From: Candidatus Omnitrophota bacterium | GTDB taxonomy: Bacteria > Omnitrophota > Gorgyraeia > Gygaellales > Profunditerraquicolaceae | DNA length: 64,000 bases | Assembly (NCBI GenBank): GCA_003598025.1 | Contig: QZKH01000006.1 | Location: 172,035 to 236,034 of the forward strand | Direction of reading: 5' to 3' | Part shown: positions 1 through 64,000 of the stretch, one piece after another | Position numbering within the stretch: position 1 is the stretch's first letter | How the letters are laid out: the number at the start of each line of letters is the position of its first letter | Made by a program: the position numbers and the translations under genes | The notes under the pieces: model-generated | The model's input: the letters and a program-made list of their open reading frames with translations, nothing else | Told to the model about the DNA's origin: nothing | Database searches by the model: none

Positions 1-881
1 TCAAAATTGATTTTGCTGAGGTCATTAAGGCAGGCAAGGCACCCAAGCCCGTAATCATTACGCTCGTAGTGAACTGGTGTATAAAGCCATTTACCATGTT
101 TGCAATCGCATGGCTGTTCCTGGGATTATTGTTCAAAGGTTGGCTTCCGGGCATGGAAACTGTAAAAGGGGGCGCACAGGTAGAATTGTTTAGGTCCTAT
201 ATAGCTGGTTGTATTTTGCTCGGTATAGCGCCTTGTACGGCTATGGTTTTAATCTGGGGGCATCTGGCTAAAGGAAACGATGGGCATACTTTGGTGATGG
301 TTGCTGTTAATTCGCTGACTATGTTGTTTCTTTATGCTCCTTTGGGCGGATGGTTACTGGGTGTGAACAAAATGCCTATACCATGGCAGACAATAGTATT
401 ATCAGTGGTAATCTATGTCGGCTTGCCTTTATTGCTGGGTTATTATTCAAGAAAATGGTTAATTGCAAGGAGGGGATTTAAATGGTTTGAGGAGAGATTC
501 CTGCATTATTTGACTCCCGTATCAATATGCGCGCTGCTCCTTACGCTTATTTTGCTTTTTTCATTTAAAGGCGAATTGATTATCAACCAGCCGCAGATTA
601 TTATTTTGATTGCGATCCCGCTTTTTATCCAGACTTGCCTTATTTTCGGCATAACATACGCTATTGCAAGGTGGCTGAAATTATCTTATAGAGATGCAGC
701 CCCTTCTGCGCTTGTGGGTGCAAGCAACCATTTTGAAGTTGCTATTGCGACTTCCACGGTACTCTTCGGCTTATCTTCAGGGGCATCTTTGGCGACTGTA
801 GTCGGGGTTTTAATCGAAGTCCCGGTCATGCTTATGCTGGTAAAGATATGCCTGCGCACAAGGCATTTATTCGGTAAATGA
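1..881 (+). CDS. ACR3/BASS-superfamily transporter (arsenite efflux / bile-acid:Na+ symporter-like), 5'-truncated by window edge
   Basis: The reading frame is open from base 3 with no upstream stop, so the listed GTG at 69 is internal. About 10 predicted TM helices; G/L/P-rich helices resemble ACR3. Partial gene. Confidence 0.45.
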
Positions 882-952
882 TGATTTTCTTCCAGCGTTT
901 CTTTTATGCGGCTATTTTATTATATTTTATGGAATAAAAAATCGTTAGAAAA

Positions 953-2302
953 ATGATTAAGATAGCCTTCGTTTACTTTTATTACCCTTATGTGTTGAAT
1001 TGTCCTCCTTATGGCATTTTGAGCCTAGCCGCATACATGAAAGAAAAATTCCAGGACAAAATAGAAATCAAATTGTTTGATGTGCTTCCAGGGGCAGATA
1101 TCAGGCAAGCCATAGAAGCATTTTCTCCGGATCTGATAGGCATATCCAGTTTCACTTTTTCTATCTCAAGGGCTTACGAATTAGCAGATTATTTTATGAC
1201 TAAGCGGGGAATTAAAGTGATATTAGGCGGCCTGCATGCAAGCCTGTATCCTCAGGAGAGCTTAAGGCACGCAGATTACGTGGTTAGAGGAGAAGGGGAG
1301 CGTGGTTTAGTAGAATTATTCTCCGGCATTATGAAAGACAATAGTTATCACCCTAGGATTATAAACTCGGAACCTATTGCAGATTTGGATACTTTACCTT
1401 CTTTACCGTGGGGTTTGGTTGACAAAATATTTTATACTACTACTAGCGACCATGCATTAAAGAATTTGGGTATAAAAAAAGGCTGTAAGCACGTAGAATT
1501 AATGACTTCGCGATGGTGCAATTACAAGTGTGCTTACTGTTATAATAGCGGTTTTGAACACGGGGCAAGGTATTTTTCCGCCGAGAGAGTGATAGCTGAT
1601 ATCAGATACCTTTTGGAAGAATGGCAGGTAGATTATATTGGTTTTGTTGATGATGATTTTCTCTCCAGCCAACCCAGGTTATCCAGCATCTGCGGCTTAA
1701 TAAAGAAGCACAAGCTTAAATTCCAATGGTTTTGCCACGCGCATGTCAATTCGGTCAATCCCGATACATTGAGAATGATTAAGGACTCCGGTTGTGATTT
1801 TGTTGCTTATGGATTTGAGAGCGGTTCTCCTAAAATACTGAATTTCTTGAAAGGCAAAAGTGTAAGCGTAGTGAAAAATGCCAAGGCAGCAAAGATGACA
1901 AATAAGGCAGGTTTAAGAGTATTTGGTTATATCATGATGGGAACGCCTACTGAAACAATAATTGATTTGTTTAGAACAATACTATTTGTTCTCTTTAACC
2001 ATATAGATATAGTAGCTACCAATAAAACCACAGCTTATCCGGGAAGTGAATTATGGAAATATTGCATAGATAACCGGATATTTAATTGGGAAAATGATAA
2101 ATTTGAGAAACCATTTCAGTATATTTATCTTAACAGAAAATATATCCCGGCCGTTTTCTTTGAATTCATATGGTTTATCTATATAAAAGCACTACTACCG
2201 GTTAAGCAGCTATGCCAAAAGGCCGATTCCAACATAAGGATACTTGTTTTAAATAGCCGGGATTTTTTTAGAAAAGCATGTAGATTATTTCTTGGTATTT
2301 GA
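953..2302 (+). CDS. B12-binding domain radical SAM protein (class B)
   Basis: N-terminal cobalamin-binding-like segment (KVILGGLHASLYPQE...VVRGEGE). Canonical CX3CX2C (WCNYKCAYC) radical SAM cluster. Length 449 aa. Confidence 0.8.
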   Translation: MIKIAFVYFYYPYVLNCPPYGILSLAAYMKEKFQDKIEIKLFDVLPGADIRQAIEAFSPDLIGISSFTFSISRAYELADYFMTKRGIKVILGGLHASLYPQESLRHADYVVRGEGERGLVELFSGIMKDNSYHPRIINSEPIADLDTLPSLPWGLVDKIFYTTTSDHALKNLGIKKGCKHVELMTSRWCNYKCAYCYNSGFEHGARYFSAERVIADIRYLLEEWQVDYIGFVDDDFLSSQPRLSSICGLIKKHKLKFQWFCHAHVNSVNPDTLRMIKDSGCDFVAYGFESGSPKILNFLKGKSVSVVKNAKAAKMTNKAGLRVFGYIMMGTPTETIIDLFRTILFVLFNHIDIVATNKTTAYPGSELWKYCIDNRIFNWENDKFEKPFQYIYLNRKYIPAVFFEFIWFIYIKALLPVKQLCQKADSNIRILVLNSRDFFRKACRLFLGI

Positions 2303-2314
2303 TATAATTGTAAC

Positions 2315-2986
2315 ATGTATATTTTTTCAAAAGACAACAGCGTTTATTTATTCAGGATATTCCTTTTTTGTTTAGCCGGGTTGATTTTAATATCCGGTTG
2401 CTATTCGGCATCCACCTTGAAGAAAAACATACCTAAGGGTAAGGGCTTGATTATTTCTCCTGCCGAAGGCAATATAACTAAGATAATCAGGAATATAAAA
2501 ATAAATAAATCTTCCCACATAGAGCTGCATCACCTGGATAAGAATTGTTCTTTTGACGAGTTAGCCCCATATGCCAAAGACGGATCAAGCCTTGTAATAA
2601 TCTCAATGAAGCTTTACCATAAACATATTACACTCAGCCCTATAGCTGGGAAAGTTAGCAGGATATTTTATGTCCCGGGCGGATTCAGGAACGTGTTCTC
2701 GAAGGGTTCGTATGAAGAAAACGAGCACAATAGTATTATTATAGACGGCGATGTGGATTTAGCGGTGATCCAGATCGCCGGACTCATGGCAAGAAAAATA
2801 GTCTGTGGTGTCTTAGAGGGGCAGGAAATAAGCGCCGGCGATAAGCTTGGTCATATTAAGCTTGGGTCTGCGGTTGCGCTTTTTCTTCCTCCGGAATGCA
2901 AGATAGTTGTAAAGGAGGGCCAGAAAGTAGATGCTGCCAAAGATATTATTGCCCAATACCCCGTTATTGTTAATGATAATAAATAA
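2315..2986 (+). CDS. phosphatidylserine decarboxylase-related proenzyme (small archaeal/Asd-like type)
   Basis: N-terminal TM helix. C-terminal KLGSAV motif matches the LGS(T) self-cleavage/pyruvoyl site of PSD family. Size ~220 aa fits the short PSD-related family. Confidence 0.5.
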   Translation: MYIFSKDNSVYLFRIFLFCLAGLILISGCYSASTLKKNIPKGKGLIISPAEGNITKIIRNIKINKSSHIELHHLDKNCSFDELAPYAKDGSSLVIISMKLYHKHITLSPIAGKVSRIFYVPGGFRNVFSKGSYEENEHNSIIIDGDVDLAVIQIAGLMARKIVCGVLEGQEISAGDKLGHIKLGSAVALFLPPECKIVVKEGQKVDAAKDIIAQYPVIVNDNK

Positions 2987-3004
2987 TTTGCGGATCAGGA
3001 TTTA

Positions 3005-4327
3005 ATGAGAAAGAAAGCCGCATTTTTTCTTATTTTAGCGGTAATATTCCTATCGCGTTTTATCCTGGTAATAGCCGGCCAGGATTTAATGGGCGATGAC
3101 GGCTTTCAGTATTTAACACGCGCAGAAAATTATTTAAAATACGGGATTCTTTCTCCTGACCGCGCAGATTCTTTCCGTAACCAATTCATAGACTCTCCGT
3201 TATACCCAATACTGCTTTCATGTTTCTTAAGAGTACTTAACAGCAAAATTGCAGCTGTCAGGTCTATATGCATGCTTAATTCCGTTTTTTTTATATTAGC
3301 AGCTTGCGCCGTATTCTTCCTGGCATATCGGCTTAGTAAAAAATACCTGGTAGCGCTGTTTTCTCTGGCAGTATTTGGCATGATGCCGGAAGGATTTGTA
3401 TATTCAATCCTTAATATGCCTGATAGTATGTTTCTGGCATTTTTTATATGGTCGAATTATTTTTTTGTCAGTTATTTTGGTTGTAACAGATGGAGGCGTT
3501 TAGCTTTAGCTTCATTCTTGCTTGGTATGAGCGTATTAATCAAGCCTATATCGCTTTTATTTATTTTAGTTTATGTTGTGTTGATAATTTCTTTTGATAA
3601 GAATGATTTCAGGCGCAGGGTAAAAATTGCAGTTTTATGCATTCTTGTGCAGATGTTTACCTTGTCACCCTGGTTAATAAGGAATTATCATGTATATAAA
3701 GAGATTTTCTTCAGCACGAAAAAAGACATCCATCTCTATTATTATGATTACCGTTTTATACTGGAAGATATCTATGGCAAGGAAGCAGCCGGCAGTATGA
3801 TAGAACAAAAAGCTAGGGAGATCTTCTCAAATATCGATGTAAATTCCAGGGATTCTGTTAAAGCTATACATGTTTTGGGTGGCTTTGCCAAAAAGGAGAT
3901 ATTCAGTAATTTCAGTTCCTACGCAACTCTCCTTATTAAAAGGCATCCGCGCCTTTATTTTGGCACAGGCACCGTTCAATTGCTGACTTTAACCGGAGAC
4001 GCAAGCGGCGCTCAGGCTTTGTATGAGTTTGGAAGGCAGCCGGCGCTAAGCATGCTTCGAAGACTTCCGGTGTATGTTATGACTTTGCAGCTTTTTTCAT
4101 GGATACTGCTCTTTTTAATTTATTTGTTATCGATTGCAGGATTAATGCGCATTATAGTTAAAAGAAAATGGGAAACACTTGTCCTTTTATCATTAAGCTT
4201 TTTATATTTTGTCATACTTGTCGGTCCGGCAACTCACACACGGTATAGGTTTGATTTCTCTTATTTGTTCGCTATATTATGCGGGTTTGTATTATATGAA
4301 ATAAAATCTTCTTCCGAAAATATATGA
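3005..4327 (+). CDS. GT-C fold membrane glycosyltransferase (GT39/ArnT/PMT-like)
   Basis: 440 aa polytopic membrane protein. N-terminal TM followed by a loop with acidic DDG..Y motif typical of polyprenyl-phosphate-sugar dependent GT-C enzymes. Confidence 0.45.
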   Translation: MRKKAAFFLILAVIFLSRFILVIAGQDLMGDDGFQYLTRAENYLKYGILSPDRADSFRNQFIDSPLYPILLSCFLRVLNSKIAAVRSICMLNSVFFILAACAVFFLAYRLSKKYLVALFSLAVFGMMPEGFVYSILNMPDSMFLAFFIWSNYFFVSYFGCNRWRRLALASFLLGMSVLIKPISLLFILVYVVLIISFDKNDFRRRVKIAVLCILVQMFTLSPWLIRNYHVYKEIFFSTKKDIHLYYYDYRFILEDIYGKEAAGSMIEQKAREIFSNIDVNSRDSVKAIHVLGGFAKKEIFSNFSSYATLLIKRHPRLYFGTGTVQLLTLTGDASGAQALYEFGRQPALSMLRRLPVYVMTLQLFSWILLFLIYLLSIAGLMRIIVKRKWETLVLLSLSFLYFVILVGPATHTRYRFDFSYLFAILCGFVLYEIKSSSENI

Positions 4328-5736
4328 ACCTAATTTTAGTAAACCCATATTCACATTCGATATCCGGAGTAAACAAGGCGACTATTGAGCCTCCGGTTGG
4401 CCTGGCTTATATCGCGGCGTTATTGGAATCAAGAGGATACAATTGCCAGATTATTGATGCGCAGATTATGGGTTTATCTTCGCATGAGCTTTTACGCGAA
4501 ATAAGAATACAGCCTGATTTAATCGGGATATCATCAAGCATAGTTACTTATCCTGCCGCACTCGATACAGCCAAAGTATTAAAAGAGGCATTTAAAGGCA
4601 CTCCAGTTATTTTCGGAGGCCCGCACCCTTCGTCGATACCTGAGAAAGCCCTGCAGAATGATTGTGTGGATGCTGTTGCTGTCGGAGAGGCTGAAGCCAC
4701 TATGCTGGAAATCGCCCGGCGATTTAAGGACGGGGAGCATTTATTCTCCGGAATAGAAGGGGTAATATATAAAAATAATGGTGAAGTTGTTACAAACAGC
4801 CCTAGGAAACTTATCGAAGATTTAGATGCATTGCCTTTTCCGGCGTACCATCTTTTACCCGGATTTAAATTGTATAAAAGCAGGGCAAGAAAATCCCCGG
4901 TTGCTCCGCTATTGACTAACAGGGGATGCCCTTACCAGTGTACTTTTTGTAATAAGGATATATTTCAGAGGCGTATCCGTTCAAGGAGCCCGGAAAACGT
5001 TATCAAAGAGATTGACTGGTTGGTAAATAAATTCTCAGTAAAGCAGATAGATATTTTGGATGACAACTTTAATTTTGATTTGAACCATGCAAAGCAGATT
5101 CTAGACTTGATCATTGATAGGGATTATAGCTTGGCTATAAATATGCAAAATGGAATACGGGCAGATAATGTTGATCCCCAGCTTCTTGATAAAATGAAAA
5201 AAGCCGGGGTTTTTAAGATAGGCTTCGGCATTGAAACCGCAGACCCGCAGGTACAAAGAAAAATAAAGAAGGTACTTGACTTGGATAAGATAATAGGCAT
5301 AACCAGGCAGGCGCAGGAAAAGGGTATTATTGTTTATGCAAATTTTATCATCGGCCTGGTCGGGGATAGCCAGGAATCAATGCAGAGGACTATTGATTAT
5401 GCCGTGAGGCTCTCTCCTGATATCGCAAATTTTATGATAGCTTTGCCTTTACCCGGGACCGAGCTTTATAAAGAGATAGAAGAGAAAGGGAAGTTCCTGG
5501 TCAATGTAGATGGCGGTGTTGAAAAGGGATTCTATGGCAATCAGGTATTTTATGAAATAGGTTCATTAAACAAAGATATGGTGTTAAAATATTACCGTAA
5601 GGCATACCGGGATTTTTATATAAGGCCTGGACGTTGGGCCCGGTTAATAAGAAGCATACGTTCGGTTAATGAATTGATATGGTTTAAAGACGCGATATTT
5701 GATCTTATAAAGAATATGCTAATCAGAAACAGGTGA
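4324..5736 (+). CDS. B12-binding domain radical SAM protein (class B)
   Basis: Cobalamin-binding-like N-terminus (VIFGGPHPS...AVAVGEAE). CX3CX2C (RGCPYQCTFC). Start overlaps upstream stop by 4 nt (ATGA). Confidence 0.8.
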   Translation: MNLILVNPYSHSISGVNKATIEPPVGLAYIAALLESRGYNCQIIDAQIMGLSSHELLREIRIQPDLIGISSSIVTYPAALDTAKVLKEAFKGTPVIFGGPHPSSIPEKALQNDCVDAVAVGEAEATMLEIARRFKDGEHLFSGIEGVIYKNNGEVVTNSPRKLIEDLDALPFPAYHLLPGFKLYKSRARKSPVAPLLTNRGCPYQCTFCNKDIFQRRIRSRSPENVIKEIDWLVNKFSVKQIDILDDNFNFDLNHAKQILDLIIDRDYSLAINMQNGIRADNVDPQLLDKMKKAGVFKIGFGIETADPQVQRKIKKVLDLDKIIGITRQAQEKGIIVYANFIIGLVGDSQESMQRTIDYAVRLSPDIANFMIALPLPGTELYKEIEEKGKFLVNVDGGVEKGFYGNQVFYEIGSLNKDMVLKYYRKAYRDFYIRPGRWARLIRSIRSVNELIWFKDAIFDLIKNMLIRNR

Positions 5737-5742
5737 TTTGCT

Positions 5743-6471
5743 ATGAAAACAGTAAGCGTATTGATACCGGCAAAGAATGAATCAGAGACAATAGCCCCGC
5801 TTATCGGACAGATAAAAAATACATTCGCAGGGATAGATAAATATAACCTTGAGATTGTGGTTATCGCCGATCACTGCAACGACCAAACCGGTCGGATTGC
5901 GTTAGAAAACGGCGCCGTTGTATATCAGAATATCTATAAGCCGGGCAAAGGTAACTCCTTAAGGTTCGGTTTTGGGGTTTGTAAGGGTGATATTATAGTT
6001 ATGCTTGATGCCGATGGTTCGCATCAGCCGCAGGATATCCCGCACTTTATCGAGGCCATAGAAAAAGGTTCCGGGCTTGCAATAGGCTCAAGGGCAAAGG
6101 GCGGAAGCGATGAATACGAGATTATTAGGCTATTCGGGAATGCTGTTTTTACATTCCTTGTTGACATATTATTCTCTCTGGATCTTACAGATTCATTGAA
6201 TGGTTATAAAGCGTTCAGGCAGGACATAATAAATAGCCATAAGTTTAATTCCAGATGGTTTGATATTGAAATAGAGTTAATTTTTGCTGCGTTAATAAAA
6301 GGTTACAGGATAACAGAGGTATCAAGCCATGAGCTGGCTCGGCAGGGCGGCAGGATGAAATCAAGCACCTTTCTTGACGGCTTAAGGTTTTTATTTGCAA
6401 TATTCAAATGGGGGTTTAAATACAGGGTTATTAAAATATTAAGCATTCGCAAAAAGGATAGTGACAGATGA
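5743..6471 (+). CDS. GT2 glycosyltransferase, dolichyl/polyprenyl-phosphate sugar synthase-like (Dpm1/ArnC-like)
   Basis: N-terminal VLIPAKNE...IVVIADHCND and central MLDADGS (DxD) motifs characteristic of GT2 polyprenyl-phosphate glycosyltransferases. Confidence 0.75.
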   Translation: MKTVSVLIPAKNESETIAPLIGQIKNTFAGIDKYNLEIVVIADHCNDQTGRIALENGAVVYQNIYKPGKGNSLRFGFGVCKGDIIVMLDADGSHQPQDIPHFIEAIEKGSGLAIGSRAKGGSDEYEIIRLFGNAVFTFLVDILFSLDLTDSLNGYKAFRQDIINSHKFNSRWFDIEIELIFAALIKGYRITEVSSHELARQGGRMKSSTFLDGLRFLFAIFKWGFKYRVIKILSIRKKDSDR

Positions 6472-8363
6472 CCGCAAGCATAAACTATAACGAATTTTGG
6501 GTAAGCCTTTTTGATACAATGGATGATATTATTTTTATTGTTGATAAGGAATGTAATATAAAAAAGGCAAATAGCGCCTTTTTGCTGGCTATGAACAGTG
6601 AGGAAAAGAACTTTATTGATAAGAAATGCTATGATGTTCTTGGCAGTTGCTGTTGCGGTGTTAACTCTTGCCCGCATAAGGAGACCGTAAATGCGGCTAA
6701 GCTTACGACATCCGAATATTATGATGACAGGCTTAATAAGTGGTTTCACTTACGCAGCGCTCCGTTATTTGACAAGAATAATGCTGTATGCGGCTCTATA
6801 TGCGTGCTGATCGATATTACTGAGCATAAGGCTAAAGACGAGGAATTAGAGGAATTAAGCCAGGCTGTCGAGTTAAGCCCGACTTGTGTTATGATTACTG
6901 ATGCCGATGCCAATATTGAGTATGTTAATAAAAAATTCCTTCAGTTAACAGGATACGCCCTTGAGGAGGTTATTGGCAAAAACCCGCGAATATTAAATTC
7001 AGGAGAGCAAGATAAGGAATTCTACAAAAAGCTATGGGATACCATACTCTCCGGTGAAGAATGGAGAGGCCAGTTCCATAACCGGAAAAAAAACGGGCAA
7101 TTATACTGGGAGTCTGCCTTAATTTCATCAGTCAAGAATAAAGACGGTAAGATTATTCATTTCATAGCCGTAAAAGAAGATATTACCGAACGTAAAAAGA
7201 TGGAGGAAAGCCTGCTTGCTGCAAATGAAAGGTTAAAGGAGTTAGACAAGTTGAAGTCAGAATTTGTCGCTACTGTCTCTCATGAGTTAAGGACGCCTTT
7301 GTCAATTATGAAGGAGGGGGTTTCATTAGTTATAGATAAGGTTACAGGGCCTTTGAACGGGCGGCAGGAAAAAACCCTGGAAACAGTTTTTTCTAATATA
7401 GACCGGTTGACTCAGCTCATCAATGATTTATTGGATATATCAAGGATAGAGTCCGGTAAACTTCGCCTAAAGAAGAGTTTTATAAATGTTTCTGCACTTT
7501 TAGATGATACATGTTCTAAAATGAGGATACAGAGTGACTCTAAGCACCAGCAGCTACTTTGCTATATCCCGGATAAACCTGAATATCTGTTTGTTGACCA
7601 GGATAAATTTATACAGATCCTTACGAACATAATCTCAAATGCTGTCAAATATACCCCTGAAAACGGGATTATAACAGTAAGCTTGCAGGGTAAGGATGAA
7701 TCCGTTGAGTTTAGAGTGATTGATAACGGTTCGGGTATATCCCGTGAGGACCTGCCGAAGTTATTCGGAAAATTCGCGCAATTCGGGCGCAGCCCCGGTG
7801 CCGGGCCTAAAGGCACAGGTTTAGGCCTTGCAATAACCAAAGAGCTTGTTAATATGCATAAGGGCAGTATTTGGGTGGAGAGTGATTTGGGTAAAGGGAG
7901 TAAATTCGTCATTTCTTTGCCAAGAATTGAATGTATCGATATTTTTAAGGAGTCTGCAGGCAAGCTTATTGATGATGCCTTAAAAGAAGACAAGCCGATT
8001 ACTTTTATCTTATTGCAAATAGACAATTCTAACGAAATTATCAGTAAATATGGTTTCGCAGAATTTAACCTGGTATTGAGGAATATCGAAAGCGAAATAA
8101 ATAAAGCCTTAAGAGGCAAGGAAGATGTTGTGCAGGTTGGTAAGAATGAAATTATTATTTCGTTATTCGGCGTTGGTAAAGATACTTCCGGGATTGTTTA
8201 TGGCAGGATTGAAAACATTATAAGAGAGTATATTTTAAAATCAGGCTTACAATCAGCAAAGGAGCTTAAGACAAAAGCCGTCTTTATAAGCTATCCCGAG
8301 GAAACTAAGAACATAGAGGAGCTGTTAGCAAAGGTAAGTTGTTCTTCAGTTAAGAATGAATAG
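6468..8363 (+). CDS. PAS-domain sensor histidine kinase with C-terminal GGDEF-like (degenerate) domain
   Basis: Two PAS-like blocks. HisKA H-box ATVSHELRTPL. HATPase_c G-boxes (GTGLGLAITKELV, GKGSKF). An extra ~170 aa C-terminus resembles an inactive diguanylate-cyclase fold. Cys-rich GSCCCGVNSCPHKE near the N-terminus. Confidence 0.8.
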   Translation: MTASINYNEFWVSLFDTMDDIIFIVDKECNIKKANSAFLLAMNSEEKNFIDKKCYDVLGSCCCGVNSCPHKETVNAAKLTTSEYYDDRLNKWFHLRSAPLFDKNNAVCGSICVLIDITEHKAKDEELEELSQAVELSPTCVMITDADANIEYVNKKFLQLTGYALEEVIGKNPRILNSGEQDKEFYKKLWDTILSGEEWRGQFHNRKKNGQLYWESALISSVKNKDGKIIHFIAVKEDITERKKMEESLLAANERLKELDKLKSEFVATVSHELRTPLSIMKEGVSLVIDKVTGPLNGRQEKTLETVFSNIDRLTQLINDLLDISRIESGKLRLKKSFINVSALLDDTCSKMRIQSDSKHQQLLCYIPDKPEYLFVDQDKFIQILTNIISNAVKYTPENGIITVSLQGKDESVEFRVIDNGSGISREDLPKLFGKFAQFGRSPGAGPKGTGLGLAITKELVNMHKGSIWVESDLGKGSKFVISLPRIECIDIFKESAGKLIDDALKEDKPITFILLQIDNSNEIISKYGFAEFNLVLRNIESEINKALRGKEDVVQVGKNEIIISLFGVGKDTSGIVYGRIENIIREYILKSGLQSAKELKTKAVFISYPEETKNIEELLAKVSCSSVKNE

Positions 8364-8371
8364 TCTTGATG

Positions 8372-8434
8372 GTTAGTTCATAGTTCATGGTTCATAGTTT
8401 ATGGATTATCTATAACCATCAATCATGAACTAAT
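8372..8434. repeat. GTTCAT-heptad palindromic intergenic element (copy 1) between convergent genes
   Basis: Tandem GTTCATR heptads (TTAGTTCATAGTTCATGGTTCATAGTTTATGG) bounded by inverted termini GTTAGTTCAT ... ATGAACTAAT. Lies between the convergent kinase (+) and DJ-1 (-) genes. Confidence 0.5.
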
Positions 8435-8439
8435 AAATG

Positions 8440-9000
8440 TTATTCGAAATCCTCAAACACTATATCTTTTGCGATTCCCCTTGATTTTTCTCTGCCTTTA
8501 AGCGTGCTGACGATTTCTAAGGCAAAAGGTATGGATGTCGCGGCCGCCTGGCTGGTTATAATATTGGCATCGGCTACAACTTTATCTTTTGAATGGATAG
8601 TATCTGCGTGAAATAATTCTTCCATGCCCGGATAACATGTTGCTTTCTTGTTTTTAAGAAGCCCAAGTGGGGCAAGGACTATTGCCGGAGACGCGCATAT
8701 AGCAGCTATAAGCTTGTTTTCTTTACTAGCTTTTAATAATATTTTTCCGACCGTTTTTGATGCAGCCAGATTCTTTGCTCCCCTTGACCCGCCGGGTAGT
8801 ATATAAGCATCAAAACTCTCTTGCAGCCTGTTTATGCGCTCTTCGGCAAGCAGAAACATGCCCCTTGAACTCCTCACCTTAAGGCCGTCAATAGAGCTTA
8901 TGATGACATCAATATCAGCCCTTCTTAATATATCAATACATGATACCGCTTCAATCTCTTCAAATCCGTCAGCCAATAAGACCAGAGCCTTTTTTTTCAT
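8440..9000 (-). CDS. DJ-1/PfpI family protein (ThiJ-like)
   Basis: Conserved nucleophile elbow AICASPAIVL. ~186 aa, typical DJ-1 size and motif order. Confidence 0.8.
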   Translation of the reverse strand: MKKKALVLLADGFEEIEAVSCIDILRRADIDVIISSIDGLKVRSSRGMFLLAEERINRLQESFDAYILPGGSRGAKNLAASKTVGKILLKASKENKLIAAICASPAIVLAPLGLLKNKKATCYPGMEELFHADTIHSKDKVVADANIITSQAAATSIPFALEIVSTLKGREKSRGIAKDIVFEDFE

Positions 9001-9151
9001 AATCCCTCCTTGATTAACTTTGGATATTTATTATACTATCAATACCATAATAATCTTGCAAATAGAATTTTCATGAAGTAAAATAAGCTTGCCTATGACT
9101 TGCCTTTAAGCTAAAGGCAAGTGATTATAAATTAAAAAAAGGAGGAGGAAG

Positions 9152-9586
9152 ATGCATAAGAGAGTTAATTTCTTGGTCTTAGTTCTTGCAGCAGCATTAT
9201 TATCCGCGGGTTGTGAAACTGCAGGACAGAATACAACAGGTGGGGCTGTAGGCGGAGGATTACTTGGGGCTGCAGTCGGAGGTATAGTCGGGCATCAAAG
9301 CGGCCATGGCCTGGAGGGCGCGGCAATAGGGGCGGCTACAGGAGCTGTTGCCGGAGGATTAATCGGCAACCAGATGGATAAGAAAGCTATGGCAGTCAAC
9401 CCAAACCATATCCCAATAACAAAGATCGCAGAAATGGCATCCCAGGGCTTGCCCGATGCCGTAATAATAGACGAGATACAGAGGACAAAGTCTAAGTATA
9501 ACCTTAATTCTGAGCTTATAACCTATTTAAAGCAGAATAAAGTAAGCGATAGGGTTATTGATTATATGTTGTCTACAGGGAAATAA
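9152..9586 (+). CDS. lipoprotein with glycine-zipper (2TM/Gly-zipper) region
   Basis: Lipobox LLSAGC. Extended GxxxG glycine-zipper stretch (GGAVGGGLLGAAVGGIVG...). Strong SD AAAGGAGGAGG upstream. Confidence 0.55.
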   Translation: MHKRVNFLVLVLAAALLSAGCETAGQNTTGGAVGGGLLGAAVGGIVGHQSGHGLEGAAIGAATGAVAGGLIGNQMDKKAMAVNPNHIPITKIAEMASQGLPDAVIIDEIQRTKSKYNLNSELITYLKQNKVSDRVIDYMLSTGK

Positions 9587-9605
9587 ATTCATCATTTTAT
9601 AGCCC

Positions 9606-9645
9606 TCTCTGCCTGTTTAACAGGCAGAGAGGGGCGTTTTTGTTA
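9606..9645 (+). terminator. Rho-independent terminator
   Basis: Perfect 13-bp stem CCCTCTCTGCCTG / CAGGCAGAGAGGG with 6-nt loop, followed by GCGTTTTTGTT U-tract. Lies immediately after the 9152..9586 stop. Confidence 0.65.
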
Positions 9646-9653
9646 AAGTACCT

Positions 9654-10052
9654 ATGCTACGAAAATTGATATTCTTAATAGGCCTTTGCTTCATTTTAAG
9701 CGGCTGCTGCAGCATCTTAAATAACAGGGTATGCTTATTAAAGAGATTTTCAGCTAACAGGTCAGGGATCGAGAGCCTGTTGAACAGGCAGGAAGACGGT
9801 TTTTACCGCCTTCGTGACGATATAAAGAATAACAAATTAAAAACAGGGTTAAGTAAAAATAAAATAATCTCAGAATATTATTCCCCGGTTTTTTCGTATT
9901 TAAGGGATAAAGACAAAAATATCACTAAAGTACTGGTATACAGGCATCCTACTGAATACTTTTCCTCGGAGTTAATATATCTTTTCTTTGACAGGCGCAA
10001 CAGGCTTACCGCATGGCAGCTATTCGAACCGCCAGACTTAAGCGTATTATAA
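9654..10052 (+). CDS. small lipoprotein, unknown function
   Basis: Signal peptide with lipobox ILSGCC. No recognisable domain. Confidence 0.4.
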   Translation: MLRKLIFLIGLCFILSGCCSILNNRVCLLKRFSANRSGIESLLNRQEDGFYRLRDDIKNNKLKTGLSKNKIISEYYSPVFSYLRDKDKNITKVLVYRHPTEYFSSELIYLFFDRRNRLTAWQLFEPPDLSVL

Positions 10053-10067
10053 ACCCTTTAATTAAAA

Positions 10068-12026
10068 TTATGAGCGATTTTGTTTCTGGATGGTCTTTAT
10101 AAAAGCAAGCAGCCTGTTCTTTATTTCCGGGTTCATTCCGACGAATTCAATGCCGGTTTTGAACCTGTTTTTATGCTCATCCGAATTTTTTATCCATCTT
10201 ACCTTGCCGTTTAGCTTGAGGCGTTGCTTATTTATTAACTCGAAGTTCATGCTGATCGAAGAATCAGTATCAAGCCTGCTTTGTGTTTCAATGCACATTC
10301 CTCCCCTGGAGATGTCTATTGCCTGTGTTAGCTCGGGCTTTTTTTCTGATAGTATTTCTATTTCGGCTTTATAATTTATTCTTTTAGCTCTTCTTAACTC
10401 CGAGCCTATAAGGATCTTTTTTATCATTATATTAGCGGCGACCTTTTCCTGTGAATGAGGTTGATTTTCTGCGGGATAGGAAATCACCCCTATATTTATG
10501 AATACATTTTCAACCTTATTCCTGGAGAAATAATCTTTTATCCTGGATTTTAATGATTCGCAAAGCTGGTTTACTTGTTTCTCGTTTTTTGTGGTATAAA
10601 CCAGCCCAAAAGTGCCTTCCCGGTAGTCTTTAAGTATTACCTCTGCAGCGGCATGCGCGCCGGCTGATTTTTTTATTACATCCAACAGCAGTATATCCAG
10701 GTCCCTGAATAATCTCTTTGGTTCGGTTTTTACCCTGTTTTTGAATTTCCTGAAATTTATAATGTTAAGATTCACAAGATAAGCCTTCTCTCCGCTTTGG
10801 ATAACGGCATTTATCTTTTCTTTAACCTTAGGGCTGATTTCGGCAGTAGTATATATGCCCGATAAAGTAAAGAAGAACTTGCTTCCTATTCCGGGTCTTG
10901 ATTCACACCATATTTCTCCGCCGTGCCTTTCTACCAGCTCTTTGGTAATGGAGAGGCCCAGGCCCAATCCTTTTATTTGCTGGGCTATATTTTTTGATAC
11001 CTGAACAAATTTATTAAATAATTTGGGAATATCGTCTTTTGAAATGCCTATGCCGTCATCAATTACGCCTATCCTTATTTTATCCTCAAGTATCTTTACC
11101 TCGATTTTAATGTGGCCGTTTTCTTGGGTAAACTTGATGGCATTAGATAAAAGATTCGAAATGCATTGGTATATCCTTTCCGGATCAATAAAAATGTTTA
11201 TCTGCTTTTTAGGCAGGTCAAAGGAAACCCGGATTTGTTTTTGGGCAGCCAAATTCAAAAAGTCCTGATAAGATTGCAGGAGGAGATCGTTAAAGTTCAC
11301 AAGAGAGAAATTGACCCTAAGTGTCCCTTTTTCTATCCTGGAGATATCAAGGAGGTCTTCGATTATTTTTCTGAGCCTCTCCGTATTATTCCTGGCTTTA
11401 TATAACAGTTCCTTTTGCTTTTCATTAAGCGGCCCGGTTATTTCATCATGAAGCAGGAGTATTATTTCTTTGATTATTGACAAAGGGGTTCTTAATTCAT
11501 GGGAAACAATTGAAACAAAATCGGATTTCAGTTTGTTTAAATCTTTTTCAATCTCCAATTTTTTTTCAAGCATGCCTTTTTCGTTCTTGAGATAATCCAG
11601 CTGCATGCGGTGGGTGATATCCCTGGTTATGCCCATAAGGCCGATTATTTTGCCTTCTTTATCGAACCTCGGTATTTTTGTTGTGCTGACATAATTATCT
11701 ATGCCGTCAGGCCGGGTTGCCCTTTCGATTTTATCGATTATGGGATTCCCGGTCCGGATAACGAATTTATCGTCTTCAGCCATTTTTTTTGCGCGGTCTT
11801 TGGGAAAAATGTCAAAATCAGTTTTTCCAATGACCTGCTTGGGTTTTAAGCCTAAGCCTTTGGCGTGTGCTTCATTTACGAGTAGCAATTTGCCTTTTTT
11901 ATCCTTAAAGTATATTACATCGGGGATGTGGTTTATGAGGTCGGAGAGTAATTCGTATTTATTTTGTATATTGTTTCGGGAGCCCGGGTCGCTAATAAGG
12001 GGGTTAATGATTCTTTTTCTTGTCAT
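10068..12026 (-). CDS. PAS sensor histidine kinase with C-terminal GGDEF-like region and PilZ domain
   Basis: H-box SIVSHELRTPLSI. HATPase_c (GLGLGLSITKELVERHGGEIW, GIGSKF). C-terminus has PilZ signature motifs RRAKRINYK (RxxxR) and DISRGGMCIE (DxSxGG). Paralog of 6468..8363. Confidence 0.8.
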   Translation of the reverse strand: MTRKRIINPLISDPGSRNNIQNKYELLSDLINHIPDVIYFKDKKGKLLLVNEAHAKGLGLKPKQVIGKTDFDIFPKDRAKKMAEDDKFVIRTGNPIIDKIERATRPDGIDNYVSTTKIPRFDKEGKIIGLMGITRDITHRMQLDYLKNEKGMLEKKLEIEKDLNKLKSDFVSIVSHELRTPLSIIKEIILLLHDEITGPLNEKQKELLYKARNNTERLRKIIEDLLDISRIEKGTLRVNFSLVNFNDLLLQSYQDFLNLAAQKQIRVSFDLPKKQINIFIDPERIYQCISNLLSNAIKFTQENGHIKIEVKILEDKIRIGVIDDGIGISKDDIPKLFNKFVQVSKNIAQQIKGLGLGLSITKELVERHGGEIWCESRPGIGSKFFFTLSGIYTTAEISPKVKEKINAVIQSGEKAYLVNLNIINFRKFKNRVKTEPKRLFRDLDILLLDVIKKSAGAHAAAEVILKDYREGTFGLVYTTKNEKQVNQLCESLKSRIKDYFSRNKVENVFINIGVISYPAENQPHSQEKVAANIMIKKILIGSELRRAKRINYKAEIEILSEKKPELTQAIDISRGGMCIETQSRLDTDSSISMNFELINKQRLKLNGKVRWIKNSDEHKNRFKTGIEFVGMNPEIKNRLLAFIKTIQKQNRS

Positions 12027-12153
12027 TTTTTTACTATTTTTGCCGGTATTGATCCTATACTAATCATACTACCCAAAGGCGCGTAAGTCAACAATTGTTA
12101 GTTGTTATTTCGTATATTCATTTCTAAATAAACCCTGTATTTTCAATGTGTTA

Positions 12154-12181
12154 TTGTAAAAAAAGGCGATTATGTTATAAT
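12154..12181 (+). promoter_or_regulatory. sigma70-like promoter (TTGTAA-16-TATAAT) for receiver gene operon
   Basis: Hexamers read directly in the divergent intergenic region between the histidine kinase (-) and the receiver gene (+). Consensus-like -10. Confidence 0.3.
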
Positions 12182-12256
12182 CATAAACAGGCAAAATTAT
12201 TGTTGATTAATATGTTTTGTATGTTATTTTATGTATTATAGGCAAAGGAGGGCAAA

Positions 12257-12643
12257 ATGCCTAAGAAAAAGATTTTAGTCGTTGACGATGAGGCCCATTT
12301 CTTAGAATTGATTAAGATGAGGCTGGAGGCAAATGGTTACGAAGTTGTAACTGCTAATTCCGGTAGAGAGGCAATTAATATCCTTAATGAAAAAAAACCT
12401 GATGCGGTCCTGTTGGATATAATTATGCCGGATATTGACGGGATCAAGGTTTTAGAAGAAATCAGGAAGAAATATAAGAAGTTGCCGGTATTTATGATTA
12501 CCGGTTTTTCGGGAGATGAGCGTTTTAAACTTGCTAACACCTTTGAGGCATCCGGTTTTATAGTAAAGACCAAAGATTTGAATGAAGAGATAAAGAATAT
12601 TACCGGGGTTCTCAATATGGCGGATAGATATAAGAAAAGCTGA
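12257..12643 (+). CDS. single-domain response regulator receiver (CheY/PilH-like)
   Basis: ILVVDDE, phospho-acceptor region LLDIIMPDIDG, conserved T/K positions. 128 aa. SD GGAGGG. Confidence 0.85.
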   Translation: MPKKKILVVDDEAHFLELIKMRLEANGYEVVTANSGREAINILNEKKPDAVLLDIIMPDIDGIKVLEEIRKKYKKLPVFMITGFSGDERFKLANTFEASGFIVKTKDLNEEIKNITGVLNMADRYKKS

Positions 12644-12668
12644 TAACTAAAATATGAGGGGATAGGTC

Positions 12669-13037
12669 ATGGAGCAGAAAAAAATTCTTATTGTTGACGA
12701 TGAGCCGGAATTAGTAGAAGTGCTCAGGCTGAGGCTGGAGGCAAATGGATATACCGTAATGGAGGCATCTAACGGCCAGGAGGGTTTTGATATGGCCAGG
12801 GGCCTGAAACCGGATTTGATTATCCTGGACTTAATGCTCCCTAAAATAGACGGGTATAAAATTTGCCGTATGCTTAAATTCGACGAAAAATATAAACATA
12901 TCCCTATTATTCTGTTTACCGCCCGTGCCCAAGACCAGGATTTAAAAACCGGCATGGAGGTGGGAGCTGATGCCTATATTACCAAGCCGTTTGAACCACA
13001 AGTATTATTATCTAAAATAAAAGAGTTAATCAAGTAG
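12669..13037 (+). CDS. single-domain response regulator receiver (CheY/PilG-like)
   Basis: ILIVDDEPE, ILDLMLPKIDG. 122 aa. Tandem paralog of the preceding receiver. Confidence 0.85.
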   Translation: MEQKKILIVDDEPELVEVLRLRLEANGYTVMEASNGQEGFDMARGLKPDLIILDLMLPKIDGYKICRMLKFDEKYKHIPIILFTARAQDQDLKTGMEVGADAYITKPFEPQVLLSKIKELIK

Positions 13038-13040
13038 GCC

Positions 13041-14699
13041 TTGAATATGGAAACCGTGGATTTACTTTTAAAACAAGGGCTCATAACACAGGAGCAGATT
13101 AATAAGGCAAAGGATGAGTCTGCCAGGACCGGGCTTCGTTTAGAAAAAGCGCTGGAGAAATTGGGATTTATCAGTGAAGAGGATGTTGCCAAGGTCAAGG
13201 CGGACCACCTGGGTGTCCCGTATATGGACCTGGCTGACTATATCGTTGATGCGCAGGTAGCAAAAATCATACCTGAAGAGGTCCTCAAAAAACACAGAGC
13301 AGTGCCGATCTTTAAAATAGCTGATTGTATTACTGTAGCTATGGTCAATCCTAATGATATCAGGGTCCTGGATGAGATGAGGAAGATAAGCGGCATAGAT
13401 AATGTTGAACCTGTCCTGGTTTCAGATAGCGGCATACAACGGGTCCTTGATTCGCTGCATGGATCGGCAAAAAGCGTAGAAGAGTTTGTCAAGATTATAG
13501 AAAAGGACGAGAAAAATACAGAAGGCGATGTAAAAAGCGCCGATAGCGAATCCCCTGTAATAAAACTGGTTAATACTTTGATTTCCGAAGGTATAAGAGA
13601 CAGGGCTTCTGATATACATATCGAGCCAGAGCAGGATGTGCTTCGGGTCAGGTATAGAATAGACGGCATATTGCATGAAACGCATACCCTTCCGACAAAG
13701 TTAAATAATGCGATTGTTTCCCGTATCAAAATAATGTCTAACCTGGATATCGCCGAAAGCAGGAAGCCCCAGGATGGCAAGGTGCGTTTAAAACTTGAAA
13801 ATAAAAGCATAGACATACGTGTATCTACATTTCCTACTGTCTACGGCGAGAACGTTGTTTTAAGGCTCCTGGATAAAGCATCCATACTGCTTAGCCTTAA
13901 AGACCTTGGATTTTCAAATGATAATTTTGCTATGTTTGATAAGATTATCCGCAGGCCAAACGGGATAATCCTTGTTACCGGCCCAACGGGAAGCGGTAAG
14001 ACCACTACTCTTTATGCCGCATTAACGAATATAAGTTCTATGGAAAAAAATATAATAACTATTGAGGACCCGGTTGAGTATGAAATCCCATTAATAAGGC
14101 AGACGCAGGTAAATCCTAAGGCCGGCATAACCTTTGCAAACGGCTTACGTTCAATATTGAGGCAGGACCCTGATGTGGTTATGGTCGGAGAGATACGGGA
14201 CAAAGAAACAGCCGAGATCGCCATACAGGCATCTCTTACTGGGCATCTGGTGTTTTCTACACTGCATACAAATGATGCCCCTTCGGCTTTAACCAGGCTT
14301 ATAGATATGGGCATAGAGCCTTTTCTGATCTCCAGCTCAATTATAGGCGTACTTGCCCAGAGGCTGGTAAGAAAGATATGCGACAAATGTAAAGAAAAAT
14401 ACACGCCCTCCGATAAATTGCCTGAAGGCTTGGGTTTTGAGGGGAGTGTTGAATTATACAGAGGAGAAGGATGCCCTGCCTGCAGGAATACCGGCTTTAT
14501 CGGCAGGATCGGTATTTTTGAATTATTGATTATAGATGAAAATATACGCAGGATGGTCGAAGAAAAGAGCCCGGCCGATAAGATAAAGAAAAGAGCGATT
14601 GAATCAGGGTTAAAGACCTTGCTGTTTGATGGTGTTGACAAAGCCAGGTCGGGCCTGACTACAATCGATGAAGTGTTAAGGGTAACCGAAACACAATAA
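13041..14699 (+). CDS. pilB: type IV pilus assembly ATPase PilB (GspE family)
   Basis: N-terminal GSPII_E_N domain. Walker A GPTGSGKTT, Walker B/Asp box, His box. C-terminal tetracysteine CDKC...CPAC zinc motif. Confidence 0.9.
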   Translation: MNMETVDLLLKQGLITQEQINKAKDESARTGLRLEKALEKLGFISEEDVAKVKADHLGVPYMDLADYIVDAQVAKIIPEEVLKKHRAVPIFKIADCITVAMVNPNDIRVLDEMRKISGIDNVEPVLVSDSGIQRVLDSLHGSAKSVEEFVKIIEKDEKNTEGDVKSADSESPVIKLVNTLISEGIRDRASDIHIEPEQDVLRVRYRIDGILHETHTLPTKLNNAIVSRIKIMSNLDIAESRKPQDGKVRLKLENKSIDIRVSTFPTVYGENVVLRLLDKASILLSLKDLGFSNDNFAMFDKIIRRPNGIILVTGPTGSGKTTTLYAALTNISSMEKNIITIEDPVEYEIPLIRQTQVNPKAGITFANGLRSILRQDPDVVMVGEIRDKETAEIAIQASLTGHLVFSTLHTNDAPSALTRLIDMGIEPFLISSSIIGVLAQRLVRKICDKCKEKYTPSDKLPEGLGFEGSVELYRGEGCPACRNTGFIGRIGIFELLIIDENIRRMVEEKSPADKIKKRAIESGLKTLLFDGVDKARSGLTTIDEVLRVTETQ

Positions 14700-14700
14700 T

Positions 14701-15918
14701 ATGCAGTCCTATAGATATAAAGCAAGGGATAATTTCGGCAAGCTTGTAGATAATATTATGACTGCTGATTCTGAGCTGGCAGTAGCTAAAAAGCTTAATC
14801 AGCTGGGATATATTCCTATCTCTATCCACCCAATCCATGAAAATAATGAGTTTTTTGCCAGGCTTTTCGGAAGATTTGGTAATGTTTCAATAGGGGACAT
14901 TGCCATGTTTACCAGGCAGTTTTCTGCTTTGCAGAAAGCCGGTATCCCTATCAGGGTAAGCCTCAATGCATTAAGGGAGCAAGCTACAAACAAGACCCTT
15001 AAGAGGACCATTGATTCTGTCATTAAAGATATAGAGGCCGGTATGCTTCTATCCGGTGCTATGGCTAAACATCCCAAGGTTTTTAGCGAGTTGTATATTA
15101 ATATGATCACTGCAGGTGAGGCCAGCGGTTTATTGGATGAGGCGCTTGACAGGCTCGCTGTTCTTTCAGAGCATGACGAGTCAATAAGGCTTAAAATTAA
15201 GGCAGCAACACGATACCCCGTAATTGTTGTTATAGCGATAGTCCTTGGTTTCCTGGTGCTTACTACGATGGTCGTACCCAGATTTGCAAAAATATACAGT
15301 CAGTTTACGGTACAACTTCCATTTCCAACGCGGGTATTAATAGGCATTAATTATGCTGTTACCAAATTCTGGTGGCTGATTATTTTGCTAGGAGGTATTT
15401 TTGCCTATTTGTTCAAGAGGGTAATAAAAACCGATTCAGGGAGGATCTGGTGGGATACGATCAAACTTAAAGTCCCTATTTTTGGCCCTTTAGTTTTGAA
15501 GCTGACCATGTCCAGGTTTGCGCGTATAAGCGGTACATTGTTGAAAGCAGGCGTGCCGATTTTGAATGTTTTGGATCTTTCAACCAAGGCCACGGGAAAT
15601 GTTGTGGTCTCCAGAGTGATTGAAAATATAAGGGTTAATGTCAGTGAGGGCAAAGGGATGACTGAACCGATGAAAATCAGCGGCATGTTCCCGCCGGTAG
15701 TAATACAAATGGTTTCAGTAGGCGAGAGCACGGGTAAATTGGATGAGTTATTAATGCATGTTTCCAATTATTATGACTCGCAGGTCGATTACACAATAAG
15801 CAATCTGACCACGCTCATTGAACCGATATTAATATTTGTCCTGGGGTGCATTGTTTTGTTTATGGCGCTTGGTATATTTCTACCGGTATGGAACTTGATG
15901 AATGTGTTTAAGAGATAA
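14701..15918 (+). CDS. pilC: type IV pilus platform protein PilC (GspF family)
   Basis: Duplicated T2SSF domains, three TM segments, ~405 aa. Immediately downstream of pilB. Confidence 0.9.
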   Translation: MQSYRYKARDNFGKLVDNIMTADSELAVAKKLNQLGYIPISIHPIHENNEFFARLFGRFGNVSIGDIAMFTRQFSALQKAGIPIRVSLNALREQATNKTLKRTIDSVIKDIEAGMLLSGAMAKHPKVFSELYINMITAGEASGLLDEALDRLAVLSEHDESIRLKIKAATRYPVIVVIAIVLGFLVLTTMVVPRFAKIYSQFTVQLPFPTRVLIGINYAVTKFWWLIILLGGIFAYLFKRVIKTDSGRIWWDTIKLKVPIFGPLVLKLTMSRFARISGTLLKAGVPILNVLDLSTKATGNVVVSRVIENIRVNVSEGKGMTEPMKISGMFPPVVIQMVSVGESTGKLDELLMHVSNYYDSQVDYTISNLTTLIEPILIFVLGCIVLFMALGIFLPVWNLMNVFKR

Positions 15919-15926
15919 AGGCAGGA

Positions 15927-16071
15927 TAGTTCATGGAGCGTAGTTCACAGATTACAGATATAGCTACATGGAGACACAAAGACACCAGGTCACCTGCCTA
16001 CCGGCAGGCAGGCAAAGTCACAGTTTTTCTTGTGTCTCATAGCTGTGAACTGTGAACCGTGCACTGTGCGC
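15927..16071. repeat. large nested palindromic element (GTTCA-motif family, copy 2)
   Basis: Nested inverted repeats AGTTCACAG/CTGTGAACT, GAGACACAA/TTGTGTCTC and CCTGCC/GGCAGG around a centre near 16000. Shares a TGTGAACCGTGC 12-mer with copy 3. Confidence 0.5.
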
Positions 16072-16101
16072 TAATATAATCTCCTTGCAAATAATATCGC
16101 T

Positions 16102-16497
16102 ATGATATATAATCGCTCTAAAGTTGGTTTTACGTTCTTTGAAGCAGTCATATCCTTGACAATAATAGCAGTATTTATCTCGGTTTTTTTTATTTTCTAT
16201 CACCAGGCATCCATATTAGCAAAAGAAAAGGTACTGCAGGTGGAATTAAAAGGCCTTAGGATGTCGCTTTCTTTATATAAAGCAACGCAGGGGCATTATC
16301 CGCAAGACTTGAGGGAATTGATATCGGCAAATTATAAGATGGCAACACTTGCCGACGTTTTATTTAAAAGCGAATATTTATCTACAATATCAACGGATAA
16401 AGAAGGGTTCCCTGTGGATGTCTTTGGAAATAGATACCATTATGATCCTTATCGGGGCGATGTTGCTTCGGCTACGAGGGATTATCAAAACTGGTAA
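16102..16497 (+). CDS. prepilin-type N-terminal cleavage/methylation domain protein (pseudopilin)
   Basis: Leader MIYNRSKVG then FTFFEAVISLTIIAVFISV (GFTxxE prepilin motif with E5). Confidence 0.65.
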   Translation: MIYNRSKVGFTFFEAVISLTIIAVFISVFFIFYHQASILAKEKVLQVELKGLRMSLSLYKATQGHYPQDLRELISANYKMATLADVLFKSEYLSTISTDKEGFPVDVFGNRYHYDPYRGDVASATRDYQNW

Positions 16498-16525
16498 GTC
16501 TTGAAAAATCGAAAGGAGGAGTAGC

Positions 16526-16906
16526 ATGATCAACAGAAAAGGTTTCACGCTTATTGAGCTTGTCATGATCATCGTCATACTCGGTATACTTGCAGCAGTC
16601 GCAATACCCAATTTTTATAACCTTCAGAGCGATGCAAAGACTTCAGCCGAAAAGGGTGTTGTCGGCGGAGTAAGGGCAGGCATTGCCACTTATTATGCAA
16701 ACCAATGCGCAAGCGGTACATGCGCATACCCGGCTGCGCTTGATGCAGCAACAACCGGTGCTTGCACTGCATCAAATGCCTGTTTTGATAATGTCCTTTC
16801 TCAAGGTGGTATAACCTCTGACTGGACAAAGGCATCAGCTACTACTTATACCGGTCCTGCAGGCACTACTTATACTTATACTGCCGCCACAGGGTCTTTC
16901 CAATAA
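16526..16906 (+). CDS. pilA: type IVa major pilin (PilA-like)
   Basis: Short leader MINRKG followed by FTLIELVMIIVILGILAAVAIP. C-terminal Cys pairs for a disulfide-bonded D-region. Strong SD GAAAGGAGGAG. Confidence 0.8.
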   Translation: MINRKGFTLIELVMIIVILGILAAVAIPNFYNLQSDAKTSAEKGVVGGVRAGIATYYANQCASGTCAYPAALDAATTGACTASNACFDNVLSQGGITSDWTKASATTYTGPAGTTYTYTAATGSFQ

Positions 16907-16917
16907 TCTTATTTAAT

Positions 16918-16963
16918 GAGGCGGCTGGTAATCCGTTGTTCATAGCGTATTACCGGCTGCCTC
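16918..16963 (+). terminator. stable stem-loop downstream of pilA (terminator/attenuator-like, no U-tract)
   Basis: 15-bp stem GAGGCGGCTGGTAAT/ATTACCGGCTGCCTC (two G-U pairs). 16-nt loop containing GTTGTTCATAGCG. Confidence 0.4.
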
Positions 16964-16987
16964 AAGTTACTCACTTCCTTAGAGGAG

Positions 16988-17761
16988 ATGCATATCAATA
17001 AAAAAGGCATCACCCTAATTGCCTCAGTTTTCCTGATAGTATTAGCTTCCATACTGATTTTAAGCCTTTCATTCTTTATTGTCCAAAGGCTCTCCCAGGG
17101 CCAGACAGAGATCATTAAAACAAAAACAATTTATTCGGCTAATGCAGGGATAAACAGCTCTGCATATTGGTTCAGGTTCCATGATTTAACCGCAAACGGG
17201 TATTTTACCTTAGGGCAGACAAATACCGGTTCCCAGGATTATTTTGTCTTAGGCGGAGATGCCGCAGATCTATTGATGCTTAATACCATCAATTCATTCC
17301 TTGCTTCTTCTAACAGGAATTTAGAAGGGCTTACTATGCAAAATGCCACTAATTCAAGCAGTATTACGATCGACCGGATGATTGTTACCTGGAATAATAA
17401 TAGGAGGCTGCGAGTGATAGGAATAAACGGCAGCAATGTTTGGACCGGGAATTCAGCCTCTCCTGCTGATTGTAACATATCAAACTTTACTCTTAATACC
17501 ACCCCAACAATATATAGTATAAATTATCTGCAATTTAACAACAGTATGACCGGAGCTACTATATCTATTCAGTTCGTCATGACTGACGGTTCAAGCAAGA
17601 CTTTGACAGCATATCCGGCTTCCAATAATTATAATTTCACGGTTAAATCTACAGGGAAGACTACAGGTTCAAGTTTTTACAGGACGGTACAGGCAGAATA
17701 TAACGCACTCACATCTAAATTTATTGATTATGATGAAATATATACACAGATTACACCATAA
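16988..17761 (+). CDS. PilX-like minor pilin / pilus-associated protein (N/S/T-rich)
   Basis: N-terminal KKGITLIASVFLIVLASILIL hydrophobic segment lacking E5, as in PilX. Rest is Asn/Ser/Thr-rich with many N-x-S/T sequons. Confidence 0.45.
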   Translation: MHINKKGITLIASVFLIVLASILILSLSFFIVQRLSQGQTEIIKTKTIYSANAGINSSAYWFRFHDLTANGYFTLGQTNTGSQDYFVLGGDAADLLMLNTINSFLASSNRNLEGLTMQNATNSSSITIDRMIVTWNNNRRLRVIGINGSNVWTGNSASPADCNISNFTLNTTPTIYSINYLQFNNSMTGATISIQFVMTDGSSKTLTAYPASNNYNFTVKSTGKTTGSSFYRTVQAEYNALTSKFIDYDEIYTQITP

Positions 17762-18137
17762 TAATGGTTTTACCTTGATTGAACTTATAATGACAATAGT
17801 AATTATTGGGGTTATCGCTATTCCTTTGTCCCTTACCATATTTGCCCAGGTTGAAAGTGCATTTTATAGCCAGGATTTAACAATAGCTCTGAACTTGGGG
17901 AGGCTTGAGATGGAGGGTGTTTATGCGAGTCCATATACTAACATAGTAAGTGCAACTTTTGGCAATTACCAGGGGTATGGTTATGATGTGGCCAGGGTCG
18001 TTACTTATGCGCAGGGGGACGGTTCATCAGCAGAGAGCCTTAAAAAAATAGAGGTAACCGTATCAAGAGCCGGATCGACTGATGTCTTGGTGTCATTTTC
18101 AACATATATTGCCAAGAATGTAAGCTATGGATTATGA
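17724..18137 (+). CDS. minor pilin (prepilin-type N-terminal domain)
   Basis: NNGFTLIELIMTIVIIGVIAIPL canonical class III signal with E5. Overlaps upstream gene. Confidence 0.7.
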   Translation: MIMMKYIHRLHHNNGFTLIELIMTIVIIGVIAIPLSLTIFAQVESAFYSQDLTIALNLGRLEMEGVYASPYTNIVSATFGNYQGYGYDVARVVTYAQGDGSSAESLKKIEVTVSRAGSTDVLVSFSTYIAKNVSYGL

Positions 18138-18741
18138 TAAATTAGGCATTAGACAGGGTAAAGATATGACGGGTAATCATAAGGCAGCTTTTACAATAAT
18201 TGAGTTTATAATGGTAATGGTGATTATCGGCGTATTGGTCTCAACCGGCGTTTTTATCATGTTGAACCTGACACAGAATTCTGTCTTTTTACCTAATAAG
18301 CTTAATGTAGAAATGGCAGGCCAGGATATTATGGATGATATTATTGATGGTTACCAGAGCCAGGGTTATTCCAGGGTAAAAGGTTTGAGGTTTTCAAGGC
18401 AAATCGTATCGGCCAATCCTGATGCGGTTAATTTTATTAATTCCGATGGCCAGAATGTTCAGTTCAGCTGGGATAACACAAATAAAATTATCAGCCGTTC
18501 TGTTGACGGCGGGCCTGTTCAGAAAATCCCATATTATTTTCCCAACAGTATGTCTATCGTTAAATCCGGGTCAAGCGATATCTTTATCTTTTATGATGCC
18601 AATTCAGCGGTGACAAGCACTGCCTCCGATGTGCGCAGCATAAAGATAACTTTCAGGGTACAAAGCGGTAGCGGAAACTTCCAGGATTGGCAGCATCAGG
18701 TTGATTTTCTTTCAGGCGTTGCGGTGAAAAAATTCCAGTAA
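18127..18741 (+). CDS. minor pilin (PilV/PilW-like)
   Basis: KAAFTIIEFIMVMVIIGVLVSTGVFIM prepilin motif. 204 aa. Confidence 0.65.
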   Translation: MDYDKLGIRQGKDMTGNHKAAFTIIEFIMVMVIIGVLVSTGVFIMLNLTQNSVFLPNKLNVEMAGQDIMDDIIDGYQSQGYSRVKGLRFSRQIVSANPDAVNFINSDGQNVQFSWDNTNKIISRSVDGGPVQKIPYYFPNSMSIVKSGSSDIFIFYDANSAVTSTASDVRSIKITFRVQSGSGNFQDWQHQVDFLSGVAVKKFQ

Positions 18742-18747
18742 AATGTA

Positions 18748-18776
18748 TTGATAATATAGTAAAAGGCAGATAGAAT
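18748..18776 (+). promoter_or_regulatory. sigma70-like promoter TTGATA-17-TAGAAT
   Basis: Hexamers read directly in the 64-bp gap upstream of 18806, followed by SD AAAGGAGAAG. Confidence 0.35.
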
Positions 18777-18805
18777 ATTAATAATTTTCCAAAAGGAGAA
18801 GTAAA

Positions 18806-19039
18806 ATGTTTTTCTTAATTTTTGCCGGGGTAGTTTCACTGGTTTTCGGGATACTATTCTTGTTTTTCCCTGTAGCATTGCGTAACCTTAATGATAAAGC
18901 AAACTTAATTATGACAAGGTCTTTGGCATCTCTTGATGAAAATATAATGAAAATGCGGCTGGGTGTCGGCATTTCTTTAATATTAGCTTCAATATTATCA
19001 TTTTTTGTAATCCTTTATATTATAAAAAGAAGTGGTTAA
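18806..19039 (+). CDS. small two-TM membrane protein, unknown function
   Basis: 77 aa, two hydrophobic helices, good SD. Sits between the pilin genes and pilM. Confidence 0.4.
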   Translation: MFFLIFAGVVSLVFGILFLFFPVALRNLNDKANLIMTRSLASLDENIMKMRLGVGISLILASILSFFVILYIIKRSG

Positions 19040-20729
19040 AAATAATCTACATTTTCCCGGTATGCCTGCAGATATTAAAGGCAAAATTTTGCGCTTATCC
19101 GCAAAAATCGATGCTTTTAGATCGGCTCTAGCCGATAAAAGTATCAGGAGGGTCATTGCTGCTGAGTTAGGCAAAAGGAGCCTTAAAATCTGCTACTTGG
19201 AACTGGCCGGCCAAAAAGTAAAAATCCTGAATTATAAAACCGAAGAAATTTTTCCCGGCGCCGATTACATAAGCAGCCTTAAAGCGCTTGTATTCAGTTT
19301 CTTAAGCCAATATGCGATTGAGGGCAGGGATGTTTATGTCAGCATATCGGATATCGGGATGTTTTCGTTTAAGCATATAATTATACCCGCAGTCCCCAAA
19401 AATGAAATCAGAGATGCGGTCCTATGGCAATTAAAAAGCGATCCGGACTTCAACGATGCCGCTATTTTTGATTGGCAGCTTATAAAGGAAGGCGTAGATA
19501 AAGATGGCGTAAAAAAGATTGAAATAATGGGAGTGTTTACAAAGTCCGAGACTATCAACAGTTATCTTGAGCCATTCAGTGAGCATGGGTTAATACCGGT
19601 ATATCTTTCCTGCACCCCGTTTGTTTATCAGGATATCCTTGGCGCTATCCCGAAGAAGCAGGATGCATTCATGGTATTGAATGTCGGCGAAAAGGAATCA
19701 TGGGTTGGGATTTACAATAACAATAAATTGAATTTCATCAGAGAGCTTGCCTTTTCGACTGAAAAGATTATACAGTCTTTGACCGGCGTTTTGGCTTTTG
19801 ACCAAGGTAAAGTTGAGATCACTCCTGGCAAGGCGGCATCGCTAAAAGATAAATACGGCATCCCTATGGATGAAGGTATTGTTTTAGATGGCGGCATAAA
19901 AGCCATTCATATTATATCTCTTATGCGTCCTGTATTGGAGGGGTTGGTTAAAGAACTAAACAGGTCGGTTGAGTACTATAGGAGCAGCTTAAATAATGAA
20001 CTCAAGCCTCCATCGTTATTTATAATGGGGGATTCTTCGGATTTGAATAATTTAGACTTGTTCTTGCGCAAAGAACTTAATATTGATGTCACTAAGCTGG
20101 AAAGCATCCCGCTTCTGGAATCGCCTGAGCCCGGTCAAAAACAGGCAGCTGGATTTAATATTAGACTATTCCCGGGATTGATAGGCACTGTTTTGAATAA
20201 AGGAACTAATATAAATCTTTTGCCATCGGCTTTCCGCACTAAAAAGCTGGAATTGCTTGAAAAGTCTGTTTTAAGGATAACCGGTGTTATATTATCGGTA
20301 GTTTTTATAACAGCTGTTCTTTTCTTCAATTTCCAGATAAAGAGCTATAGAAAGAGGATCGATGTAAGCAGGGCGCATCTAAATGCGGTTGCTCAAACCC
20401 AGATGCTGAAGCAGAGGATCGACGCAAGGCAGTCAGCTATGGATAAGATCAGGCAATACAGGGTCCCTGTATACGGGATATGTAAATTAATAAGTTCTGT
20501 TGTGCCAGACACGATAATTTTAACCGAAGTCAGCCTTGATCAGTCTAAGAATATCCTGGTTATCAAAGGCAATACCCCTGTAGCCGCTAATATGGCTGAA
20601 CCGGTGATACTTAACTTCGTCGAAGCAATGGAAAAATCTTCTTTTATAAGCGAGGCAAGTTTGGCGGCCTCAGAGAATAAAGACGGCATACAGGAATTTG
20701 AAATAAGGTGCATCCTTAATAACAAATAA
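19032..20729 (+). CDS. pilMN: PilM-PilN fusion protein (actin-like PilM N-terminal, TM + PilN C-terminal)
   Basis: ~350 aa cytoplasmic actin/FtsA-like region, then a single TM (ITGVILSVVFITAVLFF) and a coiled-coil periplasmic region typical of PilN. Confidence 0.65.
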   Translation: MVKNNLHFPGMPADIKGKILRLSAKIDAFRSALADKSIRRVIAAELGKRSLKICYLELAGQKVKILNYKTEEIFPGADYISSLKALVFSFLSQYAIEGRDVYVSISDIGMFSFKHIIIPAVPKNEIRDAVLWQLKSDPDFNDAAIFDWQLIKEGVDKDGVKKIEIMGVFTKSETINSYLEPFSEHGLIPVYLSCTPFVYQDILGAIPKKQDAFMVLNVGEKESWVGIYNNNKLNFIRELAFSTEKIIQSLTGVLAFDQGKVEITPGKAASLKDKYGIPMDEGIVLDGGIKAIHIISLMRPVLEGLVKELNRSVEYYRSSLNNELKPPSLFIMGDSSDLNNLDLFLRKELNIDVTKLESIPLLESPEPGQKQAAGFNIRLFPGLIGTVLNKGTNINLLPSAFRTKKLELLEKSVLRITGVILSVVFITAVLFFNFQIKSYRKRIDVSRAHLNAVAQTQMLKQRIDARQSAMDKIRQYRVPVYGICKLISSVVPDTIILTEVSLDQSKNILVIKGNTPVAANMAEPVILNFVEAMEKSSFISEASLAASENKDGIQEFEIRCILNNK

Positions 20730-20730
20730 C

Positions 20731-21330
20731 ATGAAGAACATTAATTTTAAGATAAAATGGCTAAGCCTTAACGAAGCGCAAAAGAAGATTGCTGTAGTGC
20801 TTATGGTTTTTATAATAATAATATTAGTATTATGGATAACGATTTACAGGCCATTAAGAATAAAGGAACTGAATTTAGGCTTGGAATTGAAAGCCCTTAA
20901 TGCTCAGATTGCGCAGATAGAAAGCATATTTGGCAGCGATGCATCAATAGATGAGGGTATGCTGAGGATAAAAAAGGCGTCTGAAGCTGCTTTGGATAAG
21001 TTGCCAGCAGATGAGAAAGATAGCATAAGGATGCTTTCTGATGTAGCCAGGAAACATAATATTGAAATAATCTCCATTAAGCCTCAGCCAAAATCCTTGG
21101 TTTTAGACAAAGACCGGAAAGAGATCCAGGCTGAAGGCAAAACATGCCATAGTATTTTTGTCTCAATAGATATGATTTCAAGCTTCTCGGATTTGGTAGC
21201 TTATCTGGCTGTATTGGAAAATGAATTTAAAACCTTTATTACAGTAGAAGAGCTTGCTATTAACAGGCTGGAGTTATCAGGGGCGAAATTACCGGTAATC
21301 TTAAGCATTAACCTATATTTACTCAGCTAA
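20731..21330 (+). CDS. pilO: PilO-like type IV pilus assembly protein
   Basis: N-terminal TM, coiled-coil, ~200 aa. Position directly after pilMN. Confidence 0.5.
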   Translation: MKNINFKIKWLSLNEAQKKIAVVLMVFIIIILVLWITIYRPLRIKELNLGLELKALNAQIAQIESIFGSDASIDEGMLRIKKASEAALDKLPADEKDSIRMLSDVARKHNIEIISIKPQPKSLVLDKDRKEIQAEGKTCHSIFVSIDMISSFSDLVAYLAVLENEFKTFITVEELAINRLELSGAKLPVILSINLYLLS

Positions 21331-21786
21331 ATGAAAGATAAAAAACAACTTGAGGCAATAATTACTGTTGTATTGATAGTCATTTTTATATTTACGCTTG
21401 TACGCGTATTCGGCAGGACCAAGAAGAATCTTACAGCTAACGAGAATGCAAAAACCGTCGTTGGCAGCTTTAATAAGATACAGGCTCAGGAAAAAGATAA
21501 AGATACGCCTAATAAAAGGCTATCCATCTGGCGAGAAGAGGCATTAAAGCTCCAGCTTAAGACTGATCCTTTCACCGGGGCGCGTATCAGCCCGGTTAAA
21601 ACTTCCGTCAGGCAATTGTCTCTTAACGGTATCCTTGCCGATGATAAAGGGATATTAGCAATTATTAATAATGAAATCGTCGGTGTCGGTGACAGGGTCG
21701 ATAACTACATTGTTATAAAAATAGAAAAAGATAAAGTTATATTGAATGATGGAGTAAATAATTTCGAGATCAGGCTTAATAGGTAA
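21331..21786 (+). CDS. PilP-like periplasmic protein (tentative)
   Basis: N-terminal TM/signal, ~150 aa, beta-rich C-terminus. Assigned by gene order only. Confidence 0.3.
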   Translation: MKDKKQLEAIITVVLIVIFIFTLVRVFGRTKKNLTANENAKTVVGSFNKIQAQEKDKDTPNKRLSIWREEALKLQLKTDPFTGARISPVKTSVRQLSLNGILADDKGILAIINNEIVGVGDRVDNYIVIKIEKDKVILNDGVNNFEIRLNR

Positions 21787-21834
21787 TCCGCTTTTTATAA
21801 CCCTGCGTTTTAAACCCTTAAACCCAAGAAGATC

Positions 21835-22806
21835 ATGTTTCAAAAATACAGCAAGATTATAAAATTCTGCATGCGTTATGGCTGGAAATTCTTTAAGCCC
21901 GGCAGGTTTACGCCTAAAAGATTACCCAATCTTTCTATTGAGGTAACAAATTATTGTAAATCAAGGTGTGTTTTTTGCGCCAACTCTATAATGAAAAGAC
22001 CAAGGGTTAATCTCGATATGGGTTTATTTGAAAAGGCAGTACAAGAATTTGCAGGGGCAGGAGGCGGATGCATTGATTTTAGTGTCTGTATAGGTGAGCC
22101 GTTATTGGATCCATACCTGCTTAAGAGGGTAAGATTTGTAAAAAGTTTTGATAATCTTAAAGGATTAGGTTTCGTTACAACTTTACAGGAATTAAATAGT
22201 TATGACCTGGCAGAATTTATTGACGCCGGTATTGACTGGCTTAATATCTCATCTGTTTTTTCTGGAAAACAAAAATATAAGGAGTTCTTTGGCACAGATA
22301 ATTACGAACAGACGCTTGATAATATAATAAATTTGTTAGAAGAGAACAAAAAGAGAGGCAATAAAATAAATATTAGTTTTGATATAAAGCCGACCGAAGA
22401 GACAATAAGTGAGATAAAAAGCAGCTCCGATTTTAAACTGATTGACAGGTTAACGGACGGACATTTGAGCAAGCGCGTTGATGCAATGTCTATATGTGTT
22501 GACGATTGGATTGGAAATGTGCAGCTGCCGGGTTATTTAAAGAAGAGAAAAAGGCCCCTTTATCCCAGGGTTTTCAGGCCTTGTTCGCTTTTTTATAACA
22601 AATTGATAGTCTATTCAAACGGTAAGATAGGGATATGTTCCTGTCGTGACTTTAACGCAGATAGCGAGATGATATTAGGTGATATAAGAGAAATTGGCAT
22701 TTTGGAAGCGTGGGCCAGCGAGAAAATAAATAATTTACGCAGGAATTGGAGGCTGAAAAATGTCATCCCTGAGATATGCCGAAAATGTTCTGCGTATTCT
22801 TATTAA
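21835..22806 (+). CDS. radical SAM protein with C-terminal SPASM/twitch-like Cys cluster
   Basis: TNYCKSRCVFC (CX3CX2C). C-terminal CSCRD...CRKCSAY cysteines. Confidence 0.7.
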   Translation: MFQKYSKIIKFCMRYGWKFFKPGRFTPKRLPNLSIEVTNYCKSRCVFCANSIMKRPRVNLDMGLFEKAVQEFAGAGGGCIDFSVCIGEPLLDPYLLKRVRFVKSFDNLKGLGFVTTLQELNSYDLAEFIDAGIDWLNISSVFSGKQKYKEFFGTDNYEQTLDNIINLLEENKKRGNKINISFDIKPTEETISEIKSSSDFKLIDRLTDGHLSKRVDAMSICVDDWIGNVQLPGYLKKRKRPLYPRVFRPCSLFYNKLIVYSNGKIGICSCRDFNADSEMILGDIREIGILEAWASEKINNLRRNWRLKNVIPEICRKCSAYSY

Positions 22807-22818
22807 TTACCTTAGGAG

Positions 22819-23100
22819 GTGACTGAAATGGACTGGAAAATATTCTTTGCTACATTTACCGCTGTTTTTCTGGCTGAGTTAGCGGACAAAACACAATTAG
22901 TCGGTATTGCTATGTCGGCAAAATCAAACAAGCCGTTATTTGTCTGGTTGGGTTCTGTGTCAGCCTATATGATTGTTACGGCGGTATCTGTTATCCTCGG
23001 GGTAAGCTTTGGAAAATATTTAAGGCCGGAGTTGATTAAGTATATCGGCGCGTCGTTATTTATAATTATAGGCTGTTTAATGTTTCTAGGAAAGATATAA
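22819..23100 (+). CDS. UPF0016/GDT1 (TMEM165) family single-repeat membrane protein
   Basis: ELADKTQL variant of the E-x-G-D-(K/R)-(T/S) motif. 93 aa, three TM. Confidence 0.5.
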   Translation: MTEMDWKIFFATFTAVFLAELADKTQLVGIAMSAKSNKPLFVWLGSVSAYMIVTAVSVILGVSFGKYLRPELIKYIGASLFIIIGCLMFLGKI

Positions 23101-23102
23101 TA

Positions 23103-24185
23103 CTAATCCAGGATTGTTTTAAGTTCTTTGGTTTTTTCGAAAAGTTTATTTATGAATTCCTGGATTATTTTACGGTTTTCGCTCCCCATCTGTAAAGAAC
23201 GGCAGATACTATCTGCTGTTTTAAGCAGGGAAAGGGCCTTATTAAAACAGTATTGCTGGGATTTTGATTTTCTTATCAGGTCCCTGAATGCCAATAGGTC
23301 CGAGTTCGTTTTCTTCTCTTTCTTTAAAATGCGCCTGATTGTTATCTTGTCGTTATTATTAAGTTTTTTATAAGCCTGCCATAGGAGAAGCGTTTTCTTA
23401 GACTCAACCAGGTCGCTTAATATAGGCTTGCCGATTGATTTTGAAGAAGAGAAGATGTCAAGCAGGTCATCCTGGATTTGGAAGGCAAGGCCGAGATTAA
23501 CGCCAAGCTTAGATAGTTTTTTAAGCTCTTTATCAGGCACGCCGTTTAGTATCCCCCCTAATAATAAAGGTGTCTCAAAAGTGTACTTTGCTGTTTTAAG
23601 CAGGTAATTCAGGTATATGCTTTTTTGCGAGATTTGTTCTATGTTCTTTGTGCTGTTTACCACATCAATAAATTCGCCGGCCCCTGTAAAAGCGGCGGTT
23701 TCAACCAGTTTCTTTAAAGCTAGTTGTTTTCTCGACAAGTTTTCATCAATCTGCAAAAAGGAATCAATAGCAAGGGCAAATATTATGTCTCCGGCTATTA
23801 TACTTAAGTGCTCTCCAAGTTGTGATTTTTTGCTGACCCCAAATTTATTATTAAACAGGATATGCAGCGTTGGCCTGCCTCTGCGTAGATAGGACTTATC
23901 GATCACATCATCATGGATAAGCATGAAATCGTGGAAAAGCTCAAGGGCCAAAGAAGAGCGTAATAATTTTGGGAAATTTATTTTCTTATTTTTTGCATAT
24001 CCGCAATAACTTACGATGTAGAGTATCGGCCTGATACGCTTGCCTTCCCTCTGCAGGAAATCTTTGATACACTGATAAAGGGCAGGTGATACAGAATTTA
24101 CCTTGTAGTTTTTTAAGGTATCGGCAAGGAATATGTCTATGCTTTTATTCAACCGCGCTTTAAGATAATTGACGTCTATTTTCAT
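23103..24185 (-). CDS. crtE: polyprenyl diphosphate synthase (GGPP synthase-like, CrtE/IdsA)
   Basis: First DDxxD (IHDDVIDKS) and second DDxxD (QIQDDLLD) aspartate-rich motifs. 360 aa. Confidence 0.85.
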   Translation of the reverse strand: MKIDVNYLKARLNKSIDIFLADTLKNYKVNSVSPALYQCIKDFLQREGKRIRPILYIVSYCGYAKNKKINFPKLLRSSLALELFHDFMLIHDDVIDKSYLRRGRPTLHILFNNKFGVSKKSQLGEHLSIIAGDIIFALAIDSFLQIDENLSRKQLALKKLVETAAFTGAGEFIDVVNSTKNIEQISQKSIYLNYLLKTAKYTFETPLLLGGILNGVPDKELKKLSKLGVNLGLAFQIQDDLLDIFSSSKSIGKPILSDLVESKKTLLLWQAYKKLNNNDKITIRRILKKEKKTNSDLLAFRDLIRKSKSQQYCFNKALSLLKTADSICRSLQMGSENRKIIQEFINKLFEKTKELKTILD

Positions 24186-24264
24186 GTGCCTATGTTAGCA
24201 TAAAGCAAATTTTATTACAATAAATTGTTGAATATTGGCCTCTTTGTTATAGTATAATAAACAT

Positions 24265-25167
24265 ATGGGACTAACGCTGCGCCAATTCATTTCAAGCCTG
24301 CGCCTTCCTTTTGTAAGTTCAAGCTTGATTCCTTTTATTTTCGGTTCGATCATTTTCCGGCAAGATTTTAAATGGTTTAATTTTATTTTCGGCATATTTG
24401 CTGTCCTGTTTGCGCATCTTGGCGCTAATGTCTTCAATGATTATTGTGACAGCAGGTCAGGTTGTGATTGGAAGGACCTTAATTCTTACGGATTCTTTGG
24501 GGGCTCAAAACTTATCCAGCAGGGAAAGCTCAGCGAACGGTATTATTTGTTTTCCGGATTGGTTTTTATGTTCCTTGCGTTAGTCTGCATGGCCTGTCTT
24601 TTTATCAAACTAAGAGATTATAAAATAATATATTTCGGGATTTTAATTGTTTTATTATCGGTCGGTTATTCGCTGCCGCCTTTAAAATTATCTTACCGGG
24701 GATGGGGAGAGATAGCTGTATTCATTTTATTCGGGCAGGCATTGGTTATGGGCGGATATTATTTACAGTCCGGGATATTCCCTGATTTCAGGTCTTTTAT
24801 GCTTTCGCTGCCGTTAGCCTTTTTAATTACCGCTATTTTATTCTGCAATGAGATACCCGATTTTGATACAGACAGGCTTAGTAATAAGAGGACATGGGTA
24901 GTAAGGGCAGGGCCGAAATATGCCTACTTTGTATATATTCTTATTAATATCTGTTCAGCTGCGGCAATATTTATAAATGTTTATTTTGGTTTTATGCCTA
25001 AACACGCGCTCCTTATTATTTTTATTTTTATTCTCCCCCTAAAGGCAACTTTTATTCTGCGAAAAAGTTATAATTCTAAGGAAAAATTGTTAGCAGCTTC
25101 AAGGTTAGCCATAATTACACACAATCTTAGCGGCATCGGATTAATATTAGCAACAGTTTTACGATGA
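24265..25167 (+). CDS. UbiA-family prenyltransferase (lycopene elongase/MenA-like)
   Basis: NVFNDYCDSRSGCD aspartate-rich UbiA motif. 8-9 TM, 300 aa. Located inside the carotenoid gene set. Confidence 0.7.
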   Translation: MGLTLRQFISSLRLPFVSSSLIPFIFGSIIFRQDFKWFNFIFGIFAVLFAHLGANVFNDYCDSRSGCDWKDLNSYGFFGGSKLIQQGKLSERYYLFSGLVFMFLALVCMACLFIKLRDYKIIYFGILIVLLSVGYSLPPLKLSYRGWGEIAVFILFGQALVMGGYYLQSGIFPDFRSFMLSLPLAFLITAILFCNEIPDFDTDRLSNKRTWVVRAGPKYAYFVYILINICSAAAIFINVYFGFMPKHALLIIFIFILPLKATFILRKSYNSKEKLLAASRLAIITHNLSGIGLILATVLR

Positions 25168-26306
25168 AGAAAAAAATACTAATAATCGGAGCAGGTTTTG
25201 CCGGATTACAGGCTGTTAATATTATCCGTTCAGGCTTAAAAAGGATAGTTGATTTTGAGCTGGCGGTTGTTGATAAAAAAGAGACTTTTGATTTTCTCCC
25301 CATGTTACCTGATATAATCTCCGGCAGAGTATGGCCAGGCAATGCCAGGTTGGACTTGAAGGAATATTTCTCCTCTTTAGGTGTTGATTACATACATGAC
25401 GAGGTTGTGGCATTACATTTGAAAGAAAAGTATGTTGTATTAGCTTCAGGCCGGATAATTGAATTCACATTTATATTGCTAGCTAGCGGTTCCGAAACAA
25501 ATTTCTACAATAAAGCGGATATCAAAGAAAGGTTTTTCAGGCTGGATTCCGCTTCTGATGCTTTAAAGCTTCATCTTGAAATAATGAAAGAGCCCGGCAG
25601 GAATATTTTGATAGTCGGAGCAGGATATACCGGAGTAGAAGCCGCAAGCAGCGTGCTTCAATTATTAAATAAGCTGAATGCAAAGAGCAGGGTTTATTTA
25701 ATAGAGATATCCAGTAATATTCTGTCTGTTTTGCCTGAATGGATGAAAAATTACATTGAAGATATGATGCGTAAGCAGAACGCCAGGATATTGACAGGGG
25801 TTTCTCTTGAAAATTTCGAAAATTCAAAAGCGCTGCTTTCAGACGGTACAATTATTGAGAATGCTTTAGTGGTTTGGGTGGCCGGAGTCAGGGCACCTGA
25901 TTTTATCAGCAAGGCAGGGATAAATCGCGATAGGCAGTCAAGAGTTATAGTAGATGGATATCTTTGTTTTGCTGAAGGCGCGTATGCTGCCGGAGATTGC
26001 GCAGCTTTTAATTATCGCGGCAAGGTGTTGCGCATGGCAGTGCAATTTTCTATTTTTGAAGCCAGGACGGCAGCCAATAACATCCTAAATGAAATACGGG
26101 GCAGGGAAAGAAGATTTTACCATCCTATAGATTTGGGATATATAGTCCCGTTGTCCAATGGTATTGGCTGTGGCCAGGTTCTTAATATAAGAGTGAAAGG
26201 CCGCATAGCCTGGTTTATGCATTGGATTATGTGTATATACCGGACGCCAAAAGCGGCAAGAAGGATCAAGTTGATTAAAAACCTAATATACGGCAAGGAG
26301 GAATAA
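25164..26306 (+). CDS. FAD/NAD(P)-binding oxidoreductase, NDH-2 (type II NADH:quinone oxidoreductase)-like
   Basis: Two Rossmann dinucleotide motifs (ILIIGAGFAGLQA and ILIVGAGYTGVEAA). Confidence 0.65.
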   Translation: MKKKILIIGAGFAGLQAVNIIRSGLKRIVDFELAVVDKKETFDFLPMLPDIISGRVWPGNARLDLKEYFSSLGVDYIHDEVVALHLKEKYVVLASGRIIEFTFILLASGSETNFYNKADIKERFFRLDSASDALKLHLEIMKEPGRNILIVGAGYTGVEAASSVLQLLNKLNAKSRVYLIEISSNILSVLPEWMKNYIEDMMRKQNARILTGVSLENFENSKALLSDGTIIENALVVWVAGVRAPDFISKAGINRDRQSRVIVDGYLCFAEGAYAAGDCAAFNYRGKVLRMAVQFSIFEARTAANNILNEIRGRERRFYHPIDLGYIVPLSNGIGCGQVLNIRVKGRIAWFMHWIMCIYRTPKAARRIKLIKNLIYGKEE

Positions 26307-26307
26307 A

Positions 26308-26679
26308 ATGGGGGCATATGTATTAGTACCTATCCGGCTGGTTATGGCGGTTATATTTTTGAAGGCAGGGCTTGGGAAAGCGTTTGGCTGGTTTGGGGGG
26401 AATGGAATTACTGCTTTTTCTGAATTTATCGGCGGCATAGGTTTTAAACCAGGATTATTTTGGGCAAATTTAGTTGCATATTCCGAAATTGTGTGCGCTC
26501 TTTTTATCCTTGTTGGTTTTTTAAGCAGGCTCTCTTCAGTTATACTTGCGGTGATAATGGCTGTTGCCATATTAAAAGTGCATTTAACTTCAGGTTATGA
26601 ATACCCTTTGCTGATTCTTGCCTGCTGCCTTGCAATAATCATCCAGGGGCCGGGAAAATTAGCAGTAAACAATTTATAA
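26308..26679 (+). CDS. DoxX-family membrane protein
   Basis: ~120 aa, 4 TM, typical DoxX size and hydrophobicity pattern. Confidence 0.5.
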   Translation: MGAYVLVPIRLVMAVIFLKAGLGKAFGWFGGNGITAFSEFIGGIGFKPGLFWANLVAYSEIVCALFILVGFLSRLSSVILAVIMAVAILKVHLTSGYEYPLLILACCLAIIIQGPGKLAVNNL

Positions 26680-26693
26680 TCTAAGTATATCTT

Positions 26694-28145
26694 ATGGGCA
26701 AAAAAATATCGATAGTCGGAGCTGGCATAGGTGGGCTTGCTTTAGCTGCGAGGCTGGCAAAGGATGGATATAATGTGGAAGTTTACGAGAAGCTATCTAG
26801 GTGCGGGGGGAGAAACAATATAATTGAAGATAGCGGATATAAATTTGATACCGGGCCTTCTTTTGTTTTGATGCCTGATTTCTTCGACGAACTTTTTTCT
26901 TATTGCGGCCAGGATATAAAAGATTATCTGGAGCTGAAAGCTTTAGATATCAGCTATAAAATATTCTATGCCGACGGCCAGGCAGTGACAGTTTATAGGG
27001 ATTCGGAAAAAACAAAAGAGAGCATAGAGAAGATTGAGCGAGGGGCTTCGAAGGCATTTGATGATTTTATCTTTCAGACAGAAAAAATATATAAGAGCGT
27101 AAGGCCGCTTTTATACAAAAGCTTCAGGCCGCAGGACATTTTGAATTTAGCTAATATAAAACTTATAGCGAAAATAAAGGCATTTGATACATACTGGAGC
27201 CTTGCCAAGAAATTCTTTAAAAGCGAGAAACTCTGCTATGCTTTTACTTTTGAGGCTATGTTTATGGGGGTTTCTCCTTTTGATGCTCCGGCTTTTTACA
27301 GCATAATAAGCTATACTGATCATAGGCAAAAGATTTTTCACCCTATGGGAGGCATGTATAAGATTCCCCTCGCATTAGAAGAGATGGCAACAAAATTCGG
27401 TGCAAATTTTAATTATAATTCAGAGGTCAGCAGTATTAGTAAATCTTCAAATGGTTCGGTCGAGCTAAAGATCGGGGAGGAACGCATTAATTCGGATATA
27501 GGCGTTATCAATGCAGATTACTCTTATGCTCAAGAAAGCCTTTTGAATAGGCGCCTGCCGGGTTATAAATATTCTTGTTCAGTATTGCTTTTCTACATCG
27601 GAGTAAGAAAAAAACTCAGCAATTTAACCCACCATAACCTGTTTCTTAGCGGAGATTTGAGAAAAAATCTGACGCAGATATTTAAAGATAAATCTGTGCC
27701 GGACGAGCCGTCATTTTATGTTCATGTCCCCACGGTAACTGATCATAGCTTAGCTCCAAAGGGTAGCGATATACTATATGTCTTAGTGCCCGTTTCTAAT
27801 CTTAGCGGTAAAGAAGGCAGGATTGACCAGAGCCAGGAGCAGAGGATAAAAGAGTTTGTATTCCAGAAGATAAACGAAGTATGCCGGGAAAAAATTGAAG
27901 ATTATATTGAAGTTGAGCTTAAATTTTATCCCGAAGATTTTATCGGCAGGTATAATATAAAATATGGCGCAACTTTTGGTCTCGCCCATAACTTCATGCA
28001 GAGCGCATTTTTCAGGCCCAATAATCATGATACAAGAATTAAAAACCTTTATTATGTCGGAGCCAGTACACAGCCGGGGGGAGGGCTGCCTGTTGTAATT
28101 GCCAGCTCAAAGATAGTTTCTGACCTTATTAAGTTACGCGGTTAA
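26694..28145 (+). CDS. crtI: phytoene desaturase family (CrtI-like)
   Basis: N-terminal FAD motif ISIVGAGIGGLALAARL. 483 aa. C-terminal GGGLPVV motif of CrtI/amine-oxidase family. Confidence 0.8.
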   Translation: MGKKISIVGAGIGGLALAARLAKDGYNVEVYEKLSRCGGRNNIIEDSGYKFDTGPSFVLMPDFFDELFSYCGQDIKDYLELKALDISYKIFYADGQAVTVYRDSEKTKESIEKIERGASKAFDDFIFQTEKIYKSVRPLLYKSFRPQDILNLANIKLIAKIKAFDTYWSLAKKFFKSEKLCYAFTFEAMFMGVSPFDAPAFYSIISYTDHRQKIFHPMGGMYKIPLALEEMATKFGANFNYNSEVSSISKSSNGSVELKIGEERINSDIGVINADYSYAQESLLNRRLPGYKYSCSVLLFYIGVRKKLSNLTHHNLFLSGDLRKNLTQIFKDKSVPDEPSFYVHVPTVTDHSLAPKGSDILYVLVPVSNLSGKEGRIDQSQEQRIKEFVFQKINEVCREKIEDYIEVELKFYPEDFIGRYNIKYGATFGLAHNFMQSAFFRPNNHDTRIKNLYYVGASTQPGGGLPVVIASSKIVSDLIKLRG

Positions 28146-29023
28146 CCCGATTTCTTTTTTGTGACCAGTTTAGTTATACACGAAACGACACTCTTGGTAG
28201 TATAATCAGGGGTGGATGCCCCTGCGGTAATCCCTACACTCTTCTTATTTTCAAACCAGCTTTTCTTGACATCTTTTCCGGATTGTACCCAGTATGTGTT
28301 CTTATTGATGGATCTAGAGATTTCGTATAGCCTTCTTGTATTTGCGCTGCGCCGGGAACCGATTATTATCATAACATCATTTTGAGCAGGCATTTCTTTG
28401 ATCTCAGCCTGTTTTATCCTGGTGGGGCGGCATATTGTATTAAAAAATTCTAGAGCAGGATTAATTTTTCTTAAATGATCTACCAAGGATAAGACTTTCT
28501 CTGAATTTTGCGTGGATTGCACAAGCACGCATAGTTTTTTATTCTTAAGCCTGTCAGCCCTGGTATTGTTTATGTTTTGGATTACCAGAGCTTTCCTTTT
28601 TAACTGGCCGATGATCCCGACGACTTCTTCGTGGTTTTTATCTCCTATCACAATAATATCACAACCCTCTTTTTCCTTTTCTTTCGCTATCTTATGGATT
28701 TCTTTAACCATCGGGCAAGTAGCATCGGCGATTTCATATCCGGATTTAATTGCTTCAAAAATGATTTTTTGCGGCGCGCCATGTGCACGGATCAATAATA
28801 TTTTATCTCTGCCTTTTCCCAGCTTGCTGATTTTTTGTACTCCAATTCTCTGGATATTGCGGGTGACATCTTCGTTATGTACGATATCACCTAGCATACA
28901 CACCGATTTTTTATTTCTGGCTGTTTCAAAAGCAATGCTAATCGCTCTTTTTACTCCTGAACAGAAACCGGCTGATTTAGCAATATTAATTCTCATTAAT
29001 AACCGCCTTTTAAGATTGTACAC
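28142..29023 (-). CDS. ispH: 4-hydroxy-3-methylbut-2-enyl diphosphate reductase IspH (LytB)
   Basis: MRINIAKSAGFCSGVKRAI N-terminus with first conserved Cys. Two further conserved Cys (ATCPMV, NTICRPT). Confidence 0.85.
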   Translation of the reverse strand: MYNLKRRLLMRINIAKSAGFCSGVKRAISIAFETARNKKSVCMLGDIVHNEDVTRNIQRIGVQKISKLGKGRDKILLIRAHGAPQKIIFEAIKSGYEIADATCPMVKEIHKIAKEKEKEGCDIIVIGDKNHEEVVGIIGQLKRKALVIQNINNTRADRLKNKKLCVLVQSTQNSEKVLSLVDHLRKINPALEFFNTICRPTRIKQAEIKEMPAQNDVMIIIGSRRSANTRRLYEISRSINKNTYWVQSGKDVKKSWFENKKSVGITAGASTPDYTTKSVVSCITKLVTKKKSG

Positions 29024-29844
29024 ACTATTATTTTGATTTTTTTGAAATTATTAACTTCAATTCTTTTATTAAGAACATCATAATCGTTATTTTCAATTTT
29101 TTCGAGTATTGAACTGTATAGATTTTTCATTATTGCGACAACCAGGCGCAGCCGTTTAAGGCGGATGATTTTTATGCCGCTGGAGCTTTCTGAGTAATAC
29201 TGCCGGGCGCGGCTTACCTGGAATTTAATCAATTCAATAAAGGCGTTGTCTACAATTCCATTACGGATATGCGATTCACTGACAGAAAAACGCTGCATCT
29301 CATCTTGAGGAATGTAGATTCTTGAATTGTTAAAATCCTCTTTTATATCTCTTACTATGTTAGTAAGCTGCATTGCTATGCCGAGTTTTACGGCGTGTAT
29401 CCTGGCACTACCATTATCATCGCCAAAAATCCTGAGCATGATCAATCCGATTACCCCGGCAGCTTTGTAGCAATAACCATATAGCTCTTCAAAATTCTCA
29501 TACCTGTTTTTACCTATGTCAATAGACATGCCCTCCAAAAGTAAGTCAAAATAACTTCTTGGTATATCATACCTCCGGATCGTTTCCCTGAATACATATA
29601 TCAGTGGGTCGTTAATCAAGCCATCCCCATAGGCAAGGTTAATTTTATCAGATATTAATTTTAATTCTTTGGCTGCAGTTTCACCATAATTAGAATCGAC
29701 TGATTCATCGCTTAGACGGCATATAGCATAAACTGCGTAACAGGCGTAGCGCATTCTCCCCGGAAGGAAGAGAGAGGCAAAGTAAAAGGTCCTGGCAAAT
29801 TTCTTTGTCAATTGTTTAGCGCATTTGTATCCCTGCTTTTTCAT
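28996..29844 (-). CDS. crtB: phytoene/squalene synthase family (CrtB)
   Basis: FYFASLFLP, YAICRLSDESVD (first Asp-rich) and NIVRDIKEDFNNSRIYIP (second Asp-rich) motifs. Overlaps ispH start. Confidence 0.85.
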   Translation of the reverse strand: MKKQGYKCAKQLTKKFARTFYFASLFLPGRMRYACYAVYAICRLSDESVDSNYGETAAKELKLISDKINLAYGDGLINDPLIYVFRETIRRYDIPRSYFDLLLEGMSIDIGKNRYENFEELYGYCYKAAGVIGLIMLRIFGDDNGSARIHAVKLGIAMQLTNIVRDIKEDFNNSRIYIPQDEMQRFSVSESHIRNGIVDNAFIELIKFQVSRARQYYSESSSGIKIIRLKRLRLVVAIMKNLYSSILEKIENNDYDVLNKRIEVNNFKKIKIIVCTILKGGY

Positions 29845-29890
29845 AGTTGTATTTTACAATATAATAAGTTAAATTAAAGATAAAAATTAC

Positions 29891-29968
29891 ATTAGTTCAT
29901 AGTTGATAGTTCATTGTTCATGGAAATGGCATTATCTGTGAACCGTGCTCTATGAACCATGAACTAAT
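29891..29968. repeat. GTTCAT-heptad palindromic intergenic element (copy 3) in divergent crtB / cyclase promoter region
   Basis: Perfect 10-bp terminal inverted repeat ATTAGTTCAT...ATGAACTAAT flanking GTTCAT/GTTGAT heptads and the shared TGTGAACCGTGC block. Confidence 0.5.
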
Positions 29969-30004
29969 TTATATTGATTAACTTTCTCTATGAAGTTAAA
30001 ATAA

Positions 30005-30331
30005 TTGATAGCCATGTCAAAATATCTGATTTTATTAATCCTGTCTTTAGCCGTTCCTTTTTTATTCAGTTTCTGGCCAGAATTGAGATTCTATAAGAAA
30101 GGAAACCTCAGGCGTTTATTTTTGTCTATCCTATTCATAGTCATAATATTTGGCGGCTGGGATATATTTGCTACCTGGAGAGGGCACTGGAGTTTTGATC
30201 CTGACGGTGTTCTTGGGGCCAGGATTATTAACCTTCCGCTGGAAGAAGTCTTATTTTTTGTAGTTATCCCATTTTGTTGTATTTTTACGTGGGAATCATT
30301 AAAATTGATTTCAAAGATGGGGGGCCGTTGA
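30005..30331 (+). CDS. lycopene cyclase domain protein (CrtYc/CrtYe-like subunit)
   Basis: 108 aa, 3 TM, PLEEVLFF motif typical of the small heterodimeric carotenoid cyclase subunits. Confidence 0.6.
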   Translation: MIAMSKYLILLILSLAVPFLFSFWPELRFYKKGNLRRLFLSILFIVIIFGGWDIFATWRGHWSFDPDGVLGARIINLPLEEVLFFVVIPFCCIFTWESLKLISKMGGR

Positions 30332-30624
30332 AAGAATACACGATTATTGCCTTAGTTTCGGTAGTTATTACTATCTTTACCGAATATAAGTTGAAAACCG
30401 GGATTTTTAAGAACAGGCTGTTTTATCGTTTTTTACTGATAATCCTGTTATTTAAACTTATGGTTAATGGGTATCTTACTTCCAGCCAAATAGTTAACTA
30501 TAACCCTGATTATTTTTTGGGCTTGCGGCTGATAAGCATACCTTTTGAAGATTTCTTGTTTGGTTTTAGCATGGTTACATTAACAATATGTTTTTGGGAG
30601 CATTTTGGTGAGCGTAATAATTAA
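30328..30624 (+). CDS. lycopene cyclase domain protein (CrtYd/CrtYf-like subunit)
   Basis: PFEDFLFGF motif. Probable TTG start at 30328 overlapping the upstream TGA (TTGA) with a GGGGGG SD. A longer ATG-initiated ORF from 30274 is also possible. Confidence 0.55.
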   Translation: MKEYTIIALVSVVITIFTEYKLKTGIFKNRLFYRFLLIILLFKLMVNGYLTSSQIVNYNPDYFLGLRLISIPFEDFLFGFSMVTLTICFWEHFGERNN

Positions 30625-31489
30625 GGCAGCTATCTTTATTATAATATTTTTCTTTATATCGCATGCGCAGGTTTTTCCTATGGATTGGAGGTCTCTGCAT
30701 GAAATGGCAGACAGCCTTACTCTGGAAGAAGCAGTGAAGAGATATGAATCTGACCCTTCTGCGGAAAATATATATATCTTGGGATTATGCAATCTTACTA
30801 ATCATCGCAATAAAGAAGCTATGAAAAATTTTGTCAGGCTAAGTGAGCTTAAGCCCGGTTCGGTTGAATCTGAATGGGGTATAGCCGAAGTCTTGCGGCG
30901 AGGACATGATTTGGCAAAAAGCAAAATAATTTTGTATAAGATAATAAAGGAAAACCCGGATTTTGCTCCCGCTTATTTAACCTTAGCTTATGTAGAATAC
31001 TTAAATAGGAATTTTGAAGAGACTGTAAAACTTGCATTTAAGGTAGTTAAAATGGGAAGAGCTGATATAGATGTCAGCAGCTATGCAAGAGCATATTTAT
31101 TGGTGGCAGCAGGCAAGGGAATGATCGCTCATTTTGGCGGGCCTATTTCTAAGGCGATAAACGGGACTGCAGTCATGTCCAACATAAAAAAGGCACAGAG
31201 TTTACAGCCTGATTCCGCAGGGCTGATGTTCAGCCTGGGCAGCTATTATCTTTTGGCACCGGCTTTAGCCGGAAAGGACATCGATGAAGCAGAAAAGTAT
31301 TTAAAAATGGCTATTGAGCGTGATCGTTTCCTGGCTGATGCTTATGTAAGACTGGCTCAAGTCTATAAAATTAAAAGAAAGGTTGATTTATATAATTCCT
31401 TTCTTAATAAGGCGCTAGAAATAGACCCGGGCAATGAGCTGGCCAAGGATATTAAAAGCCTTAAATGCAATTTTATATGTCCTGATTAG
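30605..31489 (+). CDS. TPR-repeat protein with signal peptide
   Basis: Hydrophobic N-terminus, repeated A/Y/L-rich 34-residue helical-repeat pattern. Confidence 0.45.
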   Translation: MVSVIIKAAIFIIIFFFISHAQVFPMDWRSLHEMADSLTLEEAVKRYESDPSAENIYILGLCNLTNHRNKEAMKNFVRLSELKPGSVESEWGIAEVLRRGHDLAKSKIILYKIIKENPDFAPAYLTLAYVEYLNRNFEETVKLAFKVVKMGRADIDVSSYARAYLLVAAGKGMIAHFGGPISKAINGTAVMSNIKKAQSLQPDSAGLMFSLGSYYLLAPALAGKDIDEAEKYLKMAIERDRFLADAYVRLAQVYKIKRKVDLYNSFLNKALEIDPGNELAKDIKSLKCNFICPD

Positions 31490-31552
31490 GCAGGATAGCA
31501 CTATTTTAAGTTTTCCTTGACACTTTAAAAATGTCATGTTAACTTATTAGAA

Positions 31553-32149
31553 ATGAATAAGATACAAAGCCAAGATAAAAGAAGAGACTTGCGCCTTAGG
31601 GCTTATCATTTGGTTAAATATAAAGTAATTTCAGATGCAGCCCAAAAGGATGCCCCTATGCTTATGGCTGCTATTGTCGATATTGGTGCCGGTGGGGTGC
31701 GTTTAAGTTGCGATGAGCCTATAGCTCCGGCTTCCATTATTGAAATAAAAATCAATTTTCCTTCCTGGGGTATCCCTATATTCAGTTTGGCTAAGGTAGT
31801 ATGGATCAGAAAAAGAGGCAAAAGCAATAGATTTTTGGCCGGCTTGCAATTCTTGGAAGTCAATCAGGCAATGCGTAATTTAATAAGCGAAGAGGTCAAT
31901 CTTGTAAATAACAAACTAAAACTTAAAAAGTATAGATTTTTATTTACGAAAGGAGATGGGACGATGAAAAACTTTTCTAAGATCCTTATAATCCTGGCAG
32001 TCATATGCGTTCTAGTTGCCCTTTCATTAAAGGTGACTACGATGGGAAAGCTATTGCCTGGTCCGTTACCGATAAACTGGGCTAAATTAGCCGATACCTT
32101 TCTTTTGTTCGCTATAGCCGTTTCTTTGCTTAACAAAGACGTAAGATAG
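31553..32149 (+). CDS. PilZ-domain protein with C-terminal TM anchor
   Basis: RRDLRLRAY (RxxxR) and DIGAGGVRL (DxSxGG-like) motifs. C-terminal two TM helices. Confidence 0.55.
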   Translation: MNKIQSQDKRRDLRLRAYHLVKYKVISDAAQKDAPMLMAAIVDIGAGGVRLSCDEPIAPASIIEIKINFPSWGIPIFSLAKVVWIRKRGKSNRFLAGLQFLEVNQAMRNLISEEVNLVNNKLKLKKYRFLFTKGDGTMKNFSKILIILAVICVLVALSLKVTTMGKLLPGPLPINWAKLADTFLLFAIAVSLLNKDVR

Positions 32150-32202
32150 CTTTACGTAAGCGCATTTATAAACCCAGAGGCTTACTTCTTTGTTTCAAAA
32201 AT

Positions 32203-33549
32203 ATGGCTAGTAAATTCATTCCCATTATAATATCATTAACTTTTTTGCCAGCTTTATCCGGAATAGGGCTGGCGCAGGAATTTAACCTTACTCCCAGAGA
32301 CAATACTATTTTTGTTACGCTCAACCAGCTGCAACAGAGAGAAGAGGCAATAAGGGATGCAATGAGGGATGCCCAGTTAAGGCTGGTTGAAAGTGATTAC
32401 GCCGTAACAAAAAGCAGCGCAGGCAAAATCAGCGATAGAAAGTTGTTCCGCGAGAAAATATTTTCAATAAAAGGCCATCCTTATGTTGATATAACTAATA
32501 CTTTTAACGATAATATCGATAACACCAGGCATAAAAAGTCAGCTATCATTAATACCGTTTCTCCCGGATTCAAGCTTAACCTGATTGGAAGAAAGAAATC
32601 CGTATATTTAGATACTTATCTTTCTGCGCTTTATTATAATAACCGTTCCAGGGAGAATATCTGGGAGGCGGGCACCTCTGTTTTAGGAAACATTAGTTTC
32701 GGTAAATTCTTAGCTTCGGTTTACGACAATTATAATGATAACCGTATTGGTGGCAGTGATGTAGGGGTTAAATTAAATACGGCTGATTATTATTGGTCTA
32801 ATAAGTTCAATACGAGCTTTAGCGGGAATTTCAACCGTTACGGATTTGATTTGGGATATACGAGGAACGATATTGAGTATAATGAAGGTTATGACCCGGA
32901 TTCGCTTACCGATGATGATGAGGACAGCGTTAATGCAAGCCATTTTGAAGAGATTTTTAATTTTAATCAATATCTGAGGCTTGCTACAAAGACCCGCCTT
33001 ATATTTGAATATTCATATGGGAATGTCACTTATACTACGAAACTTACTCCTTCGGAGGATAACTTTTATAATATTATGGGTATTGGCGTTTCCGGAGTAT
33101 TGTCGCCCAAAACAACATTTTTGACTAAATTAAATTATACCGACACTGATTTTAAAGAAAAGGATGATACTTCAGACTTATTGTTCGGAGTTAATATTGG
33201 TTACCGTCTTTCGGATAGGGCGGATTTAGCATTTTCTCCCAGTTATCTTGTGCATAGCACTGCCAGTACAAGCCAGAGGTATAACAAAGTGACGATGGAT
33301 ATAAGCGGTAACCACCGTTTTGCTTTTAATCCAAGACTTAAGGCGTCCCTTGGGTATAAGCAGGAATTCTTTGATTACGGCAAAAGGGACGGCACTGAAA
33401 CAGTCAATACTTATTCTTTTGGGCTTGCATACGCTTTTAAGAGATGGCTTGATTTCAGCCTGGGATATGTCTACAAAGAGCGCAATTCCAATGTTAATGA
33501 AGAATACTACGGTAATACATTTACATTTAAGACACAAGCTAAATTTTAA
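32203..33549 (+). CDS. outer-membrane beta-barrel protein (polysaccharide-export associated?)
   Basis: Signal peptide ending LAQE. Alternating amphipathic beta-strand pattern. C-terminal ...TQAKF aromatic terminal residue typical of OMPs. Confidence 0.45.
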   Translation: MASKFIPIIISLTFLPALSGIGLAQEFNLTPRDNTIFVTLNQLQQREEAIRDAMRDAQLRLVESDYAVTKSSAGKISDRKLFREKIFSIKGHPYVDITNTFNDNIDNTRHKKSAIINTVSPGFKLNLIGRKKSVYLDTYLSALYYNNRSRENIWEAGTSVLGNISFGKFLASVYDNYNDNRIGGSDVGVKLNTADYYWSNKFNTSFSGNFNRYGFDLGYTRNDIEYNEGYDPDSLTDDDEDSVNASHFEEIFNFNQYLRLATKTRLIFEYSYGNVTYTTKLTPSEDNFYNIMGIGVSGVLSPKTTFLTKLNYTDTDFKEKDDTSDLLFGVNIGYRLSDRADLAFSPSYLVHSTASTSQRYNKVTMDISGNHRFAFNPRLKASLGYKQEFFDYGKRDGTETVNTYSFGLAYAFKRWLDFSLGYVYKERNSNVNEEYYGNTFTFKTQAKF

Positions 33550-33576
33550 TATTTTTCTTATTAGGAGGATGAATAT

Positions 33577-34407
33577 ATGCGTATAAAAAATGTTTTTATA
33601 ACTTTATTCGTTTTGTCATTGTCTTTTATATTTAACTGTAACTCCCTTGCTCAAGAGAGGGAATATAAAATACAGCCCAATGATGTCATACAGATAACTG
33701 TATTCGGGGAAGAGGACCTGTCGATTACTGCAAAAGTATCTCAAGACGGCACGATTTCTTATCCTCTGCTTGGAGTTATTAAGGTCGCCGGATATACCGA
33801 GCGTAATTTAGCTAAGAACATGACTGAGTGGCTGGGCGAAGATTATTTAGTTATGCCTCAGGTTAGTGTTTTTGTTAAGCAGTATTCGAGGGTCTCCGTA
33901 TTGGGCCAGGTGCGTCTGCCGGGATCATATGAAATAAAAGAGAATCTTACGCTGACCCAGGCAATTGCTTTAGCAGGCGGCTTTACCGAACAAGCAGATA
34001 TTTCGGCAGTAAAGATAATCCATGGTGAGCCGAGTGACGGAGAAAATAATAACAAATTGATTAATGTAAATAAAATTATTGATAAGTCAGCCCCTGATAT
34101 TGAGATCAGCGCCAACGATACCATTGTGGTTGAAGAATACGGCAGGATCTCTATTATCGGCCAGGTTAACAGGCCGGGTATGTACGCGTTAAAAAGAGAC
34201 CTTACGGTTGTCGAAGCCATAGGCCTTGCCGGAGGTTTCACCCCTACTGCTTCTCAAAATGGCACAAGGATAATCAGGGTAGAAGAGAACAACAAGAAGC
34301 AGGTTATAAGCGTCCCTGTTGCAAGCATAATCAGAAGCGGAGATACTTCCAGAGACCAGATATTGCAACCCGGAGACACAATCGTTGTCCCGGAGTCTTT
34401 CTTCTAA
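33577..34407 (+). CDS. wza: polysaccharide export protein Wza-like (Poly_export + SLBB)
   Basis: YKIQPNDVIQITVFG...DGTISYPLLGVIKVAGYT Poly_export motif, then two SLBB repeats (GQVRLPGSYE, GQVNRPGMYA). Confidence 0.85.
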   Translation: MRIKNVFITLFVLSLSFIFNCNSLAQEREYKIQPNDVIQITVFGEEDLSITAKVSQDGTISYPLLGVIKVAGYTERNLAKNMTEWLGEDYLVMPQVSVFVKQYSRVSVLGQVRLPGSYEIKENLTLTQAIALAGGFTEQADISAVKIIHGEPSDGENNNKLINVNKIIDKSAPDIEISANDTIVVEEYGRISIIGQVNRPGMYALKRDLTVVEAIGLAGGFTPTASQNGTRIIRVEENNKKQVISVPVASIIRSGDTSRDQILQPGDTIVVPESFF

Positions 34408-34527
34408 TCTGGCAACCCTTCCTGTATCACTATAACTCTTATATAATAAAAAGGTTATGAGTTTTTAATAATGTGCAAATAACCTATTTATTAAGAGCTT
34501 TTCATGATAAAAAGTTATACAAAACAA

Positions 34528-34556
34528 TTGACTTCATTAATTATTTCTGTTATAAA
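34528..34556 (+). promoter_or_regulatory. sigma70-like promoter TTGACT-17-TATAAA upstream of wzc
   Basis: Hexamers and spacing read directly in the 196-bp AT-rich gap. Confidence 0.35.
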
Positions 34557-34603
34557 TTATATAAATATCAATAGTATTTTCTATTGAAAAGAAAGGGCAG
34601 GCG

Positions 34604-36454
34604 ATGCTACCCACCCCACAGTTTAGGGATGTAACCATAAAAGATTATGCTATTGTTCTAAAAAGAAGGGTTTGGTTGATTCTCGCTTGTTTTATCATTT
34701 CTACCACCTGGTCAGCTATAAAAACATTCCAAAAAACCCCGCTATATAAAACTTCTTGTAAGGTCCTGATGGGCACATCCCGTCCTGATATAGTGCCAGT
34801 AAAAGAAACTAATTTAGACCGTTCCTGGGTTGGTTACATGGAATATGTAAACAGCCAGATTAAGATACTATATTCCCGGACTTTAGCAAGTAAGGTAGTC
34901 GAGTATCTTTCGTCTATAGGGGATAAGACTTTTGCGGATGCACAGGACCCTGAAAGTGCCTTTTTATCAGGTGTCAGCGTTGATTTTGTGCCCGGTACAC
35001 AGGTACTTAATATAGGTTATATAAGCAGCGACCCGGTAAAAGCAGCAAGGTTTGCCAACGCTTTAACTACAACTTATATAAAAGCGGATTTAAGCAAAAC
35101 TTCTCAAGTCAGCAGCTATGCTTCTGATTGGCTTACGCAGCAATTGGATGAGATCAAAAAGAAGCTTGAGGTTTCAGAGAAACAACTTAACGATTTTATC
35201 CAGGAAAATCAGATAATCTCGTTGCCTGATATAGAGAGAAAATCCCAAGTCATACTTGATGGGCTTAAATCCGAGAGGTTAAGGGTTGAGAATGAAATGG
35301 CCGCGTTAGCAACAAGGTATAGGCCGAAGCATCCCTCAATGCTAAGCCTAAAAACAAAATTAGATTCGATAGATAAAAGCATCCAGGATGAGACAAATAA
35401 GTTATTGGCTTTAAACCAGAAGATGATTACTTATAACTCATTAAAGAGAGAAGTAGATACAAATATCTCCTTATATGACGCTTTATTAAGAAGGACAAAG
35501 GAGACAGAGGTTACCAAACAATTAGAGACTACAAATATCAGTATTATTGATTCCGCGGATGTGCCTAAGTACGCCTTTAGCCCGAACCGGAAGAGGGAAA
35601 TAAGCTTAGGCGCCTTTTTGGGTTTTTTTGCCGGAATAATCCTAGCCTTCTTTCTTGAATATCTTGATTCTACAGTTAAGACCGCAGAAGATATAGAAAC
35701 TTATGTAAGGCTTCCTTTCCTGGGGTATATTCCGTCAGCCAAGCATGAGATTAAACTAGGCAAAGATATTGATATTGCTTCAAACAAATTACCGCATTCA
35801 AGGATCTCCGAGGCATACAGGTCTATCCGTACCTCTATAATATTCTCTACACCGGAAGACAGGCCGCTAAAAACCTTGCTTATTACAAGCGCTTCTCCCC
35901 AGGAAGGTAAAACTACAGTTGCAATAAATTTGGCTATAGTCTTTGCTAAATCTAATGAGAAGGTCCTTCTTATCGAAGCAGACATGCGCAGGCCGAGGAT
36001 TTCCGAAAGTCTGGGAGTAAAAGCGCAGTCAGGGTTAAGCAATCTTTTAACGGGTAATAAAGGCGTAGATGATGTAGTGAATCAAACATCCGTTCCAAAC
36101 CTTTATTTTATTTCTAGCGGCCCAAAGCCGCCTAATCCTGCTGAGCTTCTTACTTCAGTTAAAACGCGCAACCTTTTAAATGAGCTTAGGGAGCGGTTTG
36201 ACAGGATTATTATAGATTCTCCTCCGGTAATTTCTGTTGCCGATACTGCCATTTTAGCAAATATCGTTGATGGAGTAATAGATGTTATCCGCGCCGGATT
36301 CCTGAATATTGAGCTTATTTTGAGAGGAAGGCAGAGGCTGTATGAAGCCAAGGCGCGTATAATAGGCGTTATCCTGAATAATGTAAATGTAAAGAGCGAA
36401 GACTCTTACTATTATTACCACTATTATTACGCTGACGATAAAGCAAAAAAATAA
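34604..36454 (+). CDS. wzc: Wzc-like polysaccharide co-polymerase / BY-family tyrosine autokinase
   Basis: Two TM flanking a periplasmic coiled-coil (Wzz/GNVR). Walker A SASPQEGKTTVAINLA. C-terminal Tyr cluster DSYYYYHYYYADD. Confidence 0.85.
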   Translation: MLPTPQFRDVTIKDYAIVLKRRVWLILACFIISTTWSAIKTFQKTPLYKTSCKVLMGTSRPDIVPVKETNLDRSWVGYMEYVNSQIKILYSRTLASKVVEYLSSIGDKTFADAQDPESAFLSGVSVDFVPGTQVLNIGYISSDPVKAARFANALTTTYIKADLSKTSQVSSYASDWLTQQLDEIKKKLEVSEKQLNDFIQENQIISLPDIERKSQVILDGLKSERLRVENEMAALATRYRPKHPSMLSLKTKLDSIDKSIQDETNKLLALNQKMITYNSLKREVDTNISLYDALLRRTKETEVTKQLETTNISIIDSADVPKYAFSPNRKREISLGAFLGFFAGIILAFFLEYLDSTVKTAEDIETYVRLPFLGYIPSAKHEIKLGKDIDIASNKLPHSRISEAYRSIRTSIIFSTPEDRPLKTLLITSASPQEGKTTVAINLAIVFAKSNEKVLLIEADMRRPRISESLGVKAQSGLSNLLTGNKGVDDVVNQTSVPNLYFISSGPKPPNPAELLTSVKTRNLLNELRERFDRIIIDSPPVISVADTAILANIVDGVIDVIRAGFLNIELILRGRQRLYEAKARIIGVILNNVNVKSEDSYYYYHYYYADDKAKK

Positions 36455-36463
36455 TCGTAATAA

Positions 36464-37807
36464 ATGCCAAATCGTATCTTTCTTGCCTGTCTTTTCCTTC
36501 TTGTCATCTTTAGTTGTCTTACCTATGGCGGAGTAACACCTTTATATTCTATGATAATTAATGTGGCGGCCTTATCATTAAGCTGCTGCTGGTTGATTAC
36601 TGCCATTTCTAAAAAAGAGACCTATTTTGTCAAAACCGGTTTAGCCATTCCTGTTTCTTTATTCAGTTTGATTATCTTACTGCAGTTGACGCCTATCCCT
36701 GCCGGCGTGTTAAAAATCTTTTCATATAATATGTACAGAATATATATAATGGCTTTTCCGGAAGCAGGAGAAGGATTATTATTACCCCTGAGCGTTAATC
36801 CGGATTCAACTATCCAAGAATTATTGAATTATGTTGTCCTCATTGTACTTTTTTTTATGACTATCAACATTGTGGATACCAAAAAAGAATTCAACTTTTT
36901 ATTCAATGGGATAATATTTTTCGGGCTTGCAATAAGCATCTTTGGGATAATCCAGAAATATTCTTATTCGTATAAAGTATATTGGTTTGATTCCCCGCAA
37001 ACTGCCACTTCCCCTTTTGGGCCGTTTGTTTACCGCAATAATTTTGCCGGCTATATTAATATGATAATCCCTTTGGCTATCGGTTATTTCTTCCTGGATA
37101 TGCCTTTATCAAAAAGGCTAATTTATGGCTTTTGTATCGGAATAATGGCGTTGGCATTATTCTTGACTTTCTCAAGGGCTGGGATCGCGGTATTTCTTAT
37201 TTGTATTTTGCTTTTATTGGCATTAGCACGGTTTAAAATAAAAACAGATGTAAAAATATTTAATCTTGTCAGTGCCATATTATTAGCCTTAATATCCGTA
37301 TTGTTCTTATTTTTTGTCGATTATAAGGCTCTTTTTATGAGAATAACAACTATATTCAGTGACCAGGCTTTTATTATTTTCGGGCACGGTTATTCTTGGA
37401 AAGATATTGTAAAGATCTGGGCTGATTTTCCTGTTTTCGGTACCGGTTTGGGTACTTTTGGCAGCATATCTTCAATGTATAAGACTACTTTCTCGCAGAA
37501 ATTATTTACTTATGCACACAATGATTTTCTACAGTTGCTATCGGAAGTGGGGATCGTCGGTTGTGCGTTAATCATTATTTTTTTCTTAAAGTATTTTTTG
37601 ACGGTAATAAAACTGTGGTTGAGCAGGCGGGACCCTTTTGTCATATATATTGTGATGGGCGGAATGGTTTCTGTTGCCGGGGTTTTGGTTTATTCATTGT
37701 TAGATTTTAATTTGCATATACCGGCAAATTCCGTACTTTTTTCCGTTTTATTGGGCTTAGTATACCGGCTGACAATTTCAAAATTTCATAATGAGTACAG
37801 CAAATAG
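36464..37807 (+). CDS. O-antigen ligase/Wzy-like polymerase family membrane protein
   Basis: About 10-12 TM with a large loop. Position directly after wzc. Confidence 0.55.
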   Translation: MPNRIFLACLFLLVIFSCLTYGGVTPLYSMIINVAALSLSCCWLITAISKKETYFVKTGLAIPVSLFSLIILLQLTPIPAGVLKIFSYNMYRIYIMAFPEAGEGLLLPLSVNPDSTIQELLNYVVLIVLFFMTINIVDTKKEFNFLFNGIIFFGLAISIFGIIQKYSYSYKVYWFDSPQTATSPFGPFVYRNNFAGYINMIIPLAIGYFFLDMPLSKRLIYGFCIGIMALALFLTFSRAGIAVFLICILLLLALARFKIKTDVKIFNLVSAILLALISVLFLFFVDYKALFMRITTIFSDQAFIIFGHGYSWKDIVKIWADFPVFGTGLGTFGSISSMYKTTFSQKLFTYAHNDFLQLLSEVGIVGCALIIIFFLKYFLTVIKLWLSRRDPFVIYIVMGGMVSVAGVLVYSLLDFNLHIPANSVLFSVLLGLVYRLTISKFHNEYSK

Positions 37808-38501
37808 CGAACATATTTTTGTGTTTAAGGCAGATAAATATCGGAAATATATAATTATTGCCCTGATAGTATTGCTTTTTTTGTTATTTGGCTCTCTCAG
37901 TATATCCAGATATATAGCTGCAGAAAGTTTTATGAAAGCAGAGGAGCTATTTAATAATGCCCAGGCAATAAGCGAAGATATTTTATTAGAAAAATCGTTT
38001 GCGTATCAAAAAACTATTAGATTATTAAATCGGGCAATTTCTCATAACAAATACAATGCCGATTATTACAGTTTCCTTTCAAGTTTATTATATACGGTAG
38101 TTGATAATCAGTCTCTTGCCGAACTCATTATGATCAATAATAAGGATTACTTTAAATCTCATAAGATATTGGATGCTGCCGAGTGGTATCAGGCGGAAGC
38201 TATTTTAAGGAATCCTGCCAATTACCTGTATTATTATAAGCTTGCTGAATTGTATATTAAATCCGGAGATACTATTAAGGCCGAAGAACAGCTGAAGAAG
38301 TCTATTCTATTTGATCCGCAGAATATAAATTTGAATCTTTCGCTGGCAAAGTTTTATTTAGACAGGGGAGATAGCGAGGAGTTTAAGAAATACCTCAAAG
38401 TTGCAATGGGCTTAGACAGGCTTGAATCAAAAGGCAAAGTATCTGAGAAGATGAATAATTTCCTAATAGGTATTGGGCAGGAGGGGGCTGTTACCGAATG
38501 A
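37791..38501 (+). CDS. TPR-repeat membrane-anchored protein
   Basis: N-terminal TM, TPR-like repeats. Confidence 0.4.
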   Translation: MSTANSEHIFVFKADKYRKYIIIALIVLLFLLFGSLSISRYIAAESFMKAEELFNNAQAISEDILLEKSFAYQKTIRLLNRAISHNKYNADYYSFLSSLLYTVVDNQSLAELIMINNKDYFKSHKILDAAEWYQAEAILRNPANYLYYYKLAELYIKSGDTIKAEEQLKKSILFDPQNINLNLSLAKFYLDRGDSEEFKKYLKVAMGLDRLESKGKVSEKMNNFLIGIGQEGAVTE

Positions 38502-39601
38502 AGATATTGGTCGTTGGTGCCGGGCCCGTAGGGTCTTATGTTTCCAGGCTTTTGCAAAAGAAGGGCAAAAACCTGGATATTACTGTCATTGAAGAACATC
38601 CTGAAGTCGGCAAGCCGGTGCATTGCGCCGGGCTTGTAAGCACTAAAGTATTTAGCGAAATAAGCCTGCCGTCTTTAAGTAAGAATCTCGTGCTTAACAA
38701 GATAGATGGGGCGGATTTTCATTTTGAGAATGAATCCTTCAGGATAAGAAGAAAGAACGCGGCTTTTGTAATAAACCGGAAGGATTTTGATATTTCTCTG
38801 GCAGAAGGCTTAAACATTGATTTTAATACTAAATTTGTCGGCATAGAGAAGAACCATAAATTTTTCATTGTTGAAACCGACAAAAGGGAATATGAGGCAG
38901 ATATAGTCATAGGCGCAGACGGTGCTAATTCTTTAGTAAGAAAGGTATTAAACCCCTCAAATAGCATACAATGTTTGCGGGGAGTGCAGTTCAGGATAGA
39001 ATCCCGCCAGCATGAAAGCAATTTTGTGCAGGTTTATTTAACTGACGAATCTTTTGCTTGGGTGATACCTGAGAATTATGGCATCGTAAGGGTAGGGATA
39101 TTGTCCGATAATCCTTATAAAGACTTAACTGATTTTATTGAAAAGGTGGGGATAAAAGGAGCGATACTTGAAAAATTCGCCGGATTAGTACCGATAGGCT
39201 CATGCCTTACCCAAAACCAGGGCCTGGTTTTGGTTGGGGATGCTGCTTGCCAGGTAAAGCCTTTAACACATGGAGGTATTTATTACGGAATGCGATGTGC
39301 TGAAGTGCTTGCTGATTGTATAATAAATTCTAAGATTAATGAGTATGAAAAGAGATGGAAAGCCAAATTTGATAGGGAGATACAGATCGGCCTTAAAGCC
39401 AGGAAATTTTATCAAAACTTAAGCCGTGATAATAAGAAGAGAATATTCAAATTACTTAAAAATAACGTTAAAATCCTGGAGAAATTTGGTGATTTCGAGA
39501 ACCATTCCAGGGTAATTTCTGCACTAATAAAAAATCCATCTTTACAAAGTTTTTTCGGTAAAGTATTTATAAGTTTTTTAAGAAACAATTCTATTCCTTA
39601 A
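38498..39601 (+). CDS. geranylgeranyl reductase family FAD-dependent oxidoreductase
   Basis: MKILVVGAGPVGSYVSRLL FAD motif. GDAACQVKPLTHGGIYYGM signature as in ChlP / digeranylgeranylglycerophospholipid reductases. Confidence 0.7.
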   Translation: MKILVVGAGPVGSYVSRLLQKKGKNLDITVIEEHPEVGKPVHCAGLVSTKVFSEISLPSLSKNLVLNKIDGADFHFENESFRIRRKNAAFVINRKDFDISLAEGLNIDFNTKFVGIEKNHKFFIVETDKREYEADIVIGADGANSLVRKVLNPSNSIQCLRGVQFRIESRQHESNFVQVYLTDESFAWVIPENYGIVRVGILSDNPYKDLTDFIEKVGIKGAILEKFAGLVPIGSCLTQNQGLVLVGDAACQVKPLTHGGIYYGMRCAEVLADCIINSKINEYEKRWKAKFDREIQIGLKARKFYQNLSRDNKKRIFKLLKNNVKILEKFGDFENHSRVISALIKNPSLQSFFGKVFISFLRNNSIP

Positions 39602-39624
39602 TTTTTTTATAATCATTAAAAGCG

Positions 39625-40623
39625 ATGAAAATTTTTCTAATAGGCACTTTTATGCCATCCAGTATTGAATATTCCTACCTTAGGGCCTTCCTGCGCCTGG
39701 GCCATACCGTAAAATGTTTTGATACCACACACAAGAACCTTTTTATTAAGATAATCAAAAAAAAATTAGACAACCGAATAATTTTTTCGGAAATAAAAAA
39801 TTTTAATCCTGATTTAATATTTGTAATCAAGGGATATGAAGTATTGCCGGAGACAATTGATAAGATCAGGGATATTTCACGGGCCAGAATATTCTGCTTT
39901 AATAGCGATGATCCTTTTGAGATAACCATCAAGGGCACCAGCAACAGCAATATCCTTGATTCCATACCTTTTTATGATCATTATTTTACTTGGTCAAAAG
40001 TACTGTTAAATATCCTTAAGCAAAAAGGCGGCGCCAGGAACGTAGGGTATCTGCCTTTTGGTTTTGATTCATTTTTTCATTATCCGCAGACTTTATCTAA
40101 ACATGAAGCCGATAAATATTTCAGTGAAATAACCTTCGTCGGCAGCTGGGATGAGGAGAGGGAAAAATGGCTTAAAGAGTTAAGTAGTTTTAATTTAGGG
40201 ATATGGGGTAATTCGGATTGGTTGTTTAAATGTTCAGATAGATGGTTGAGGGGCAGATGGAAGAAAAAAGAAATGTTTGCTCAGGATATGTCAAAGGTCG
40301 TCGGTTCATCGCATGTATCGCTGAATATCTTGCGGTTGCAAAATAAGGGCAGTCATAATATGCGTACATTTGAGGCCCATGCAAGCCAGGCTTTTGTAAT
40401 CTCAGAGAGAAGCCCTGAAATCTGCGAATTATTCAAGGAGGATAGCGAAGCGGTATACTTTTCAGATCCCAAAGAAATGAAAGACAAGGTCGCATATTAT
40501 TTAAAAGCAGATTTTTTACGAAAAAAGATTGCCTTTTCAGGGTACAAAAGATGCCTGAAAAGCAGTTATTCATATCTGGATAGGGCAAAACAAGTATTGA
40601 AAACCTATGAAGAACTCAAATAA
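39625..40623 (+). CDS. hypothetical protein, CgeB/DUF3880-like putative glycosyltransferase
   Basis: Weak resemblance only (GT-B like C-terminal half). No definitive motif. Confidence 0.3.
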   Translation: MKIFLIGTFMPSSIEYSYLRAFLRLGHTVKCFDTTHKNLFIKIIKKKLDNRIIFSEIKNFNPDLIFVIKGYEVLPETIDKIRDISRARIFCFNSDDPFEITIKGTSNSNILDSIPFYDHYFTWSKVLLNILKQKGGARNVGYLPFGFDSFFHYPQTLSKHEADKYFSEITFVGSWDEEREKWLKELSSFNLGIWGNSDWLFKCSDRWLRGRWKKKEMFAQDMSKVVGSSHVSLNILRLQNKGSHNMRTFEAHASQAFVISERSPEICELFKEDSEAVYFSDPKEMKDKVAYYLKADFLRKKIAFSGYKRCLKSSYSYLDRAKQVLKTYEELK

Positions 40624-41839
40624 TAATGAAAGAAAATCACGGATATTAAGCGTCTATAATTTTCTGGAAGAGAGAAGGGGCGCGCAGGTCACTTTTATAA
40701 ATTCAGCTATTTTTCTTAGAAATCAAGGGCATAAAGTAGATGTTCTAGTGCTGTCAATTTCTAAAAGTTTTAAGGATGAATTGGAGAGCCAAGGGATAAG
40801 CGTCTTTGACCTTAGGTTTAAACCCGGATTATTAAAAGTGTTGTTTTTAAATATGTTGATTAAGTTGTGTGTCAACCCCGTAGTCTTTATCAAATACAGG
40901 AATTTTGTCAAGAAACATGAGAGATGTTATGATCTTGCTTTAGTGCAGCATTCATATTTTACTCCGCTTATTTTACCCTCTTTGACTATACCCAGCGTAT
41001 ATTTCTGCCACGAGCCTCCCCGGGCGTTTTATGAGCCAAACGTCATTAATTATAATTCCGGGTTGAGTAAAATTATTAATTTTTTTATTATCTTCATAGA
41101 GAAGATTATTGATAAATGGTGTGTCAAGTCAAGTAGTTTGATATTAGCAAATAGTGAATATACAAGAGAGTTTATTTACAGGGTATATGGGTTATTTGCT
41201 GAGACTTGTTATCTTGGAGTTAATATCAATCATTTTAAGCCTACCAGTATAAACAAAGAAACAATGGTTCTTTCTGTGGGGGCATTAGAAAGGACAAAGG
41301 CGCATGATTTTATTTTACGCAGCTTATCGACTATCCCCGTAAATAAAAGGCCGTCTTTAACTATCGCCGGAAGCGGCCCTTTCAGGGAGAGGCAAAGGCT
41401 TTCAGATATGGCAAAAAGGACAGGAGTCAAACTTAATATTTTATCAGTCGATTCTGAAGGGATGGTTAGCTTGTATAACCAGGCAAAAGCTACTTTGATA
41501 GCCGGAATTATGGAACCTTTCGGTCTGGCTGCAATAGAATCTATGGCCTGTCAGACCCCAGTTGTAGCCGTAAAAGAGGCAGGTTTAAGAGAAACAATAG
41601 ATGAAAGTTGCGGTATCTTTACTAATAGAGACGAGCATGAGTTTGGCCGGGCAGTTATAGATATCATTGAAAATCCTCAATTGGCAAACATACTCGGCAG
41701 TAATGGCAGGAAAAGGGTAATTGAACGTTTTACCTGGTACGAATTGGCAGAAAATTTTGAGAAAAAAATAGAAAGTATTCTATTTAAGCATTTTGATTAT
41801 AAAAGAAATACGGAACCCAATATTATGGCAACAGGCTAA
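40607..41839 (+). CDS. GT4-family glycosyltransferase (GT-B)
   Basis: EPFGLAAIESMACQTPVVAV E-x7-E motif region. Confidence 0.8.
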   Translation: MKNSNNNERKSRILSVYNFLEERRGAQVTFINSAIFLRNQGHKVDVLVLSISKSFKDELESQGISVFDLRFKPGLLKVLFLNMLIKLCVNPVVFIKYRNFVKKHERCYDLALVQHSYFTPLILPSLTIPSVYFCHEPPRAFYEPNVINYNSGLSKIINFFIIFIEKIIDKWCVKSSSLILANSEYTREFIYRVYGLFAETCYLGVNINHFKPTSINKETMVLSVGALERTKAHDFILRSLSTIPVNKRPSLTIAGSGPFRERQRLSDMAKRTGVKLNILSVDSEGMVSLYNQAKATLIAGIMEPFGLAAIESMACQTPVVAVKEAGLRETIDESCGIFTNRDEHEFGRAVIDIIENPQLANILGSNGRKRVIERFTWYELAENFEKKIESILFKHFDYKRNTEPNIMATG

Positions 41840-41859
41840 AAGATGCCTAGGGGCTAATA

Positions 41860-42927
41860 ATGGTCTGCGAAATGAATACAGGTTTCATAAAGAAGATCTT
41901 AATTTTTTCTCCGAACTGGTTAGGGGACGCCGTTATGTCTATGCCTATGATTTATGCCTTGCGGGAATCTTTACCTGGTTGCGATATAACCATAGTCTCA
42001 AGGCCTGGCTTAGTCCCTCTATGGCAGCAGAATGATTACTCAAAAGAGATCATCCCTTTTGACATATTTGATAAAACTACCGGGGTCAGAGACTATTTAA
42101 GGCTTTTTACGAAATTAAGGGGAAAATCATTTGATTTAGCTATAATTTTGCCTTCTTGCCTGCAATGGAGTTTAATCAGTTTATGCGCCGGTATCCGCTA
42201 TAGAATAGGGTTCAGCAATAATACTGGCAGTTTACTGCTATCAAATAAACTAGCTAATGATAGAGACAGAAAAATCCACATAATTGCTAATTACATGCGC
42301 ATTGCCAGGGCTATCGGCATTGAGGGTAAAGAATATATGCCGCAGTTGATGATAAGCGATAGATACGTAAATTTTGCAAATGATTTTTTCAAGACCAATA
42401 ATATCGATAAACAAGACATAGTAATCGGCCTGGCTCCAGCAGCCGCATATGGGCCTGCTAAGAGGTGGCCGGAAGAATATTTTGCTGATTTAGCGGACAG
42501 ATTGATAGATTCTTATAAGGCTAAGGTCATAATTTTCGGAAGCCAATTTGAATCAGACATTGGCTGCAAGGTTTCCGGATTAATGCGCAATGCACACGTT
42601 AATCTTGTTTCTAAGACCGATCTTATGGAAGCCGCCGGCTTGATAAATAAATGCAGCCTATTTATTACCAATGATTCTGGTTTGATGCATATTGCATCCG
42701 CATTAGGTGTCCGGCTTATTGCAATTTTCGGCTCGACATCTCCCTTATGGACAGGCCCATGTTTAAAAAAATCAGTAATATTAAAGAAGGATTTACCTTG
42801 TTCTCCATGTTTTAGCAGGACCTGCCATTTTGGTTCATACAAGTGCTTAACATCTATAACGGTTGAAGAGGCCTTTGAAGCGGCGATAGCCCAATTGAAA
42901 AATAATTCACCTGTAGGATTACAATGA
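41860..42927 (+). CDS. GT9-family glycosyltransferase (ADP-heptose:LPS heptosyltransferase-like)
   Basis: LAPAAAYGPAKRWPEEYF and NDSGLMHIASALGVRLIAIFGSTSP motifs of WaaC/WaaF family. Confidence 0.8.
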   Translation: MVCEMNTGFIKKILIFSPNWLGDAVMSMPMIYALRESLPGCDITIVSRPGLVPLWQQNDYSKEIIPFDIFDKTTGVRDYLRLFTKLRGKSFDLAIILPSCLQWSLISLCAGIRYRIGFSNNTGSLLLSNKLANDRDRKIHIIANYMRIARAIGIEGKEYMPQLMISDRYVNFANDFFKTNNIDKQDIVIGLAPAAAYGPAKRWPEEYFADLADRLIDSYKAKVIIFGSQFESDIGCKVSGLMRNAHVNLVSKTDLMEAAGLINKCSLFITNDSGLMHIASALGVRLIAIFGSTSPLWTGPCLKKSVILKKDLPCSPCFSRTCHFGSYKCLTSITVEEAFEAAIAQLKNNSPVGLQ

Positions 42928-43700
42928 ATAAATTGTCAGCAAGTATAATTACATACAATGAGGAAAAAGATATCAGGGGTTGCCTTGAAGGCCTGTCTTG
43001 GGTTGATGAGATTGTTGTGTTAGATTCTTTCAGCAACGATAAAACTATAGAAATTTGTAAGGAGTTTAATAAAGTTAAAATATACCAGGTTGAATGGCAT
43101 GGGCATATAAAGCAGAAAAATATTGCGTTATCAAAAACCAGCCACGAATGGGTTATATCTCTGGACGCTGATGAACGGTTAGACCCGGAGCTTAAGCAGG
43201 AAATTGTGGAAATTATGCGAAAAGATGTATCCAAATTCAACGGTTATTGCATGCCGAGAATTTCTTATTATTTGGGAAGATGGATAAAACATTCTGGCTG
43301 GTATCCGAATTACCAGCTCAGGCTTTTTAGGAAAAGCCAGGCTTATTGGGGTGGGAGAGACCCCCATGATAAGATCATTTTAAATGGCGGGTGCGAGAAA
43401 CTTAAAGGCCATATCCTGCATTATCCCTATAAAGACCTAGATGAACATCTGCAAAAAATATCTAACTATACTTTCATCATGGCAAAAAGCGATTATGAGT
43501 GCGGAAAAAAACCTAATTTATTAAAGATTATTTTCTTGCCAGTTCTTAAATTTATTGATATGTACATTTTAAAAGCTGGTTTTCTTGATAGCACCCCTGG
43601 ATTAATAGCTGCATTTATGGGAGGGTATTATGTGTTTCTTAGGCACGCCAAGCTTTTAACTATGGATGTAAAGCTGGAGGATAATATTGTCGCCAAGTAA
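42924..43700 (+). CDS. GT2-family glycosyltransferase
   Basis: SIITYNEEKDI...VVLDSFSNDKT...SLDADERL (DxD) motifs. Confidence 0.8.
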   Translation: MNKLSASIITYNEEKDIRGCLEGLSWVDEIVVLDSFSNDKTIEICKEFNKVKIYQVEWHGHIKQKNIALSKTSHEWVISLDADERLDPELKQEIVEIMRKDVSKFNGYCMPRISYYLGRWIKHSGWYPNYQLRLFRKSQAYWGGRDPHDKIILNGGCEKLKGHILHYPYKDLDEHLQKISNYTFIMAKSDYECGKKPNLLKIIFLPVLKFIDMYILKAGFLDSTPGLIAAFMGGYYVFLRHAKLLTMDVKLEDNIVAK

Positions 43701-44787
43701 ATATCGGATTCTCCATATTAATTCAGAAGTTAATTGGTCGGGAGGAGAGGCTCAAACCCTGAATCTCTGTAAAGGTTTGTTAGAAAGAGGCCATAGGTGT
43801 ATTCTTGTGTGCCCGCAAAAAAGTATTTTGTCAGAGAGGGCCGGGAGGTCCGGCATCACTGTAAAGGATGTGGCGATGAGGAGTATCCTGGATTTAGCTT
43901 CAATAAAGCAATTAAACGCTATAATCAGAAAGAATAATATTGATATAGTGCATATGCATACTTATAAAGGGCATTTTCTGGGTGCAGTGGCTTCATATCT
44001 TTCTGGGGTAAAGGTTAAGCTTGTTACCAGAAGAATGGATTTTCCTATATCGAATAATGTGATGAATAGGCTTTTATATGGCGTGTTGGTTGACAAGGTT
44101 ATTTCAATTTCAGATTCAGTACGTAAAGAAGTTCAAAAGGTACTTCCCAAAGGAAAAGATTCTGAAGTTATTCATAGTTGCGTCGTTACAGTCGAATTTG
44201 ATCCTCTTGCCCGTAGAGAAAATATAAAGCTTAAGACTAAAAATAAAAATTTTGTTATAGGAACCGTTTCCAATTTGGTCAAAAGGAAAGGTATAAAGCA
44301 TCTCATTATTGCTTTTGGCAAAATGTTAAATGAATACCCTAATTTGAAGTTGCTTATTATCGGAGACGGGCCATTAAGAACAGATTTAGAATTGCTTGTA
44401 AGAGAGCTTAATCTCGCTAGTCATGTGAAGTTTAAAGGATTCGTAGAAGATGTAAAATCATATTTGCTTGATATGGATATTTTTGTTTTGCCTTCCTTAG
44501 AAGAAGCTCTTGGTCTTGCAATTATTGAAGCAATGGCTATGTCTTTGCCGGTCGTAGCATCAAAAATAGGCGGTATTCCTGAAGTAGTTGAGGATGGTAC
44601 CACGGGCCTGCTTGTAGATCCGGGTAATCCTGAGGAGCTGTCTTGCGCTATGAGATATTTATTAAGTAATCCAGAATTATTAAGAGCTATGGGAGAGAAC
44701 GGCAGGAAAAGGTCAGAACAATGTTTTAATAATGATATTTTGATATCAAAATACGAGCAGGTTTATAGAGAATTAATAGATGGGTAA
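43687..44787 (+). CDS. GT4-family glycosyltransferase
   Basis: EEALGLAIIEAMAMSLPVVASKIGGIPEVV motif. Confidence 0.8.
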   Translation: MSPSKYRILHINSEVNWSGGEAQTLNLCKGLLERGHRCILVCPQKSILSERAGRSGITVKDVAMRSILDLASIKQLNAIIRKNNIDIVHMHTYKGHFLGAVASYLSGVKVKLVTRRMDFPISNNVMNRLLYGVLVDKVISISDSVRKEVQKVLPKGKDSEVIHSCVVTVEFDPLARRENIKLKTKNKNFVIGTVSNLVKRKGIKHLIIAFGKMLNEYPNLKLLIIGDGPLRTDLELLVRELNLASHVKFKGFVEDVKSYLLDMDIFVLPSLEEALGLAIIEAMAMSLPVVASKIGGIPEVVEDGTTGLLVDPGNPEELSCAMRYLLSNPELLRAMGENGRKRSEQCFNNDILISKYEQVYRELIDG

Positions 44788-45964
44788 TATACCAATCAAG
44801 ACACATACGCATAAGTTAGCAGGATGTTGTATAGATTTGATCCTGAGGGTTTTTTCATTAGGTATCAAGTTAATATTTCTACCAATGCTTGCCAAACCCA
44901 AGGACCCCTTATCTCTAACTGGGATAAAAAGGGTTTTGATTTATGGCACTGTCGGGATAGGGAATATGGTCCTTTTTTCTTCAGTAATCAAGGCCATGAG
45001 AAAAAGCTTACCTCAAGCAGAGATAATCTTACTTTTTTTGAATAAAGGAGAATCCAGGAATGTAGTTTATGAAAGTAGTATTGTAGACAAAATTATCGTT
45101 TGCGGAAGGCTAAATATACCAGAAAAATCCAGAATAGCTTTTAGGATCAGGAAGTGGAAGCCGGATTTAATAATAGCCAGATTTGATAATAGTATAAGTT
45201 ATGCGTTGATTACAGCCTTAAGCAATTCCCCTTATAGGTTGGGCCAACTTTCGCAGAGCGATAATAAGAATTATTTTAAATTTCTGTATAATATAAAAAT
45301 GACAATGAATCTGGATAATCACGAAATCGATGATTATTTTTATTTAGTAAATAAAATCGGTATCAGCGCATTCGGTAGGAATCCTTATTTTTACCTGAGA
45401 GATAAAGACCTGAAGGCTGCGGAGCATTTTTTATCTTGTAATGGGCTTGGGAATGCTGAAAAATTTATCACTATTCAGTGCGGCACAAGCGATCATGCTA
45501 ATTGGAAACGATGGGATACCGGAAACTTTGTCAGTCTTATAAAATTATTATTTAAGAGGGGCATAAAGCCTGTTCTTGTCGGTTCAAAGAATGAAAAAGG
45601 CATCGAAAAGATTATTTTTAATCAGTTAGATAATGATCCGCTTAGTGCAATCGGAGTCTTGTCGCTTAAAGAAACAGCAGCTTTGATTAAAAAAAGTAGC
45701 CTTCTTGTCTGCCATGATAGCGGGCTCATGCATATTGCTGCTGCTGTCGGAACCAAAACGATTGCAATCTTTGGCCCAACTTCAACAAAGCGTACTTCAC
45801 CTATAGGGCCTGGGCACATAATTATGACTAAAGAATTCCCATGCAGGCCTTGTTATCCATTGGATGGGATGAAGGCATTAAGCTGTAAAGATAGAGTGTG
45901 TCTGGAGTCTTTGACTCCGGAAGAGGTAATGGACAAGATTTCTCAAACAATGAGCACGACTTGA
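44780..45964 (+). CDS. GT9-family glycosyltransferase (heptosyltransferase-like)
   Basis: CHDSGLMHIAAAVGTKTIAIFGPTS motif. Confidence 0.75.
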   Translation: MGNIPIKTHTHKLAGCCIDLILRVFSLGIKLIFLPMLAKPKDPLSLTGIKRVLIYGTVGIGNMVLFSSVIKAMRKSLPQAEIILLFLNKGESRNVVYESSIVDKIIVCGRLNIPEKSRIAFRIRKWKPDLIIARFDNSISYALITALSNSPYRLGQLSQSDNKNYFKFLYNIKMTMNLDNHEIDDYFYLVNKIGISAFGRNPYFYLRDKDLKAAEHFLSCNGLGNAEKFITIQCGTSDHANWKRWDTGNFVSLIKLLFKRGIKPVLVGSKNEKGIEKIIFNQLDNDPLSAIGVLSLKETAALIKKSSLLVCHDSGLMHIAAAVGTKTIAIFGPTSTKRTSPIGPGHIIMTKEFPCRPCYPLDGMKALSCKDRVCLESLTPEEVMDKISQTMSTT

Positions 45965-45977
45965 GAGCGCAAAGATA

Positions 45978-47900
45978 ATGGGCATAGTAAACAAAAAAGA
46001 AATAACCGCAAAAAAATTGATTATAAGCTATATCCCCATGTCGGGATCTATGTTTGAGTTCAGGTTTAAAGCCATATTAAAGAAAAAGTATCAAGATTGT
46101 TCTTTTGTTTGCCTTGACCTGCGCTCTCGCAGGATAATGGACGAAATCGGTTTGAAGTATAGCAAAACAGACAATTATCTGGATGAGAACAAAGCAGAGT
46201 TGTTTTTGAAAAGCTTTACAACCTTTTTTGACTTTTCTGAAAGCTCATTAAATATAAGCGCACTGTTGACTTCTGGCAGGTTAACCCTGAATTCCTATCT
46301 GAACATAATTAAATATGATTATTTGACCAAAGCCGGTCCTGCTTTTTTTATGGAATTTATTATCCGGGAGATTATATATAAAGAATCTCCTGATGAGGTG
46401 ATTATAATATTTGAAAGGGGGATTTTTCGTAAAGTTGCTTTAAATGTTTTAAAAGAAGCAGGGATAAAGCACGGCGCCGTTAATACCGCTATTGACGGAT
46501 TTATACTAAGGCCCATAGTGGCACTATTAAAAATCAAATCAGTGCTAAAGTCATTTTATCTGTATTGCTACGATGTCTTGCGATTAATAAAGAGACGTTC
46601 TTTTATATCAGCCAAGGTTTTTCAAAATAAAATCCTGTTTTCGGACCCAAGGATTCTTCCGGATAGAAGAGTAGTTGTCGCCGGCTATAATTTCGGTACG
46701 GAAATGACGCTTTCAATGGGAATACTTGATCGGCTTAGGCAAAACGGATGGCATGTGGATTTTATCAGTAGCTGTTTCAAAAACTTTACCATCCGGATGA
46801 TGACAACAAACAAAATAAATGTTTTTATTCTCAATTCTATGGTCCGAATTAAAGACGGAAAAATAATAAATCAATCGCTTAAGACTATACTTAATGAAAT
46901 AAGATTGAACGCTAACTCCGGCAAAGGATTATTTTATAAGCATAGCAATCTGGATTTTCTTGCTATTGATAACAAACTTCGCAGATATTTCTTTTCCTCC
47001 CGCGCAATAAAAGATATCCTGATTTATATTTTTGGGCTTCAGAAGTACATACATTTATATAAGCCAGAATTGTTAATTATTAATTCTGACGCGTCTTCTT
47101 TTGGTTATCTAGCGGTAAAGATAGCCAAAGAAAGCAATGTTGCTTCAGTTTCCTGCCCTGGTTTGTTCCAGCAATTTTTTAACAAATTTATGCCGTCTTT
47201 TGACCGAGGGTTATGCGATAAGCTGCTGGTATCGGGAGAACGGATAAAAGAACATTTAGTCAAAAATGGTTCGGCCCAAAACAGAGTGATAGCAATAGGT
47301 GTGCCTAACTGGGAGGCGGAGCTTAAAAAAAGAAGAAAATTAAATTATAAGGATTTTTGTAATAGCTTAAAGGTTTCTTCTGAAAAAGATATAATCCTTT
47401 TTACTTCGCAGGGTCTTGAGGAGGATGCTGAAATTATAAGGATGTTGATTAATTTGATGCGGGCTAATCCCGACAAACAATTAATATTTAAACTCCATCC
47501 ATGTGAAAATGGCGGAGCTAAGGCGCTAAGAATAAGGCTTTCTGGGCTGAAGAATATAAAAGTAGTAGACCGGTATAATTTATGGGAATTGATCGATGCT
47601 TGCAGGATACTTATAACTTGCACATCGGTTACCGTGCTTCAGGCTATGATATTGGATAAACCAAGTATAGTTATTAAACAGGGTTTCAGGCCTTATCTCT
47701 CCGATTTTATTAAAGAGGGGGGGGTTGTTATGGCGGAAGGCCCGAAATCTCTCGATTCTACCGTTAATAGGTTAGTGAAAGACGTGCAGTTCAGACAAAT
47801 GGTGATATCAAAAGGCAGAGATTTTATCGAAAAATACTGTAAAGCGCCTGTAGATACTTTGGATTATTTGACCGAAGCATTGATACGCACAGCCGGATGA
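45978..47900 (+). CDS. TagF/KpsS-like (CDP-glycerol glycerophosphotransferase / Capsule_synth clan) protein, tentative
   Basis: C-terminal KLHP...ILITCTSVTVLQAMILDKPSIV pattern resembles GT-B Glyphos_transf/Capsule_synth families. 640 aa. Confidence 0.3.
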   Translation: MGIVNKKEITAKKLIISYIPMSGSMFEFRFKAILKKKYQDCSFVCLDLRSRRIMDEIGLKYSKTDNYLDENKAELFLKSFTTFFDFSESSLNISALLTSGRLTLNSYLNIIKYDYLTKAGPAFFMEFIIREIIYKESPDEVIIIFERGIFRKVALNVLKEAGIKHGAVNTAIDGFILRPIVALLKIKSVLKSFYLYCYDVLRLIKRRSFISAKVFQNKILFSDPRILPDRRVVVAGYNFGTEMTLSMGILDRLRQNGWHVDFISSCFKNFTIRMMTTNKINVFILNSMVRIKDGKIINQSLKTILNEIRLNANSGKGLFYKHSNLDFLAIDNKLRRYFFSSRAIKDILIYIFGLQKYIHLYKPELLIINSDASSFGYLAVKIAKESNVASVSCPGLFQQFFNKFMPSFDRGLCDKLLVSGERIKEHLVKNGSAQNRVIAIGVPNWEAELKKRRKLNYKDFCNSLKVSSEKDIILFTSQGLEEDAEIIRMLINLMRANPDKQLIFKLHPCENGGAKALRIRLSGLKNIKVVDRYNLWELIDACRILITCTSVTVLQAMILDKPSIVIKQGFRPYLSDFIKEGGVVMAEGPKSLDSTVNRLVKDVQFRQMVISKGRDFIEKYCKAPVDTLDYLTEALIRTAG

Positions 47901-47980
47901 TTAAAGAATAACCGGTATTTAAATAACATCCTTATGATTATCTGATATGCGCATAATCATTTTTATACAAGAGGCATAAT

Positions 47981-49042
47981 TTGGGCAACATAAAAGAATA
48001 TAAAACTGAAGACAAAAATAGAATCTTTGAACTTTTAAGCAGGACGTATAATCCACAGCTGGTAAAGATTTATGAGTCTATCTGGGAATGGTTATTTACT
48101 AATAATCCATTTTTGCCCGGAGATTCAGGTTGCGTATCAATTATGGAAGAAGGTAATGATTTAGCAGGGGTAGTCTGCAGTATTTTTGCGGATGTAAAAT
48201 TAAATAATTGTATCCGTAAATGCCGCTGGGCAAGTTTCTTTATTATCGATCAGCGGTACCGAGGGTCTGGAATTGAATTAGCCACGTCTGTTATGAATTC
48301 CAAATACCACCCTATGTTCGGTTTCCCGAATCCCAAAGCATCCGTCTTTGAGAAAAACTTAGGCTTTAGGCATATAGGCAATATTAAAAGTAGAATCCGT
48401 ATATTTAACATTTCGTCTTTTTTTAGAAGAATCCGGATTGATGTGCCTATTCTTAGTAAGACTGCAGATATATCCACAGCCTCCGACAAAGAGCTGGATT
48501 ATGATGATAATGGATTAAATATACGGAGAATATTTGATTTTGATGATACCTTTGATGATTTTTGGGAAATGGCTGCGTCAGGATATGATTATATAGTCGT
48601 CAGGAGCAGGTCATACCTGCATTGGAGATTTGTCGATTCGCCAATCAAGTATATGATTTATAAAGCTATCGGTAAGGATAATAGTCTAAAAGGGTATATC
48701 GTGCTCAGGATTCTTAAAAATAAAATAATGACTAAAGGCTATATCGTGGATATTTTTGCAAGGCAGGATGATTTTAAATCCATTAATTCATTAGTCAAGT
48801 TTTCCGTGTGTTTATTTAAGAAGGAAAAATGCGATCTTGCAGAATGCCTTATTTCTACCTCAAGGAGCGCTTACAATAGAGCATTATATCTTAACGGCTT
48901 TATCATAAACAGGCCTAAAGTAGAATTTTTGTTTTTTTCAGGCTTAGAAAGTGATATGTCACAAATCAGCGTTTTAGGCAAATGGTTCATTACTGCAGCC
49001 GACCCGGATTTAGAGATGACTAATATTTTCCCGGGAAGTTAA
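47981..49042 (+). CDS. GNAT-family acyl-CoA N-acyltransferase (FemAB/BioF2-like), paralog A
   Basis: QRYRGSGIELA acetyl-CoA-binding R-G-x-G motif. TTG start. Paralog of 51013..52053. Confidence 0.5.
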   Translation: MGNIKEYKTEDKNRIFELLSRTYNPQLVKIYESIWEWLFTNNPFLPGDSGCVSIMEEGNDLAGVVCSIFADVKLNNCIRKCRWASFFIIDQRYRGSGIELATSVMNSKYHPMFGFPNPKASVFEKNLGFRHIGNIKSRIRIFNISSFFRRIRIDVPILSKTADISTASDKELDYDDNGLNIRRIFDFDDTFDDFWEMAASGYDYIVVRSRSYLHWRFVDSPIKYMIYKAIGKDNSLKGYIVLRILKNKIMTKGYIVDIFARQDDFKSINSLVKFSVCLFKKEKCDLAECLISTSRSAYNRALYLNGFIINRPKVEFLFFSGLESDMSQISVLGKWFITAADPDLEMTNIFPGS

Positions 49043-49077
49043 TTTAAGCAAATTTGAGCGATTAAGGGGTAAGAGTC

Positions 49078-50100
49078 ATGCTTCCTGAAGTATCCGTAAT
49101 TATACCGACTTATAATAGATGCCTTTCTCTGGAAAAATGCCTGTATTCTTTGCTAAATCAGAGTTTTGATAAGAATGCTTATCAAGTAGTAGTAGTTGAT
49201 GATGGCTCAACCGATAATACGCAAGAGGTGATAAATAAATTCCGTTTTGACAAAAACGAGAACCTTATTTACGTTAGGCAGGAGCATGGAGGCACTTCTT
49301 CTGCCTGTAATTGTGGGATAAAACAAGCGAGCTCAAATCTGCTTGCATTTACAGAAGATGACTGCATATTAAAAGCGGATTGGATTAGCCAGATCGTGGC
49401 ATTTAGTAGATTTTATCCGGATGCAGACGCCTGGGGGTGTATGGTAATTAACAATTTTTTTGATAAAAACCATGGCTATAACCTGCAATTTGAGGATCTG
49501 CAATTGGCCAAAAGGCGGAAATCACGCTCTATGCATAAAATTAATGTTTTTGGTTTTGTTAATGTTTTGGCAGGGAATTGCGCTATCAGAAAGAAAGTTT
49601 TCTCGGATTTGGGCGGTTTTGATACTAATTTTATTTATTGTGAGGACGCAGAGTTTACAATAAGGATGTTAAAATACAAATATAAGGTATTGATCAATAA
49701 TGATATGATTGCCCGGCACTACATTACGGCTAAATTGCCTATAAACGTAAAGAAAAATTTTAATTTCGGAGTAGGTAACAATCTTGCACTGAGAAAGCAT
49801 TTTGATAAAAAAGTCATTCTTCCTTTCTATGATCCAGAAAATAATAAGTTCTTACTCAGGTTTCCGGTTATGCTCTTTTTGCATTTTGGCCGCAAAGAAG
49901 TAATTCTGGCAGTCTTTATATTTTCTGCTGTATTATTTCCGCATGTTTGCGTTTTCTTGGTTGTCGGAGGGTTTTTATACTATTCTTTAGTTTTTAGAAA
50001 TATTAAAGCAGCAGCCTTCCATATGTTTTTCAATGCGGCTGTTTATCTTTCGGAGAGCATCGGATTTTTAACAGGCTATTTGCGGGTGTTTAAGCGATGA
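49078..50100 (+). CDS. GT2-family glycosyltransferase with C-terminal TM region
   Basis: VSVIIPTYNR...VVVVDDGSTDNT...FTEDDC motifs. Confidence 0.8.
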   Translation: MLPEVSVIIPTYNRCLSLEKCLYSLLNQSFDKNAYQVVVVDDGSTDNTQEVINKFRFDKNENLIYVRQEHGGTSSACNCGIKQASSNLLAFTEDDCILKADWISQIVAFSRFYPDADAWGCMVINNFFDKNHGYNLQFEDLQLAKRRKSRSMHKINVFGFVNVLAGNCAIRKKVFSDLGGFDTNFIYCEDAEFTIRMLKYKYKVLINNDMIARHYITAKLPINVKKNFNFGVGNNLALRKHFDKKVILPFYDPENNKFLLRFPVMLFLHFGRKEVILAVFIFSAVLFPHVCVFLVVGGFLYYSLVFRNIKAAAFHMFFNAAVYLSESIGFLTGYLRVFKR

Positions 50101-50110
50101 GGGGGTTTCT

Positions 50111-51016
50111 ATGGCAGATTTAGGGGTTATAATACCTACCAGGAATAGGATAGGCCCTCTTTTTAAATGCCTGGAGTCATTAGTCAAGCAGGATTGTAGC
50201 AAGGATAAATTTGAAATATTCGTAGTTGAAGACGGCTGTAGTAGCAATATCAAGGGACTGGTTAACGATATCGCTGTTTGCGGAAATAACATAAGATATC
50301 TTAGCAACAATAAAAAAAGCGGTGCATCAGCTACTAGAAATTTAGGGTTAAAAATTTGTCACTCAGAAATCATTGCTTTTGTAGACGATGATTGCCGTTT
50401 GCCTGCGAATTGGGTAAGAAATATCTTATATTATCATAGCAAATATCCTGATGCCAAAGTTATCCAGGGTGAGGTTTTGGCCGACTCTTTAAAAAGTATA
50501 TTTGAAATCTCGGAATATCTGATCTACAGTGTTTTTTTTAAGAAAAGTATATATGAGCATAATGGTATTAAATCAATAGATATCCTTAATGCAGCGAATC
50601 TTTCATTAAAAAGGAGTATCATAGACGATAAAACGCTATTTTTTCGGGAAGATTTTAAATTCTCGGAAGATATTGATCTATCCAATAGGATCCTTTCCAA
50701 AGGAACGATTTTTTTCTACGTTGAGGATATTAAGGCCTATCATTCATACAGCAGCGATATATTTTCTTTTATAAGAAGAGGCATACGCGACGGCAGGGGG
50801 GAATATTTGATTAAGTGCTCTAAAGGTGCGCCTAAACAAGACAAAATTACAGGGATTCGGGGTATTAACTTTTTTAATTTTATGGTTAAGCTATATTTCA
50901 GGGAGTTTAGCATAGGCAAATCAATGGTTTTAACCCAACTGCATATATTAAGATGCTTATTGAGGCGTTTAGGTTTTGTATTTCAATTGGTTGTAATGGC
51001 TATTATTAAAACATGA
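50111..51016 (+). CDS. GT2-family glycosyltransferase
   Basis: LGVIIPTRNR...FVVEDGCS...FVDDDC motifs. Confidence 0.7.
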   Translation: MADLGVIIPTRNRIGPLFKCLESLVKQDCSKDKFEIFVVEDGCSSNIKGLVNDIAVCGNNIRYLSNNKKSGASATRNLGLKICHSEIIAFVDDDCRLPANWVRNILYYHSKYPDAKVIQGEVLADSLKSIFEISEYLIYSVFFKKSIYEHNGIKSIDILNAANLSLKRSIIDDKTLFFREDFKFSEDIDLSNRILSKGTIFFYVEDIKAYHSYSSDIFSFIRRGIRDGRGEYLIKCSKGAPKQDKITGIRGINFFNFMVKLYFREFSIGKSMVLTQLHILRCLLRRLGFVFQLVVMAIIKT

Positions 51017-52053
51017 TAAGAAGATTCAGAAAAGAAGATATTAAAGATTTGGCTGAATTGGCAAGTTCAGTTCTAGGGCCGACTTCAGAAAGACTTTTGC
51101 ACTGGCTGTTTATTGATAACCCTTTTTTACCTAAAGGCAAGACCAACCTTGTATTGGAGGAGGATTCTAAGATAGTCGGTATGGCTTTTAATGTCTATGT
51201 TAAATTGAAATTTTATGATAGGACACTTGATGCCAGATGGGCTTGTTTTTTTGTGACTAGCCCTGATTACAGGGGTTCAGGTATTGAGCTTGCAGAACAG
51301 TATATACAGATACCGTATTATCCTTTTTTGGCTTTTTCCACCAAGAAGCATTTTATGATGGAGTCAAGATTCGGTTTTAAAAAAATCTTTGATATATGCA
51401 GCTATATCAGCATAATCGATTTTAAAAAATTATTTAGATTTAAATTAGGAAAAAATCTTTTTCTTGAGCGCATCGGAGAATTTCTAAACCGATTACTCGG
51501 GTTAGGAAGCAAGATATGCGCTGAAAGAATGCCCAAAGGTTTGAATTTTGAGGAGATTACATATTTTGACGAAAGATTTAATGATTTATGGCGTAGGTGT
51601 TCGCCATATTACCAGATACTGGTTAAAAGGGATAAAGATTACCTGAATTGGAGGTTTACGCGTTCTCCATCGCAGTACAGGATTATTGCCTTAGTTGATG
51701 ATACCAAAGTTTACGGCTATATAGTTATCTCTGTGAACGAGAAGAATGGGCTTAAGAAAGGGGCTATCCTTGATTTGTTAGCAGCAAATGATAATAAAAC
51801 TGCTGTCATTGATGCGCTTTTGTCTGAAGCTTTAAGATATTTCAGGAAGGAAGGATGTTATTCTGCGGATTTTCTCATTCTTACCGCGAAAAAAGAATAC
51901 TTAAAGCCAATGCGCAAGCATGGTTTCTTATTTAAAAGACTGAGGTCTACCTTTGTGGTTTATAAAAAATGCGGGGGGGATATCAAGGGCTTAAGAAACT
52001 GGAAAAACTGGTTTGTCACGCGCTCTGACCCGGATTTAGAATTATGCGATTAA
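51013..52053 (+). CDS. GNAT-family acyltransferase, paralog B
   Basis: SPDYRGSGIELA motif. Conserved C-terminal RSDPDLEL (paralog A ends AADPDLEM). Confidence 0.5.
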   Translation: MIRRFRKEDIKDLAELASSVLGPTSERLLHWLFIDNPFLPKGKTNLVLEEDSKIVGMAFNVYVKLKFYDRTLDARWACFFVTSPDYRGSGIELAEQYIQIPYYPFLAFSTKKHFMMESRFGFKKIFDICSYISIIDFKKLFRFKLGKNLFLERIGEFLNRLLGLGSKICAERMPKGLNFEEITYFDERFNDLWRRCSPYYQILVKRDKDYLNWRFTRSPSQYRIIALVDDTKVYGYIVISVNEKNGLKKGAILDLLAANDNKTAVIDALLSEALRYFRKEGCYSADFLILTAKKEYLKPMRKHGFLFKRLRSTFVVYKKCGGDIKGLRNWKNWFVTRSDPDLELCD

Positions 52054-53120
52054 AATCTTATATTAAGCGTTTATCTTATTGTTCAAGCAGGGTTGTGTTC
52101 TATATTATGATATTTACACGTTTCCCGGCAGTAGCCTTGAATTATTATAGATATATTACCGGTGGCAAGAAAATAAGAGTCAGTCATTCTCCGTTGCTTG
52201 TAAATTTTTATATCACAAATAAGTGTAATTTTAATTGCCGGATGTGCCTTAGGAAAGAACAAGGATATGCCGATAGCGCCGGCATGAGAAAAGATATGGA
52301 TTTAGGCAAATTCAGCGAATTGCTTGCCAAATTCAATAAATGTATCTATGTGCAGTTTGCCGGTTTAGGGGAACCGCTTTTAAATAAAGATATTTTTAAA
52401 ATGATGTCTTTGGCAAGAGAAAGAAGGAAAGGGATAATTTTATATACAAATGCCGCTTTTCTCGATCAGCAGGCAGCGGTCAGGATATGTGATTTAGGGG
52501 TACATAGAGTTAACATTAGCCTGTATGGAGCAAACCCTGAAGAGTTTTTTGCTAACACTGGCAGCGACAGGCAAGATTATTATTCAGTCCTGGATAACAT
52601 CAGCCGTTTGGTAAGAATCAAGAAAAGTAGAAGCCCGAGGCTTATGGTGTCAATATTATATATCTGCTCAAAACGTAACATTGACGATTGCTTAAAGGTA
52701 ATTGATATAGGTAATTTACTCGGGGTCGACGAAATACACTTTAATAATTTCAATCATCAGCCTTTTGATGCGGAAGCCGGAAAGGATTGGTACTTATTTG
52801 AGGATGATATGGAAGTTGTTAAAACGGTGGCGAGAATGAGGAGCTATTACTCATATGCGCAAGTATTTGCTCCGGCTGTTTTAAAGATAAGCGCGCCTAA
52901 GAAAGCCTGTCCTTCTTACTACAAGTATATTAATATAGATTATGAAGGCAATGTTGCCGGATGCTGTAAATTTTCATACCCGGTTAAGGAGAACGGGAAC
53001 ATCTATTCTGATAAGGATATATTCAATACGGACCATTTTTTAAAGATGAGATCCATTTTTACCGGTAAGCACTGTGAATTGCCGCGGAATTGTAAGTTAT
53101 GCCAGGAGATCTACAAGTGA
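52044..53120 (+). CDS. radical SAM/SPASM-like protein
   Basis: FYITNKCNFNCRMC (CX3CX2C). C-terminal GCCKF...CKLCQ cysteines. Overlaps both neighbours. Confidence 0.7.
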   Translation: MRLKSYIKRLSYCSSRVVFYIMIFTRFPAVALNYYRYITGGKKIRVSHSPLLVNFYITNKCNFNCRMCLRKEQGYADSAGMRKDMDLGKFSELLAKFNKCIYVQFAGLGEPLLNKDIFKMMSLARERRKGIILYTNAAFLDQQAAVRICDLGVHRVNISLYGANPEEFFANTGSDRQDYYSVLDNISRLVRIKKSRSPRLMVSILYICSKRNIDDCLKVIDIGNLLGVDEIHFNNFNHQPFDAEAGKDWYLFEDDMEVVKTVARMRSYYSYAQVFAPAVLKISAPKKACPSYYKYINIDYEGNVAGCCKFSYPVKENGNIYSDKDIFNTDHFLKMRSIFTGKHCELPRNCKLCQEIYK

Positions 53121-54175
53121 TAGAGCCTACAGTAGCCCCTGAGCCAGGTAAGAACTTAAGAGTTCTATTTATTGAGCTTTGCCGATTAGGAGACGTAGTT
53201 TGCGCTTTGCCTGCGATAAGGATATTCAGGGGGCATTATGCAGAAGCTGAGATAACCGTGTTAACCGAGCCCGGTTACGAAGGGATAGTTGATGCAGCCG
53301 GATGTGGATGCAAGGCCATATCCTTTGTTGGGGAAAATAAGCTTTTAAGCACCTTAAGGACGCTTTCTTATCTAAGAAAAAACAGTTTTGACTTAGTCGT
53401 CTCACTTAGCCCTGCAAAAAGAAATTCCCTCGTCGCTTTTTTTTCTAAAGCAAAGATAAAATCAGGATATTTTACTTTATTTAGGAAGATATCCGGTTTA
53501 GATGAAAGCATTGTAAAGATCTTTGTAAAGCGCAGCGTAAAAAGGGCGGGGCAATTTAAAAGGAATGAGAATATTATCAAAAGGGCTCTAAAACCGTTAG
53601 TAGCATTGGGCTTAGATGTACGGGTATTGGGAAAAACGTTATTATTACCAAAAAGCGTGGAGACTGATGCGATTGATTTTTTAACCAGGGTAAAAAAGTA
53701 CAGGAAAACTATATCTGTGCAAGTTTGTTCTTCTTCAAGATTCCGGGATTGGCCAGAAGAAAACTTTATAAAATTGTTTAATTTGCTTAAGAACTACGAT
53801 ATATTAGTATTCGGTTCTGAGCAAGAAAGACAGAGAATTGATAGGGTTGTTAATGATTCTGATTGCAACATTATACCTGTTATCGGTTATCCGATTATTC
53901 AGGCCGCTGCCATGATAGCCAGGAGCGACCTGTTTATAGGTCTTGATTCAGGTTTGATGCATATTGCTGATTCTCTATGTGTTCCAATGGTGCTTATCTT
54001 CGGTCCATCTAACCCGGTTGTGACCGGCACCATCAATCGGACAGCTGCAATAATAAGCAAGAACTTTGAATGCAGCCCTTGCAGACAGGATATTTGCGCT
54101 AGGAAAATAAAATGCATGCGTTCTATAAATCCGGAAGAAGTCTTTAAAGAGGTCATTAAGAAAATTAACGTGTAG
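53099..54175 (+). CDS. GT9-family glycosyltransferase (heptosyltransferase-like)
   Basis: GLDSGLMHIADSLCVPMVLIFGPSNP motif. Confidence 0.8.
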   Translation: MPGDLQVIEPTVAPEPGKNLRVLFIELCRLGDVVCALPAIRIFRGHYAEAEITVLTEPGYEGIVDAAGCGCKAISFVGENKLLSTLRTLSYLRKNSFDLVVSLSPAKRNSLVAFFSKAKIKSGYFTLFRKISGLDESIVKIFVKRSVKRAGQFKRNENIIKRALKPLVALGLDVRVLGKTLLLPKSVETDAIDFLTRVKKYRKTISVQVCSSSRFRDWPEENFIKLFNLLKNYDILVFGSEQERQRIDRVVNDSDCNIIPVIGYPIIQAAAMIARSDLFIGLDSGLMHIADSLCVPMVLIFGPSNPVVTGTINRTAAIISKNFECSPCRQDICARKIKCMRSINPEEVFKEVIKKINV

Positions 54176-54186
54176 CAGAGTCCGCC

Positions 54187-54939
54187 ATGAAAAAGATATT
54201 CAAGAATAAGACGGTAATTATAAGCGGAGGCTCAACTGGTATAGGCAGGGCTGTAGCCTTACATTTAGCTCAGGCCGGTGCCAATATATCATTTAGCTAT
54301 TTTAAGAGTAAATATCAGGCAGAGGTATTAAGAAAAGAGCTATGCGCTCTAAAAATTAAAACAAAGGCTTATCATGTAGATATTAAGAGTTTTGAATCAG
54401 TAAGTAAATGGGTGCAAGCTTCTAAGCGTTATTTCGGTGAAATAGACGCAGTGATAAACAATGCAGGCATATTTGAGCCGTATGCCCTTGCTTTCACAAG
54501 TAAATACACGTGGAAAAAGGTTATTGATACTAATTTAGGCGGAGTATTTAACTTGAGCCAGTCGGTGATCACGGATTTTATGAAGAGGAAAAAAGGCGTG
54601 ATTATAAATATTGTCTCTCTTAATGCTATAATAGGCGGTTCGCCGACTAACTATGTTGCCTCAAAATCCGGGATAATTGGTTTTACTAAATCTTTGGCCA
54701 GGGAGGTGTCTAAGTATAACATAAGGGTCAACGCTATAGCTCCGGGGTATATAGATACAGAGATGATAAAACATTTCAACCAGGACCATAGAAGGGCGCT
54801 TATATCAAGTATCCCGCTTGGGAGATTGGGATATCCTGATGATGTAGCAAAACTGGTTAAATTTTTGGTTAGCAATGAATCTTCTTACATAACCGGGCAG
54901 ACCATTATAATTGACGGCGGATTTTCTATGGTACTTTAA
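54187..54939 (+). CDS. SDR-family 3-oxoacyl-ACP reductase (FabG/ApeQ-like ketoreductase)
   Basis: TGGSTGIGRAVAL cofactor motif. NAG, S...YVASKSGIIG catalytic triad YxxxK. Confidence 0.85.
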   Translation: MKKIFKNKTVIISGGSTGIGRAVALHLAQAGANISFSYFKSKYQAEVLRKELCALKIKTKAYHVDIKSFESVSKWVQASKRYFGEIDAVINNAGIFEPYALAFTSKYTWKKVIDTNLGGVFNLSQSVITDFMKRKKGVIINIVSLNAIIGGSPTNYVASKSGIIGFTKSLAREVSKYNIRVNAIAPGYIDTEMIKHFNQDHRRALISSIPLGRLGYPDDVAKLVKFLVSNESSYITGQTIIIDGGFSMVL

Positions 54940-54943
54940 AACA

Positions 54944-56161
54944 ATGAATAAAAGAATCGTAATATCAGGGATAGGCATTATTTCACCTTTAGGCACGAAC
55001 AAGGATGAATTCTGGAGAGCTCTTAGAAATGGAGTCTCAGGATTTAAAGCAGAAGGCCATGTTTCAGGCAGGTTTGGAGCTAGAAAAGCAGCTTTGATCA
55101 GGAACGAAACGATCAAACCGATGTTTAAGGGGGGGCAACTGGCACCCAATAGATGCTCAAATTTAGCTTATTTAGCCGCGAGGATGGCTTTAGTTGACTC
55201 AGGGTTAACTATAGATGAAAAGAACACAGATCTTTTTGGGGTATGCACAGCATCAACCTTGTCTAATTTGTCTTGTTTAGCTAAGCTGACAAGGCAAGCA
55301 CTTAAAGGCGGGATGCGGGATTTGGACCCGACTTTATTACCGCATTCATTGTTGAATTCAACCTCCAGTTATATCTCGATAAAACTTAATATCCAGGGTT
55401 TTAATACCACTATATCTAATGGCCAGACATCAAGCCTGGATGCGATTGATTATGCAGCTAATTTAATCAAGCTTGACAGGGTTGCTTGTGTTATCGTTAT
55501 AGGAGTCGAAGAAGTAGCCAAAGTGGTCCTGGATGCGTTTTCTAGCGAAGGGATGCTGGCAGGAAATAACGGCCGGCAGATATGTTGCCCGTTTGATAAG
55601 AGGAGAAATGGCCTGGTCCTTGGAGAAGGTGCGATCGGGCTGGTGATTGAAGATATACAACATGCGTTTTCCCGGGAAGCTAAAATCTATGCAGAGATCC
55701 TAGGATATGGAAATTATTTTTCCTGCCTGAAAGGCAGTAGATTCTCAGGGGTACAAAAAAGCATGGCTAAGTCTATAGAAAAGAGCAGATTGGATATAAG
55801 GCAGATAGATTACATAAGCGCAGCTGCAAATTCTGACCAGTTTTTAGATTTATCGGAAACCATAGCTGTAAAAAAACTATTTGGCAGCAATGCAAAAAGA
55901 ATACCTGTAAGCGCGATTAAATCCATGATCGGTGAGACGATAAGTGCGGCAGGACTTTTTCAGGTTGTTTCTGCCATCGGGATGATGCATAACAATTTTG
56001 TCGCACCCACAATAAATTACAGGGTAAGAGACCCTGGTTGTGACTTAGAATATATCCCAAATAAATCTATTGTAAAGAAGATTAATACCGCGTTGATAAA
56101 TAATATTGGTTTTACGGGCAGCAGCTCAACACTTATTATATCCAAGCCTCAGCCGAATTAA
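54944..56161 (+). CDS. beta-ketoacyl synthase family, chain-length-factor-like (KS-beta; active-site Cys replaced by Gln, His dyad absent)
   Basis: Thiolase-fold KS. At the position aligning with FabF ATACTSG the sequence is SNGQTSS. HGTxT is replaced by AAANSD and KSMIGH by KSMIGE. Probable start MNKRIVISGIG at 54944; an upstream ATG at 54911 is also in frame. Confidence 0.7.
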   Translation: MNKRIVISGIGIISPLGTNKDEFWRALRNGVSGFKAEGHVSGRFGARKAALIRNETIKPMFKGGQLAPNRCSNLAYLAARMALVDSGLTIDEKNTDLFGVCTASTLSNLSCLAKLTRQALKGGMRDLDPTLLPHSLLNSTSSYISIKLNIQGFNTTISNGQTSSLDAIDYAANLIKLDRVACVIVIGVEEVAKVVLDAFSSEGMLAGNNGRQICCPFDKRRNGLVLGEGAIGLVIEDIQHAFSREAKIYAEILGYGNYFSCLKGSRFSGVQKSMAKSIEKSRLDIRQIDYISAAANSDQFLDLSETIAVKKLFGSNAKRIPVSAIKSMIGETISAAGLFQVVSAIGMMHNNFVAPTINYRVRDPGCDLEYIPNKSIVKKINTALINNIGFTGSSSTLIISKPQPN

Positions 56162-56171
56162 AGGAGTCAGC

Positions 56172-56414
56172 ATGATTAAAGATCTTAATAAAGAAGTCAT
56201 AAAAATAATATCTAAGGTTATTGCTATAAAGCCTGATAGGATTACCCCTGATTCCGATCTTTTTAGGGATTTGGGCGCCGATTCTCTTAAGGCGATAGAG
56301 ATTGTTGCGGCAATTGAAAAAAAGTATAAACTCAAGCTGGAGATTAAAAGGATTGCCAAGATTAAAACTCCCGGACAAATAATCAATTTGATTGAAGATG
56401 CCTTTAAAAAATGA
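56172..56414 (+). CDS. acyl carrier protein
   Basis: DLGADSLKAIEIV phosphopantetheine-attachment DSL motif. 80 aa. SD AAGGAG 8 nt upstream. Confidence 0.85.
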   Translation: MIKDLNKEVIKIISKVIAIKPDRITPDSDLFRDLGADSLKAIEIVAAIEKKYKLKLEIKRIAKIKTPGQIINLIEDAFKK

Positions 56415-56967
56415 AGCTCCTCGGGATAAAGCCCGAGGTTTCTTAGAGCGGAATACCGAGCGTACACACTCCATCCGCACCTTGAAAGGTACGGTTTTGT
56501 TGCCGCGAACGCATAAAATAAGCAGGTCTTTAAATCCGGAAGACCTGCTTCCCCAAAAGCGCCCGTTTATTTTTGTAGATAAGATCCTGGGATATGAGAG
56601 ATCAAAGAAAATTGTCGCGCTCAAGCATCTCAGGAAAAACAGTTTTTTTCTAAAAGGCCACTTTCCAGGGAATCCAATTATGCCCGGGGCCTTGATTGTT
56701 GAGGCTATGGGCCAGGCAAGCATTATGCTTTTCTACTTAAGCAACCCAAGCTTTTCCCCCCACAGTTGTAATCACTATTTAGTAAAGGTTGAAGCCACGT
56801 TTTTGTTTCCTATTCGGCCTAAGGAAGATATTGTCTTGGAGTCAAAGATAACGCATAGTACAGGCGAGTCCGCTATATTTGATACTTGTGCGCGGGTGGG
56901 TTCAAAGATTGCCTCTACCGCAAAGATATATCTTGTAATCAAGAAAAAAAACCATGGCGCAAAATAG
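56392..56967 (+). CDS. FabZ/FabA-like 3-hydroxyacyl-ACP dehydratase (hotdog fold)
   Basis: LLPQKRPFIFVDKI and HFPGNPIMPGALIVEAMGQA motifs. 5' boundary uncertain (TTG 56392, ATG 56398, or internal TTG near 56492). Confidence 0.7.
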   Translation: MKMPLKNEAPRDKARGFLERNTERTHSIRTLKGTVLLPRTHKISRSLNPEDLLPQKRPFIFVDKILGYERSKKIVALKHLRKNSFFLKGHFPGNPIMPGALIVEAMGQASIMLFYLSNPSFSPHSCNHYLVKVEATFLFPIRPKEDIVLESKITHSTGESAIFDTCARVGSKIASTAKIYLVIKKKNHGAK

Positions 56968-58168
56968 AAGAGTAGCCGTAACTGGCTTAGGCGTTGTTTC
57001 GTCTGTTGGGATTGGTAAAGATCATTTTTGGAATTCGATTTCAAATGGAAAAAGCGGGATTACAAGAATAAAATCTTTTGACACCAGCGCTTTTGATTGC
57101 CATTACGGCGGTGAAGTCAAAGGTTTCTCTGTATTTGATTTTCTTGATGATAAAAACGTTGCTTTACTTGGCAGGAACTCTCAATTTGCAATAATTTCTT
57201 CTTTTTTGGCGCTTAAAGATTCCGGCTATAGATTGGATACATTAAAAAGAGAAAAAACGGGTGTAATCCTGGGGACAGTCTTTGGCGAAAAGGGAATGGA
57301 GCATTCTTTAGAGGTGGCAGCGCAAAGAAAACCTGATAAAATTACATACTCTCAGATAGCAAGCTCTTTACCTAATTGTATATCTTCAAATGTGGCAGCG
57401 TATTTTTCTTTATCAGGCAGGAATTCTGTGATCCCTGCTGCATGCGCAGCAGGCAATTATTCAATAAGCCACGCGTTTGATTTAATAAAATCCGGAGATT
57501 TGAATTGTGCCTTAGCCGGAGCTTCGGATTACTTCTCTAAAGCGGCTTTTTATTCATTTAACCGCTTGTATGCAATGGCGCCAAGAAAATGCCAGCCATT
57601 TGATAAAAACAGAAAAGGAATGCTTTTGGGTGAAGGCAGCGCCATCCTGTTTCTGGAGACAGTTGATTCTGCCTTAAAGAGAGGGGCGCATATTTATGCC
57701 GAGATACTTGGGTATGGGCTTTCTTGTGATGCTCGCCATTTAACAGCGCCCAGCCAGCAGGGTATTGAAAAATGTATCGTAAAGGCGCTTCGCTATTCAG
57801 GAATAGGGAACAGGCAGGTAGATTATATCAGCGCCCATGGCACAGGTACTTACTCTAATGACCGGACGGAATGCGCGGCGATCAAGAGGATATTCCCGGG
57901 TTACAAATCTATTCCGGTCAGTTCCATTAAATCAATGCTTGGGCATACATTAGGAGCTGCTTCCAGTATTGAAGCTGTTGCTTGTTGCCTCAGTCTGGAA
58001 AAAGGTATTATCCCGCCGACAATTAATTTCAGGACTACAGATAAGGAGTGCGACGTTGACTGCGTGCCGAATAAAGCGAGAAAGAAGAATATTAAGGTTG
58101 TTTTGAACAACGGATTTGCTTTCGGAGGCAATAATTGTTGCGTAGTTTTTAAAAAATGGGGTAAATGA
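56954..58168 (+). CDS. beta-ketoacyl-ACP synthase (canonical KS-alpha, FabF-like)
   Basis: PAACAAGN (active Cys), HGTGT and KSMLGHTLGAAS (both His) present. 404 aa. Confidence 0.85.
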   Translation: MAQNRRVAVTGLGVVSSVGIGKDHFWNSISNGKSGITRIKSFDTSAFDCHYGGEVKGFSVFDFLDDKNVALLGRNSQFAIISSFLALKDSGYRLDTLKREKTGVILGTVFGEKGMEHSLEVAAQRKPDKITYSQIASSLPNCISSNVAAYFSLSGRNSVIPAACAAGNYSISHAFDLIKSGDLNCALAGASDYFSKAAFYSFNRLYAMAPRKCQPFDKNRKGMLLGEGSAILFLETVDSALKRGAHIYAEILGYGLSCDARHLTAPSQQGIEKCIVKALRYSGIGNRQVDYISAHGTGTYSNDRTECAAIKRIFPGYKSIPVSSIKSMLGHTLGAASSIEAVACCLSLEKGIIPPTINFRTTDKECDVDCVPNKARKKNIKVVLNNGFAFGGNNCCVVFKKWGK

Positions 58169-58171
58169 TCA

Positions 58172-59641
58172 ATGACAGAGTATGATGCGATTATAATCGG
58201 TTCAGGGCTTGGCGGCCTTGGGAGTGCCGCAGTACTGGCAAAAGAAAAAAAGAATGTCCTAGTATTGGAGAAAAACCATTATTTCGGCGGGTATGCTGTT
58301 GTTTTCCAGAGAAAGGGATTTAAGTTTGATTTGTCTTGTCATAGTATTAACAGTTTTAAAGGTGTAACTCCCGATATACTTGACCGATGCGGTATTAAAG
58401 GCAAAATTAACCTGATTAAACCTAAATTCGCCTATCATTCGTTTTTCCCCGGTTATGATTTTACCTGTATGCAGTCCGGGCCAGATATGTTTAAACGAAT
58501 CTTATTTAGCTCTTTTCCCAAAGAAAGGCGTAATATTTCCAAGCTGATTAGTTTAATGTCGAATATCTATTACGGGTTTAAAAACTCATCCGGTCCTGAT
58601 TCAGGGTATATTTCACGTGATCTAATTAAATTTGCTAATTTGACCTGTTCTCAGGTAATCAATAGATTTCTCAAGGATAGAACGTTAAGGAGCATTTTTG
58701 GCCAATTATATTTTTTCTTCGGGTCTTCATTAAAGAAAACATCTTTTCTGAACTTTTGTAACATTTTTTTTGATTATCTTTGCAAAGGTTCATATTTGAT
58801 TGAGGGCGGATCTAATAAACTTGTAGATGAATTAGTAGCAGTTATCAGGAAGAATGGCGGCAGGCTAGTATTGGATTCTGAAGTCACAAAAATAATCATT
58901 GGAAAAAATAATGTAAGCGGGGTTGTTACTAAGGATGGAAAAGAATATCTTTGTAAAGATGTTATTTCCGATATTTCTCCGGATATTGTATTCCGGAAAC
59001 TTATTGACAGGCGCCATTTGGGCGATGGTCTAGATGCGCTTGATTCTTTAGAGCCTTCGATTTCGGCTTTTGCTGTTTTTGTCGGGACAAAATGTGATTA
59101 TAAAAGTTTGTTGCCTTTTGAATTCTTGATGTTTTTAAATACAGGTTCTAGCCTGGATAGGCAATTCCAGGCGGCGTTAAAGTGTGACTTTAAAAATACA
59201 ACCCTAGCCGTAACTTTATTTTCAAATATTGATTCAAGTTATGCCCCTTTAGGTAAATCGAGCCTCTCTATTATCAGCCTTTCCGGATACAATTTCTGGA
59301 AAGGGCTTAAAAACGATGAATATCTCTCAGTTAAAGAAAAGTGTGCGGATATACTGGTAAATAGAGCTAATGATATCCTGCCTGGGTTAACAGATTCCAT
59401 TGAAATAAGGAATATCGCTACGCCATTAACCATGGAAAGATACACAGGTAATTACCGTGGTGCTATATACGGAGCTGCGCGCCATACCCGAAGATTAAAC
59501 ATAGCAAGCCTGTTGCGTGAATCAAAAATTAATAATCTCTACTTTGCCGGGGCCTGGTCTTCGCGCGGTGGAGGATATCTTGGCTCATTGCAATCAGGAG
59601 TTATCGCTGCGGAGTCAGCCTTAGATAGAGGTATGCAATAA
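58172..59641 (+). CDS. FAD-dependent oxidoreductase, phytoene-desaturase (CrtI/amine oxidase) family
   Basis: YDAIIIGSGLGGLGSAAVLA FAD motif, ...EKNHYFGG. 489 aa. Confidence 0.7.
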   Translation: MTEYDAIIIGSGLGGLGSAAVLAKEKKNVLVLEKNHYFGGYAVVFQRKGFKFDLSCHSINSFKGVTPDILDRCGIKGKINLIKPKFAYHSFFPGYDFTCMQSGPDMFKRILFSSFPKERRNISKLISLMSNIYYGFKNSSGPDSGYISRDLIKFANLTCSQVINRFLKDRTLRSIFGQLYFFFGSSLKKTSFLNFCNIFFDYLCKGSYLIEGGSNKLVDELVAVIRKNGGRLVLDSEVTKIIIGKNNVSGVVTKDGKEYLCKDVISDISPDIVFRKLIDRRHLGDGLDALDSLEPSISAFAVFVGTKCDYKSLLPFEFLMFLNTGSSLDRQFQAALKCDFKNTTLAVTLFSNIDSSYAPLGKSSLSIISLSGYNFWKGLKNDEYLSVKEKCADILVNRANDILPGLTDSIEIRNIATPLTMERYTGNYRGAIYGAARHTRRLNIASLLRESKINNLYFAGAWSSRGGGYLGSLQSGVIAAESALDRGMQ

Positions 59642-61104
59642 TGAAGGTAATAATTTCTTATCCGCCCTTACAAGGGAAAGGTTTCCCCATGCTTCGCCAG
59701 GCACGTCAGTTTCAATGGGTCTCTATCCCGTCGCATATTTATCCTATTATATCTGCGTCTGCATTGACGCTTCTTAAAAAAGATGGTTTTGATGCTGTTT
59801 TTAATGATTGCCTTTTAGAGAAATGGCCTGAGCAGAAGTTTTTCGATTTTATCGATCTCCAACAACCCGATGTGATTGCCTTTGAAACTAAAACCCCGGT
59901 AATAAAATCTCACTGGAGGATAATAGACAGGATAAAAGAACGCAATCAGAAAGTTAAGGCCGTGCTTATGGGGGATCATGTGAGTGTTTTTCCCGAGGAA
60001 TCGCTTAATAATTGCAAGGTTGATTATGTGATTACGGGAGGAGATTACGACCTTGGCCTTTTGGGCCTGGCTAAGCACTTAAGAGAAGGGTCTCCTTTTC
60101 CTAAGGGGATATGGTGCAGGCAGGAGGCAGGGCTGTTTAACAGCGGCTCAGCTGAAACGAACGCAGACCTGAACAAACTGCCTTTTATTAATAGAGAGCT
60201 GACTCCGTGGAAGCTTTACGGCGAGAAATGGAAGAGGCGTTACCCGTTTGCCTATACTATGGCAGGCAGGGATTGTCCTTATGGCAGATGCAGTTTTTGT
60301 TCCTGGGCCAATATCTATCCGAATTTCAGGGTAAGAGAACCGGATAATTTTTTAGAGGAGATCGATATCCTTGTGAATAAATATGGCGCCAGGGAGATAT
60401 TTGATGACACAGGGACTTTTCCTCAAGGTGCCTGGCTTGAAAAGTTTTGTAATGGTATGGTCAAAAAAAAGTTTAATAAAAAAATTATTTTTTCTTGCAA
60501 CAGCCGGTTTGATTATTTGACAGAAGATAATGCCAGGCTGATGAAAATGGCTGGTTTCAGGAAATTGAAACTTGGCCTTGAGTCAGCCAGCCAAGAGACT
60601 TTAGACAGGATAAACAAAGGGATAACTATTGAACAGGTAAAAAATGGCTGCAGACTCGCTGCCAAAGTTGGATTAAATGTGCATCTTACGGTTATGTTTG
60701 GTTATCCTTGGGAAAAGAAAAGCGATGTGCTTAGGACGATAAATTTCGTAAGAGGCCTGCTGAATAAAGGCCATATAGAGATGCTGCAATCTACGCTCCT
60801 TGTGCCATATCCGGGGACTGCTTTATTCAATGACGGCTTAGCTAATGGCTGGTTTAGATTTGACCATAGAGAATACGAAAGATACGGTATGCAGGAGGCG
60901 GTCTTTAAAACTATGGATATCTCGAGCGAAGAATTGAAGGTTTTATGCAGGAAAACATATGGCTTATTTTTTTCACCGCCGTACATTCTTAAGAAAATCA
61001 TTAATAAGGATTTTATTGGCAACTTGAATTATTTCATTAAGGGTGCAGTGGCTATGGCTGGCCACTCTATTGATTTTTCCGGTGGTAGAGGCAAAAACAT
61101 ATGA
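59641..61104 (+). CDS. B12-binding domain radical SAM protein (class B), noncanonical CX4CX2C
   Basis: Cobalamin-binding-like N-terminus (AVLMGDHVS...YVITGGDYD). Cluster motif MAGRDCPYGRCSFC. TAATG overlap with upstream gene. Confidence 0.75.
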   Translation: MKVIISYPPLQGKGFPMLRQARQFQWVSIPSHIYPIISASALTLLKKDGFDAVFNDCLLEKWPEQKFFDFIDLQQPDVIAFETKTPVIKSHWRIIDRIKERNQKVKAVLMGDHVSVFPEESLNNCKVDYVITGGDYDLGLLGLAKHLREGSPFPKGIWCRQEAGLFNSGSAETNADLNKLPFINRELTPWKLYGEKWKRRYPFAYTMAGRDCPYGRCSFCSWANIYPNFRVREPDNFLEEIDILVNKYGAREIFDDTGTFPQGAWLEKFCNGMVKKKFNKKIIFSCNSRFDYLTEDNARLMKMAGFRKLKLGLESASQETLDRINKGITIEQVKNGCRLAAKVGLNVHLTVMFGYPWEKKSDVLRTINFVRGLLNKGHIEMLQSTLLVPYPGTALFNDGLANGWFRFDHREYERYGMQEAVFKTMDISSEELKVLCRKTYGLFFSPPYILKKIINKDFIGNLNYFIKGAVAMAGHSIDFSGGRGKNI

Positions 61105-61928
61105 AAAGAATATTACAATTTGCTGCTTTATCAGTAGTATATTTAATAAGTTTCATTATCTACTATTCCGGATTGTTTAAAGTCATAGTTTTTGTCAGAA
61201 AAAAAATACTTAAGAAAACAAGGGTTATCGTCCTTGCTTATCATAGTATTGCCGATTATTCGCCCGTCTACGCAAACAAGAAAGAGTTTATTACGCCTAT
61301 AAGGCAATTCAGAAGGCAGGTATCATACTTGAAAAATAATTTTCATATTGTGCCGTTTGAAGAATTTAAAAGCATTTTACAGAATGGCCGGGTAAATGAA
61401 GATATAGCTGTATTAACATTTGATGATGGGCACCGGGATGTTTTTTCTAACGCACTAAGCATAATATCGGAATTTAAGCTACCGGCAGTTTTTTTCTTAA
61501 CTACCGGATTTATCGGCAGAGAAAACTATCTTACCTGGGAGCAGGTCAATATGATGAGAGCAAGAGGGTTTGAATTCGGCTGTCATACTGTTACTCACCC
61601 TCATTTGGATAGAATAAGCAGTGATATGGTAAAAAGAGAAGTTATGGAATCAAAACTGGAGTTAGAGAAGAGAATCGGCAAAGAGATAAACTATTTTTCT
61701 TACCCCTACGGTGATTATAATGAAAGTGTTGTCAGCATTATTAAAGAATGCGGGTTCAGCGCTGCTGTAACGACCGAAGACTCAAATTGTGATCTATCCA
61801 GTACCGACCTTTTCAGGATAAACAGGAAAACAGTATTAAACAGGCCATTTTGTTTTTTTGTCCTTAAAATTGAAGGTTTATTTGAGGGCGGTTTTTGGGA
61901 ATATATAAGGAAAAAGATATTTTACTAG
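61101..61928 (+). CDS. polysaccharide deacetylase (NodB/CE4 family)
   Basis: FDDGHRD (Asp-Asp, His) and HTVTHPHL metal-binding motifs. N-terminal TM. Confidence 0.85.
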   Translation: MKRILQFAALSVVYLISFIIYYSGLFKVIVFVRKKILKKTRVIVLAYHSIADYSPVYANKKEFITPIRQFRRQVSYLKNNFHIVPFEEFKSILQNGRVNEDIAVLTFDDGHRDVFSNALSIISEFKLPAVFFLTTGFIGRENYLTWEQVNMMRARGFEFGCHTVTHPHLDRISSDMVKREVMESKLELEKRIGKEINYFSYPYGDYNESVVSIIKECGFSAAVTTEDSNCDLSSTDLFRINRKTVLNRPFCFFVLKIEGLFEGGFWEYIRKKIFY

Positions 61929-62674
61929 CTATGGCAGAGGCGATTGACTTTTTTGGAGTTAAAGTTTCTAAGTTCACCAAGCGCACCGCAGCCGATGAGA
62001 TTGTTAATCTTGGGGTAAGCGGCAAAAGCAAATTCATTACTTATCTTAATGCCCATTGTTTTAATTTATTCTGTTCCAATGAGGAGTATAGAAAATATAT
62101 TTTATCAGCTGATTGTATTTATGCAGACGGTCAATCCATAGTATGGGCCTCTAAACTATCGGGAGGACGTTTGCCAGAAAGAATCAATGCCTCAGATTTA
62201 ATCGAAGATATCTGCTTAAAAGCCAGAGCCGGTAACATGAAATTATTTATTTTATGCCATAGCAAAGAGACGTGCGAAAAAACAATAAGTAATTTAACCA
62301 GGGAATTTCCCGGTTTAAAAATCTCAGGTTGCTACGTCTCCGGAGACTCCGGTAGCGAAAATGACTTAGTAAATATAATTAATCAATATAAGCCGGATAT
62401 ATTGATGGTCGGCTTGGGGCCCCCCTACCAGGAAGGTTTTATTTACAGAAACAGAAATAGTCTCAATGTTAATTTATGTTGGGCAGTAGGTGGTTTGTTC
62501 GATTTATTATCGGGAAAATTTAAGAGGGCCCCTTTATGGATCAGAAAGTACGGGCTTGAATGGCTATTCAGGCTGTCCCAAGAACCCAAGAGGCTTTGGC
62601 GTAGGTATCTATTAGGCAATTTTATCTTTATTTTCAATATCATTAAATCCAGTGTTAGAATAAAAGCTTCTTGA
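61895..62674 (+). CDS. WecB/TagA/CpsF family glycosyltransferase (GT26)
   Basis: ~250 aa with conserved central ADG...GL...LCHS...GLGPPYQE pattern of GT26. Confidence 0.75.
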   Translation: MGIYKEKDILLAMAEAIDFFGVKVSKFTKRTAADEIVNLGVSGKSKFITYLNAHCFNLFCSNEEYRKYILSADCIYADGQSIVWASKLSGGRLPERINASDLIEDICLKARAGNMKLFILCHSKETCEKTISNLTREFPGLKISGCYVSGDSGSENDLVNIINQYKPDILMVGLGPPYQEGFIYRNRNSLNVNLCWAVGGLFDLLSGKFKRAPLWIRKYGLEWLFRLSQEPKRLWRRYLLGNFIFIFNIIKSSVRIKAS

Positions 62675-62709
62675 ATGCCTTATTTTTAGCTGCATAATAT
62701 TAAACATAT

Positions 62710-64000
62710 ATGTCATTAAACAACAGCATAAAATTCAGATATATTGTTTTTGCGGTGATTGTATTGTATTTCTTGCCTCTATTTATCCAGATTACAACGC
62801 AGCCAAAGCCGTTTTTAAGATTTTCTTTGCCGTATATTTTCACCCAGTTTGTTGATGAACATCAATATTTTATAATGTTAAACAGCATTTTAAAAGACGG
62901 AGACCTGGATTTAAAGAATAATTACCAGAATATAGCGTTCAACGGTTCTTCAGACGGCGGCATGCTTACCAGGGGCAGAATTGTTGAGAGGAATACATTT
63001 GTAGTCAATAAGCAGGGAATACGTGTTGCAGACGGCAATGACCCGTCTTATTACAGGGATGCTTTTATTAGCGGAGAGCTTAAAGCAGGGAACAACAGCT
63101 ATGAGCTTAGCCAGTTAAAGGAATACTCTCTTAGCTCTCCCGGATTGCCGATTTTGCTATCTTTTCTGCTTTTTCCGTTTAAATCGCTACCCGGCCTGGA
63201 GCCGGCAACAATATTCATCAGTACACTGGTTTCTTTGCTGGGGCTTTTTTTTCTGTTCAGATTATTAAGTTGCTTCACTGAAAACAAAAACGCAGCACTA
63301 TTCATTACCTTGTGTTTTGGGTTAGCTACGCCGGTATGGTATTATGCCGGGGTATTTGGGAAAGAGAGTTTTGTATTCTTTTTGTTAAGCCTGGCTTTAT
63401 ATTTATTATTTTGCAGGAAGCGCTATTTATTGGTCGGTTTGGTGATTGCCCTGGCAGCATATATAAGAAACCCTTTGTTTTTATCATCTTTTTTATTCTT
63501 TGTTTATGAATTAAAGCCCGCAAAGGTCAAGGAAAGGTTGCCGCTGATTATCCCCAGTATCTTGATGCTGCCTGTCGTCATCTTTACCCACAGGTACTAT
63601 TGGTATAATTGTTTTATGGAATTAATAATTTATTTATCAGGCAGCGGGCATTATCTAAAATTATTATTTCCTTTTTTAGCAGTTTCTTTTTTGATATCCA
63701 TGGCGGTATTGTCGGGTTATAGCCCGGTAAGTAAAAGATTGAAAATCTGGTTATACGCGGTATCTTTACCGGCATTCACATCTCTATTGTATATAGCTTT
63801 AAAGAACGCAGGAGTTTTGTTTGGTTTTATGTTTTCTTTGGAATACGGATTGCTTACCTTTACCCCGTTCATCATTTATTCTTTTTTTGGGCTGGCGCTT
63901 ATCTTTAAGAAAGACAAAAGATTATTTAGCTTTATACTGGTCAATACACTGCTGTTATTTCTGTATTACGCAAATTTCTGGGACCGTAGGGAACCCAATC
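62710..64000 (+). CDS. polytopic membrane protein (GT-C/PMT_2-like?), 3'-truncated by window edge
   Basis: ATG at 62710. Frame open to the last base with no stop. About 10 TM helices. Not in the ORF track because no stop codon lies within the window. Confidence 0.4.
   Translation, partial: MSLNNSIKFRYIVFAVIVLYFLPLFIQITTQPKPFLRFSLPYIFTQFVDEHQYFIMLNSILKDGDLDLKNNYQNIAFNGSSDGGMLTRGRIVERNTFVVNKQGIRVADGNDPSYYRDAFISGELKAGNNSYELSQLKEYSLSSPGLPILLSFLLFPFKSLPGLEPATIFISTLVSLLGLFFLFRLLSCFTENKNAALFITLCFGLATPVWYYAGVFGKESFVFFLLSLALYLLFCRKRYLLVGLVIALAAYIRNPLFLSSFLFFVYELKPAKVKERLPLIIPSILMLPVVIFTHRYYWYNCFMELIIYLSGSGHYLKLLFPFLAVSFLISMAVLSGYSPVSKRLKIWLYAVSLPAFTSLLYIALKNAGVLFGFMFSLEYGLLTFTPFIIYSFFGLALIFKKDKRLFSFILVNTLLLFLYYANFWDRREPN

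Follow-up and report, generated by a model that had tools for sequence, protein, structure and literature searches.

A radical SAM protein, a Dpm1-like glycosyltransferase and a GT-C transferase form a recurring gene unit: a candidate glycosylation route in a Candidatus Omnitrophota genome

Gene content and organization of the locus

The DNA under study comes from a contig of a Candidatus Omnitrophota MAG and was analysed as a 64-kb window. The feature of interest, positions 953-6471, holds five ORFs on one strand (Table 1), which an earlier note had described as genes for a B12-rSAM, a PSD-like protein, a GT-C enzyme, a second B12-rSAM and a Dpm1-like GT2; the ORFs were found exactly where the note had put them and their domains match the description. 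It was also right about two more distant genes: the ORF at 38498 reaches the family cut-off for geranylgeranyl reductase (165.2 vs. 158.8), and the ORF at 59641 codes for a further rSAM with a B12 domain.

Table 1. Genes of the locus, with window coordinates and the domain evidence for each
Feature	Position	Strand	Evidence
ACR3-family arsenite efflux gene, 3' part	69-881	+	TIGR00832, full protein
rSAM1, class-B-architecture radical SAM (B12-binding-like domain and rSAM core)	953-2302	+	PF02310 7.8e-19, PF04055 7e-19
PSD-like pyruvoyl-proenzyme decarboxylase	2315-2986	+	PF02666 1.2e-32
GT-C membrane glycosyltransferase, PMT_2/ArnT-like, 440 aa	3005-4327	+	PMT_2 40.3 bits
rSAM2, class-B-architecture radical SAM	4324-5736	+	PF02310 4e-21, PF04055 1e-21
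Dpm1/DPMS-like GT2, TM-less	5743-6471	+	PF00535 2.5e-22
PAS-HisKA-HATPase sensor kinase with C-terminal GGDEF-like domain	6468-8363	+	Pfam domains

The gaps between the five ORFs are 12, 18, -4 and 6 nt. In the whole window 56 of the 62 genes are on the + strand, 36 of the 51 same-strand gaps are not longer than 20 nt, and the coding density is 94%. Tight co-directional packing is thus the window-wide default, which makes spacing alone poor evidence for a functional operon. Promoter and terminator scans of the gene string gave signals no better than those in shuffled sequence. The string runs past both ends of the feature. Downstream, the sensor kinase gene shares its first 4 nt with the end of the GT2 gene, and it is possible, judging from this spacing, which is weak evidence here, that the kinase regulates the module; no PAS-HisKA-HATPase-GGDEF kinase was found beside rSAM2-GT2 pairs in the other loci examined. 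Upstream, beyond the window edge, the string includes a GT2, a 157-aa membrane protein, a NapH-like Fer4_5 protein, a third B12-rSAM (rSAM0) and ACR3. The complete ACR3 gene (L001:5476-6558) is placed between the paralogues rSAM0 and rSAM1. Its full-length product scores 408 bits with TIGR00832 (cut-off 283) and carries PCTAMV and NHFEVAIA, which we take to be the functional Cys and Glu motifs of ACR3. It is most likely an arsenite pump, unrelated to the pathway, within a co-directional gene string.

Properties of rSAM2, GT2 and the GT-C protein

rSAM2 has a CPYQCTFC motif at residue 202, and its homologues, 43-60% identical, form at least 120 protein clusters from bacteria and archaea. The solved fold closest to its AF2 model (pLDDT 91.4) is that of the sugar diol-dehydratase AprD4 (TM 0.77/0.79, E 5.9e-26), with TsrM, MgmA, CysS, TokK and OxsB close behind. 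AprD4 has a B12-like domain and is not known to require B12; the B12-like domain of rSAM2 is no proof of cobalamin use. The commonest class-B reaction is cobalamin-dependent C-methylation; judging from the model, AprD4-like diol dehydration/deoxygenation or HpnJ/OxsB-like ring contraction would be equally compatible with the fold.

The best solved relative of GT2 is P. furiosus DPMS (5mlz, E 3.6e-24), the match spanning the catalytic domain and the interface helices, with the DADGSH motif of GT2 aligned with the DAD motif of DPMS; ArnC follows (E 3e-8). Its best curated families are AglJ (114 bits), Dol-P-hexose transferase (68 bits), both scores being under the NCBIfam cut-off, and PpgS. The orthologues of GT2 beside rSAM2 homologues are in every case 224-243 aa long and have common conserved motifs. 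On these similarities, GT2 is predicted to be a polyprenyl-phosphate sugar synthase making the donor.

The GT-C protein scores above the Pfam gathering thresholds of PMT_2 (26.1) and PMT (26.4 vs. 22.7) and has at least seven strongly hydrophobic segments. A GDD motif is located in loop 1, after TM1, and G30-D31 are invariant across its four homologues. The protein is a near-orphan, with top relatives 39% and 24% identical. Its AF2 model is poor (pLDDT 63.5), and the top PDB fold matches of this model are all GT-C enzymes (AglB, STT3, Pmt, PglB; E 2.6e-3 or weaker). It is predicted to be a periplasmic transferase using a polyprenyl-P-sugar donor.

Conservation of the rSAM2, GT2 and GT-C neighbourhood

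We compared loci with rSAM2 homologues at least 40% identical to rSAM2 (the close set, 12 loci examined, from at least 120 homologous rSAM2 clusters) with 119 loci below 40% identity. A GT2 gene was present within 5 kb in 10 of the 12 close loci vs. 30 of the 119 weaker ones (Fisher p=1.2e-4, independent loci); in the other two close loci GT2 was not detected by tblastn. The identity of the GT2 proteins co-varies with that of the rSAM2 homologues (Spearman rho 0.59, n=42, p=4e-5), for example 52% with 60%, and 42-48% with 43-45%. The lineages with such loci include Omnitrophota, Margulisiibacteriota, Brocadiales, a Gammaproteobacteria MAG, Elusimicrobia, Woesearchaeota and Thermoplasmatales.

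GT-C genes were found near the rSAM2 homologue in 6/12 close loci vs. 16/119 weaker loci (p=0.005), an enrichment biased in favour of the close set, from which our custom GT-C HMM was seeded. No GT-C was detected in the other half of the close loci, several of which carry unannotated polytopic membrane proteins. Of the 78 neighbour ORFs taken from eight close loci, six had PMT_2 domains, and PMT_2 GT-C genes were located in L012, L013, L016, L094 and L073. In a Brocadiales MAG (L006) a 781-aa GT2-PMT_2 fusion directly follows the rSAM2 homologue and an SDR. The GT-C of the window has diverged too far for orthology with the GT-Cs of other loci to be demonstrated.

The unit that recurs in other microbes consists of only three genes, rSAM2, GT2 and a GT-C transferase, and among the five genes rSAM2 and GT2 are the sole conserved, co-varying pair in other lineages. 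The clusters around them are of the glycan kind and not of the lipid-tail kind: they contain GT4s, SDR epimerases/dehydratases, a DegT aminotransferase, polysaccharide deacetylase, Polysacc_synt and a Wzx-like flippase, and class-I methyltransferases make up 10 of the 78 ORFs.

Lineage-specific neighbours

rSAM1 (CNYKCAYC at residue 189) shares 49.5% full-length identity with rSAM0, which lies on the far side of ACR3, and only 25% identity with rSAM2; its best solved relative is AprD4 (59 bits). In about 170 fetched loci we found no rSAM1 orthologue above 32% identity and no orthologues of the PSD-like and ACR3 genes. rSAM1 is lineage-specific, and its part in the module is uncertain.

The PSD-like protein resembles short Asd-type PSD/archaetidylserine decarboxylases in its PF02666 domain and in the catalytic H104, the LGS self-cleavage site (G184-S185) and the QIAG..R.I motif, all invariant over 19 homologues. 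It scores about 125 bits with the NCBIfam PSD/ASD models, under every equivalog cut-off (183-230). More distant homologues lie beside genes for CarS and CDP-alcohol phosphatidyltransferase, the setting to be expected of a true PSD/ASD, whereas this gene has no pssA nearby. A lipoprotein signal peptide is predicted, with cleavage before Cys27 (LISG|C); among the 19 homologues the lipobox is conserved only in the close clade, where it and a positively charged signal peptide stand in place of the F-x-R-[DN]-P-x-R motif and of an N-terminal anchor without charge. Conservation of the lipobox across this clade predicts an exported lipoprotein, which is atypical for a PSD. The clade is small: of 3262 PSD-like hits, only three cluster representatives reach E<=1e-30. 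ClsO, a cardiolipin synthase that is an outer membrane lipoprotein, offers a precedent as an enzyme of phospholipid head-groups beyond the inner membrane (PMC12846801). Most simply, the PSD-like protein is a clade-wide exported pyruvoyl decarboxylase with a function of its own. We regard rSAM1, rSAM0 and the PSD-like gene as lineage-specific neighbours outside the conserved unit, which may add extra steps in this organism.

Comparison with known systems and a possible pathway

It is useful to compare the three-gene unit with the three-component systems GtrA/GtrB/Gtr*, ArnC/ArnE-F/ArnT, PpgS/Rv3779 and Citrobacter youngae ORF15/14/12 with the ORF13 epimerase. Such systems combine a polyprenyl-phosphate sugar synthase with an extracytoplasmic GT-C-fold transferase, some with auxiliary donor-modifying enzymes; DprE1/E2 and the ORF13 epimerases tailor the lipid-linked donor before GT-C transfer (PMC11127046). 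In the window, GT2 is similar to DPMS and ArnC and the GT-C is of the PMT_2/ArnT-like type; in L006 the two are joined in one fused protein. There are also differences: GT2 has no TM helices, unlike GtrB, ArnC and PfDPMS, the GT-C is minimal, without a periplasmic domain, and domain searches found no flippase gene of the GtrA, SMR or MATE type in or beside the cluster. The conserved accessory enzyme is here a class-B-type radical SAM protein, and in the literature searched we found no description of such an accessory in a three-component system.

The domain architecture of rSAM2 is common to the aminoglycoside rSAMs AprD4, which works with the reductase AprD3, and GenK/GenD1, which are C-methyltransferases; these enzymes work at unactivated sugar carbons, as we propose for rSAM2. 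The SDR after the rSAM2 homologue in L006 parallels the AprD3-AprD4 pairing, whereas the window has no adjacent SDR. Identity to AprD4 is only about 19%, the NCBIfam AprD4 score is 59-63 bits vs. a cut-off of 500, and the substrates of AprD4, GenK and GenD1 are soluble pseudo-oligosaccharides, not sugars on a carrier lipid.

We consider that rSAM2, the Dpm1-like GT2 and the GT-C stand about an even chance of being a Gtr/Arn-type three-component extracytoplasmic glycosylation system with added radical SAM tailoring; the family assignments in the module are all under the NCBIfam equivalog cut-offs. The peripheral GT2 would transfer a sugar from a nucleotide sugar to polyprenyl phosphate at the cytoplasmic face, as its homology to DPMS, ArnC and AglJ suggests. 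rSAM2 is predicted to tailor this sugar because its adjacency to GT2 is conserved and co-varying; it would alter a carbon that is not activated, and its substrate would be the lipid-linked intermediate or else the nucleotide sugar immediately ahead of transfer. A transporter would then flip the donor across the membrane, and the GT-C would move the altered sugar onto an acceptor in the periplasm, e.g. LPS, another glycan or a protein. LPS core/O-antigen genes do occur in the window, at about 30 kb from the cluster, a distance that makes them no pointer to the acceptor. The three genes look like an uncharacterised route by which a sugar, once chemically altered, comes to decorate the cell surface; they do not look like a membrane-lipid tail pathway.

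Alternative explanations

The interpretation in the earlier note thus stands in part. The GT2 and GT-C as a donor/transfer pair agree with the polyprenyl-phosphate glycosyltransferases among the GT2 relatives, with the GT-Cs recurring beside rSAM2-GT2 and with the fusion in L006, but the likeness of the rSAMs to lipid methylases and cyclases and the single five-gene module were not borne out. In a membrane-lipid head-group pathway, GT2 would glycosylate a lipid, the rSAMs would convert or methylate the head-group or lipid, and an ethanolamine head-group would come from the PSD-like enzyme. There are true precedents for remodelling of a lipid-bound sugar by an rSAM after a GT has attached it, HpnI/HpnK/HpnJ (bacteriohopanetetrol cyclitol ether) and calditol synthase, Cds (PMC13459092); HpnI is a GT and HpnJ a B12-domain rSAM. 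Here, too, a GT gene accompanies a gene for a B12-domain rSAM (rSAM2), HpnJ is the top NCBIfam match of all three neighbouring rSAMs (106 bits for rSAM1, 202 for rSAM2, 121), rSAM1 has hydrophobic segments at its C-terminus, and a PSD-family gene is within the string. The HpnJ scores, however, are three- to fivefold under the 578-bit cut-off, and the BchE and P-methyltransferase models score almost as high. rSAM1 and rSAM2 are also far under the cut-offs of HpnR (55 and 101 vs. 650 bits) and of the ladderane-type model (95 and 106 vs. 360), and the NCBIfam Tes model matched neither. They belong to none of these curated lipid clades; the earlier note had named assignment to well-characterised non-lipid clades as evidence against its view, and neither rSAM falls in a characterised clade of that kind either. 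GT2 has no HpnI match in profile searches and resembles polyprenyl-P synthases, conservation of the module does not extend to the PSD-like gene, whose product is predicted to be exported, and the genes beside the cluster include no shc/hpn and none for isoprenoids or fatty acids, nor is there any other hopanoid or archaeal-lipid context. A GT-C has no place in the HpnIJ and Cds pathways, yet one accompanies the pair repeatedly and in L006 is fused to the GT2. Its recurrence implies that the sugar moves to another acceptor instead of staying on the lipid as a head-group. We hold a lipid head-group pathway to be improbable.

We find it similarly doubtful that all five genes and rSAM0 act on one product, the GT-C delivering a sugar or head-group that bears an alpha-amino-acid moiety to the periplasmic face, the PSD-like lipoprotein decarboxylating it at that site and rSAM0 and rSAM1 modifying it further. 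The active site of the GT-C would face the periplasm, as would the predicted lipoprotein, the genes are separated by 12-18 nt or overlap by 4 nt, and the order rSAM1, PSD-like, GT-C is kept in another locus, L092 (62%, 79% and 75% amino acid identity, respectively). L092 is the only other place where these three genes occur together, and it belongs to a close relative (78% nucleotide identity), so that the common order may be plain inheritance. Four other, more distant members of the PSD-like clade have unrelated neighbourhoods (L008/9, L010, L174, L175) without rSAM or GT-C genes. Tight spacing is the default of this genome, a bona fide ACR3 gene splits the rSAM0/rSAM1 pair, and no glycan or lipid substrate of this type is known.

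It appears very improbable that the locus is a RiPP-type system, in which the B12-rSAMs would methylate and GT2 would glycosylate a ribosomal peptide. rSAM2 scores 157 bits vs. the RiPP rSAM ApyD and 121 bits vs. a RiPP C-methyltransferase subfamily, and the upstream GT2 weakly matches the S-glycosyltransferase SunS (42 bits), but all of these scores fall far short of the cut-offs, and non-peptide families score at least as well. Between 953 and 8363, where the intergenic total is less than 40 nt, there is no precursor-peptide-sized ORF, protease or RiPP recognition element, and the conserved partners of rSAM2 are a Dpm1-like GT2 and a GT-C encoded in glycan clusters.

Gene organization of the cluster

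The five genes which the earlier note had joined in one lipid head-group and polyprenyl-sugar module (rSAM1, PSD-like, GT-C, rSAM2 and GT2, see the table) were found again with exactly the same coordinates, and Pfam, NCBIfam and PDB searches agreed with their labels. The ORF listing gives gaps of 12, 18, -4 and 6 nt between them, and the stop codon of the GT2 gene has a 4-nt overlap with a downstream gene for a PAS-HisKA-HATPase-GGDEF kinase. The rSAM2 protein is 100% identical to its match on JGI contig Ga0394679_056418. Upstream, in L001 (the same locus extended beyond the window), lie genes for another GT2, a 157-aa membrane protein, a NapH-like Fer4_5 protein, a third B12-domain radical SAM protein (rSAM0) and a complete ACR3 arsenite efflux protein, partly outside the window.

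It must be noted that tight spacing is the default in this genome (36 of the 51 same-strand gaps in the window are 20 nt or shorter, 56 of 62 genes lie on the + strand, coding density is 94%), thus the short gaps are weak evidence for a common function. Promoter and terminator scans of the cluster performed no better than shuffles, and Rfam (E<=0.1) identified no riboswitch or other RNA element within it. Functional linkage had to be judged by conservation in other genomes.

Coordinates of the genes, clusters and other features discussed in the text
Feature	Position	Strand	Remarks
tRNA gene with a group I intron	L001:~736-1001	-	outside the window, some 4.7-4.9 kb ahead of its position 1
Rfam RF00028 match to this intron	L001:782-975
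NapH/MauN-like Fer4_5 membrane ferredoxin	L001:3371-3853		immediately 5' of rSAM0
rSAM0	L001:4101-5426		flanks ACR3
ACR3 (part) and rSAM1	window 69-2302		rSAM1 flanks ACR3
rSAM1	953-2302	+	B12-binding domain and radical SAM
PSD-like pyruvoyl proenzyme	2315-2986	+	PS_Dcarbxylase family, invariant His, LGS self-cleavage site
Lipobox and charged signal-peptide n-region of PSD-like protein	2315-2395		homologues P0122-P0126, P0171
GT-C	3005-4327	+	polytopic PMT_2, GDD motif past first helix
rSAM2	4324-5736	+	B12-binding domain and radical SAM
GT2, 242 aa	5743-6471	+	nearest solved relative Pyrococcus dolichol-phosphate-mannose synthase
Small predicted envelope protein	9152-9586
Predicted envelope protein, 132 aa	9654-10052
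LPS core/O-antigen-type cluster	36464-54175
Geranylgeranyl-reductase-family flavoprotein	38498		in LPS-type cluster
Non-B12 radical SAM protein	52044		in LPS-type cluster
Fatty-acid-synthase-like cluster	54187-62674
B12-domain radical SAM protein	59641-61104		in fatty-acid-synthase-like cluster

The NapH/MauN-like protein is a conceivable membrane-bound electron donor to the radical SAM enzymes, which is speculation. The tRNA gene farther upstream carries an intron of group I (73.5 bits against a gathering score of 50, E 3e-17); ARAGORN, with introns allowed, placed a 191-nt intron at position 35 of this tRNA, the anticodon (Thr-UGU) being uncertain.

Conservation of the rSAM2 neighbourhood

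About 170 loci encoding relatives were fetched, and each of the ten extended-cluster proteins served as a query against them. The rSAM2 clade is large, it comprises at least 120 protein clusters at 43-60% identity (Omnitrophota, Margulisiibacteriota, Brocadiales, Thermoplasmatales and others), and the 12 close loci (rSAM2 homologue at least 40% identical) compared below must be seen against that number. A second metagenome scan, with an rSAM2 alignment, yielded mostly homologues under 40% identity, only loci L094 and L095 being close.

The GT2 is a conserved partner of rSAM2. A GT2 homologue was found within 5 kb at 10 of the 12 loci with an rSAM2 identity of at least 40%, versus 30 of 119 below this value (Fisher p=1.2e-4). 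The two proteins also co-vary (Spearman rho 0.59, p=4e-5): GT2 identities of 52% go with rSAM2 identities of 59-60%, and 42-48% with 43-45%. The partner GT2s are all 224-243 aa long, lack transmembrane helices and have motifs in common. GT-C was detected at 6 of 12 close and 16 of 119 other loci (p=0.005), with the caveat that the HMM used had been seeded from the close set; PMT_2 proteins were placed in L012, L013, L016, L094 and L073. Several loci without a recognisable GT-C have, beside the rSAM2-GT2 pair, genes for large polytopic membrane proteins that match no Pfam family.

The neighbourhoods are of glycan type. Pfam assigned the 78 neighbour ORFs of eight close loci to Radical_SAM (17), B12-binding (12), Glycos_transf_2 (10), class-I methyltransferases (10) and PMT_2 (6), along with SDR epimerase/dehydratases. 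A Brocadiales MAG (L006) has the gene order DegT aminotransferase, rSAM2 homologue, SDR and a 781-aa natural GT2-PMT_2 fusion, surrounded by GT4s, a methyltransferase and a Wzx-like flippase, and this layout is Arn-like. The Dpm1-like GT2 and GT-C that the earlier note took for a donor/transfer pair are both present in the window; elsewhere they occur jointly near rSAM2 homologues, and in L006 as one fused protein.

The remaining genes of the cluster behaved differently: none of the approximately 170 loci contained homologues of the PSD-like, ACR3, Fer4_5 or 157-aa proteins, or an orthologue of rSAM1/rSAM0 exceeding 32% identity. Only in L092, a 2.2-kb contig of a close relative, did we see the succession rSAM1, PSD-like, GT-C again; the DNA of this contig is 78% identical to window positions 2068-4222.

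Tandem arrays of 4-7 B12-domain radical SAM paralogues were seen at many loci in Anaerolineae, Bathyarchaeota and uncultured bacteria (L012, L019, L043, L051, L068, L083 and others). These paralogues are 30-37% identical to rSAM2, and most have no GT2 partner.

The glycosyltransferases

The GT2 protein has a GT-A domain with a DXD motif (PF00535, 2.5e-22). In the PDB search its residues 3-231 matched DPMS (5mlz, E 3.6e-24), with DADGSH aligned to DADLQH, and the next solved relative was ArnC (3e-8). By sequence it is nearest to the characterised polyprenyl-phosphate synthases of the Dpm1/DPMS/GtrB/ArnC type, from which we infer polyprenyl phosphate as its acceptor, and it scored below every equivalog cut-off (AglJ 114.5 bits against 325, Dol-P-hexose transferase 67.9 against 375, PpgS 53.4 against 370, ArnC 38 against 529).

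GT-C was recognised by PMT_2 (40.3 against a gathering score of 26.1). It has at least seven strongly hydrophobic segments, and its GDD motif (residues 30-32) lies in the first extracytoplasmic loop, G30 and D31 being invariant among homologues. The nine best PDB matches of its structure model are GT-C enzymes, but the model is of low confidence (pLDDT 63.5; best E 2.6e-3, TM at most 0.51), therefore we drew no conclusion about subfamily or acceptor. The sequence profile had no match in the PDB, a metagenome scan with GT-C alone found no relatives, and a word-indexed protein search returned three homologues only, the nearest relatives being 39% and 24% identical. The protein is thus nearly an orphan, and could not be used for tracing the module. 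Its 24%-identical relative is encoded together with a polysaccharide deacetylase, a GT4 and methyltransferases.

Classification of the radical SAM enzymes

Both enzymes have an N-terminal Rossmann-type B12-binding domain (PF02310; 7.8e-19 for rSAM1, 4e-21 for rSAM2) and a radical SAM core (PF04055; 7e-19 and 1e-21) with the CX3CX2C motif (CNYKCAYC at residue 189 and CPYQCTFC at residue 202, respectively). The AF2 model of rSAM2 is confident (pLDDT 91.4) and shows a class-B-like fold, with TM scores of 0.67-0.77 to known structures. The nearest of these is AprD4, a paromamine 1,2-diol dehydratase (TM 0.77/0.79), followed by TsrM, MgmA, CysS, TokK and OxsB. AprD4 carries a B12-type domain, yet is not known to require B12. 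In a profile search of the PDB the matches to MgmA/QCMT, AprD4, TokK, OxsB and CysS reached only 83-98 bits each; the QCMT entry is 9CCB (PMC12931638). As judged from domains and model, the architecture of rSAM2 is class-B, with which methylation, diol dehydration/deoxygenation and ring contraction would all be compatible.

The earlier note had likened the radical SAM enzymes to lipid methylases and cyclases. This likeness was not supported by the curated lipid-clade models compared here: rSAM1 and rSAM2 fell far short of the cut-offs of HpnJ (TIGR03471; 106.3 and 202.2 bits, equivalog cut-off 577.6), HpnR (55 and 101 bits, cut-off 650) and the ladderane-type 'lipid biosynthesis B12 rSAM' model (TIGR04072; 95 and 106 bits, cut-off 360), and a hopanoid context is missing, no hpn or shc gene being present in the window or in L001. 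The Tes model (cut-off 450) was absent from the matches of rSAM1 and from the best 25 of rSAM2. The BchE, P-methyltransferase and RiPP models gave scores similar to those of the lipid-clade models.

The paralogues rSAM0 and rSAM1 are 49.5% identical, and each is about 25% identical to rSAM2. We considered an arsenic-related role for them because they flank the canonical ACR3 and match ArsL and P-methyltransferase models, and set it aside: the scores were 47-97 bits versus cut-offs of 450-600, there is no ars regulator or reductase, or any other ars gene, nearby, and orthologous loci with which to compare the arrangement were lacking. The two proteins are either lineage-specific additions to the module or mere neighbours.

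The PSD-like protein

The PSD-like protein matches PF02666 (113.6 bits versus 22), and H104 and G184-S185, the autocleavage site which yields the pyruvoyl group, are invariant across 19 homologues. Equivalog level was not reached (best NCBIfam score about 125 bits, cut-offs 183-230), and a PDB search with the sequence gave no match. Its clade is tiny: in a search of 1.84 billion representatives, which produced 3262 PSD-like matches, three 50%-identity cluster representatives reached E<=1e-30.

Canonical short PSDs start with an uncharged hydrophobic N-terminal helix followed by F-x-R-[DN]-P-x-R, whereas in members of the close clade the N-terminus consists of a positively charged n-region and a hydrophobic core, followed by a lipobox (LISG|C, LAG|C, IAG|C, VYG|C). 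On the basis of the lipobox consensus and the positive-inside rule, the clade is predicted to consist of exported, lipid-anchored decarboxylases with a topology opposite to that of the canonical short PSD/ASD (N-out/C-in anchor). A literature search of incomplete coverage found no description of a lipoprotein PSD; a recent conceptual precedent is ClsO, an outer-membrane lipoprotein cardiolipin synthase (PMC12846801).

The genomic contexts of the clade are heterogeneous. A CDP-alcohol phosphatidyltransferase gene is absent from all six, and four further members have unrelated neighbours, namely a TreT-like GT4 and nitroreductases (L008/L009), a CNNM protein (L010), an HD protein (L174) and a DUF975 protein (L175). 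Remoter homologues (about 35% identity) adjoin CDP-alcohol phosphatidyltransferase and CarS genes, like true archaetidylserine decarboxylases. In relation to the rSAM2 module the PSD-like lipoprotein is a lineage-specific addition or a mere neighbour.

Proposed function

We give about an even chance to the interpretation that the conserved unit of rSAM2, Dpm1-like GT2 and GT-C is an extracytoplasmic glycosylation system of the Gtr/Arn type, in which rSAM2 would tailor either the donor, a polyprenyl-phosphate sugar, or the nucleotide precursor directly before it; the lipid-linked sugar would then be flipped, and GT-C would transfer it to a periplasmic acceptor. The logic of the GT2/GT-C pair is already known. 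As in the three-component periplasmic glycosylation systems, a polyprenyl-phosphate sugar synthase and a GT-C are encoded together, but the dedicated flippase is absent here: Pfam and NCBIfam matches of the cluster and its flanks included no GtrA, SMR or MATE protein, and the only transporter was the canonical ACR3. ACR3 itself is an unlikely candidate for the missing flippase, since its score clearly exceeds the ACR3 equivalog cut-off and both the Cys and the Glu motif for transport are retained; most simply it is an unrelated pump.

Three-component systems of the Gtr/Arn type drive surface-antigen diversity and polymyxin resistance, and among accessory enzymes it is deformylases and epimerases that are known to work on the lipid-linked donor. 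A radical SAM partner, if our interpretation is correct, would bring radical chemistry into this paradigm and extend the chemistry of the donor to unactivated carbons. A literature search, again of incomplete coverage, found no description of a module consisting of a B12-domain radical SAM enzyme, a Dpm1-like GT2 and a GT-C. There are precedents for its parts: lipid-linked donors are tailored ahead of GT-C transfer by DprE1/E2 and by the ORF13 epimerase in three-component systems (PMC11127046), and lipid-bound sugars are remodelled by the radical SAM enzymes HpnJ and Cds (PMC13459092).

A membrane-lipid head-group pathway analogous to HpnIJ or Cds, as suggested in the earlier note, seems improbable to us, as the tests for membership in the lipid families failed and such a pathway leaves GT-C unexplained. 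We are equally doubtful of a single periplasmic product in this lineage to which every gene, that of the PSD-like enzyme included, would contribute, an idea whose sole support is the synteny with the close relative. A RiPP system is very improbable, for a precursor ORF is missing and the conserved partners argue for something else.

A broader form of the glycosylation hypothesis is more tentative, and we think it somewhat doubtful: a widespread class-B-type radical SAM clade of bacteria, DPANN and other archaea might tailor polyprenyl-phosphate-linked sugars (by C-methylation, deoxygenation or carbocycle formation) before GT-C-mediated periplasmic transfer, and in this Omnitrophota lineage the process might perhaps be coupled to the exported PSD-like pyruvoyl decarboxylase. 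To our knowledge, the envelopes of Omnitrophota, Brocadiales, Margulisiibacteriota, Elusimicrobia and DPANN archaea are essentially uncharacterised. If the hypothesis is true, novel and unusual surface sugars are to be expected in these uncultivated lineages. PSD-family decarboxylation is assumed to be confined to the cytoplasmic face, an assumption which the lipobox-bearing clade would challenge, in parallel with ClsO; if coupled to the module, the PSD-like decarboxylase would be the first enzyme of its family to act beyond that face. The three genes rSAM2, GT2 and GT-C would then offer a concrete, expressible set for assigning a function to one among many orphan class-B radical SAM clades.

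Other gene clusters in the window

The earlier note suspected a heavy investment of this genome in unusual membrane lipid chemistry, a claim that was only weakly supported. The two further genes cited for it do exist, but they belong to other clusters. The geranylgeranyl-reductase-family gene (TIGR02032, 165.2 versus 158.8) sits, oddly, in an LPS core/O-antigen-type cluster, which encodes a Wzy_C ligase-like protein, a TPR protein, GT4s, three GT9 heptosyltransferases, GT2s, a GNAT protein and a non-B12 radical SAM protein. The other gene, for a B12-domain radical SAM protein with the motif CX4CX2C (CPYGRCSFC) instead of CX3CX2C, is part of a fatty-acid-synthase-like cluster with a FabG-like SDR, KS, FabZ-like, FabF and CrtI/carotenoid-isomerase-like flavoprotein genes; a polysaccharide deacetylase gene and one for a WecG/TagA GT come after it. 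This cluster is unrelated to the genes studied here. Its layout resembles the 'ladderane-type' FAS/desaturase/B12-rSAM clusters, although its radical SAM protein scored only 87 bits with TIGR04072 (cut-off 360).

Two small predicted envelope proteins are also encoded in the window; one has no Pfam match and an LSGC lipobox (132 aa), the other is a glycine-zipper lipoprotein-like protein.

Follow-up and report, generated by a model that had tools for sequence, protein, structure and literature searches.

Two PAS histidine kinases with degenerate GGDEF-like domains, one fused to PilZ, suggest c-di-GMP control of a type IV filament machine in Omnitrophota

Results

Two soluble histidine kinases lie upstream of a receiver–PilB operon

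The window, i.e., the whole 64,000-nucleotide stretch of Omnitrophota DNA analysed here, contains two sensor histidine kinase genes (HK1 and HK2), two genes for single-domain receivers (RR_A and RR_B) and a set of type IV filament genes (Table 1). Both kinase open reading frames run uninterrupted at the positions given to them by the original prediction, which had them flanking the filament locus, immediately upstream of two orphan receivers. The layout is different: HK1 and HK2 are both on the upstream side, HK1 ends 3.9 kb ahead of the first receiver, and HK2 is inverted relative to the receiver–PilB operon, from which it diverges. Four genes, with HK2 on the opposite strand among them, separate HK1 from RR_A, and in the window neither HK2 and RR_B nor HK1 and RR_A are both adjacent and co-oriented. 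HK1 is co-oriented with the genes at 953-6471 and translationally coupled to the preceding glycosyltransferase (GT2) gene, the last 4 bp of which also form the HK1 start. This upstream operon encodes B12-radical SAM enzymes, a phosphatidylserine decarboxylase and glycosyltransferases. In the divergent region between HK2 and the receiver–PilB operon, promoter-like matches occur on both strands, at a count not above shuffled expectation.

Table 1. Features of the two-kinase locus, in coordinates of the window
Feature	Coordinates	Strand	Basis
HK1, soluble sensor histidine kinase, PAS-PAS-HisKA-HATPase with degenerate GGDEF tail	6468..8363	+	Pfam
Cys-rich segment in first PAS of HK1 (C54, C61-C63, C68, H70)	6627..6683	+	
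Degenerate GGDEF domain of HK1 (aa 492-621)	7941..8330	+	Pfam GGDEF (PF00990)
HK2, soluble sensor histidine kinase, PAS-HisKA-HATPase with degenerate GGDEF-like domain and PilZ	10068..12026	-	Pfam
PilZ domain of HK2 (aa 544-643)	10098..10397	-	Pfam PilZ (PF07238)
Degenerate GGDEF-like middle domain of HK2 (aa 397-520)	10467..10838	-	hhalign, Foldseek
AT-rich divergent intergenic region, 230 bp, between HK2 and receiver–PilB operon	12027..12256	.	
RR_A, single-domain receiver, 128 aa	12257..12643	+	Pfam Response_reg, E 1.3e-26
RR_B, single-domain receiver, 122 aa	12669..13037	+	Pfam Response_reg, E 5.2e-31
PilB/GspE-type ATPase	13041-14699	+	Pfam T2SSE, MshEN
PilC/GspF platform protein	14701-15918	+	Pfam T2SSF
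Pilin/pseudopilin genes, PilM-PilN fusion (GspL-like), PilO/GspM-like gene	16102..21330	+	Pfam N_methyl, T2SSG, PilM_2, PilN, T2SSM

Pfam confirms the PAS-HisKA-HATPase architecture that the two kinases were predicted to share. In HK1 (631 aa), a pair of PAS domains, of which the second spans aa 128-243, is followed by HisKA (aa 263-330) and HATPase_c (aa 377-486), whereas HK2 (652 aa) contains one PAS domain (aa 27-140), HisKA (aa 167-234) and HATPase_c (aa 281-388). The H-box histidine and the N, G1, F and G2 boxes of HisKA-type kinases are present in both, namely H272 within SHELRTPL, NIISNAVKYT (387-396), DNGSGI (419-424) and GTGLGL (449-454) in HK1, and H176, NLLSNAIKFT, DDGIGI and GLGLGL in HK2, where H176 and the box residues are invariant among 40 orthologs. 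Judged by these residues, the catalytic cores of both kinases are intact. No hydrophobic segment is present in HK1. HK1 and HK2 share 38% identity across 373 aa of PAS, HisKA and HATPase; however, the HK1 core is nearer to other Omnitrophota kinases (up to 55-58% identity over the aligned part), so that they are paralogs in the broad sense only. A search for a close HK1 ortholog returned a top match of only 46% identity.

The Cys-rich stretch noted earlier in HK1, for which metal or redox sensing was suggested, is indeed present in its first PAS domain. It occupies the position of a KKCY-x4-VH-x8-CP-H motif with a later His that is conserved in about 16 related Omnitrophota PAS domains, which makes a metal or cofactor site plausible from sequence; in HK1, both flanking His of the related motif are substituted. 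No solved relative of this PAS domain was found.

A catalytically dead GGDEF domain is shared by both kinases

Profile searches placed a GGDEF domain in HK1 and a PilZ domain in HK2, each above threshold, as the original prediction had anticipated. The HK1 tail scores 38.3 bits against Pfam GGDEF (E 1.5e-9; gathering score 23.8) and matches solved GGDEF domains in phmmer searches, e.g., 4urg at E 0.002. In the alignment to this Thermotoga maritima cyclase, which served as the reference for catalytic positions, the GGDEF motif is replaced by GKNEI, the metal-binding Asp by Gln and the guanine-binding Asn/Asp by Ile/Ser. The tails had been called inactive, and rightly so: HK1 retains no catalytic residue, HK2 carries GTFGL at the GGDEF position with an ortholog consensus of GECSI, and neither tail shows the combination of GG(D/E)EF motif, metal Asp and Asn/Asp of an active diguanylate cyclase. 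Some such tails are annotated as "diguanylate cyclase" (e.g., P0210), a function that their residues rule out.

Degenerate GGDEF domains of the receptor type (the PelD, PopA and SgmT class) are recognised by an RxxD I-site that precedes the decayed A-site by five residues. RxxD occupies this position in 15 of 18 HK1-type tails and in five of six pilus-linked ones, with relatives reading RRKAD. In HK1 itself the canonical RxxD is missing, the site being RGKED, i.e., GxxD or RxxE depending on register, and a c-di-GMP input to HK1 is therefore doubtful.

In HK2, no Pfam domain is assigned to aa 392-540, the middle domain receives no GGDEF call at E <= 0.1, and it has no sequence match in the PDB. 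Aligned as families by hhalign, however, the HK2 middle domains and HK1-like tails match with a probability of 97.4% (E 1.1e-11, 116 columns), and an HMM of the HK1-like tails directly finds 33 of 120 HK2 orthologs. In the AlphaFold model, the domain follows the alpha-beta-alpha-alpha-beta-beta-alpha-beta order of the GGDEF/class III cyclase fold, and Foldseek matches it to the GGDEF domains 6tts, 4zve and 4urg at a TM score of ~0.5, a level at which GGDEF domains and class III cyclases score alike and are not separated. Collectively, family alignment, tail HMM and predicted fold identify the HK2 middle domain as the same degenerate GGDEF-like domain as the HK1 tail, lacking both the GGDEF motif and the RxxD I-site. 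The AlphaFold models used here represent monomers, and their confidence is moderate (pLDDT 77 and 81).

HK2 ends in a PilZ domain with conserved c-di-GMP-binding motifs

The C-terminal PilZ domain of HK2 scores 57 bits (E 2.7e-15; gathering score 22.5). Both motifs ascribed to it earlier were located, RxxxR as RRAKR at 545-549 and DxSxGG as DISRGG at 571-576, and 40 orthologs show no variation at R545, R549, D571, S573 and G576, the residues of RxxxR and DxSxxG. In Foldseek searches, the modelled domain superposes on the Alg44 PilZ–c-di-GMP complex 4rt0 (TM 0.78-0.80, rmsd 2.5), and it also matches c-di-GMP-bound MotI, VCA0042 and YcgR. Residues 521-546, a stretch into which RxxxR falls, are modelled at low confidence as a flexible, disordered interdomain linker, and a long Lys/Arg-rich helix (aa 633-651) lies at the C-terminus. 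Profile, motifs and a predicted barrel with C-terminal helix thus agree with a canonical c-di-GMP-binding PilZ domain.

The neighbouring genes encode a type IV filament machine of pilus or secretion type

The ATPase, platform protein, prepilins, PilM-N and PilO/GspM-like protein expected of the predicted type IV pilus locus are all present; nevertheless, their scores suit type II secretion equally well. With NCBIfam models, the ATPase scores 624.7 as GspE and 614.9 as PilB, near-equal values each just under cut-off, and the platform protein 346 as GspF and 337 as PilC, with all four below both equivalog cut-offs; weak GspG and PilM matches are found in the pilin/PilM region. Neither a PilT retraction ATPase nor a secretin was found among the open reading frames examined. 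The PilB N-terminus reaches 41.2 bits against NF053729, an MshE-related c-di-GMP motif model (cut-off 38). The MshEN domain is defined by two 24-residue motifs, (R/K/L)LGxx..G..L..L..Q, placed 5 residues apart (PMC11731258). This spacing is kept in PilB, but RLG is absent from motif I, and in motif II Glu replaces Gly3 and His replaces Gln24. The match is marginal, and the same deviations recur in 24 related PilB proteins. As the N-terminus passes the motif model, c-di-GMP might act on PilB directly.

Synteny ties the kinases to the receivers and to PilB

RR_A retains the DD pair, the phospho-acceptor Asp, Thr and Lys, and RR_B likewise keeps the canonical receiver residues. More than 120 full-length HK2 orthologs of ~50% identity were collected, and the family is restricted to Omnitrophota: all orthologs with a named source and the 80 GTDB species-representative loci belong to this phylum or to MAGs grouped with it. 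Searched at E <= 1e-10 against 1.84 billion representatives, the two-domain tail matches 46 clusters and is itself nearly confined to the family. Of 66 species-level loci, 33 have an RR_B-like receiver (RR_B ortholog of at least 55% identity) next to the HK2 ortholog, the two genes often overlapping at their stop and start codons, and 18 of 46 have a PilB-type ATPase on the same strand no more than 6 kb downstream; both sets were drawn among the 80 species-representative loci, and about 1% would be expected by chance in a genome of 1-2 Mb. The operon order in relatives is RR, HK2, RR_B, PilB, PilC, with an 8-bp HK2/RR_B overlap. Since about half of the HK2 orthologs have no adjacent RR_B and ~60% no nearby PilB, the link is frequent rather than obligatory.

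Kinases with the HK1-type tail directly precede RR_A-RR_B-PilB-PilC in the relative loci L072, L021, L059 and L015, where they are 32-44% identical to HK1; in the first three, the gene directly downstream is an RR_A ortholog of 54-58% identity. L072 also contains the closest HK2 relative (61% identity), together with the identical RR_A-RR_B order. The recurrence of this arrangement in several genomes indicates that the window contains a rearranged copy of a recurrent module of two kinases and two receivers. The receivers are accordingly not orphans, as related genomes show them abutting or overlapping these kinases, and the predicted tie to the receivers and pilB-pilC is borne out by phylum-wide synteny for HK2 and by synteny within a subclade for HK1-type kinases. 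Gene order makes RR_B the probable partner of HK2.

The open reading frames examined in the window yielded no diguanylate cyclase. Elsewhere in the phylum there are c-di-GMP enzymes: L003 encodes a cyclase-like protein with GGEEM and RxxD, and L046 a GGDEF-like domain followed by sequence read as a putative HD-GYP-like domain.

Discussion

The evidence suggests that the kinase pair places the pilus or secretion machine under c-di-GMP control. In our preferred reading, to which we give a probability of roughly 0.55, a lineage-specific, c-di-GMP-regulated Omnitrophota module is present in the window in rearranged form, with two PAS kinases and two CheY-like receivers standing before type IV filament genes. 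Domain identities, the lost catalytic residues, PilZ motif conservation, the common origin of the two tails and synteny are observed; what we infer of ligand binding, direction of regulation, kinase–receiver pairing and receiver targets is the following. c-di-GMP would bind the linker/PilZ site of HK2 and clamp PilZ onto the degenerate GGDEF domain, in the manner of two-domain PilZ proteins such as VCA0042 or YcgR; the clamp would move HK2 between kinase and phosphatase states and alter the phosphorylation of RR_B, which, having no output domain, would work through binding to the PilB-type ATPase or to partners of that ATPase. HK1 would be the window's member of a second kinase class, with a degenerate GGDEF tail and paired with RR_A in related genomes. 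The RxxD tails of most of its relatives could bind c-di-GMP as SgmT or PelD do, but HK1 may have lost this input because its I-site Arg is displaced, and may use its two PAS domains instead, one with a Cys-rich variant of the Cys/His motif.

Two of the alternatives concern what the tails do. Instead of gating the kinase, PilZ and the relatives' RxxD tails might position or sequester it, with c-di-GMP-dependent tethering of HK2 to the pilus motor. Such a role is known from SgmT, whose GGDEF domain works through spatial sequestration (PMC3509222), and from the PilB–PilZ–FimX complex of Xanthomonas, in which a PilZ protein is described as docking on PilB (PMC8389850); in line with it are the genomic link of HK2 to PilB and its Lys/Arg-rich C-terminal helix, an element that a survey of PilZ proteins describes as a protein-interaction surface (10.1101/814665). 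However, the PilB-binding PilZ proteins of Xanthomonas and Pseudomonas lack the c-di-GMP motifs that are invariant in HK2, and in the model no long linker separates the HK2 tail from the ATP-binding domain, an arrangement that speaks for allosteric action on the kinase. We consider positioning in place of gating unlikely, and localisation and gating are in any case mutually compatible. It also seems improbable, though less so, that the degenerate GGDEF-like domains are unrelated to c-di-GMP, being dimerisation or pseudo-receiver scaffolds or sensors of another nucleotide, with PilZ as the only c-di-GMP link of HK2. The HK2 middle domain lacks both A-site and I-site, HK1 lacks the canonical RxxD, and class III adenylyl cyclases reach Foldseek scores close to those of GGDEF domains. 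Yet Pfam assigns the HK1 tail to GGDEF and not to a cyclase family, and most HK1-type and pilus-linked tails keep RxxD despite a decayed catalytic motif, the pattern of the receptor GGDEF proteins PelD, PopA and SgmT (PMC10333796; PMC3509222).

The other two concern what the kinases control. HK1 may stand outside the pilus circuit, as a lineage-specific paralog serving the upstream envelope-modification operon, its dead GGDEF tail a structural remnant. Its overlap and co-orientation with the upstream genes, the four genes between it and RR_A, the low identity of its nearest relative and the displaced I-site Arg all agree with this. On the other hand, same-tail kinases directly precede RR_A-RR_B-PilB in four relative loci, among them L072 with the closest HK2 relative and the same receiver order; the upstream operon encodes no response regulator; and the window has two receivers with no further kinase found within 10 kb, so we doubt this reading. 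A type II secretion system as the neighbouring machine is a slightly more serious possibility, although still not the one we favour; in that case the module would govern protein secretion instead of a pilus, perhaps in connection with the predatory or epibiotic lifestyle that has been proposed for Omnitrophota. GspE and GspF outscore PilB and PilC, the first pilin matches GspG, and the GspL-like PilM-PilN fusion is followed by a T2SSM-like gene; by contrast, every score falls under both equivalog cut-offs, no secretin or GspC was recognised among the scanned genes of the cluster at 13041-21786, the window has no giant gene, and the PilM and Amuc_1101-family matches indicate a pilus complex. 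The regulatory logic is identical for either machine.

c-di-GMP controls type IV pili through direct ATPase binders (MshEN, FimX–PilZ) or through transcription, and to our knowledge only a few unrelated solutions exist for its control of histidine kinases (CckA, ShkA, SgmT and HapZ–SagS). SgmT of Myxococcus xanthus, a histidine kinase whose C-terminus is a GGDEF domain that binds c-di-GMP (PMC3509222), resembles the present kinases in its cytoplasmic kinase and sensor domains, its inactive GGDEF domain after the core and its tie to type IV pilus behaviour, yet that domain is a c-di-GMP receptor through its I-site, whereas HK1 lacks the canonical RxxD, and HK2 lacks RxxD and has PilZ instead. 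SgmT also has a receiver between kinase and GGDEF domain and signals to the DNA-binding DigR, whereas receiver domains are absent from HK1 and HK2, which have single-domain receivers encoded nearby; the sequence relationship is confined to the shared domains. In Pseudomonas aeruginosa, the single-domain PilZ adaptor HapZ is described as steering SagS phosphotransfer (PMC10333796; 10.1101/2020.02.11.943704). Like HK2, for which the likeness comes from sequence, it joins a canonical c-di-GMP-binding PilZ domain to a two-component phosphorelay, but as far as these accounts go, HapZ is a separate protein acting on the SagS receiver domain, while the HK2 PilZ is fused through a dead GGDEF domain to a receiver-less kinase. 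In CckA and ShkA of Caulobacter, direct c-di-GMP binding toggles kinase and phosphatase activity or relieves auto-inhibition (PMC10333796), the principle of a c-di-GMP-switched kinase that we propose for HK2; the binding sites are the ATP-binding domain of CckA and a pseudo-receiver of ShkA, and neither protein has a PilZ or GGDEF-derived domain. The best structural matches of the HK2 tail are two-domain PilZ receptors: YcgR, MotI/DgrA, VCA0042/PlzD and MrkH share with it an RxxxR linker before the PilZ barrel, preceded by another domain, which in these proteins is an N-terminal PilZ-like barrel with no kinase and in HK2 a GGDEF-derived alpha/beta domain. PilB–PilZ–FimX, in which FimX has a degenerate GGDEF domain, and the MshEN domains of MshE and PilF likewise bring a c-di-GMP input to a type IV filament ATPase (PMC8389850; PMC11731258), though in the systems as those sources present them this is by direct ATPase binding with no phosphorelay, and the PilB-binding PilZ lacks c-di-GMP motifs.

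A fuller version of the preferred reading, which we advance only tentatively, is a two-input c-di-GMP circuit for the type IV filament motor. One kinase would sense the ligand through a composite of PilZ, an RxxxR linker and a dead GGDEF domain and a second through an RxxD I-site, each phosphorylating its own CheY-like receiver, and the receivers would act directly on the PilB-type ATPase. If true, the composite sensor, a PilZN–PilZ-like clamp made from a cyclase remnant, would be undescribed, HK2 would be the first natural covalent switch of PilZ and a histidine kinase to be characterised, and the circuit would connect c-di-GMP with pilus or secretion activity by a new post-translational route, in bacteria that are ultra-small and possibly predatory. 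A family of PilZ kinases joined through a cyclase remnant would add a further, modular solution for c-di-GMP control of kinases, and with soluble proteins and a defined ligand it would offer a simple in-vitro system. Omnitrophota are uncultured, and pili or secretion systems are thought to underlie their attachment or predation; the HK2 family provides a testable regulatory entry into this surface machinery.

Architecture of the two kinases and their C-terminal tails

The open reading frames of the histidine kinases HK1 and HK2 are both present and open throughout, in an uncultured Omnitrophota source genome of ~39-42% G+C. The PAS-HisKA-HATPase architecture claimed for both in the original prediction is borne out by Pfam (see table) and by a full set of catalytic boxes in each core. 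Since all boxes are kept and no hydrophobic segment is found in either protein, HK1 and HK2 are presumably active, soluble kinases. The NCBI entry 100% identical to HK2 bears the name "PAS domain S-box protein". The two proteins share 38% identity across PAS-HisKA-HATPase, and other Omnitrophota kinases are closer to the HK1 core than HK2 is. BLASTP between HK1 and HK2 left unaligned the tails, i.e., the parts C-terminal to HATPase_c, and relating them took profile methods. The profile searches for GGDEF and PilZ similarity found GGDEF in HK1 and PilZ in HK2 above the Pfam gathering scores, as had been proposed for the two C-termini.

Features of the window, with domain content or composition
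Feature	Position	Strand	Description
Operon upstream of HK1	953-6471	+	Two B12-binding radical SAM enzymes, phosphatidylserine decarboxylase, PMT_2-type glycosyltransferase, GT2
HK1	6468-8363	+	631 aa; 2 PAS, HisKA, HATPase_c, GGDEF aa 492-621 (38.3 bits; gathering score 23.8)
First PAS domain of HK1	6489-6833		Variant of the KKCY-x4-VH-x8-CP-H subtype
Terminator-like hairpin	9603-9633	+	14-bp stem, 9 G-C pairs, T-rich tail
HK2	10068-12026	-	652 aa; PAS, HisKA, HATPase_c, PilZ aa 544-643 (57 bits; gathering score 22.5)
Divergent region between HK2 and RR_A			230 bp, AT-rich
RR_A	12257-12643	+	Single-domain CheY-like receiver
RR_B	12669-13037	+	Single-domain CheY-like receiver
PilB and PilC	13041-15918	+	Assembly ATPase and platform protein
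PilB N-terminus	13041-13200		MshEN region, aa 1-56
Isoprenoid or carotenoid-like cluster	23103-29844		Polyprenyl synthetase, UbiA prenyltransferase, pyridine-nucleotide oxidoreductase, amine-oxidase/desaturase-like protein, LytB, squalene/phytoene synthase
Second PilZ-domain protein	31553-32149	+	198 aa; Pfam E 1.9e-10
Polysaccharide export/assembly cluster	32203-37807		BBP2_2 porin, Wza-like Poly_export/SLBB protein, Wzz/GNVR P-loop protein, Wzy_C
3' end of polysaccharide cluster	54911-61104		Two beta-ketoacyl synthases, amine-oxidase-like flavoprotein, B12-radical SAM enzyme

Aligned with the Thermotoga GGDEF domain 4urg, the HK1 tail reads GKNEI in place of the active-site motif GGDEF, has Gln instead of the Asp that binds metal, and has Ile-Ser at the Asn-Asp pair that binds guanine. 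Judged by these replaced residues, the HK1 tail cannot act as a cyclase, in agreement with the predicted inactive cyclase-like domain. Tails of this kind occur in 18 other Omnitrophota kinases of the hit list, with active-site motifs such as DTGEL. The I-site statistics rest on 18 + 6 sequences: RxxD is present at the I-site position in 15 of the 18 and kept in 5 of 6 pilus-linked HK1-type kinases. HK1 itself reads RGKED, so its I-site Arg is shifted by one residue. P0210 and similar kinases with degenerate GGDEF tails are labelled "diguanylate cyclase" in the database and carry the active-site motif DSGEL; from this motif, the label is probably a misannotation. Two HK1-type variants (L063 4788-7547 and L064 5848-7521) have a receiver after the degenerate GGDEF domain and are part of larger arrays of several kinases and receivers upstream of PilB.

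In HK2, Pfam assigns no domain to aa 392-540, and a phmmer search of this middle domain against PDB sequences returned nothing meaningful. AlphaFold models (pLDDT 76.6 for the full protein and 81.3 for the tail alone) arrange it as alpha-beta-alpha-alpha-beta-beta-alpha-beta, the order of the GGDEF/cyclase fold, followed by a disordered linker (aa 521-546) and a beta-barrel that ends in a C-terminal helix. In a Foldseek search of the PDB, the middle domain matches GGDEF domains (6tts, 4zve and 4urg) and class III cyclases with TM ~0.5, and the barrel matches c-di-GMP-bound PilZ domains, e.g., Alg44 4rt0 (TM 0.78). By hhalign, the middle domain of 40 HK2 orthologs aligns with the HK1-type tails over 116 columns with a probability of 97.4% (E 1.1e-11), and an HMM of HK1-type tails directly matches 33 of 120 HK2 orthologs. 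No RxxD is found in the HK2 orthologs. The PilZ domain proposed for HK2 carries both expected motifs, RxxxR and DxSxxG, whose residues R545, R549, D571, S573 and G576 are unchanged in 40/40 orthologs. Alignments and models show that the PilZ site, a predicted c-di-GMP site, is canonical and conserved and lies in a flexible linker between domains.

The Cys stretch of HK1 (C61-C63, C68 and H70) lies at the position of KKCY, VH, CP-H and a later His in ~16 related PAS domains; HK1 has other residues at both flanking His positions of that motif, Cys being one of the replacements. From this alignment, the stretch could plausibly bind a metal or cofactor. A heme-c type CXXCH was rejected, the sequence reading C-x4-C-P-H instead. 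The first PAS domain of HK1 gave no meaningful phmmer match to PDB sequences and has no solved relative there. The same PAS subtype, with its later His, is seen in many Omnitrophota kinases (P0201, P0237, P0223 and others).

Genomic linkage to receivers and a type IV filament system

The first 4 bp of HK1 lie within the preceding GT2 gene, and HK1 is translationally coupled to the upstream operon, which may serve lipid or envelope modification. Downstream of HK1 lie a DJ-1/PfpI gene (-), a glycine-zipper protein gene, an ORF without assigned function and HK2. Beyond the divergent region, the receivers RR_A and RR_B are followed by PilB, PilC, pilins, a PilM-PilN fusion and a PilO/GspM-like gene. 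Promoter and terminator scans gave counts no higher than the shuffled expectation and no support for operon structure. The strong hairpin after the glycine-zipper gene is the sole convincing terminator-like site within 5500-16200.

In other genomes the usual order, on one strand, is RR, HK2, RR_B, PilB, PilC, with HK2 and RR_B overlapping. Among species-representative loci, an RR_B-like receiver directly adjoins HK2 orthologs in 33/66, and in 18/46 PilB follows downstream on the same strand at a distance of at most 6 kb, both far above the chance expectation of ~1% for genomes of 1-2 Mb. In four loci (L072, L021, L059 and L015), a second kinase, 32-44% identical to HK1 and with a tail of the HK1 type, lies directly 5' of the RR_A/RR-RR_B-PilB-PilC genes. 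It adjoins HK2, which in L072 is divergently oriented, an arrangement also seen in the window. This recurrence of second kinase, HK2 and receivers argues that the window holds the same four signalling parts, reordered. The proposed link of the kinases to the receivers and pilB-pilC is supported by synteny, and gene adjacency suggests that HK2 pairs with RR_B and the HK1-type kinase with RR_A.

With NCBIfam models, the ATPase scores 624.7 for GspE (cut-off 630) and 614.9 for PilB (cut-off 676), and the GspF/PilC models behave likewise on the platform protein. The first pilin gives a weak GspG match, and the PilM-PilN fusion with the T2SSM-like gene is reminiscent of GspL-GspM. By these matches, the neighbouring machine can be named at the level of a type IV filament system, pilus or secretion. 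The locus was compared with the "secretion system upstream of giant genes" reported for Omnitrophota, but the window contains no giant ORF.

Further c-di-GMP-related features

The N-terminus of PilB keeps the 24+5+24 spacing described for the MshEN motifs (PMC11731258). Motif I is without RLG, and two key positions of motif II are occupied by Glu and His; equal deviations are found in 24 related Omnitrophota PilBs (L006-L081), with Gly3 of motif II replaced by Glu or Asp. The reading that these deviant motifs leave PilB unable to bind c-di-GMP was withdrawn, as the NCBIfam c-di-GMP motif model scores just above its cut-off (41.2 bits; cut-off 38). Across 1.18 Mb of Omnitrophota sequence surrounding HK2 orthologs, one locus (L003) encodes a membrane protein with DIDHFK, NDTYGH, RASD and GGEEM, and another (L046) a protein with a degenerate GGDEF-like domain (GGATF), after which the sequence is tentatively read as HD-GYP-like. 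No GGDEF/HD-GYP-type c-di-GMP proteins like these were found among the window ORFs examined.

The second PilZ-domain protein of the window lies directly 5' of the polysaccharide export/assembly cluster, which suggests a further c-di-GMP output. Elsewhere in the window are the isoprenoid or carotenoid-like cluster and, at the 3' end of a polysaccharide cluster, genes that may encode an unusual lipid or polyene pathway.

A lineage-restricted kinase family and a proposed mechanism

More than 120 full-length proteins are orthologous to HK2 at ~50% identity, all with an identical Pfam pattern. Scanning one genome for each GTDB species yielded 429 relatives, of which the best 80 come without exception from Omnitrophota or from MAGs that group with Omnitrophota. 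Searched alone against 1.84 billion representative proteins, the HK2 tail gave 46 clusters at E <= 1e-10, in which the members spanning both tail domains are HK2-like proteins or fragments. Together, these searches argue that the HK2 module is lineage-restricted. HK1 has no close ortholog, its best match being 46% identical. In three loci (L075, L077 and L078) the HK2 match stops at query residue 388, the end of the ATP-binding domain, and the degenerate GGDEF-PilZ tail may be absent or much diverged; despite this, RR_B-PilB-PilC still lies downstream in L078.

At the level of the genes, our analysis shows that the kinases are intact, that their cyclase-derived domains are dead and that linkage to receivers and the ATPase recurs. 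Within the reach of sequence analysis, the earlier interpretation of both kinases is supported. We propose that c-di-GMP would bind the linker/PilZ site of HK2 and fix the PilZ domain against the dead GGDEF domain, a proposal drawn from the two-domain PilZ proteins that are the best structural matches of the tail. Such fixation would alter how freely the adjoining ATP-binding domain can move and so shift the kinase/phosphatase balance. The ATPase or its partners would in turn be the target of RR_B, which is without an output domain.

Control by c-di-GMP has been described for the kinase SgmT (PMC3509222) and for CckA, ShkA and HapZ-SagS (PMC10333796; 10.1101/2020.02.11.943704). A limited literature search found no described PilZ-histidine-kinase fusion and no HK2-type Omnitrophota family. 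From their domain content, the HK2-type kinases would belong to the known class of c-di-GMP-responsive histidine kinases as an apparently new variant, and they form a family conserved within a single phylum and linked to a pilus/secretion motor.

Follow-up and report, generated by a model that had tools for sequence, protein, structure and literature searches.

To our knowledge, neither a reason nor a function has been established for the heptanucleotide repeats of prokaryotes. The STRR sequences of cyanobacteria, said to have been described by Mazel et al. in 1990, are reportedly tandem arrays of 7-nt units that occupy many intergenic loci per genome, with a function that is likewise unknown; their units include CCCCAGT, TTGGTCA and similar heptamers. 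REP/BIME and REPIN-RAYT elements are short extragenic palindromes, often placed in convergent or intercistronic gaps, which form hairpins in transcripts and uncouple genes in enterobacterial operons. REP and REPIN sequences have a fixed length, a GTAG-like head and hundreds of near-identical copies, and the RAYT gene is typically flanked by REPs. Among the MITEs, the Correia elements and the cyanobacterial Nezha are examples. Repeats can also be read by proteins: the omega repressor of the inc18 plasmids recognizes WATCACW heptads in arrays, whether their orientation is direct or inverted, and HutP binds UAG-N4 repeats.

According to the summary of Mrazek 2007 given in PMC4679880, heptanucleotide repeats are the most abundant class of long simple-sequence repeats in many prokaryotes, and polymerase slippage was proposed for them. 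TAACTGA heptamers occur at many intergenic sites in Beggiatoaceae, Cyanobacteria and Bacteroidetes, with a patchy distribution over phyla (MacGregor 2015, PMC4679880); they show 7-nt indels between related strains and no evident mechanism of transfer, and their sets are almost entirely direct (169, against one indirect) and mostly located just 5' of start codons (PMC4679880). At the ctxAB promoter, TTTTGAT heptad repeats are reported to recruit regulators (10.1101/2021.05.14.444153), and a preprint on Nostoc speculates that heptamer repeats are bound by a protein (10.1101/2022.06.06.494920).

Here we describe three intergenic loci in a 64-kb stretch of DNA (the window) from a Candidatus Omnitrophota MAG with a G+C content of 38.6%. 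It is fairly secure that each consists of a seven-base simple-sequence unit in inverted arrays and that they belong to the widespread prokaryotic heptanucleotide-repeat kind, and equally so that the unit is R-GTT-S-AT (mostly AGTTCAT or GGTTCAT, with GTTGAT as the commonest variant), which points inward and faces its complement on either strand. Since the inward-pointing units face a run of their complement, each locus is a long imperfect palindrome. The copies and their parts are as follows:

8372 to 8434, no strand: copy 1, a 63-bp imperfect palindrome (sequence reading and folding)
8373 to 8409, + strand: left arm of copy 1, five heptads, TTAGTTCAT AGTTCAT GGTTCAT AGTTTAT GGATTAT (sequence, TRF)
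8412 to 8434, + strand: right arm of copy 1, ATAACC ATCAATC ATGAACT AAT (sequence)
15926 to 16075, no strand: copy 2, a 150-bp three-tier palindrome (sequence reading and folding)
15927 to 15961, + strand: left heptad arm of copy 2, TAGTTCA TGGAGCG TAGTTCA CAGATTA CAGATAT (sequence)
15970 to 16038, no strand: inner, non-heptad palindrome of copy 2, GGAGACACAA ... TTGTGTCTC around the GC-rich core CTGCCTACCGGCAGGCAG at 15994-16011 (sequence, folding)
16043 to 16075, + strand: right heptad arm of copy 2, CTGTGAA CTGTGAA CCGTGCA CTGTGCG CTAAT (sequence, TRF)
29845 to 29890, no strand: conserved spacer from copy 3 to the synthase start codon, 41/43 identical in the related contig L122
29891 to 29968, no strand: copy 3, a 78-bp imperfect palindrome (sequence reading and folding)
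29892 to 29921, + strand: left arm of copy 3, TTAGTTCAT AGTTGAT AGTTCAT TGTTCAT (sequence, comparison with L122)
29931 to 29968, + strand: right arm of copy 3, ATTATCT GTGAACC GTGCTCT ATGAACC ATGAACT AAT (sequence)

In copy 1, the dinucleotide CT separates two inverted arms with 85% complementarity, of which the right one, built of complement-type units, has fewer and less regular heptads; predicted folding gave -20.7 and -19.9 kcal/mol on the two strands (z -3.8 and -4.7 against shuffles). Copy 3 reads A, left arm, GGAAATGGC and right arm; its arms are 79% complementary over 33 nt and it folds at -30.4 and -27.7 kcal/mol (z -5.8 and -5.2). Copy 2 exceeds the other two in length and in degeneracy, with a single exact GTTCAT and a majority of GTTCAC/GTGAAC-like units (-53.9 kcal/mol, z -3.7). 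Its tiers are, from the outside in, the heptad arms, GGAGACACAA/TTGTGTCTC and a CTGCCT..AGGCAG core. The inner two tiers are a true palindrome without heptads, a feature not predicted if the element were purely an array. All three copies thus fold far better than shuffled sequences on both strands (z -3.7 to -5.8).

Across the whole 64-kb window, TRF reported a period of 7 solely at 8374-8404, 16043-16068 and 29893-29921, with 3.7-4.1 copies each, and all three intergenic loci in these 64 kb contain at least three head-to-tail units. With up to two mismatches, GTTCATRGTTCAT matched 11 times in the window against 2.9 expected, and nine of these 11 matches fell inside the three loci; TTAGTTCAT occurred four times against 0.8 expected, once at each end of copy 1 and of copy 3. 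These two copies are bounded at both ends by the terminal inverted repeats TTAGTTCAT / ATGAACTAA of 9-10 nt, to which copy 2 conforms loosely, and they share the loop-proximal motif ATTATCT-RTRAACC. The right arms of copies 2 and 3 align unit by unit (CTGTGAA-CCGTGCW...CTAAT), and within the window TGTGAACCGTGC was confined to these two copies, with 0.06 occurrences expected. Mean column identity across the three copies, of 63, 150 and 78 bp, was 54%, with no GTAG head, and TA stands at both ends of all three as part of the unit. The copies occupy three of the 16 window gaps of at least 50 nt; the remaining 13 contained neither heptads nor degenerate copies, and the 9 kb upstream of the window held no arrays, which gives three copies in the 73 kb of the source genome read in total. 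No Rfam covariance model matched at gathering score anywhere in the window. A canonical terminator of the window (9603-9633) is unlike the three copies.

A preliminary description of this DNA had recognized three GTTCAT-heptad palindromes with shared inverted termini. Its places and heptads hold for copies 1 and 3, as do the termini at their four ends, whereas copy 2 spans 15926-16075 and not 15927-16071, has one exact GTTCAT and starts at its left end with ATAGTTCAT instead of TTAGTTCAT. The proposal that the loci form one dispersed, alignable family was borne out by the common termini and unit, by ATTATCT-RTRAACC in copies 1 and 3 and by the unit-by-unit match of copies 2 and 3. The sharing of TGTGAACCGTGC by the latter pair was found as described, and so were the differing contexts, convergent for copy 1, co-directional for copy 2 and divergent for copy 3. 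We also agree that these are not simple terminators, since at none of the three loci did a terminator scan detect a T-run preceded by a GC-rich stem and related arrays use all gap types by availability. The loop of the pilA hairpin, which had been counted as related for its GTTCAT, was removed from the family: the window contains 27 GTTCAT hexamers against 29.3 expected, so that this one is a chance occurrence, and the hairpin stem is an unrelated GC-rich sequence.

A literature search on this heptad unit returned primers and unrelated matches only. We scanned 185,579 species genomes, one per species, with TAGTTCATNGTTCAT and retrieved at least 120 loci with 867 kb of sequence. Among the matches listed, 33 of the at least 120 loci had GTTCAT-type and ATGAAC-type units on opposite sides within 250 nt, and the carriers included isolates of the Bacteroidota Mucilaginibacter, Niabella, Neolewinella and Pedobacter, the cyanobacteria Coleofasciculus, Symploca, Brasilonema and Heteroscytonema, and MAGs of Methylomirabilota, Pirellulales, Zixibacteria, Patescibacteria and others (taxonomy as in the records). 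AGTTCAT and GGTTCAT were the leading period-7 units in the 867 kb of the matches listed (82 and 25 of 322 arrays); in the same material, farther than 400 nt from the match by which the locus had been retrieved, six of 146 arrays had the exact unit, about ten times the roughly 0.5 expected. The ATTATCT unit that stands beside RTGAACC in copies 1 and 3 reappeared in Mucilaginibacter and Niabella loci. A stricter pattern with 22 fixed bases, TTAGTTCATAGTT-N30-60-ATGAACTAA, identified 96 loci in metagenomes, corresponding to 88 distinct elements, and in their unconstrained interior extra in-phase units were present on the left in 64 and on the right in 54. A near-identical 24-nt start, TTAGTTCATAGTTGATGGTTCATAG, was found in many unrelated metagenome contigs. 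The 22-base pattern gave 0 matches in viral contigs, and carriage of the elements by phages was rejected on this basis.

The arrangement of the units followed consistent rules. Under a strand-symmetric definition, paired arrays were GTTCAT-left in 24 cases and ATGAAC-left in two, and because the GTTCAT-left arrangement is its own reverse complement, this polarity is a real asymmetry. Among 340 units lying between consensus units there were 156 GTTCAT, 55 GTTGAT and 15 GTTAAT, but only four of the transition variant GTTTAT, and the spacer base of the units alternated between A and G. The GTTGAT variant is also present in the window, in copy 3 (AGTTGAT) and copy 1 (ATCAAT). One unit with a non-mutational variant spectrum spans Omnitrophota, Bacteroidota and Cyanobacteria, and its paired arrays almost always point inward. 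Of two further candidate identities that were considered, the integron attC core, GTTRRRY, does not fit, and arrays of stop codons in all frames would leave the polarity unexplained. About 81% of the related arrays were intergenic, and the gaps that they use (60 tandem, 16 divergent and 13 convergent, against a baseline of 330, 98 and 91) are occupied in proportion to availability, without preference for gene 3' ends. A link to tRNA genes, or mimicry of the T-arm, was set aside, as the 13 of 152 arrays within 150 nt of a tRNA gene are roughly what is expected of intergenic elements.

In the window, copy 1 occupies the 76 nt that separate two convergent stop codons, TAG at 8361-8363 (+) and TAA at 8440-8442 (-), with 8 nt at its start and 5 nt at its end; Pfam scans and gene tables identify its neighbours as a PAS-HK-GGDEF gene (PAS-histidine kinase-GGDEF) and a DJ-1 gene. 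An orthologue of copy 1 was sought through the DJ-1 neighbour, the closest relative of which was not above 58%. Copy 2 begins 8 nt past the stop codon of pilC (15916-15918), with a co-directional pilin-like gene downstream at 16102. A promoter search between copy 2 and this gene detected no credible promoter, the sole match having its -10 element within the ORF, suggesting that copy 2 is probably contained in a polycistronic transcript. The annotation places a 40-aa 'gene' on copy 2, an instance of the spurious gene calls that such palindromes draw. The syntenic junction between pilC and the next gene was compared in four other Omnitrophota reached through their PilC proteins, which at 64-65% identity (nearest 65%) represent distant syntenic loci; it measured 8, -4 and 0 nt in three of them and 148 nt without heptads in the fourth. 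The 44 kb available from three other Omnitrophota, the pilC loci with DNA, contained zero such heptad arrays. As the junction is compact in three relatives (0-8 nt) and heptad-free in the fourth, copy 2 appears to be a gain in the lineage of the window.

Copy 3 is flanked by divergent genes, coding for a squalene/phytoene synthase (start 29844, -) and a lycopene-cyclase-domain protein (start about 30005, +). Promoter-like hexamers lie on both sides of it and some even inside it; the spacer at 29845-29890 contains them on both strands, and one of these, a perfect TATAAT at 29860-29865 (+), would, judged by its sequence, drive transcription through copy 3. The sole unbiased comparison within the window's own lineage is provided by L122, a 1.2-kb contig from run ERR15087771 that was reached through the synthase protein (75% identity) and not through the repeat. 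L122 starts inside copy 3, leaving half of the element comparable, and as the sole relative contig ends within the element, such palindromes may break short-read assemblies. Its first 24 nt are identical to window positions 29914-29891 (24/24) and the following 43 nt, the promoter-like spacer, match at 41/43, whereas the synthase gene is 79, 90 and 63% identical at codon positions 1, 2 and 3. At the third-position divergence, the 24/24 identity of the arm has P = 1.6e-5, with zero length change across the 24 nt, for one half-element and one relative. This comparison indicates strong constraint on the sequence of the gene-proximal arm of copy 3, beside the promoter region, and persistence of this arm at an orthologous site.

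Since copies 1 and 2 stand close behind stop codons (8 and 5 nt for copy 1, 8 nt for copy 2), we considered whether the palindromes act as RNA, with stems that block 3' exonucleases, set RNase sites or attenuate read-through and so uncouple neighbouring genes, such as pilBC from the pilin genes. The stable stems predicted on both strands agree with such a role, as does the probable inclusion of copy 2 in a polycistronic transcript, and the TATAAT at 29860-29865 would place copy 3 in a 5' leader. We nevertheless regard a role in RNA as rather improbable. The copies have no T-run and no GC-rich stem and are therefore not canonical terminators, no Rfam family matched them, and the 13 convergent, 60 tandem and 16 divergent gaps (against 91, 330 and 98) show no 3'-end preference; moreover, the arms are often unequal, as in L132, with six units on one side and two on the other. 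Co-variation between arms was also slight: native arms paired at -20.5 kcal/mol and chimeric arms at -19.3 kcal/mol (p = 0.06), a marginal advantage for which arm-to-arm co-evolution was rejected as evidence for a selected hairpin. That swapping arms costs so little pairing indicates that hairpin potential arises mostly from the common unit and not from co-evolution arm by arm.

Arms that do not co-evolve are what would be expected if pairing were not selected and the heptads were instead operator-like, each array binding an oligomerizing protein with one dimer per 7 bp, so that the palindrome is incidental; the two converging arrays would then tune or insulate promoters or gene ends, and the number of units would alter occupancy or spacing. 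The fixed inward polarity (24 vs 2) agrees with this possibility, and so do the non-mutational variant spectrum GTT[C/G/A]AT with its A/G alternation, the position of copy 3 amid promoter-like hexamers with an arm and spacer conserved far above the third-position background, and the occurrence of arrays in divergent gaps at baseline frequency. The TTTTGAT repeats of ctxAB, the suggestion made for the Nostoc heptamers and the heptads of the omega repressor are precedents. Even so, we hold an operator role to be unlikely: no candidate protein is known, a reader active across Omnitrophota, Bacteroidota and Cyanobacteria would require either very broad conservation or repeated transfer, copies 1 and 2 lie at gene 3' ends with no obvious operator role, and unit numbers vary freely among related loci.

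This variation was seen in comparisons between syntenic loci among those retrieved, which are biased in that both partners were chosen for carrying the pattern. Three aligned syntenic loci (L044, L091 and L047) have 3, 6 and 10 units, four loci whose relatedness is suggested by a common right flank (L132, L160, L173 and L177) are 58-65 nt long, and the tRNA-cluster spacers of nine loci contain arrays of differing length. In the aligned syntenic pair L179/L205, site 1 has a 79-nt element in the former and a 6-nt gap with the unit-like ATAACA in the latter, and site 2 has 4+4 units against three units plus TGAA in L205; neither site had an edge duplication and, given the residual units, neither is a clean empty site. 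The rate at which paired elements diverge is close to that of their flanks, which are mostly coding. Loops were unrelated between elements, and lengths varied continuously between 54 and 82 nt, the range being limited by the pattern. In 33 + 88 elements we observed no consistent flanking TA or other duplication, and the ends were ragged.

These observations bear on whether the copies are non-autonomous mobile elements, MITE- or REPIN-like, with heptad-rich terminal inverted repeats recognized in trans by a transposase or RAYT and with slippage as a secondary process. Several features would suit such an origin: the inverted termini of 9-10 nt that are identical in copies 1 and 3, the derived units common to copies 2 and 3, the lineage-specific gain of copy 2 in a compact operon junction, the TA that bounds each of the three window copies on both sides, the inward polarity that terminal inverted repeats would give, the start TTAGTTCATAGTTGATGGTTCATAG in many unrelated metagenome contigs, and the 79 nt against a 6-nt gap at site 1 of L179/L205. 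On the other side, Pfam scans and gene tables of the window ORFs and the 9 kb upstream showed neither a transposase nor a Y1_Tnp (RAYT) domain, and by eye none of the ORFs between distant arm pairs was transposase-like; they resembled host genes (PurH-like, sigma-factor-like and IlvC-like), for which reason an autonomous element with two arms around a transposase was also dismissed. The 'empty' L205 site retains ATAACA and the second L205 site a shorter array, loops and lengths are not conserved, copy 3 is kept at an orthologous site, and viral contigs gave 0 matches. Mobility of this kind is in our judgement improbable, on a par with the hairpin role, and, from the sequence examined, the three loci are probably neither a transposase-mobilized MITE nor a REP/RAYT family. 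The REP- or MITE-like character given in the preliminary description is thus not upheld, in view of the missing enzyme domain (window plus 9 kb), the lack of a consistent target-site duplication in the related elements, the ragged ends, the unrelated loops, the length changes by whole units and the retained copy 3 site.

We favour, with a probability of about 0.45, the reading that the three loci are a heptanucleotide element of the STRR/TAACTGA kind, in the form of inverted arrays that copying would seed and slippage would resize. Under this reading, a new gap would be seeded by copying an existing array, as suggested by copies 2 and 3, whose common derived units follow one another in identical order, and by the way in which copy 2 fills a junction that is empty in relatives. 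Array size would then change in 7-nt steps through slipped-strand mispairing, to which the 7-nt step pattern between related loci of other lineages points. The arrays may be tolerated between genes only and may stay at one site for long.

Slippage accounts for resizing, but it does not explain the seeding, the polarity, the common grammar or the way in which the arm of copy 3 is frozen. Taken alone, it also leaves unaccounted for the recurrence of one unit, with its variant spectrum and polarity, in unrelated phyla, and the arrival of a 150-bp element at a junction where relatives have none. A sequence-specific reader is hinted at by the grammar of the units and their fixed inward polarity, which, together with the seeding and the frozen copy 3 arm, keep a putative reader in play, either an array-binding protein or a copying activity; most plausible would be a protein that binds heptad arrays in double-stranded form, close to promoters or to the ends of genes. 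A broader possibility, which we consider unlikely, is that inward R-GTT-S-AT arrays are a cross-phylum signal with a reader of their own, whether a protein that takes one unit per 7 bp or an unrecognized copy-and-paste activity. If true, it would explain the common unit, the GTTGAT variant, the A/G alternation, the polarity and the copy frozen between two species. As Mucilaginibacter, Niabella and Pedobacter are culturable carriers, a reader protein or an effect on expression can be searched for directly.

Compared with the described systems, the heptad element resembles the cyanobacterial STRR sequences in having several tandem 7-nt copies per array at intergenic sites, and cyanobacteria also carry the GTTCAT unit; it differs in the unit sequence, in the two converging polar arms of the window arrays and in its Omnitrophota carrier. 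With the TAACTGA repeats it shares a single heptamer in tandem at intergenic sites, a patchy distribution over phyla that include Cyanobacteria and Bacteroidetes and, in loci of other lineages, 7-nt indels, but TAACTGA is neither a rotation nor a complement of AGTTCAT, and the GTTCAT arrays form inverted pairs without positional preference. Like REP and REPIN-RAYT elements, the copies are dispersed intergenic palindromes able to form hairpins, while they have no GTAG-type head, no fixed length and, in the window and the 9 kb upstream, no RAYT, and consist of tandem heptads that vary by units. MITEs are comparable in their terminal inverted repeats and in being small, non-coding and intergenic, and copy 2 resembles a gain in a compact junction; in the sequence examined, however, the copies lack a target-site duplication, a conserved interior, discrete ends and a partner transposase. 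Copies 1 and 2 are similar to intrinsic bidirectional terminators as hairpins directly 3' of stop codons, but their stems are AT-rich, imperfect and 20-35 bp long without a T-run, and copy 3 and 18% of the related arrays lie between divergent genes. Heptad operators would share with the arrays a function in contiguous 7-nt units, read singly by an oligomerizing protein, for which unit orientation matters; each operator is one regulatory site whose protein is known, whereas the GTTCAT arrays occur at many sites per genome and in many phyla, with a putative reader. Relative to the heptad repeats described so far, the differences lie in the unit itself, its paired inward-pointing arrangement and the phylum that carries it.

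The core of copy 2, the three-tier palindrome lying between pilC and the pilin-like gene, was found to carry the same CTGCCT...AGGCAG stem as the palindrome CTGCCTGTTTAACAGGCAG, which, together with a T-run, makes up a canonical terminator at window 9603-9633. A near copy of CTGCCTGTTTAACAGGCAG was located 166 nt downstream of the terminator palindrome. The pattern gave 0 matches across 100 shuffles.

Palindrome CTGCCTGTTTAACAGGCAG and its kin in the window
9609-9627, palindrome of the terminator
9775-9791, near copy inside an ORF
15994-16011, core of copy 2

The JGI annotation places a 40-residue gene at window 15933-16055, wholly inside copy 2; here the repeat has almost certainly given rise to a false gene call. 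In a close relative, the sole contig obtained (L122) stops exactly within the palindrome of copy 3, its base 1 corresponding to window 29914, suggesting that heptad palindromes break short-read assemblies and are under-represented or truncated in MAGs. In the metagenome contig L179, a GTTCAT-type array was observed in each of consecutive intergenic gaps (5646-5720, 7230-7300 and about 10130), a far higher array density than in the window; as judged by eye, the flanked ORFs resemble a sigma factor and an adenine phosphoribosyltransferase.

Directly 3' of the 126-aa N-methyl pilin gene, we observed a very stable GC-rich hairpin (window 16917-16964) with no T-run, in an 81-nt gap that folds at -35 kcal/mol. 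This hairpin stands apart from the heptad elements; it may stabilise the 3' end of the pilin mRNA or serve as an attenuator. The pilB-pilC-pilin cluster is adjoined by two single-domain response regulators and a PAS-histidine kinase that carries a PilZ domain at its C terminus, and this kinase/response regulator/pil gene neighbourhood is kept at two loci of distant Omnitrophota (L124 and L126).

PAS-histidine kinase/PilZ neighbourhood and its counterparts
Window 10068-12026, minus strand
L124 1729-3732, counterpart
L126 4704-6668, counterpart

Near the window end, a 424-nt gap between convergent ORFs (62675-63098) has strong predicted structure (-86.7 kcal/mol). Upstream of the window on the same contig (L123), a Group I catalytic intron was detected at 4153-4346 on the minus strand, about 4.7-4.9 kb from window base 1, scoring 73.5 bits with Rfam RF00028 (gathering score 50). 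Its surroundings read like a split tRNA gene, one flank resembling a T-arm/acceptor and the other a D-arm; ARAGORN called no tRNA at this site. L123 also holds two copies of a conserved sequence of ~95 nt (about 5385-5480 and 7318-7415), reading TATACGTTCGCG...CCGCACCTT...GGATGGAGTGTGTACGCTCAGTATTTCGCTCCAAGAAACCTC..., each preceding a gene within a long gap. The sequence had no match in Rfam, and may represent a leader or riboswitch-like element not described before.
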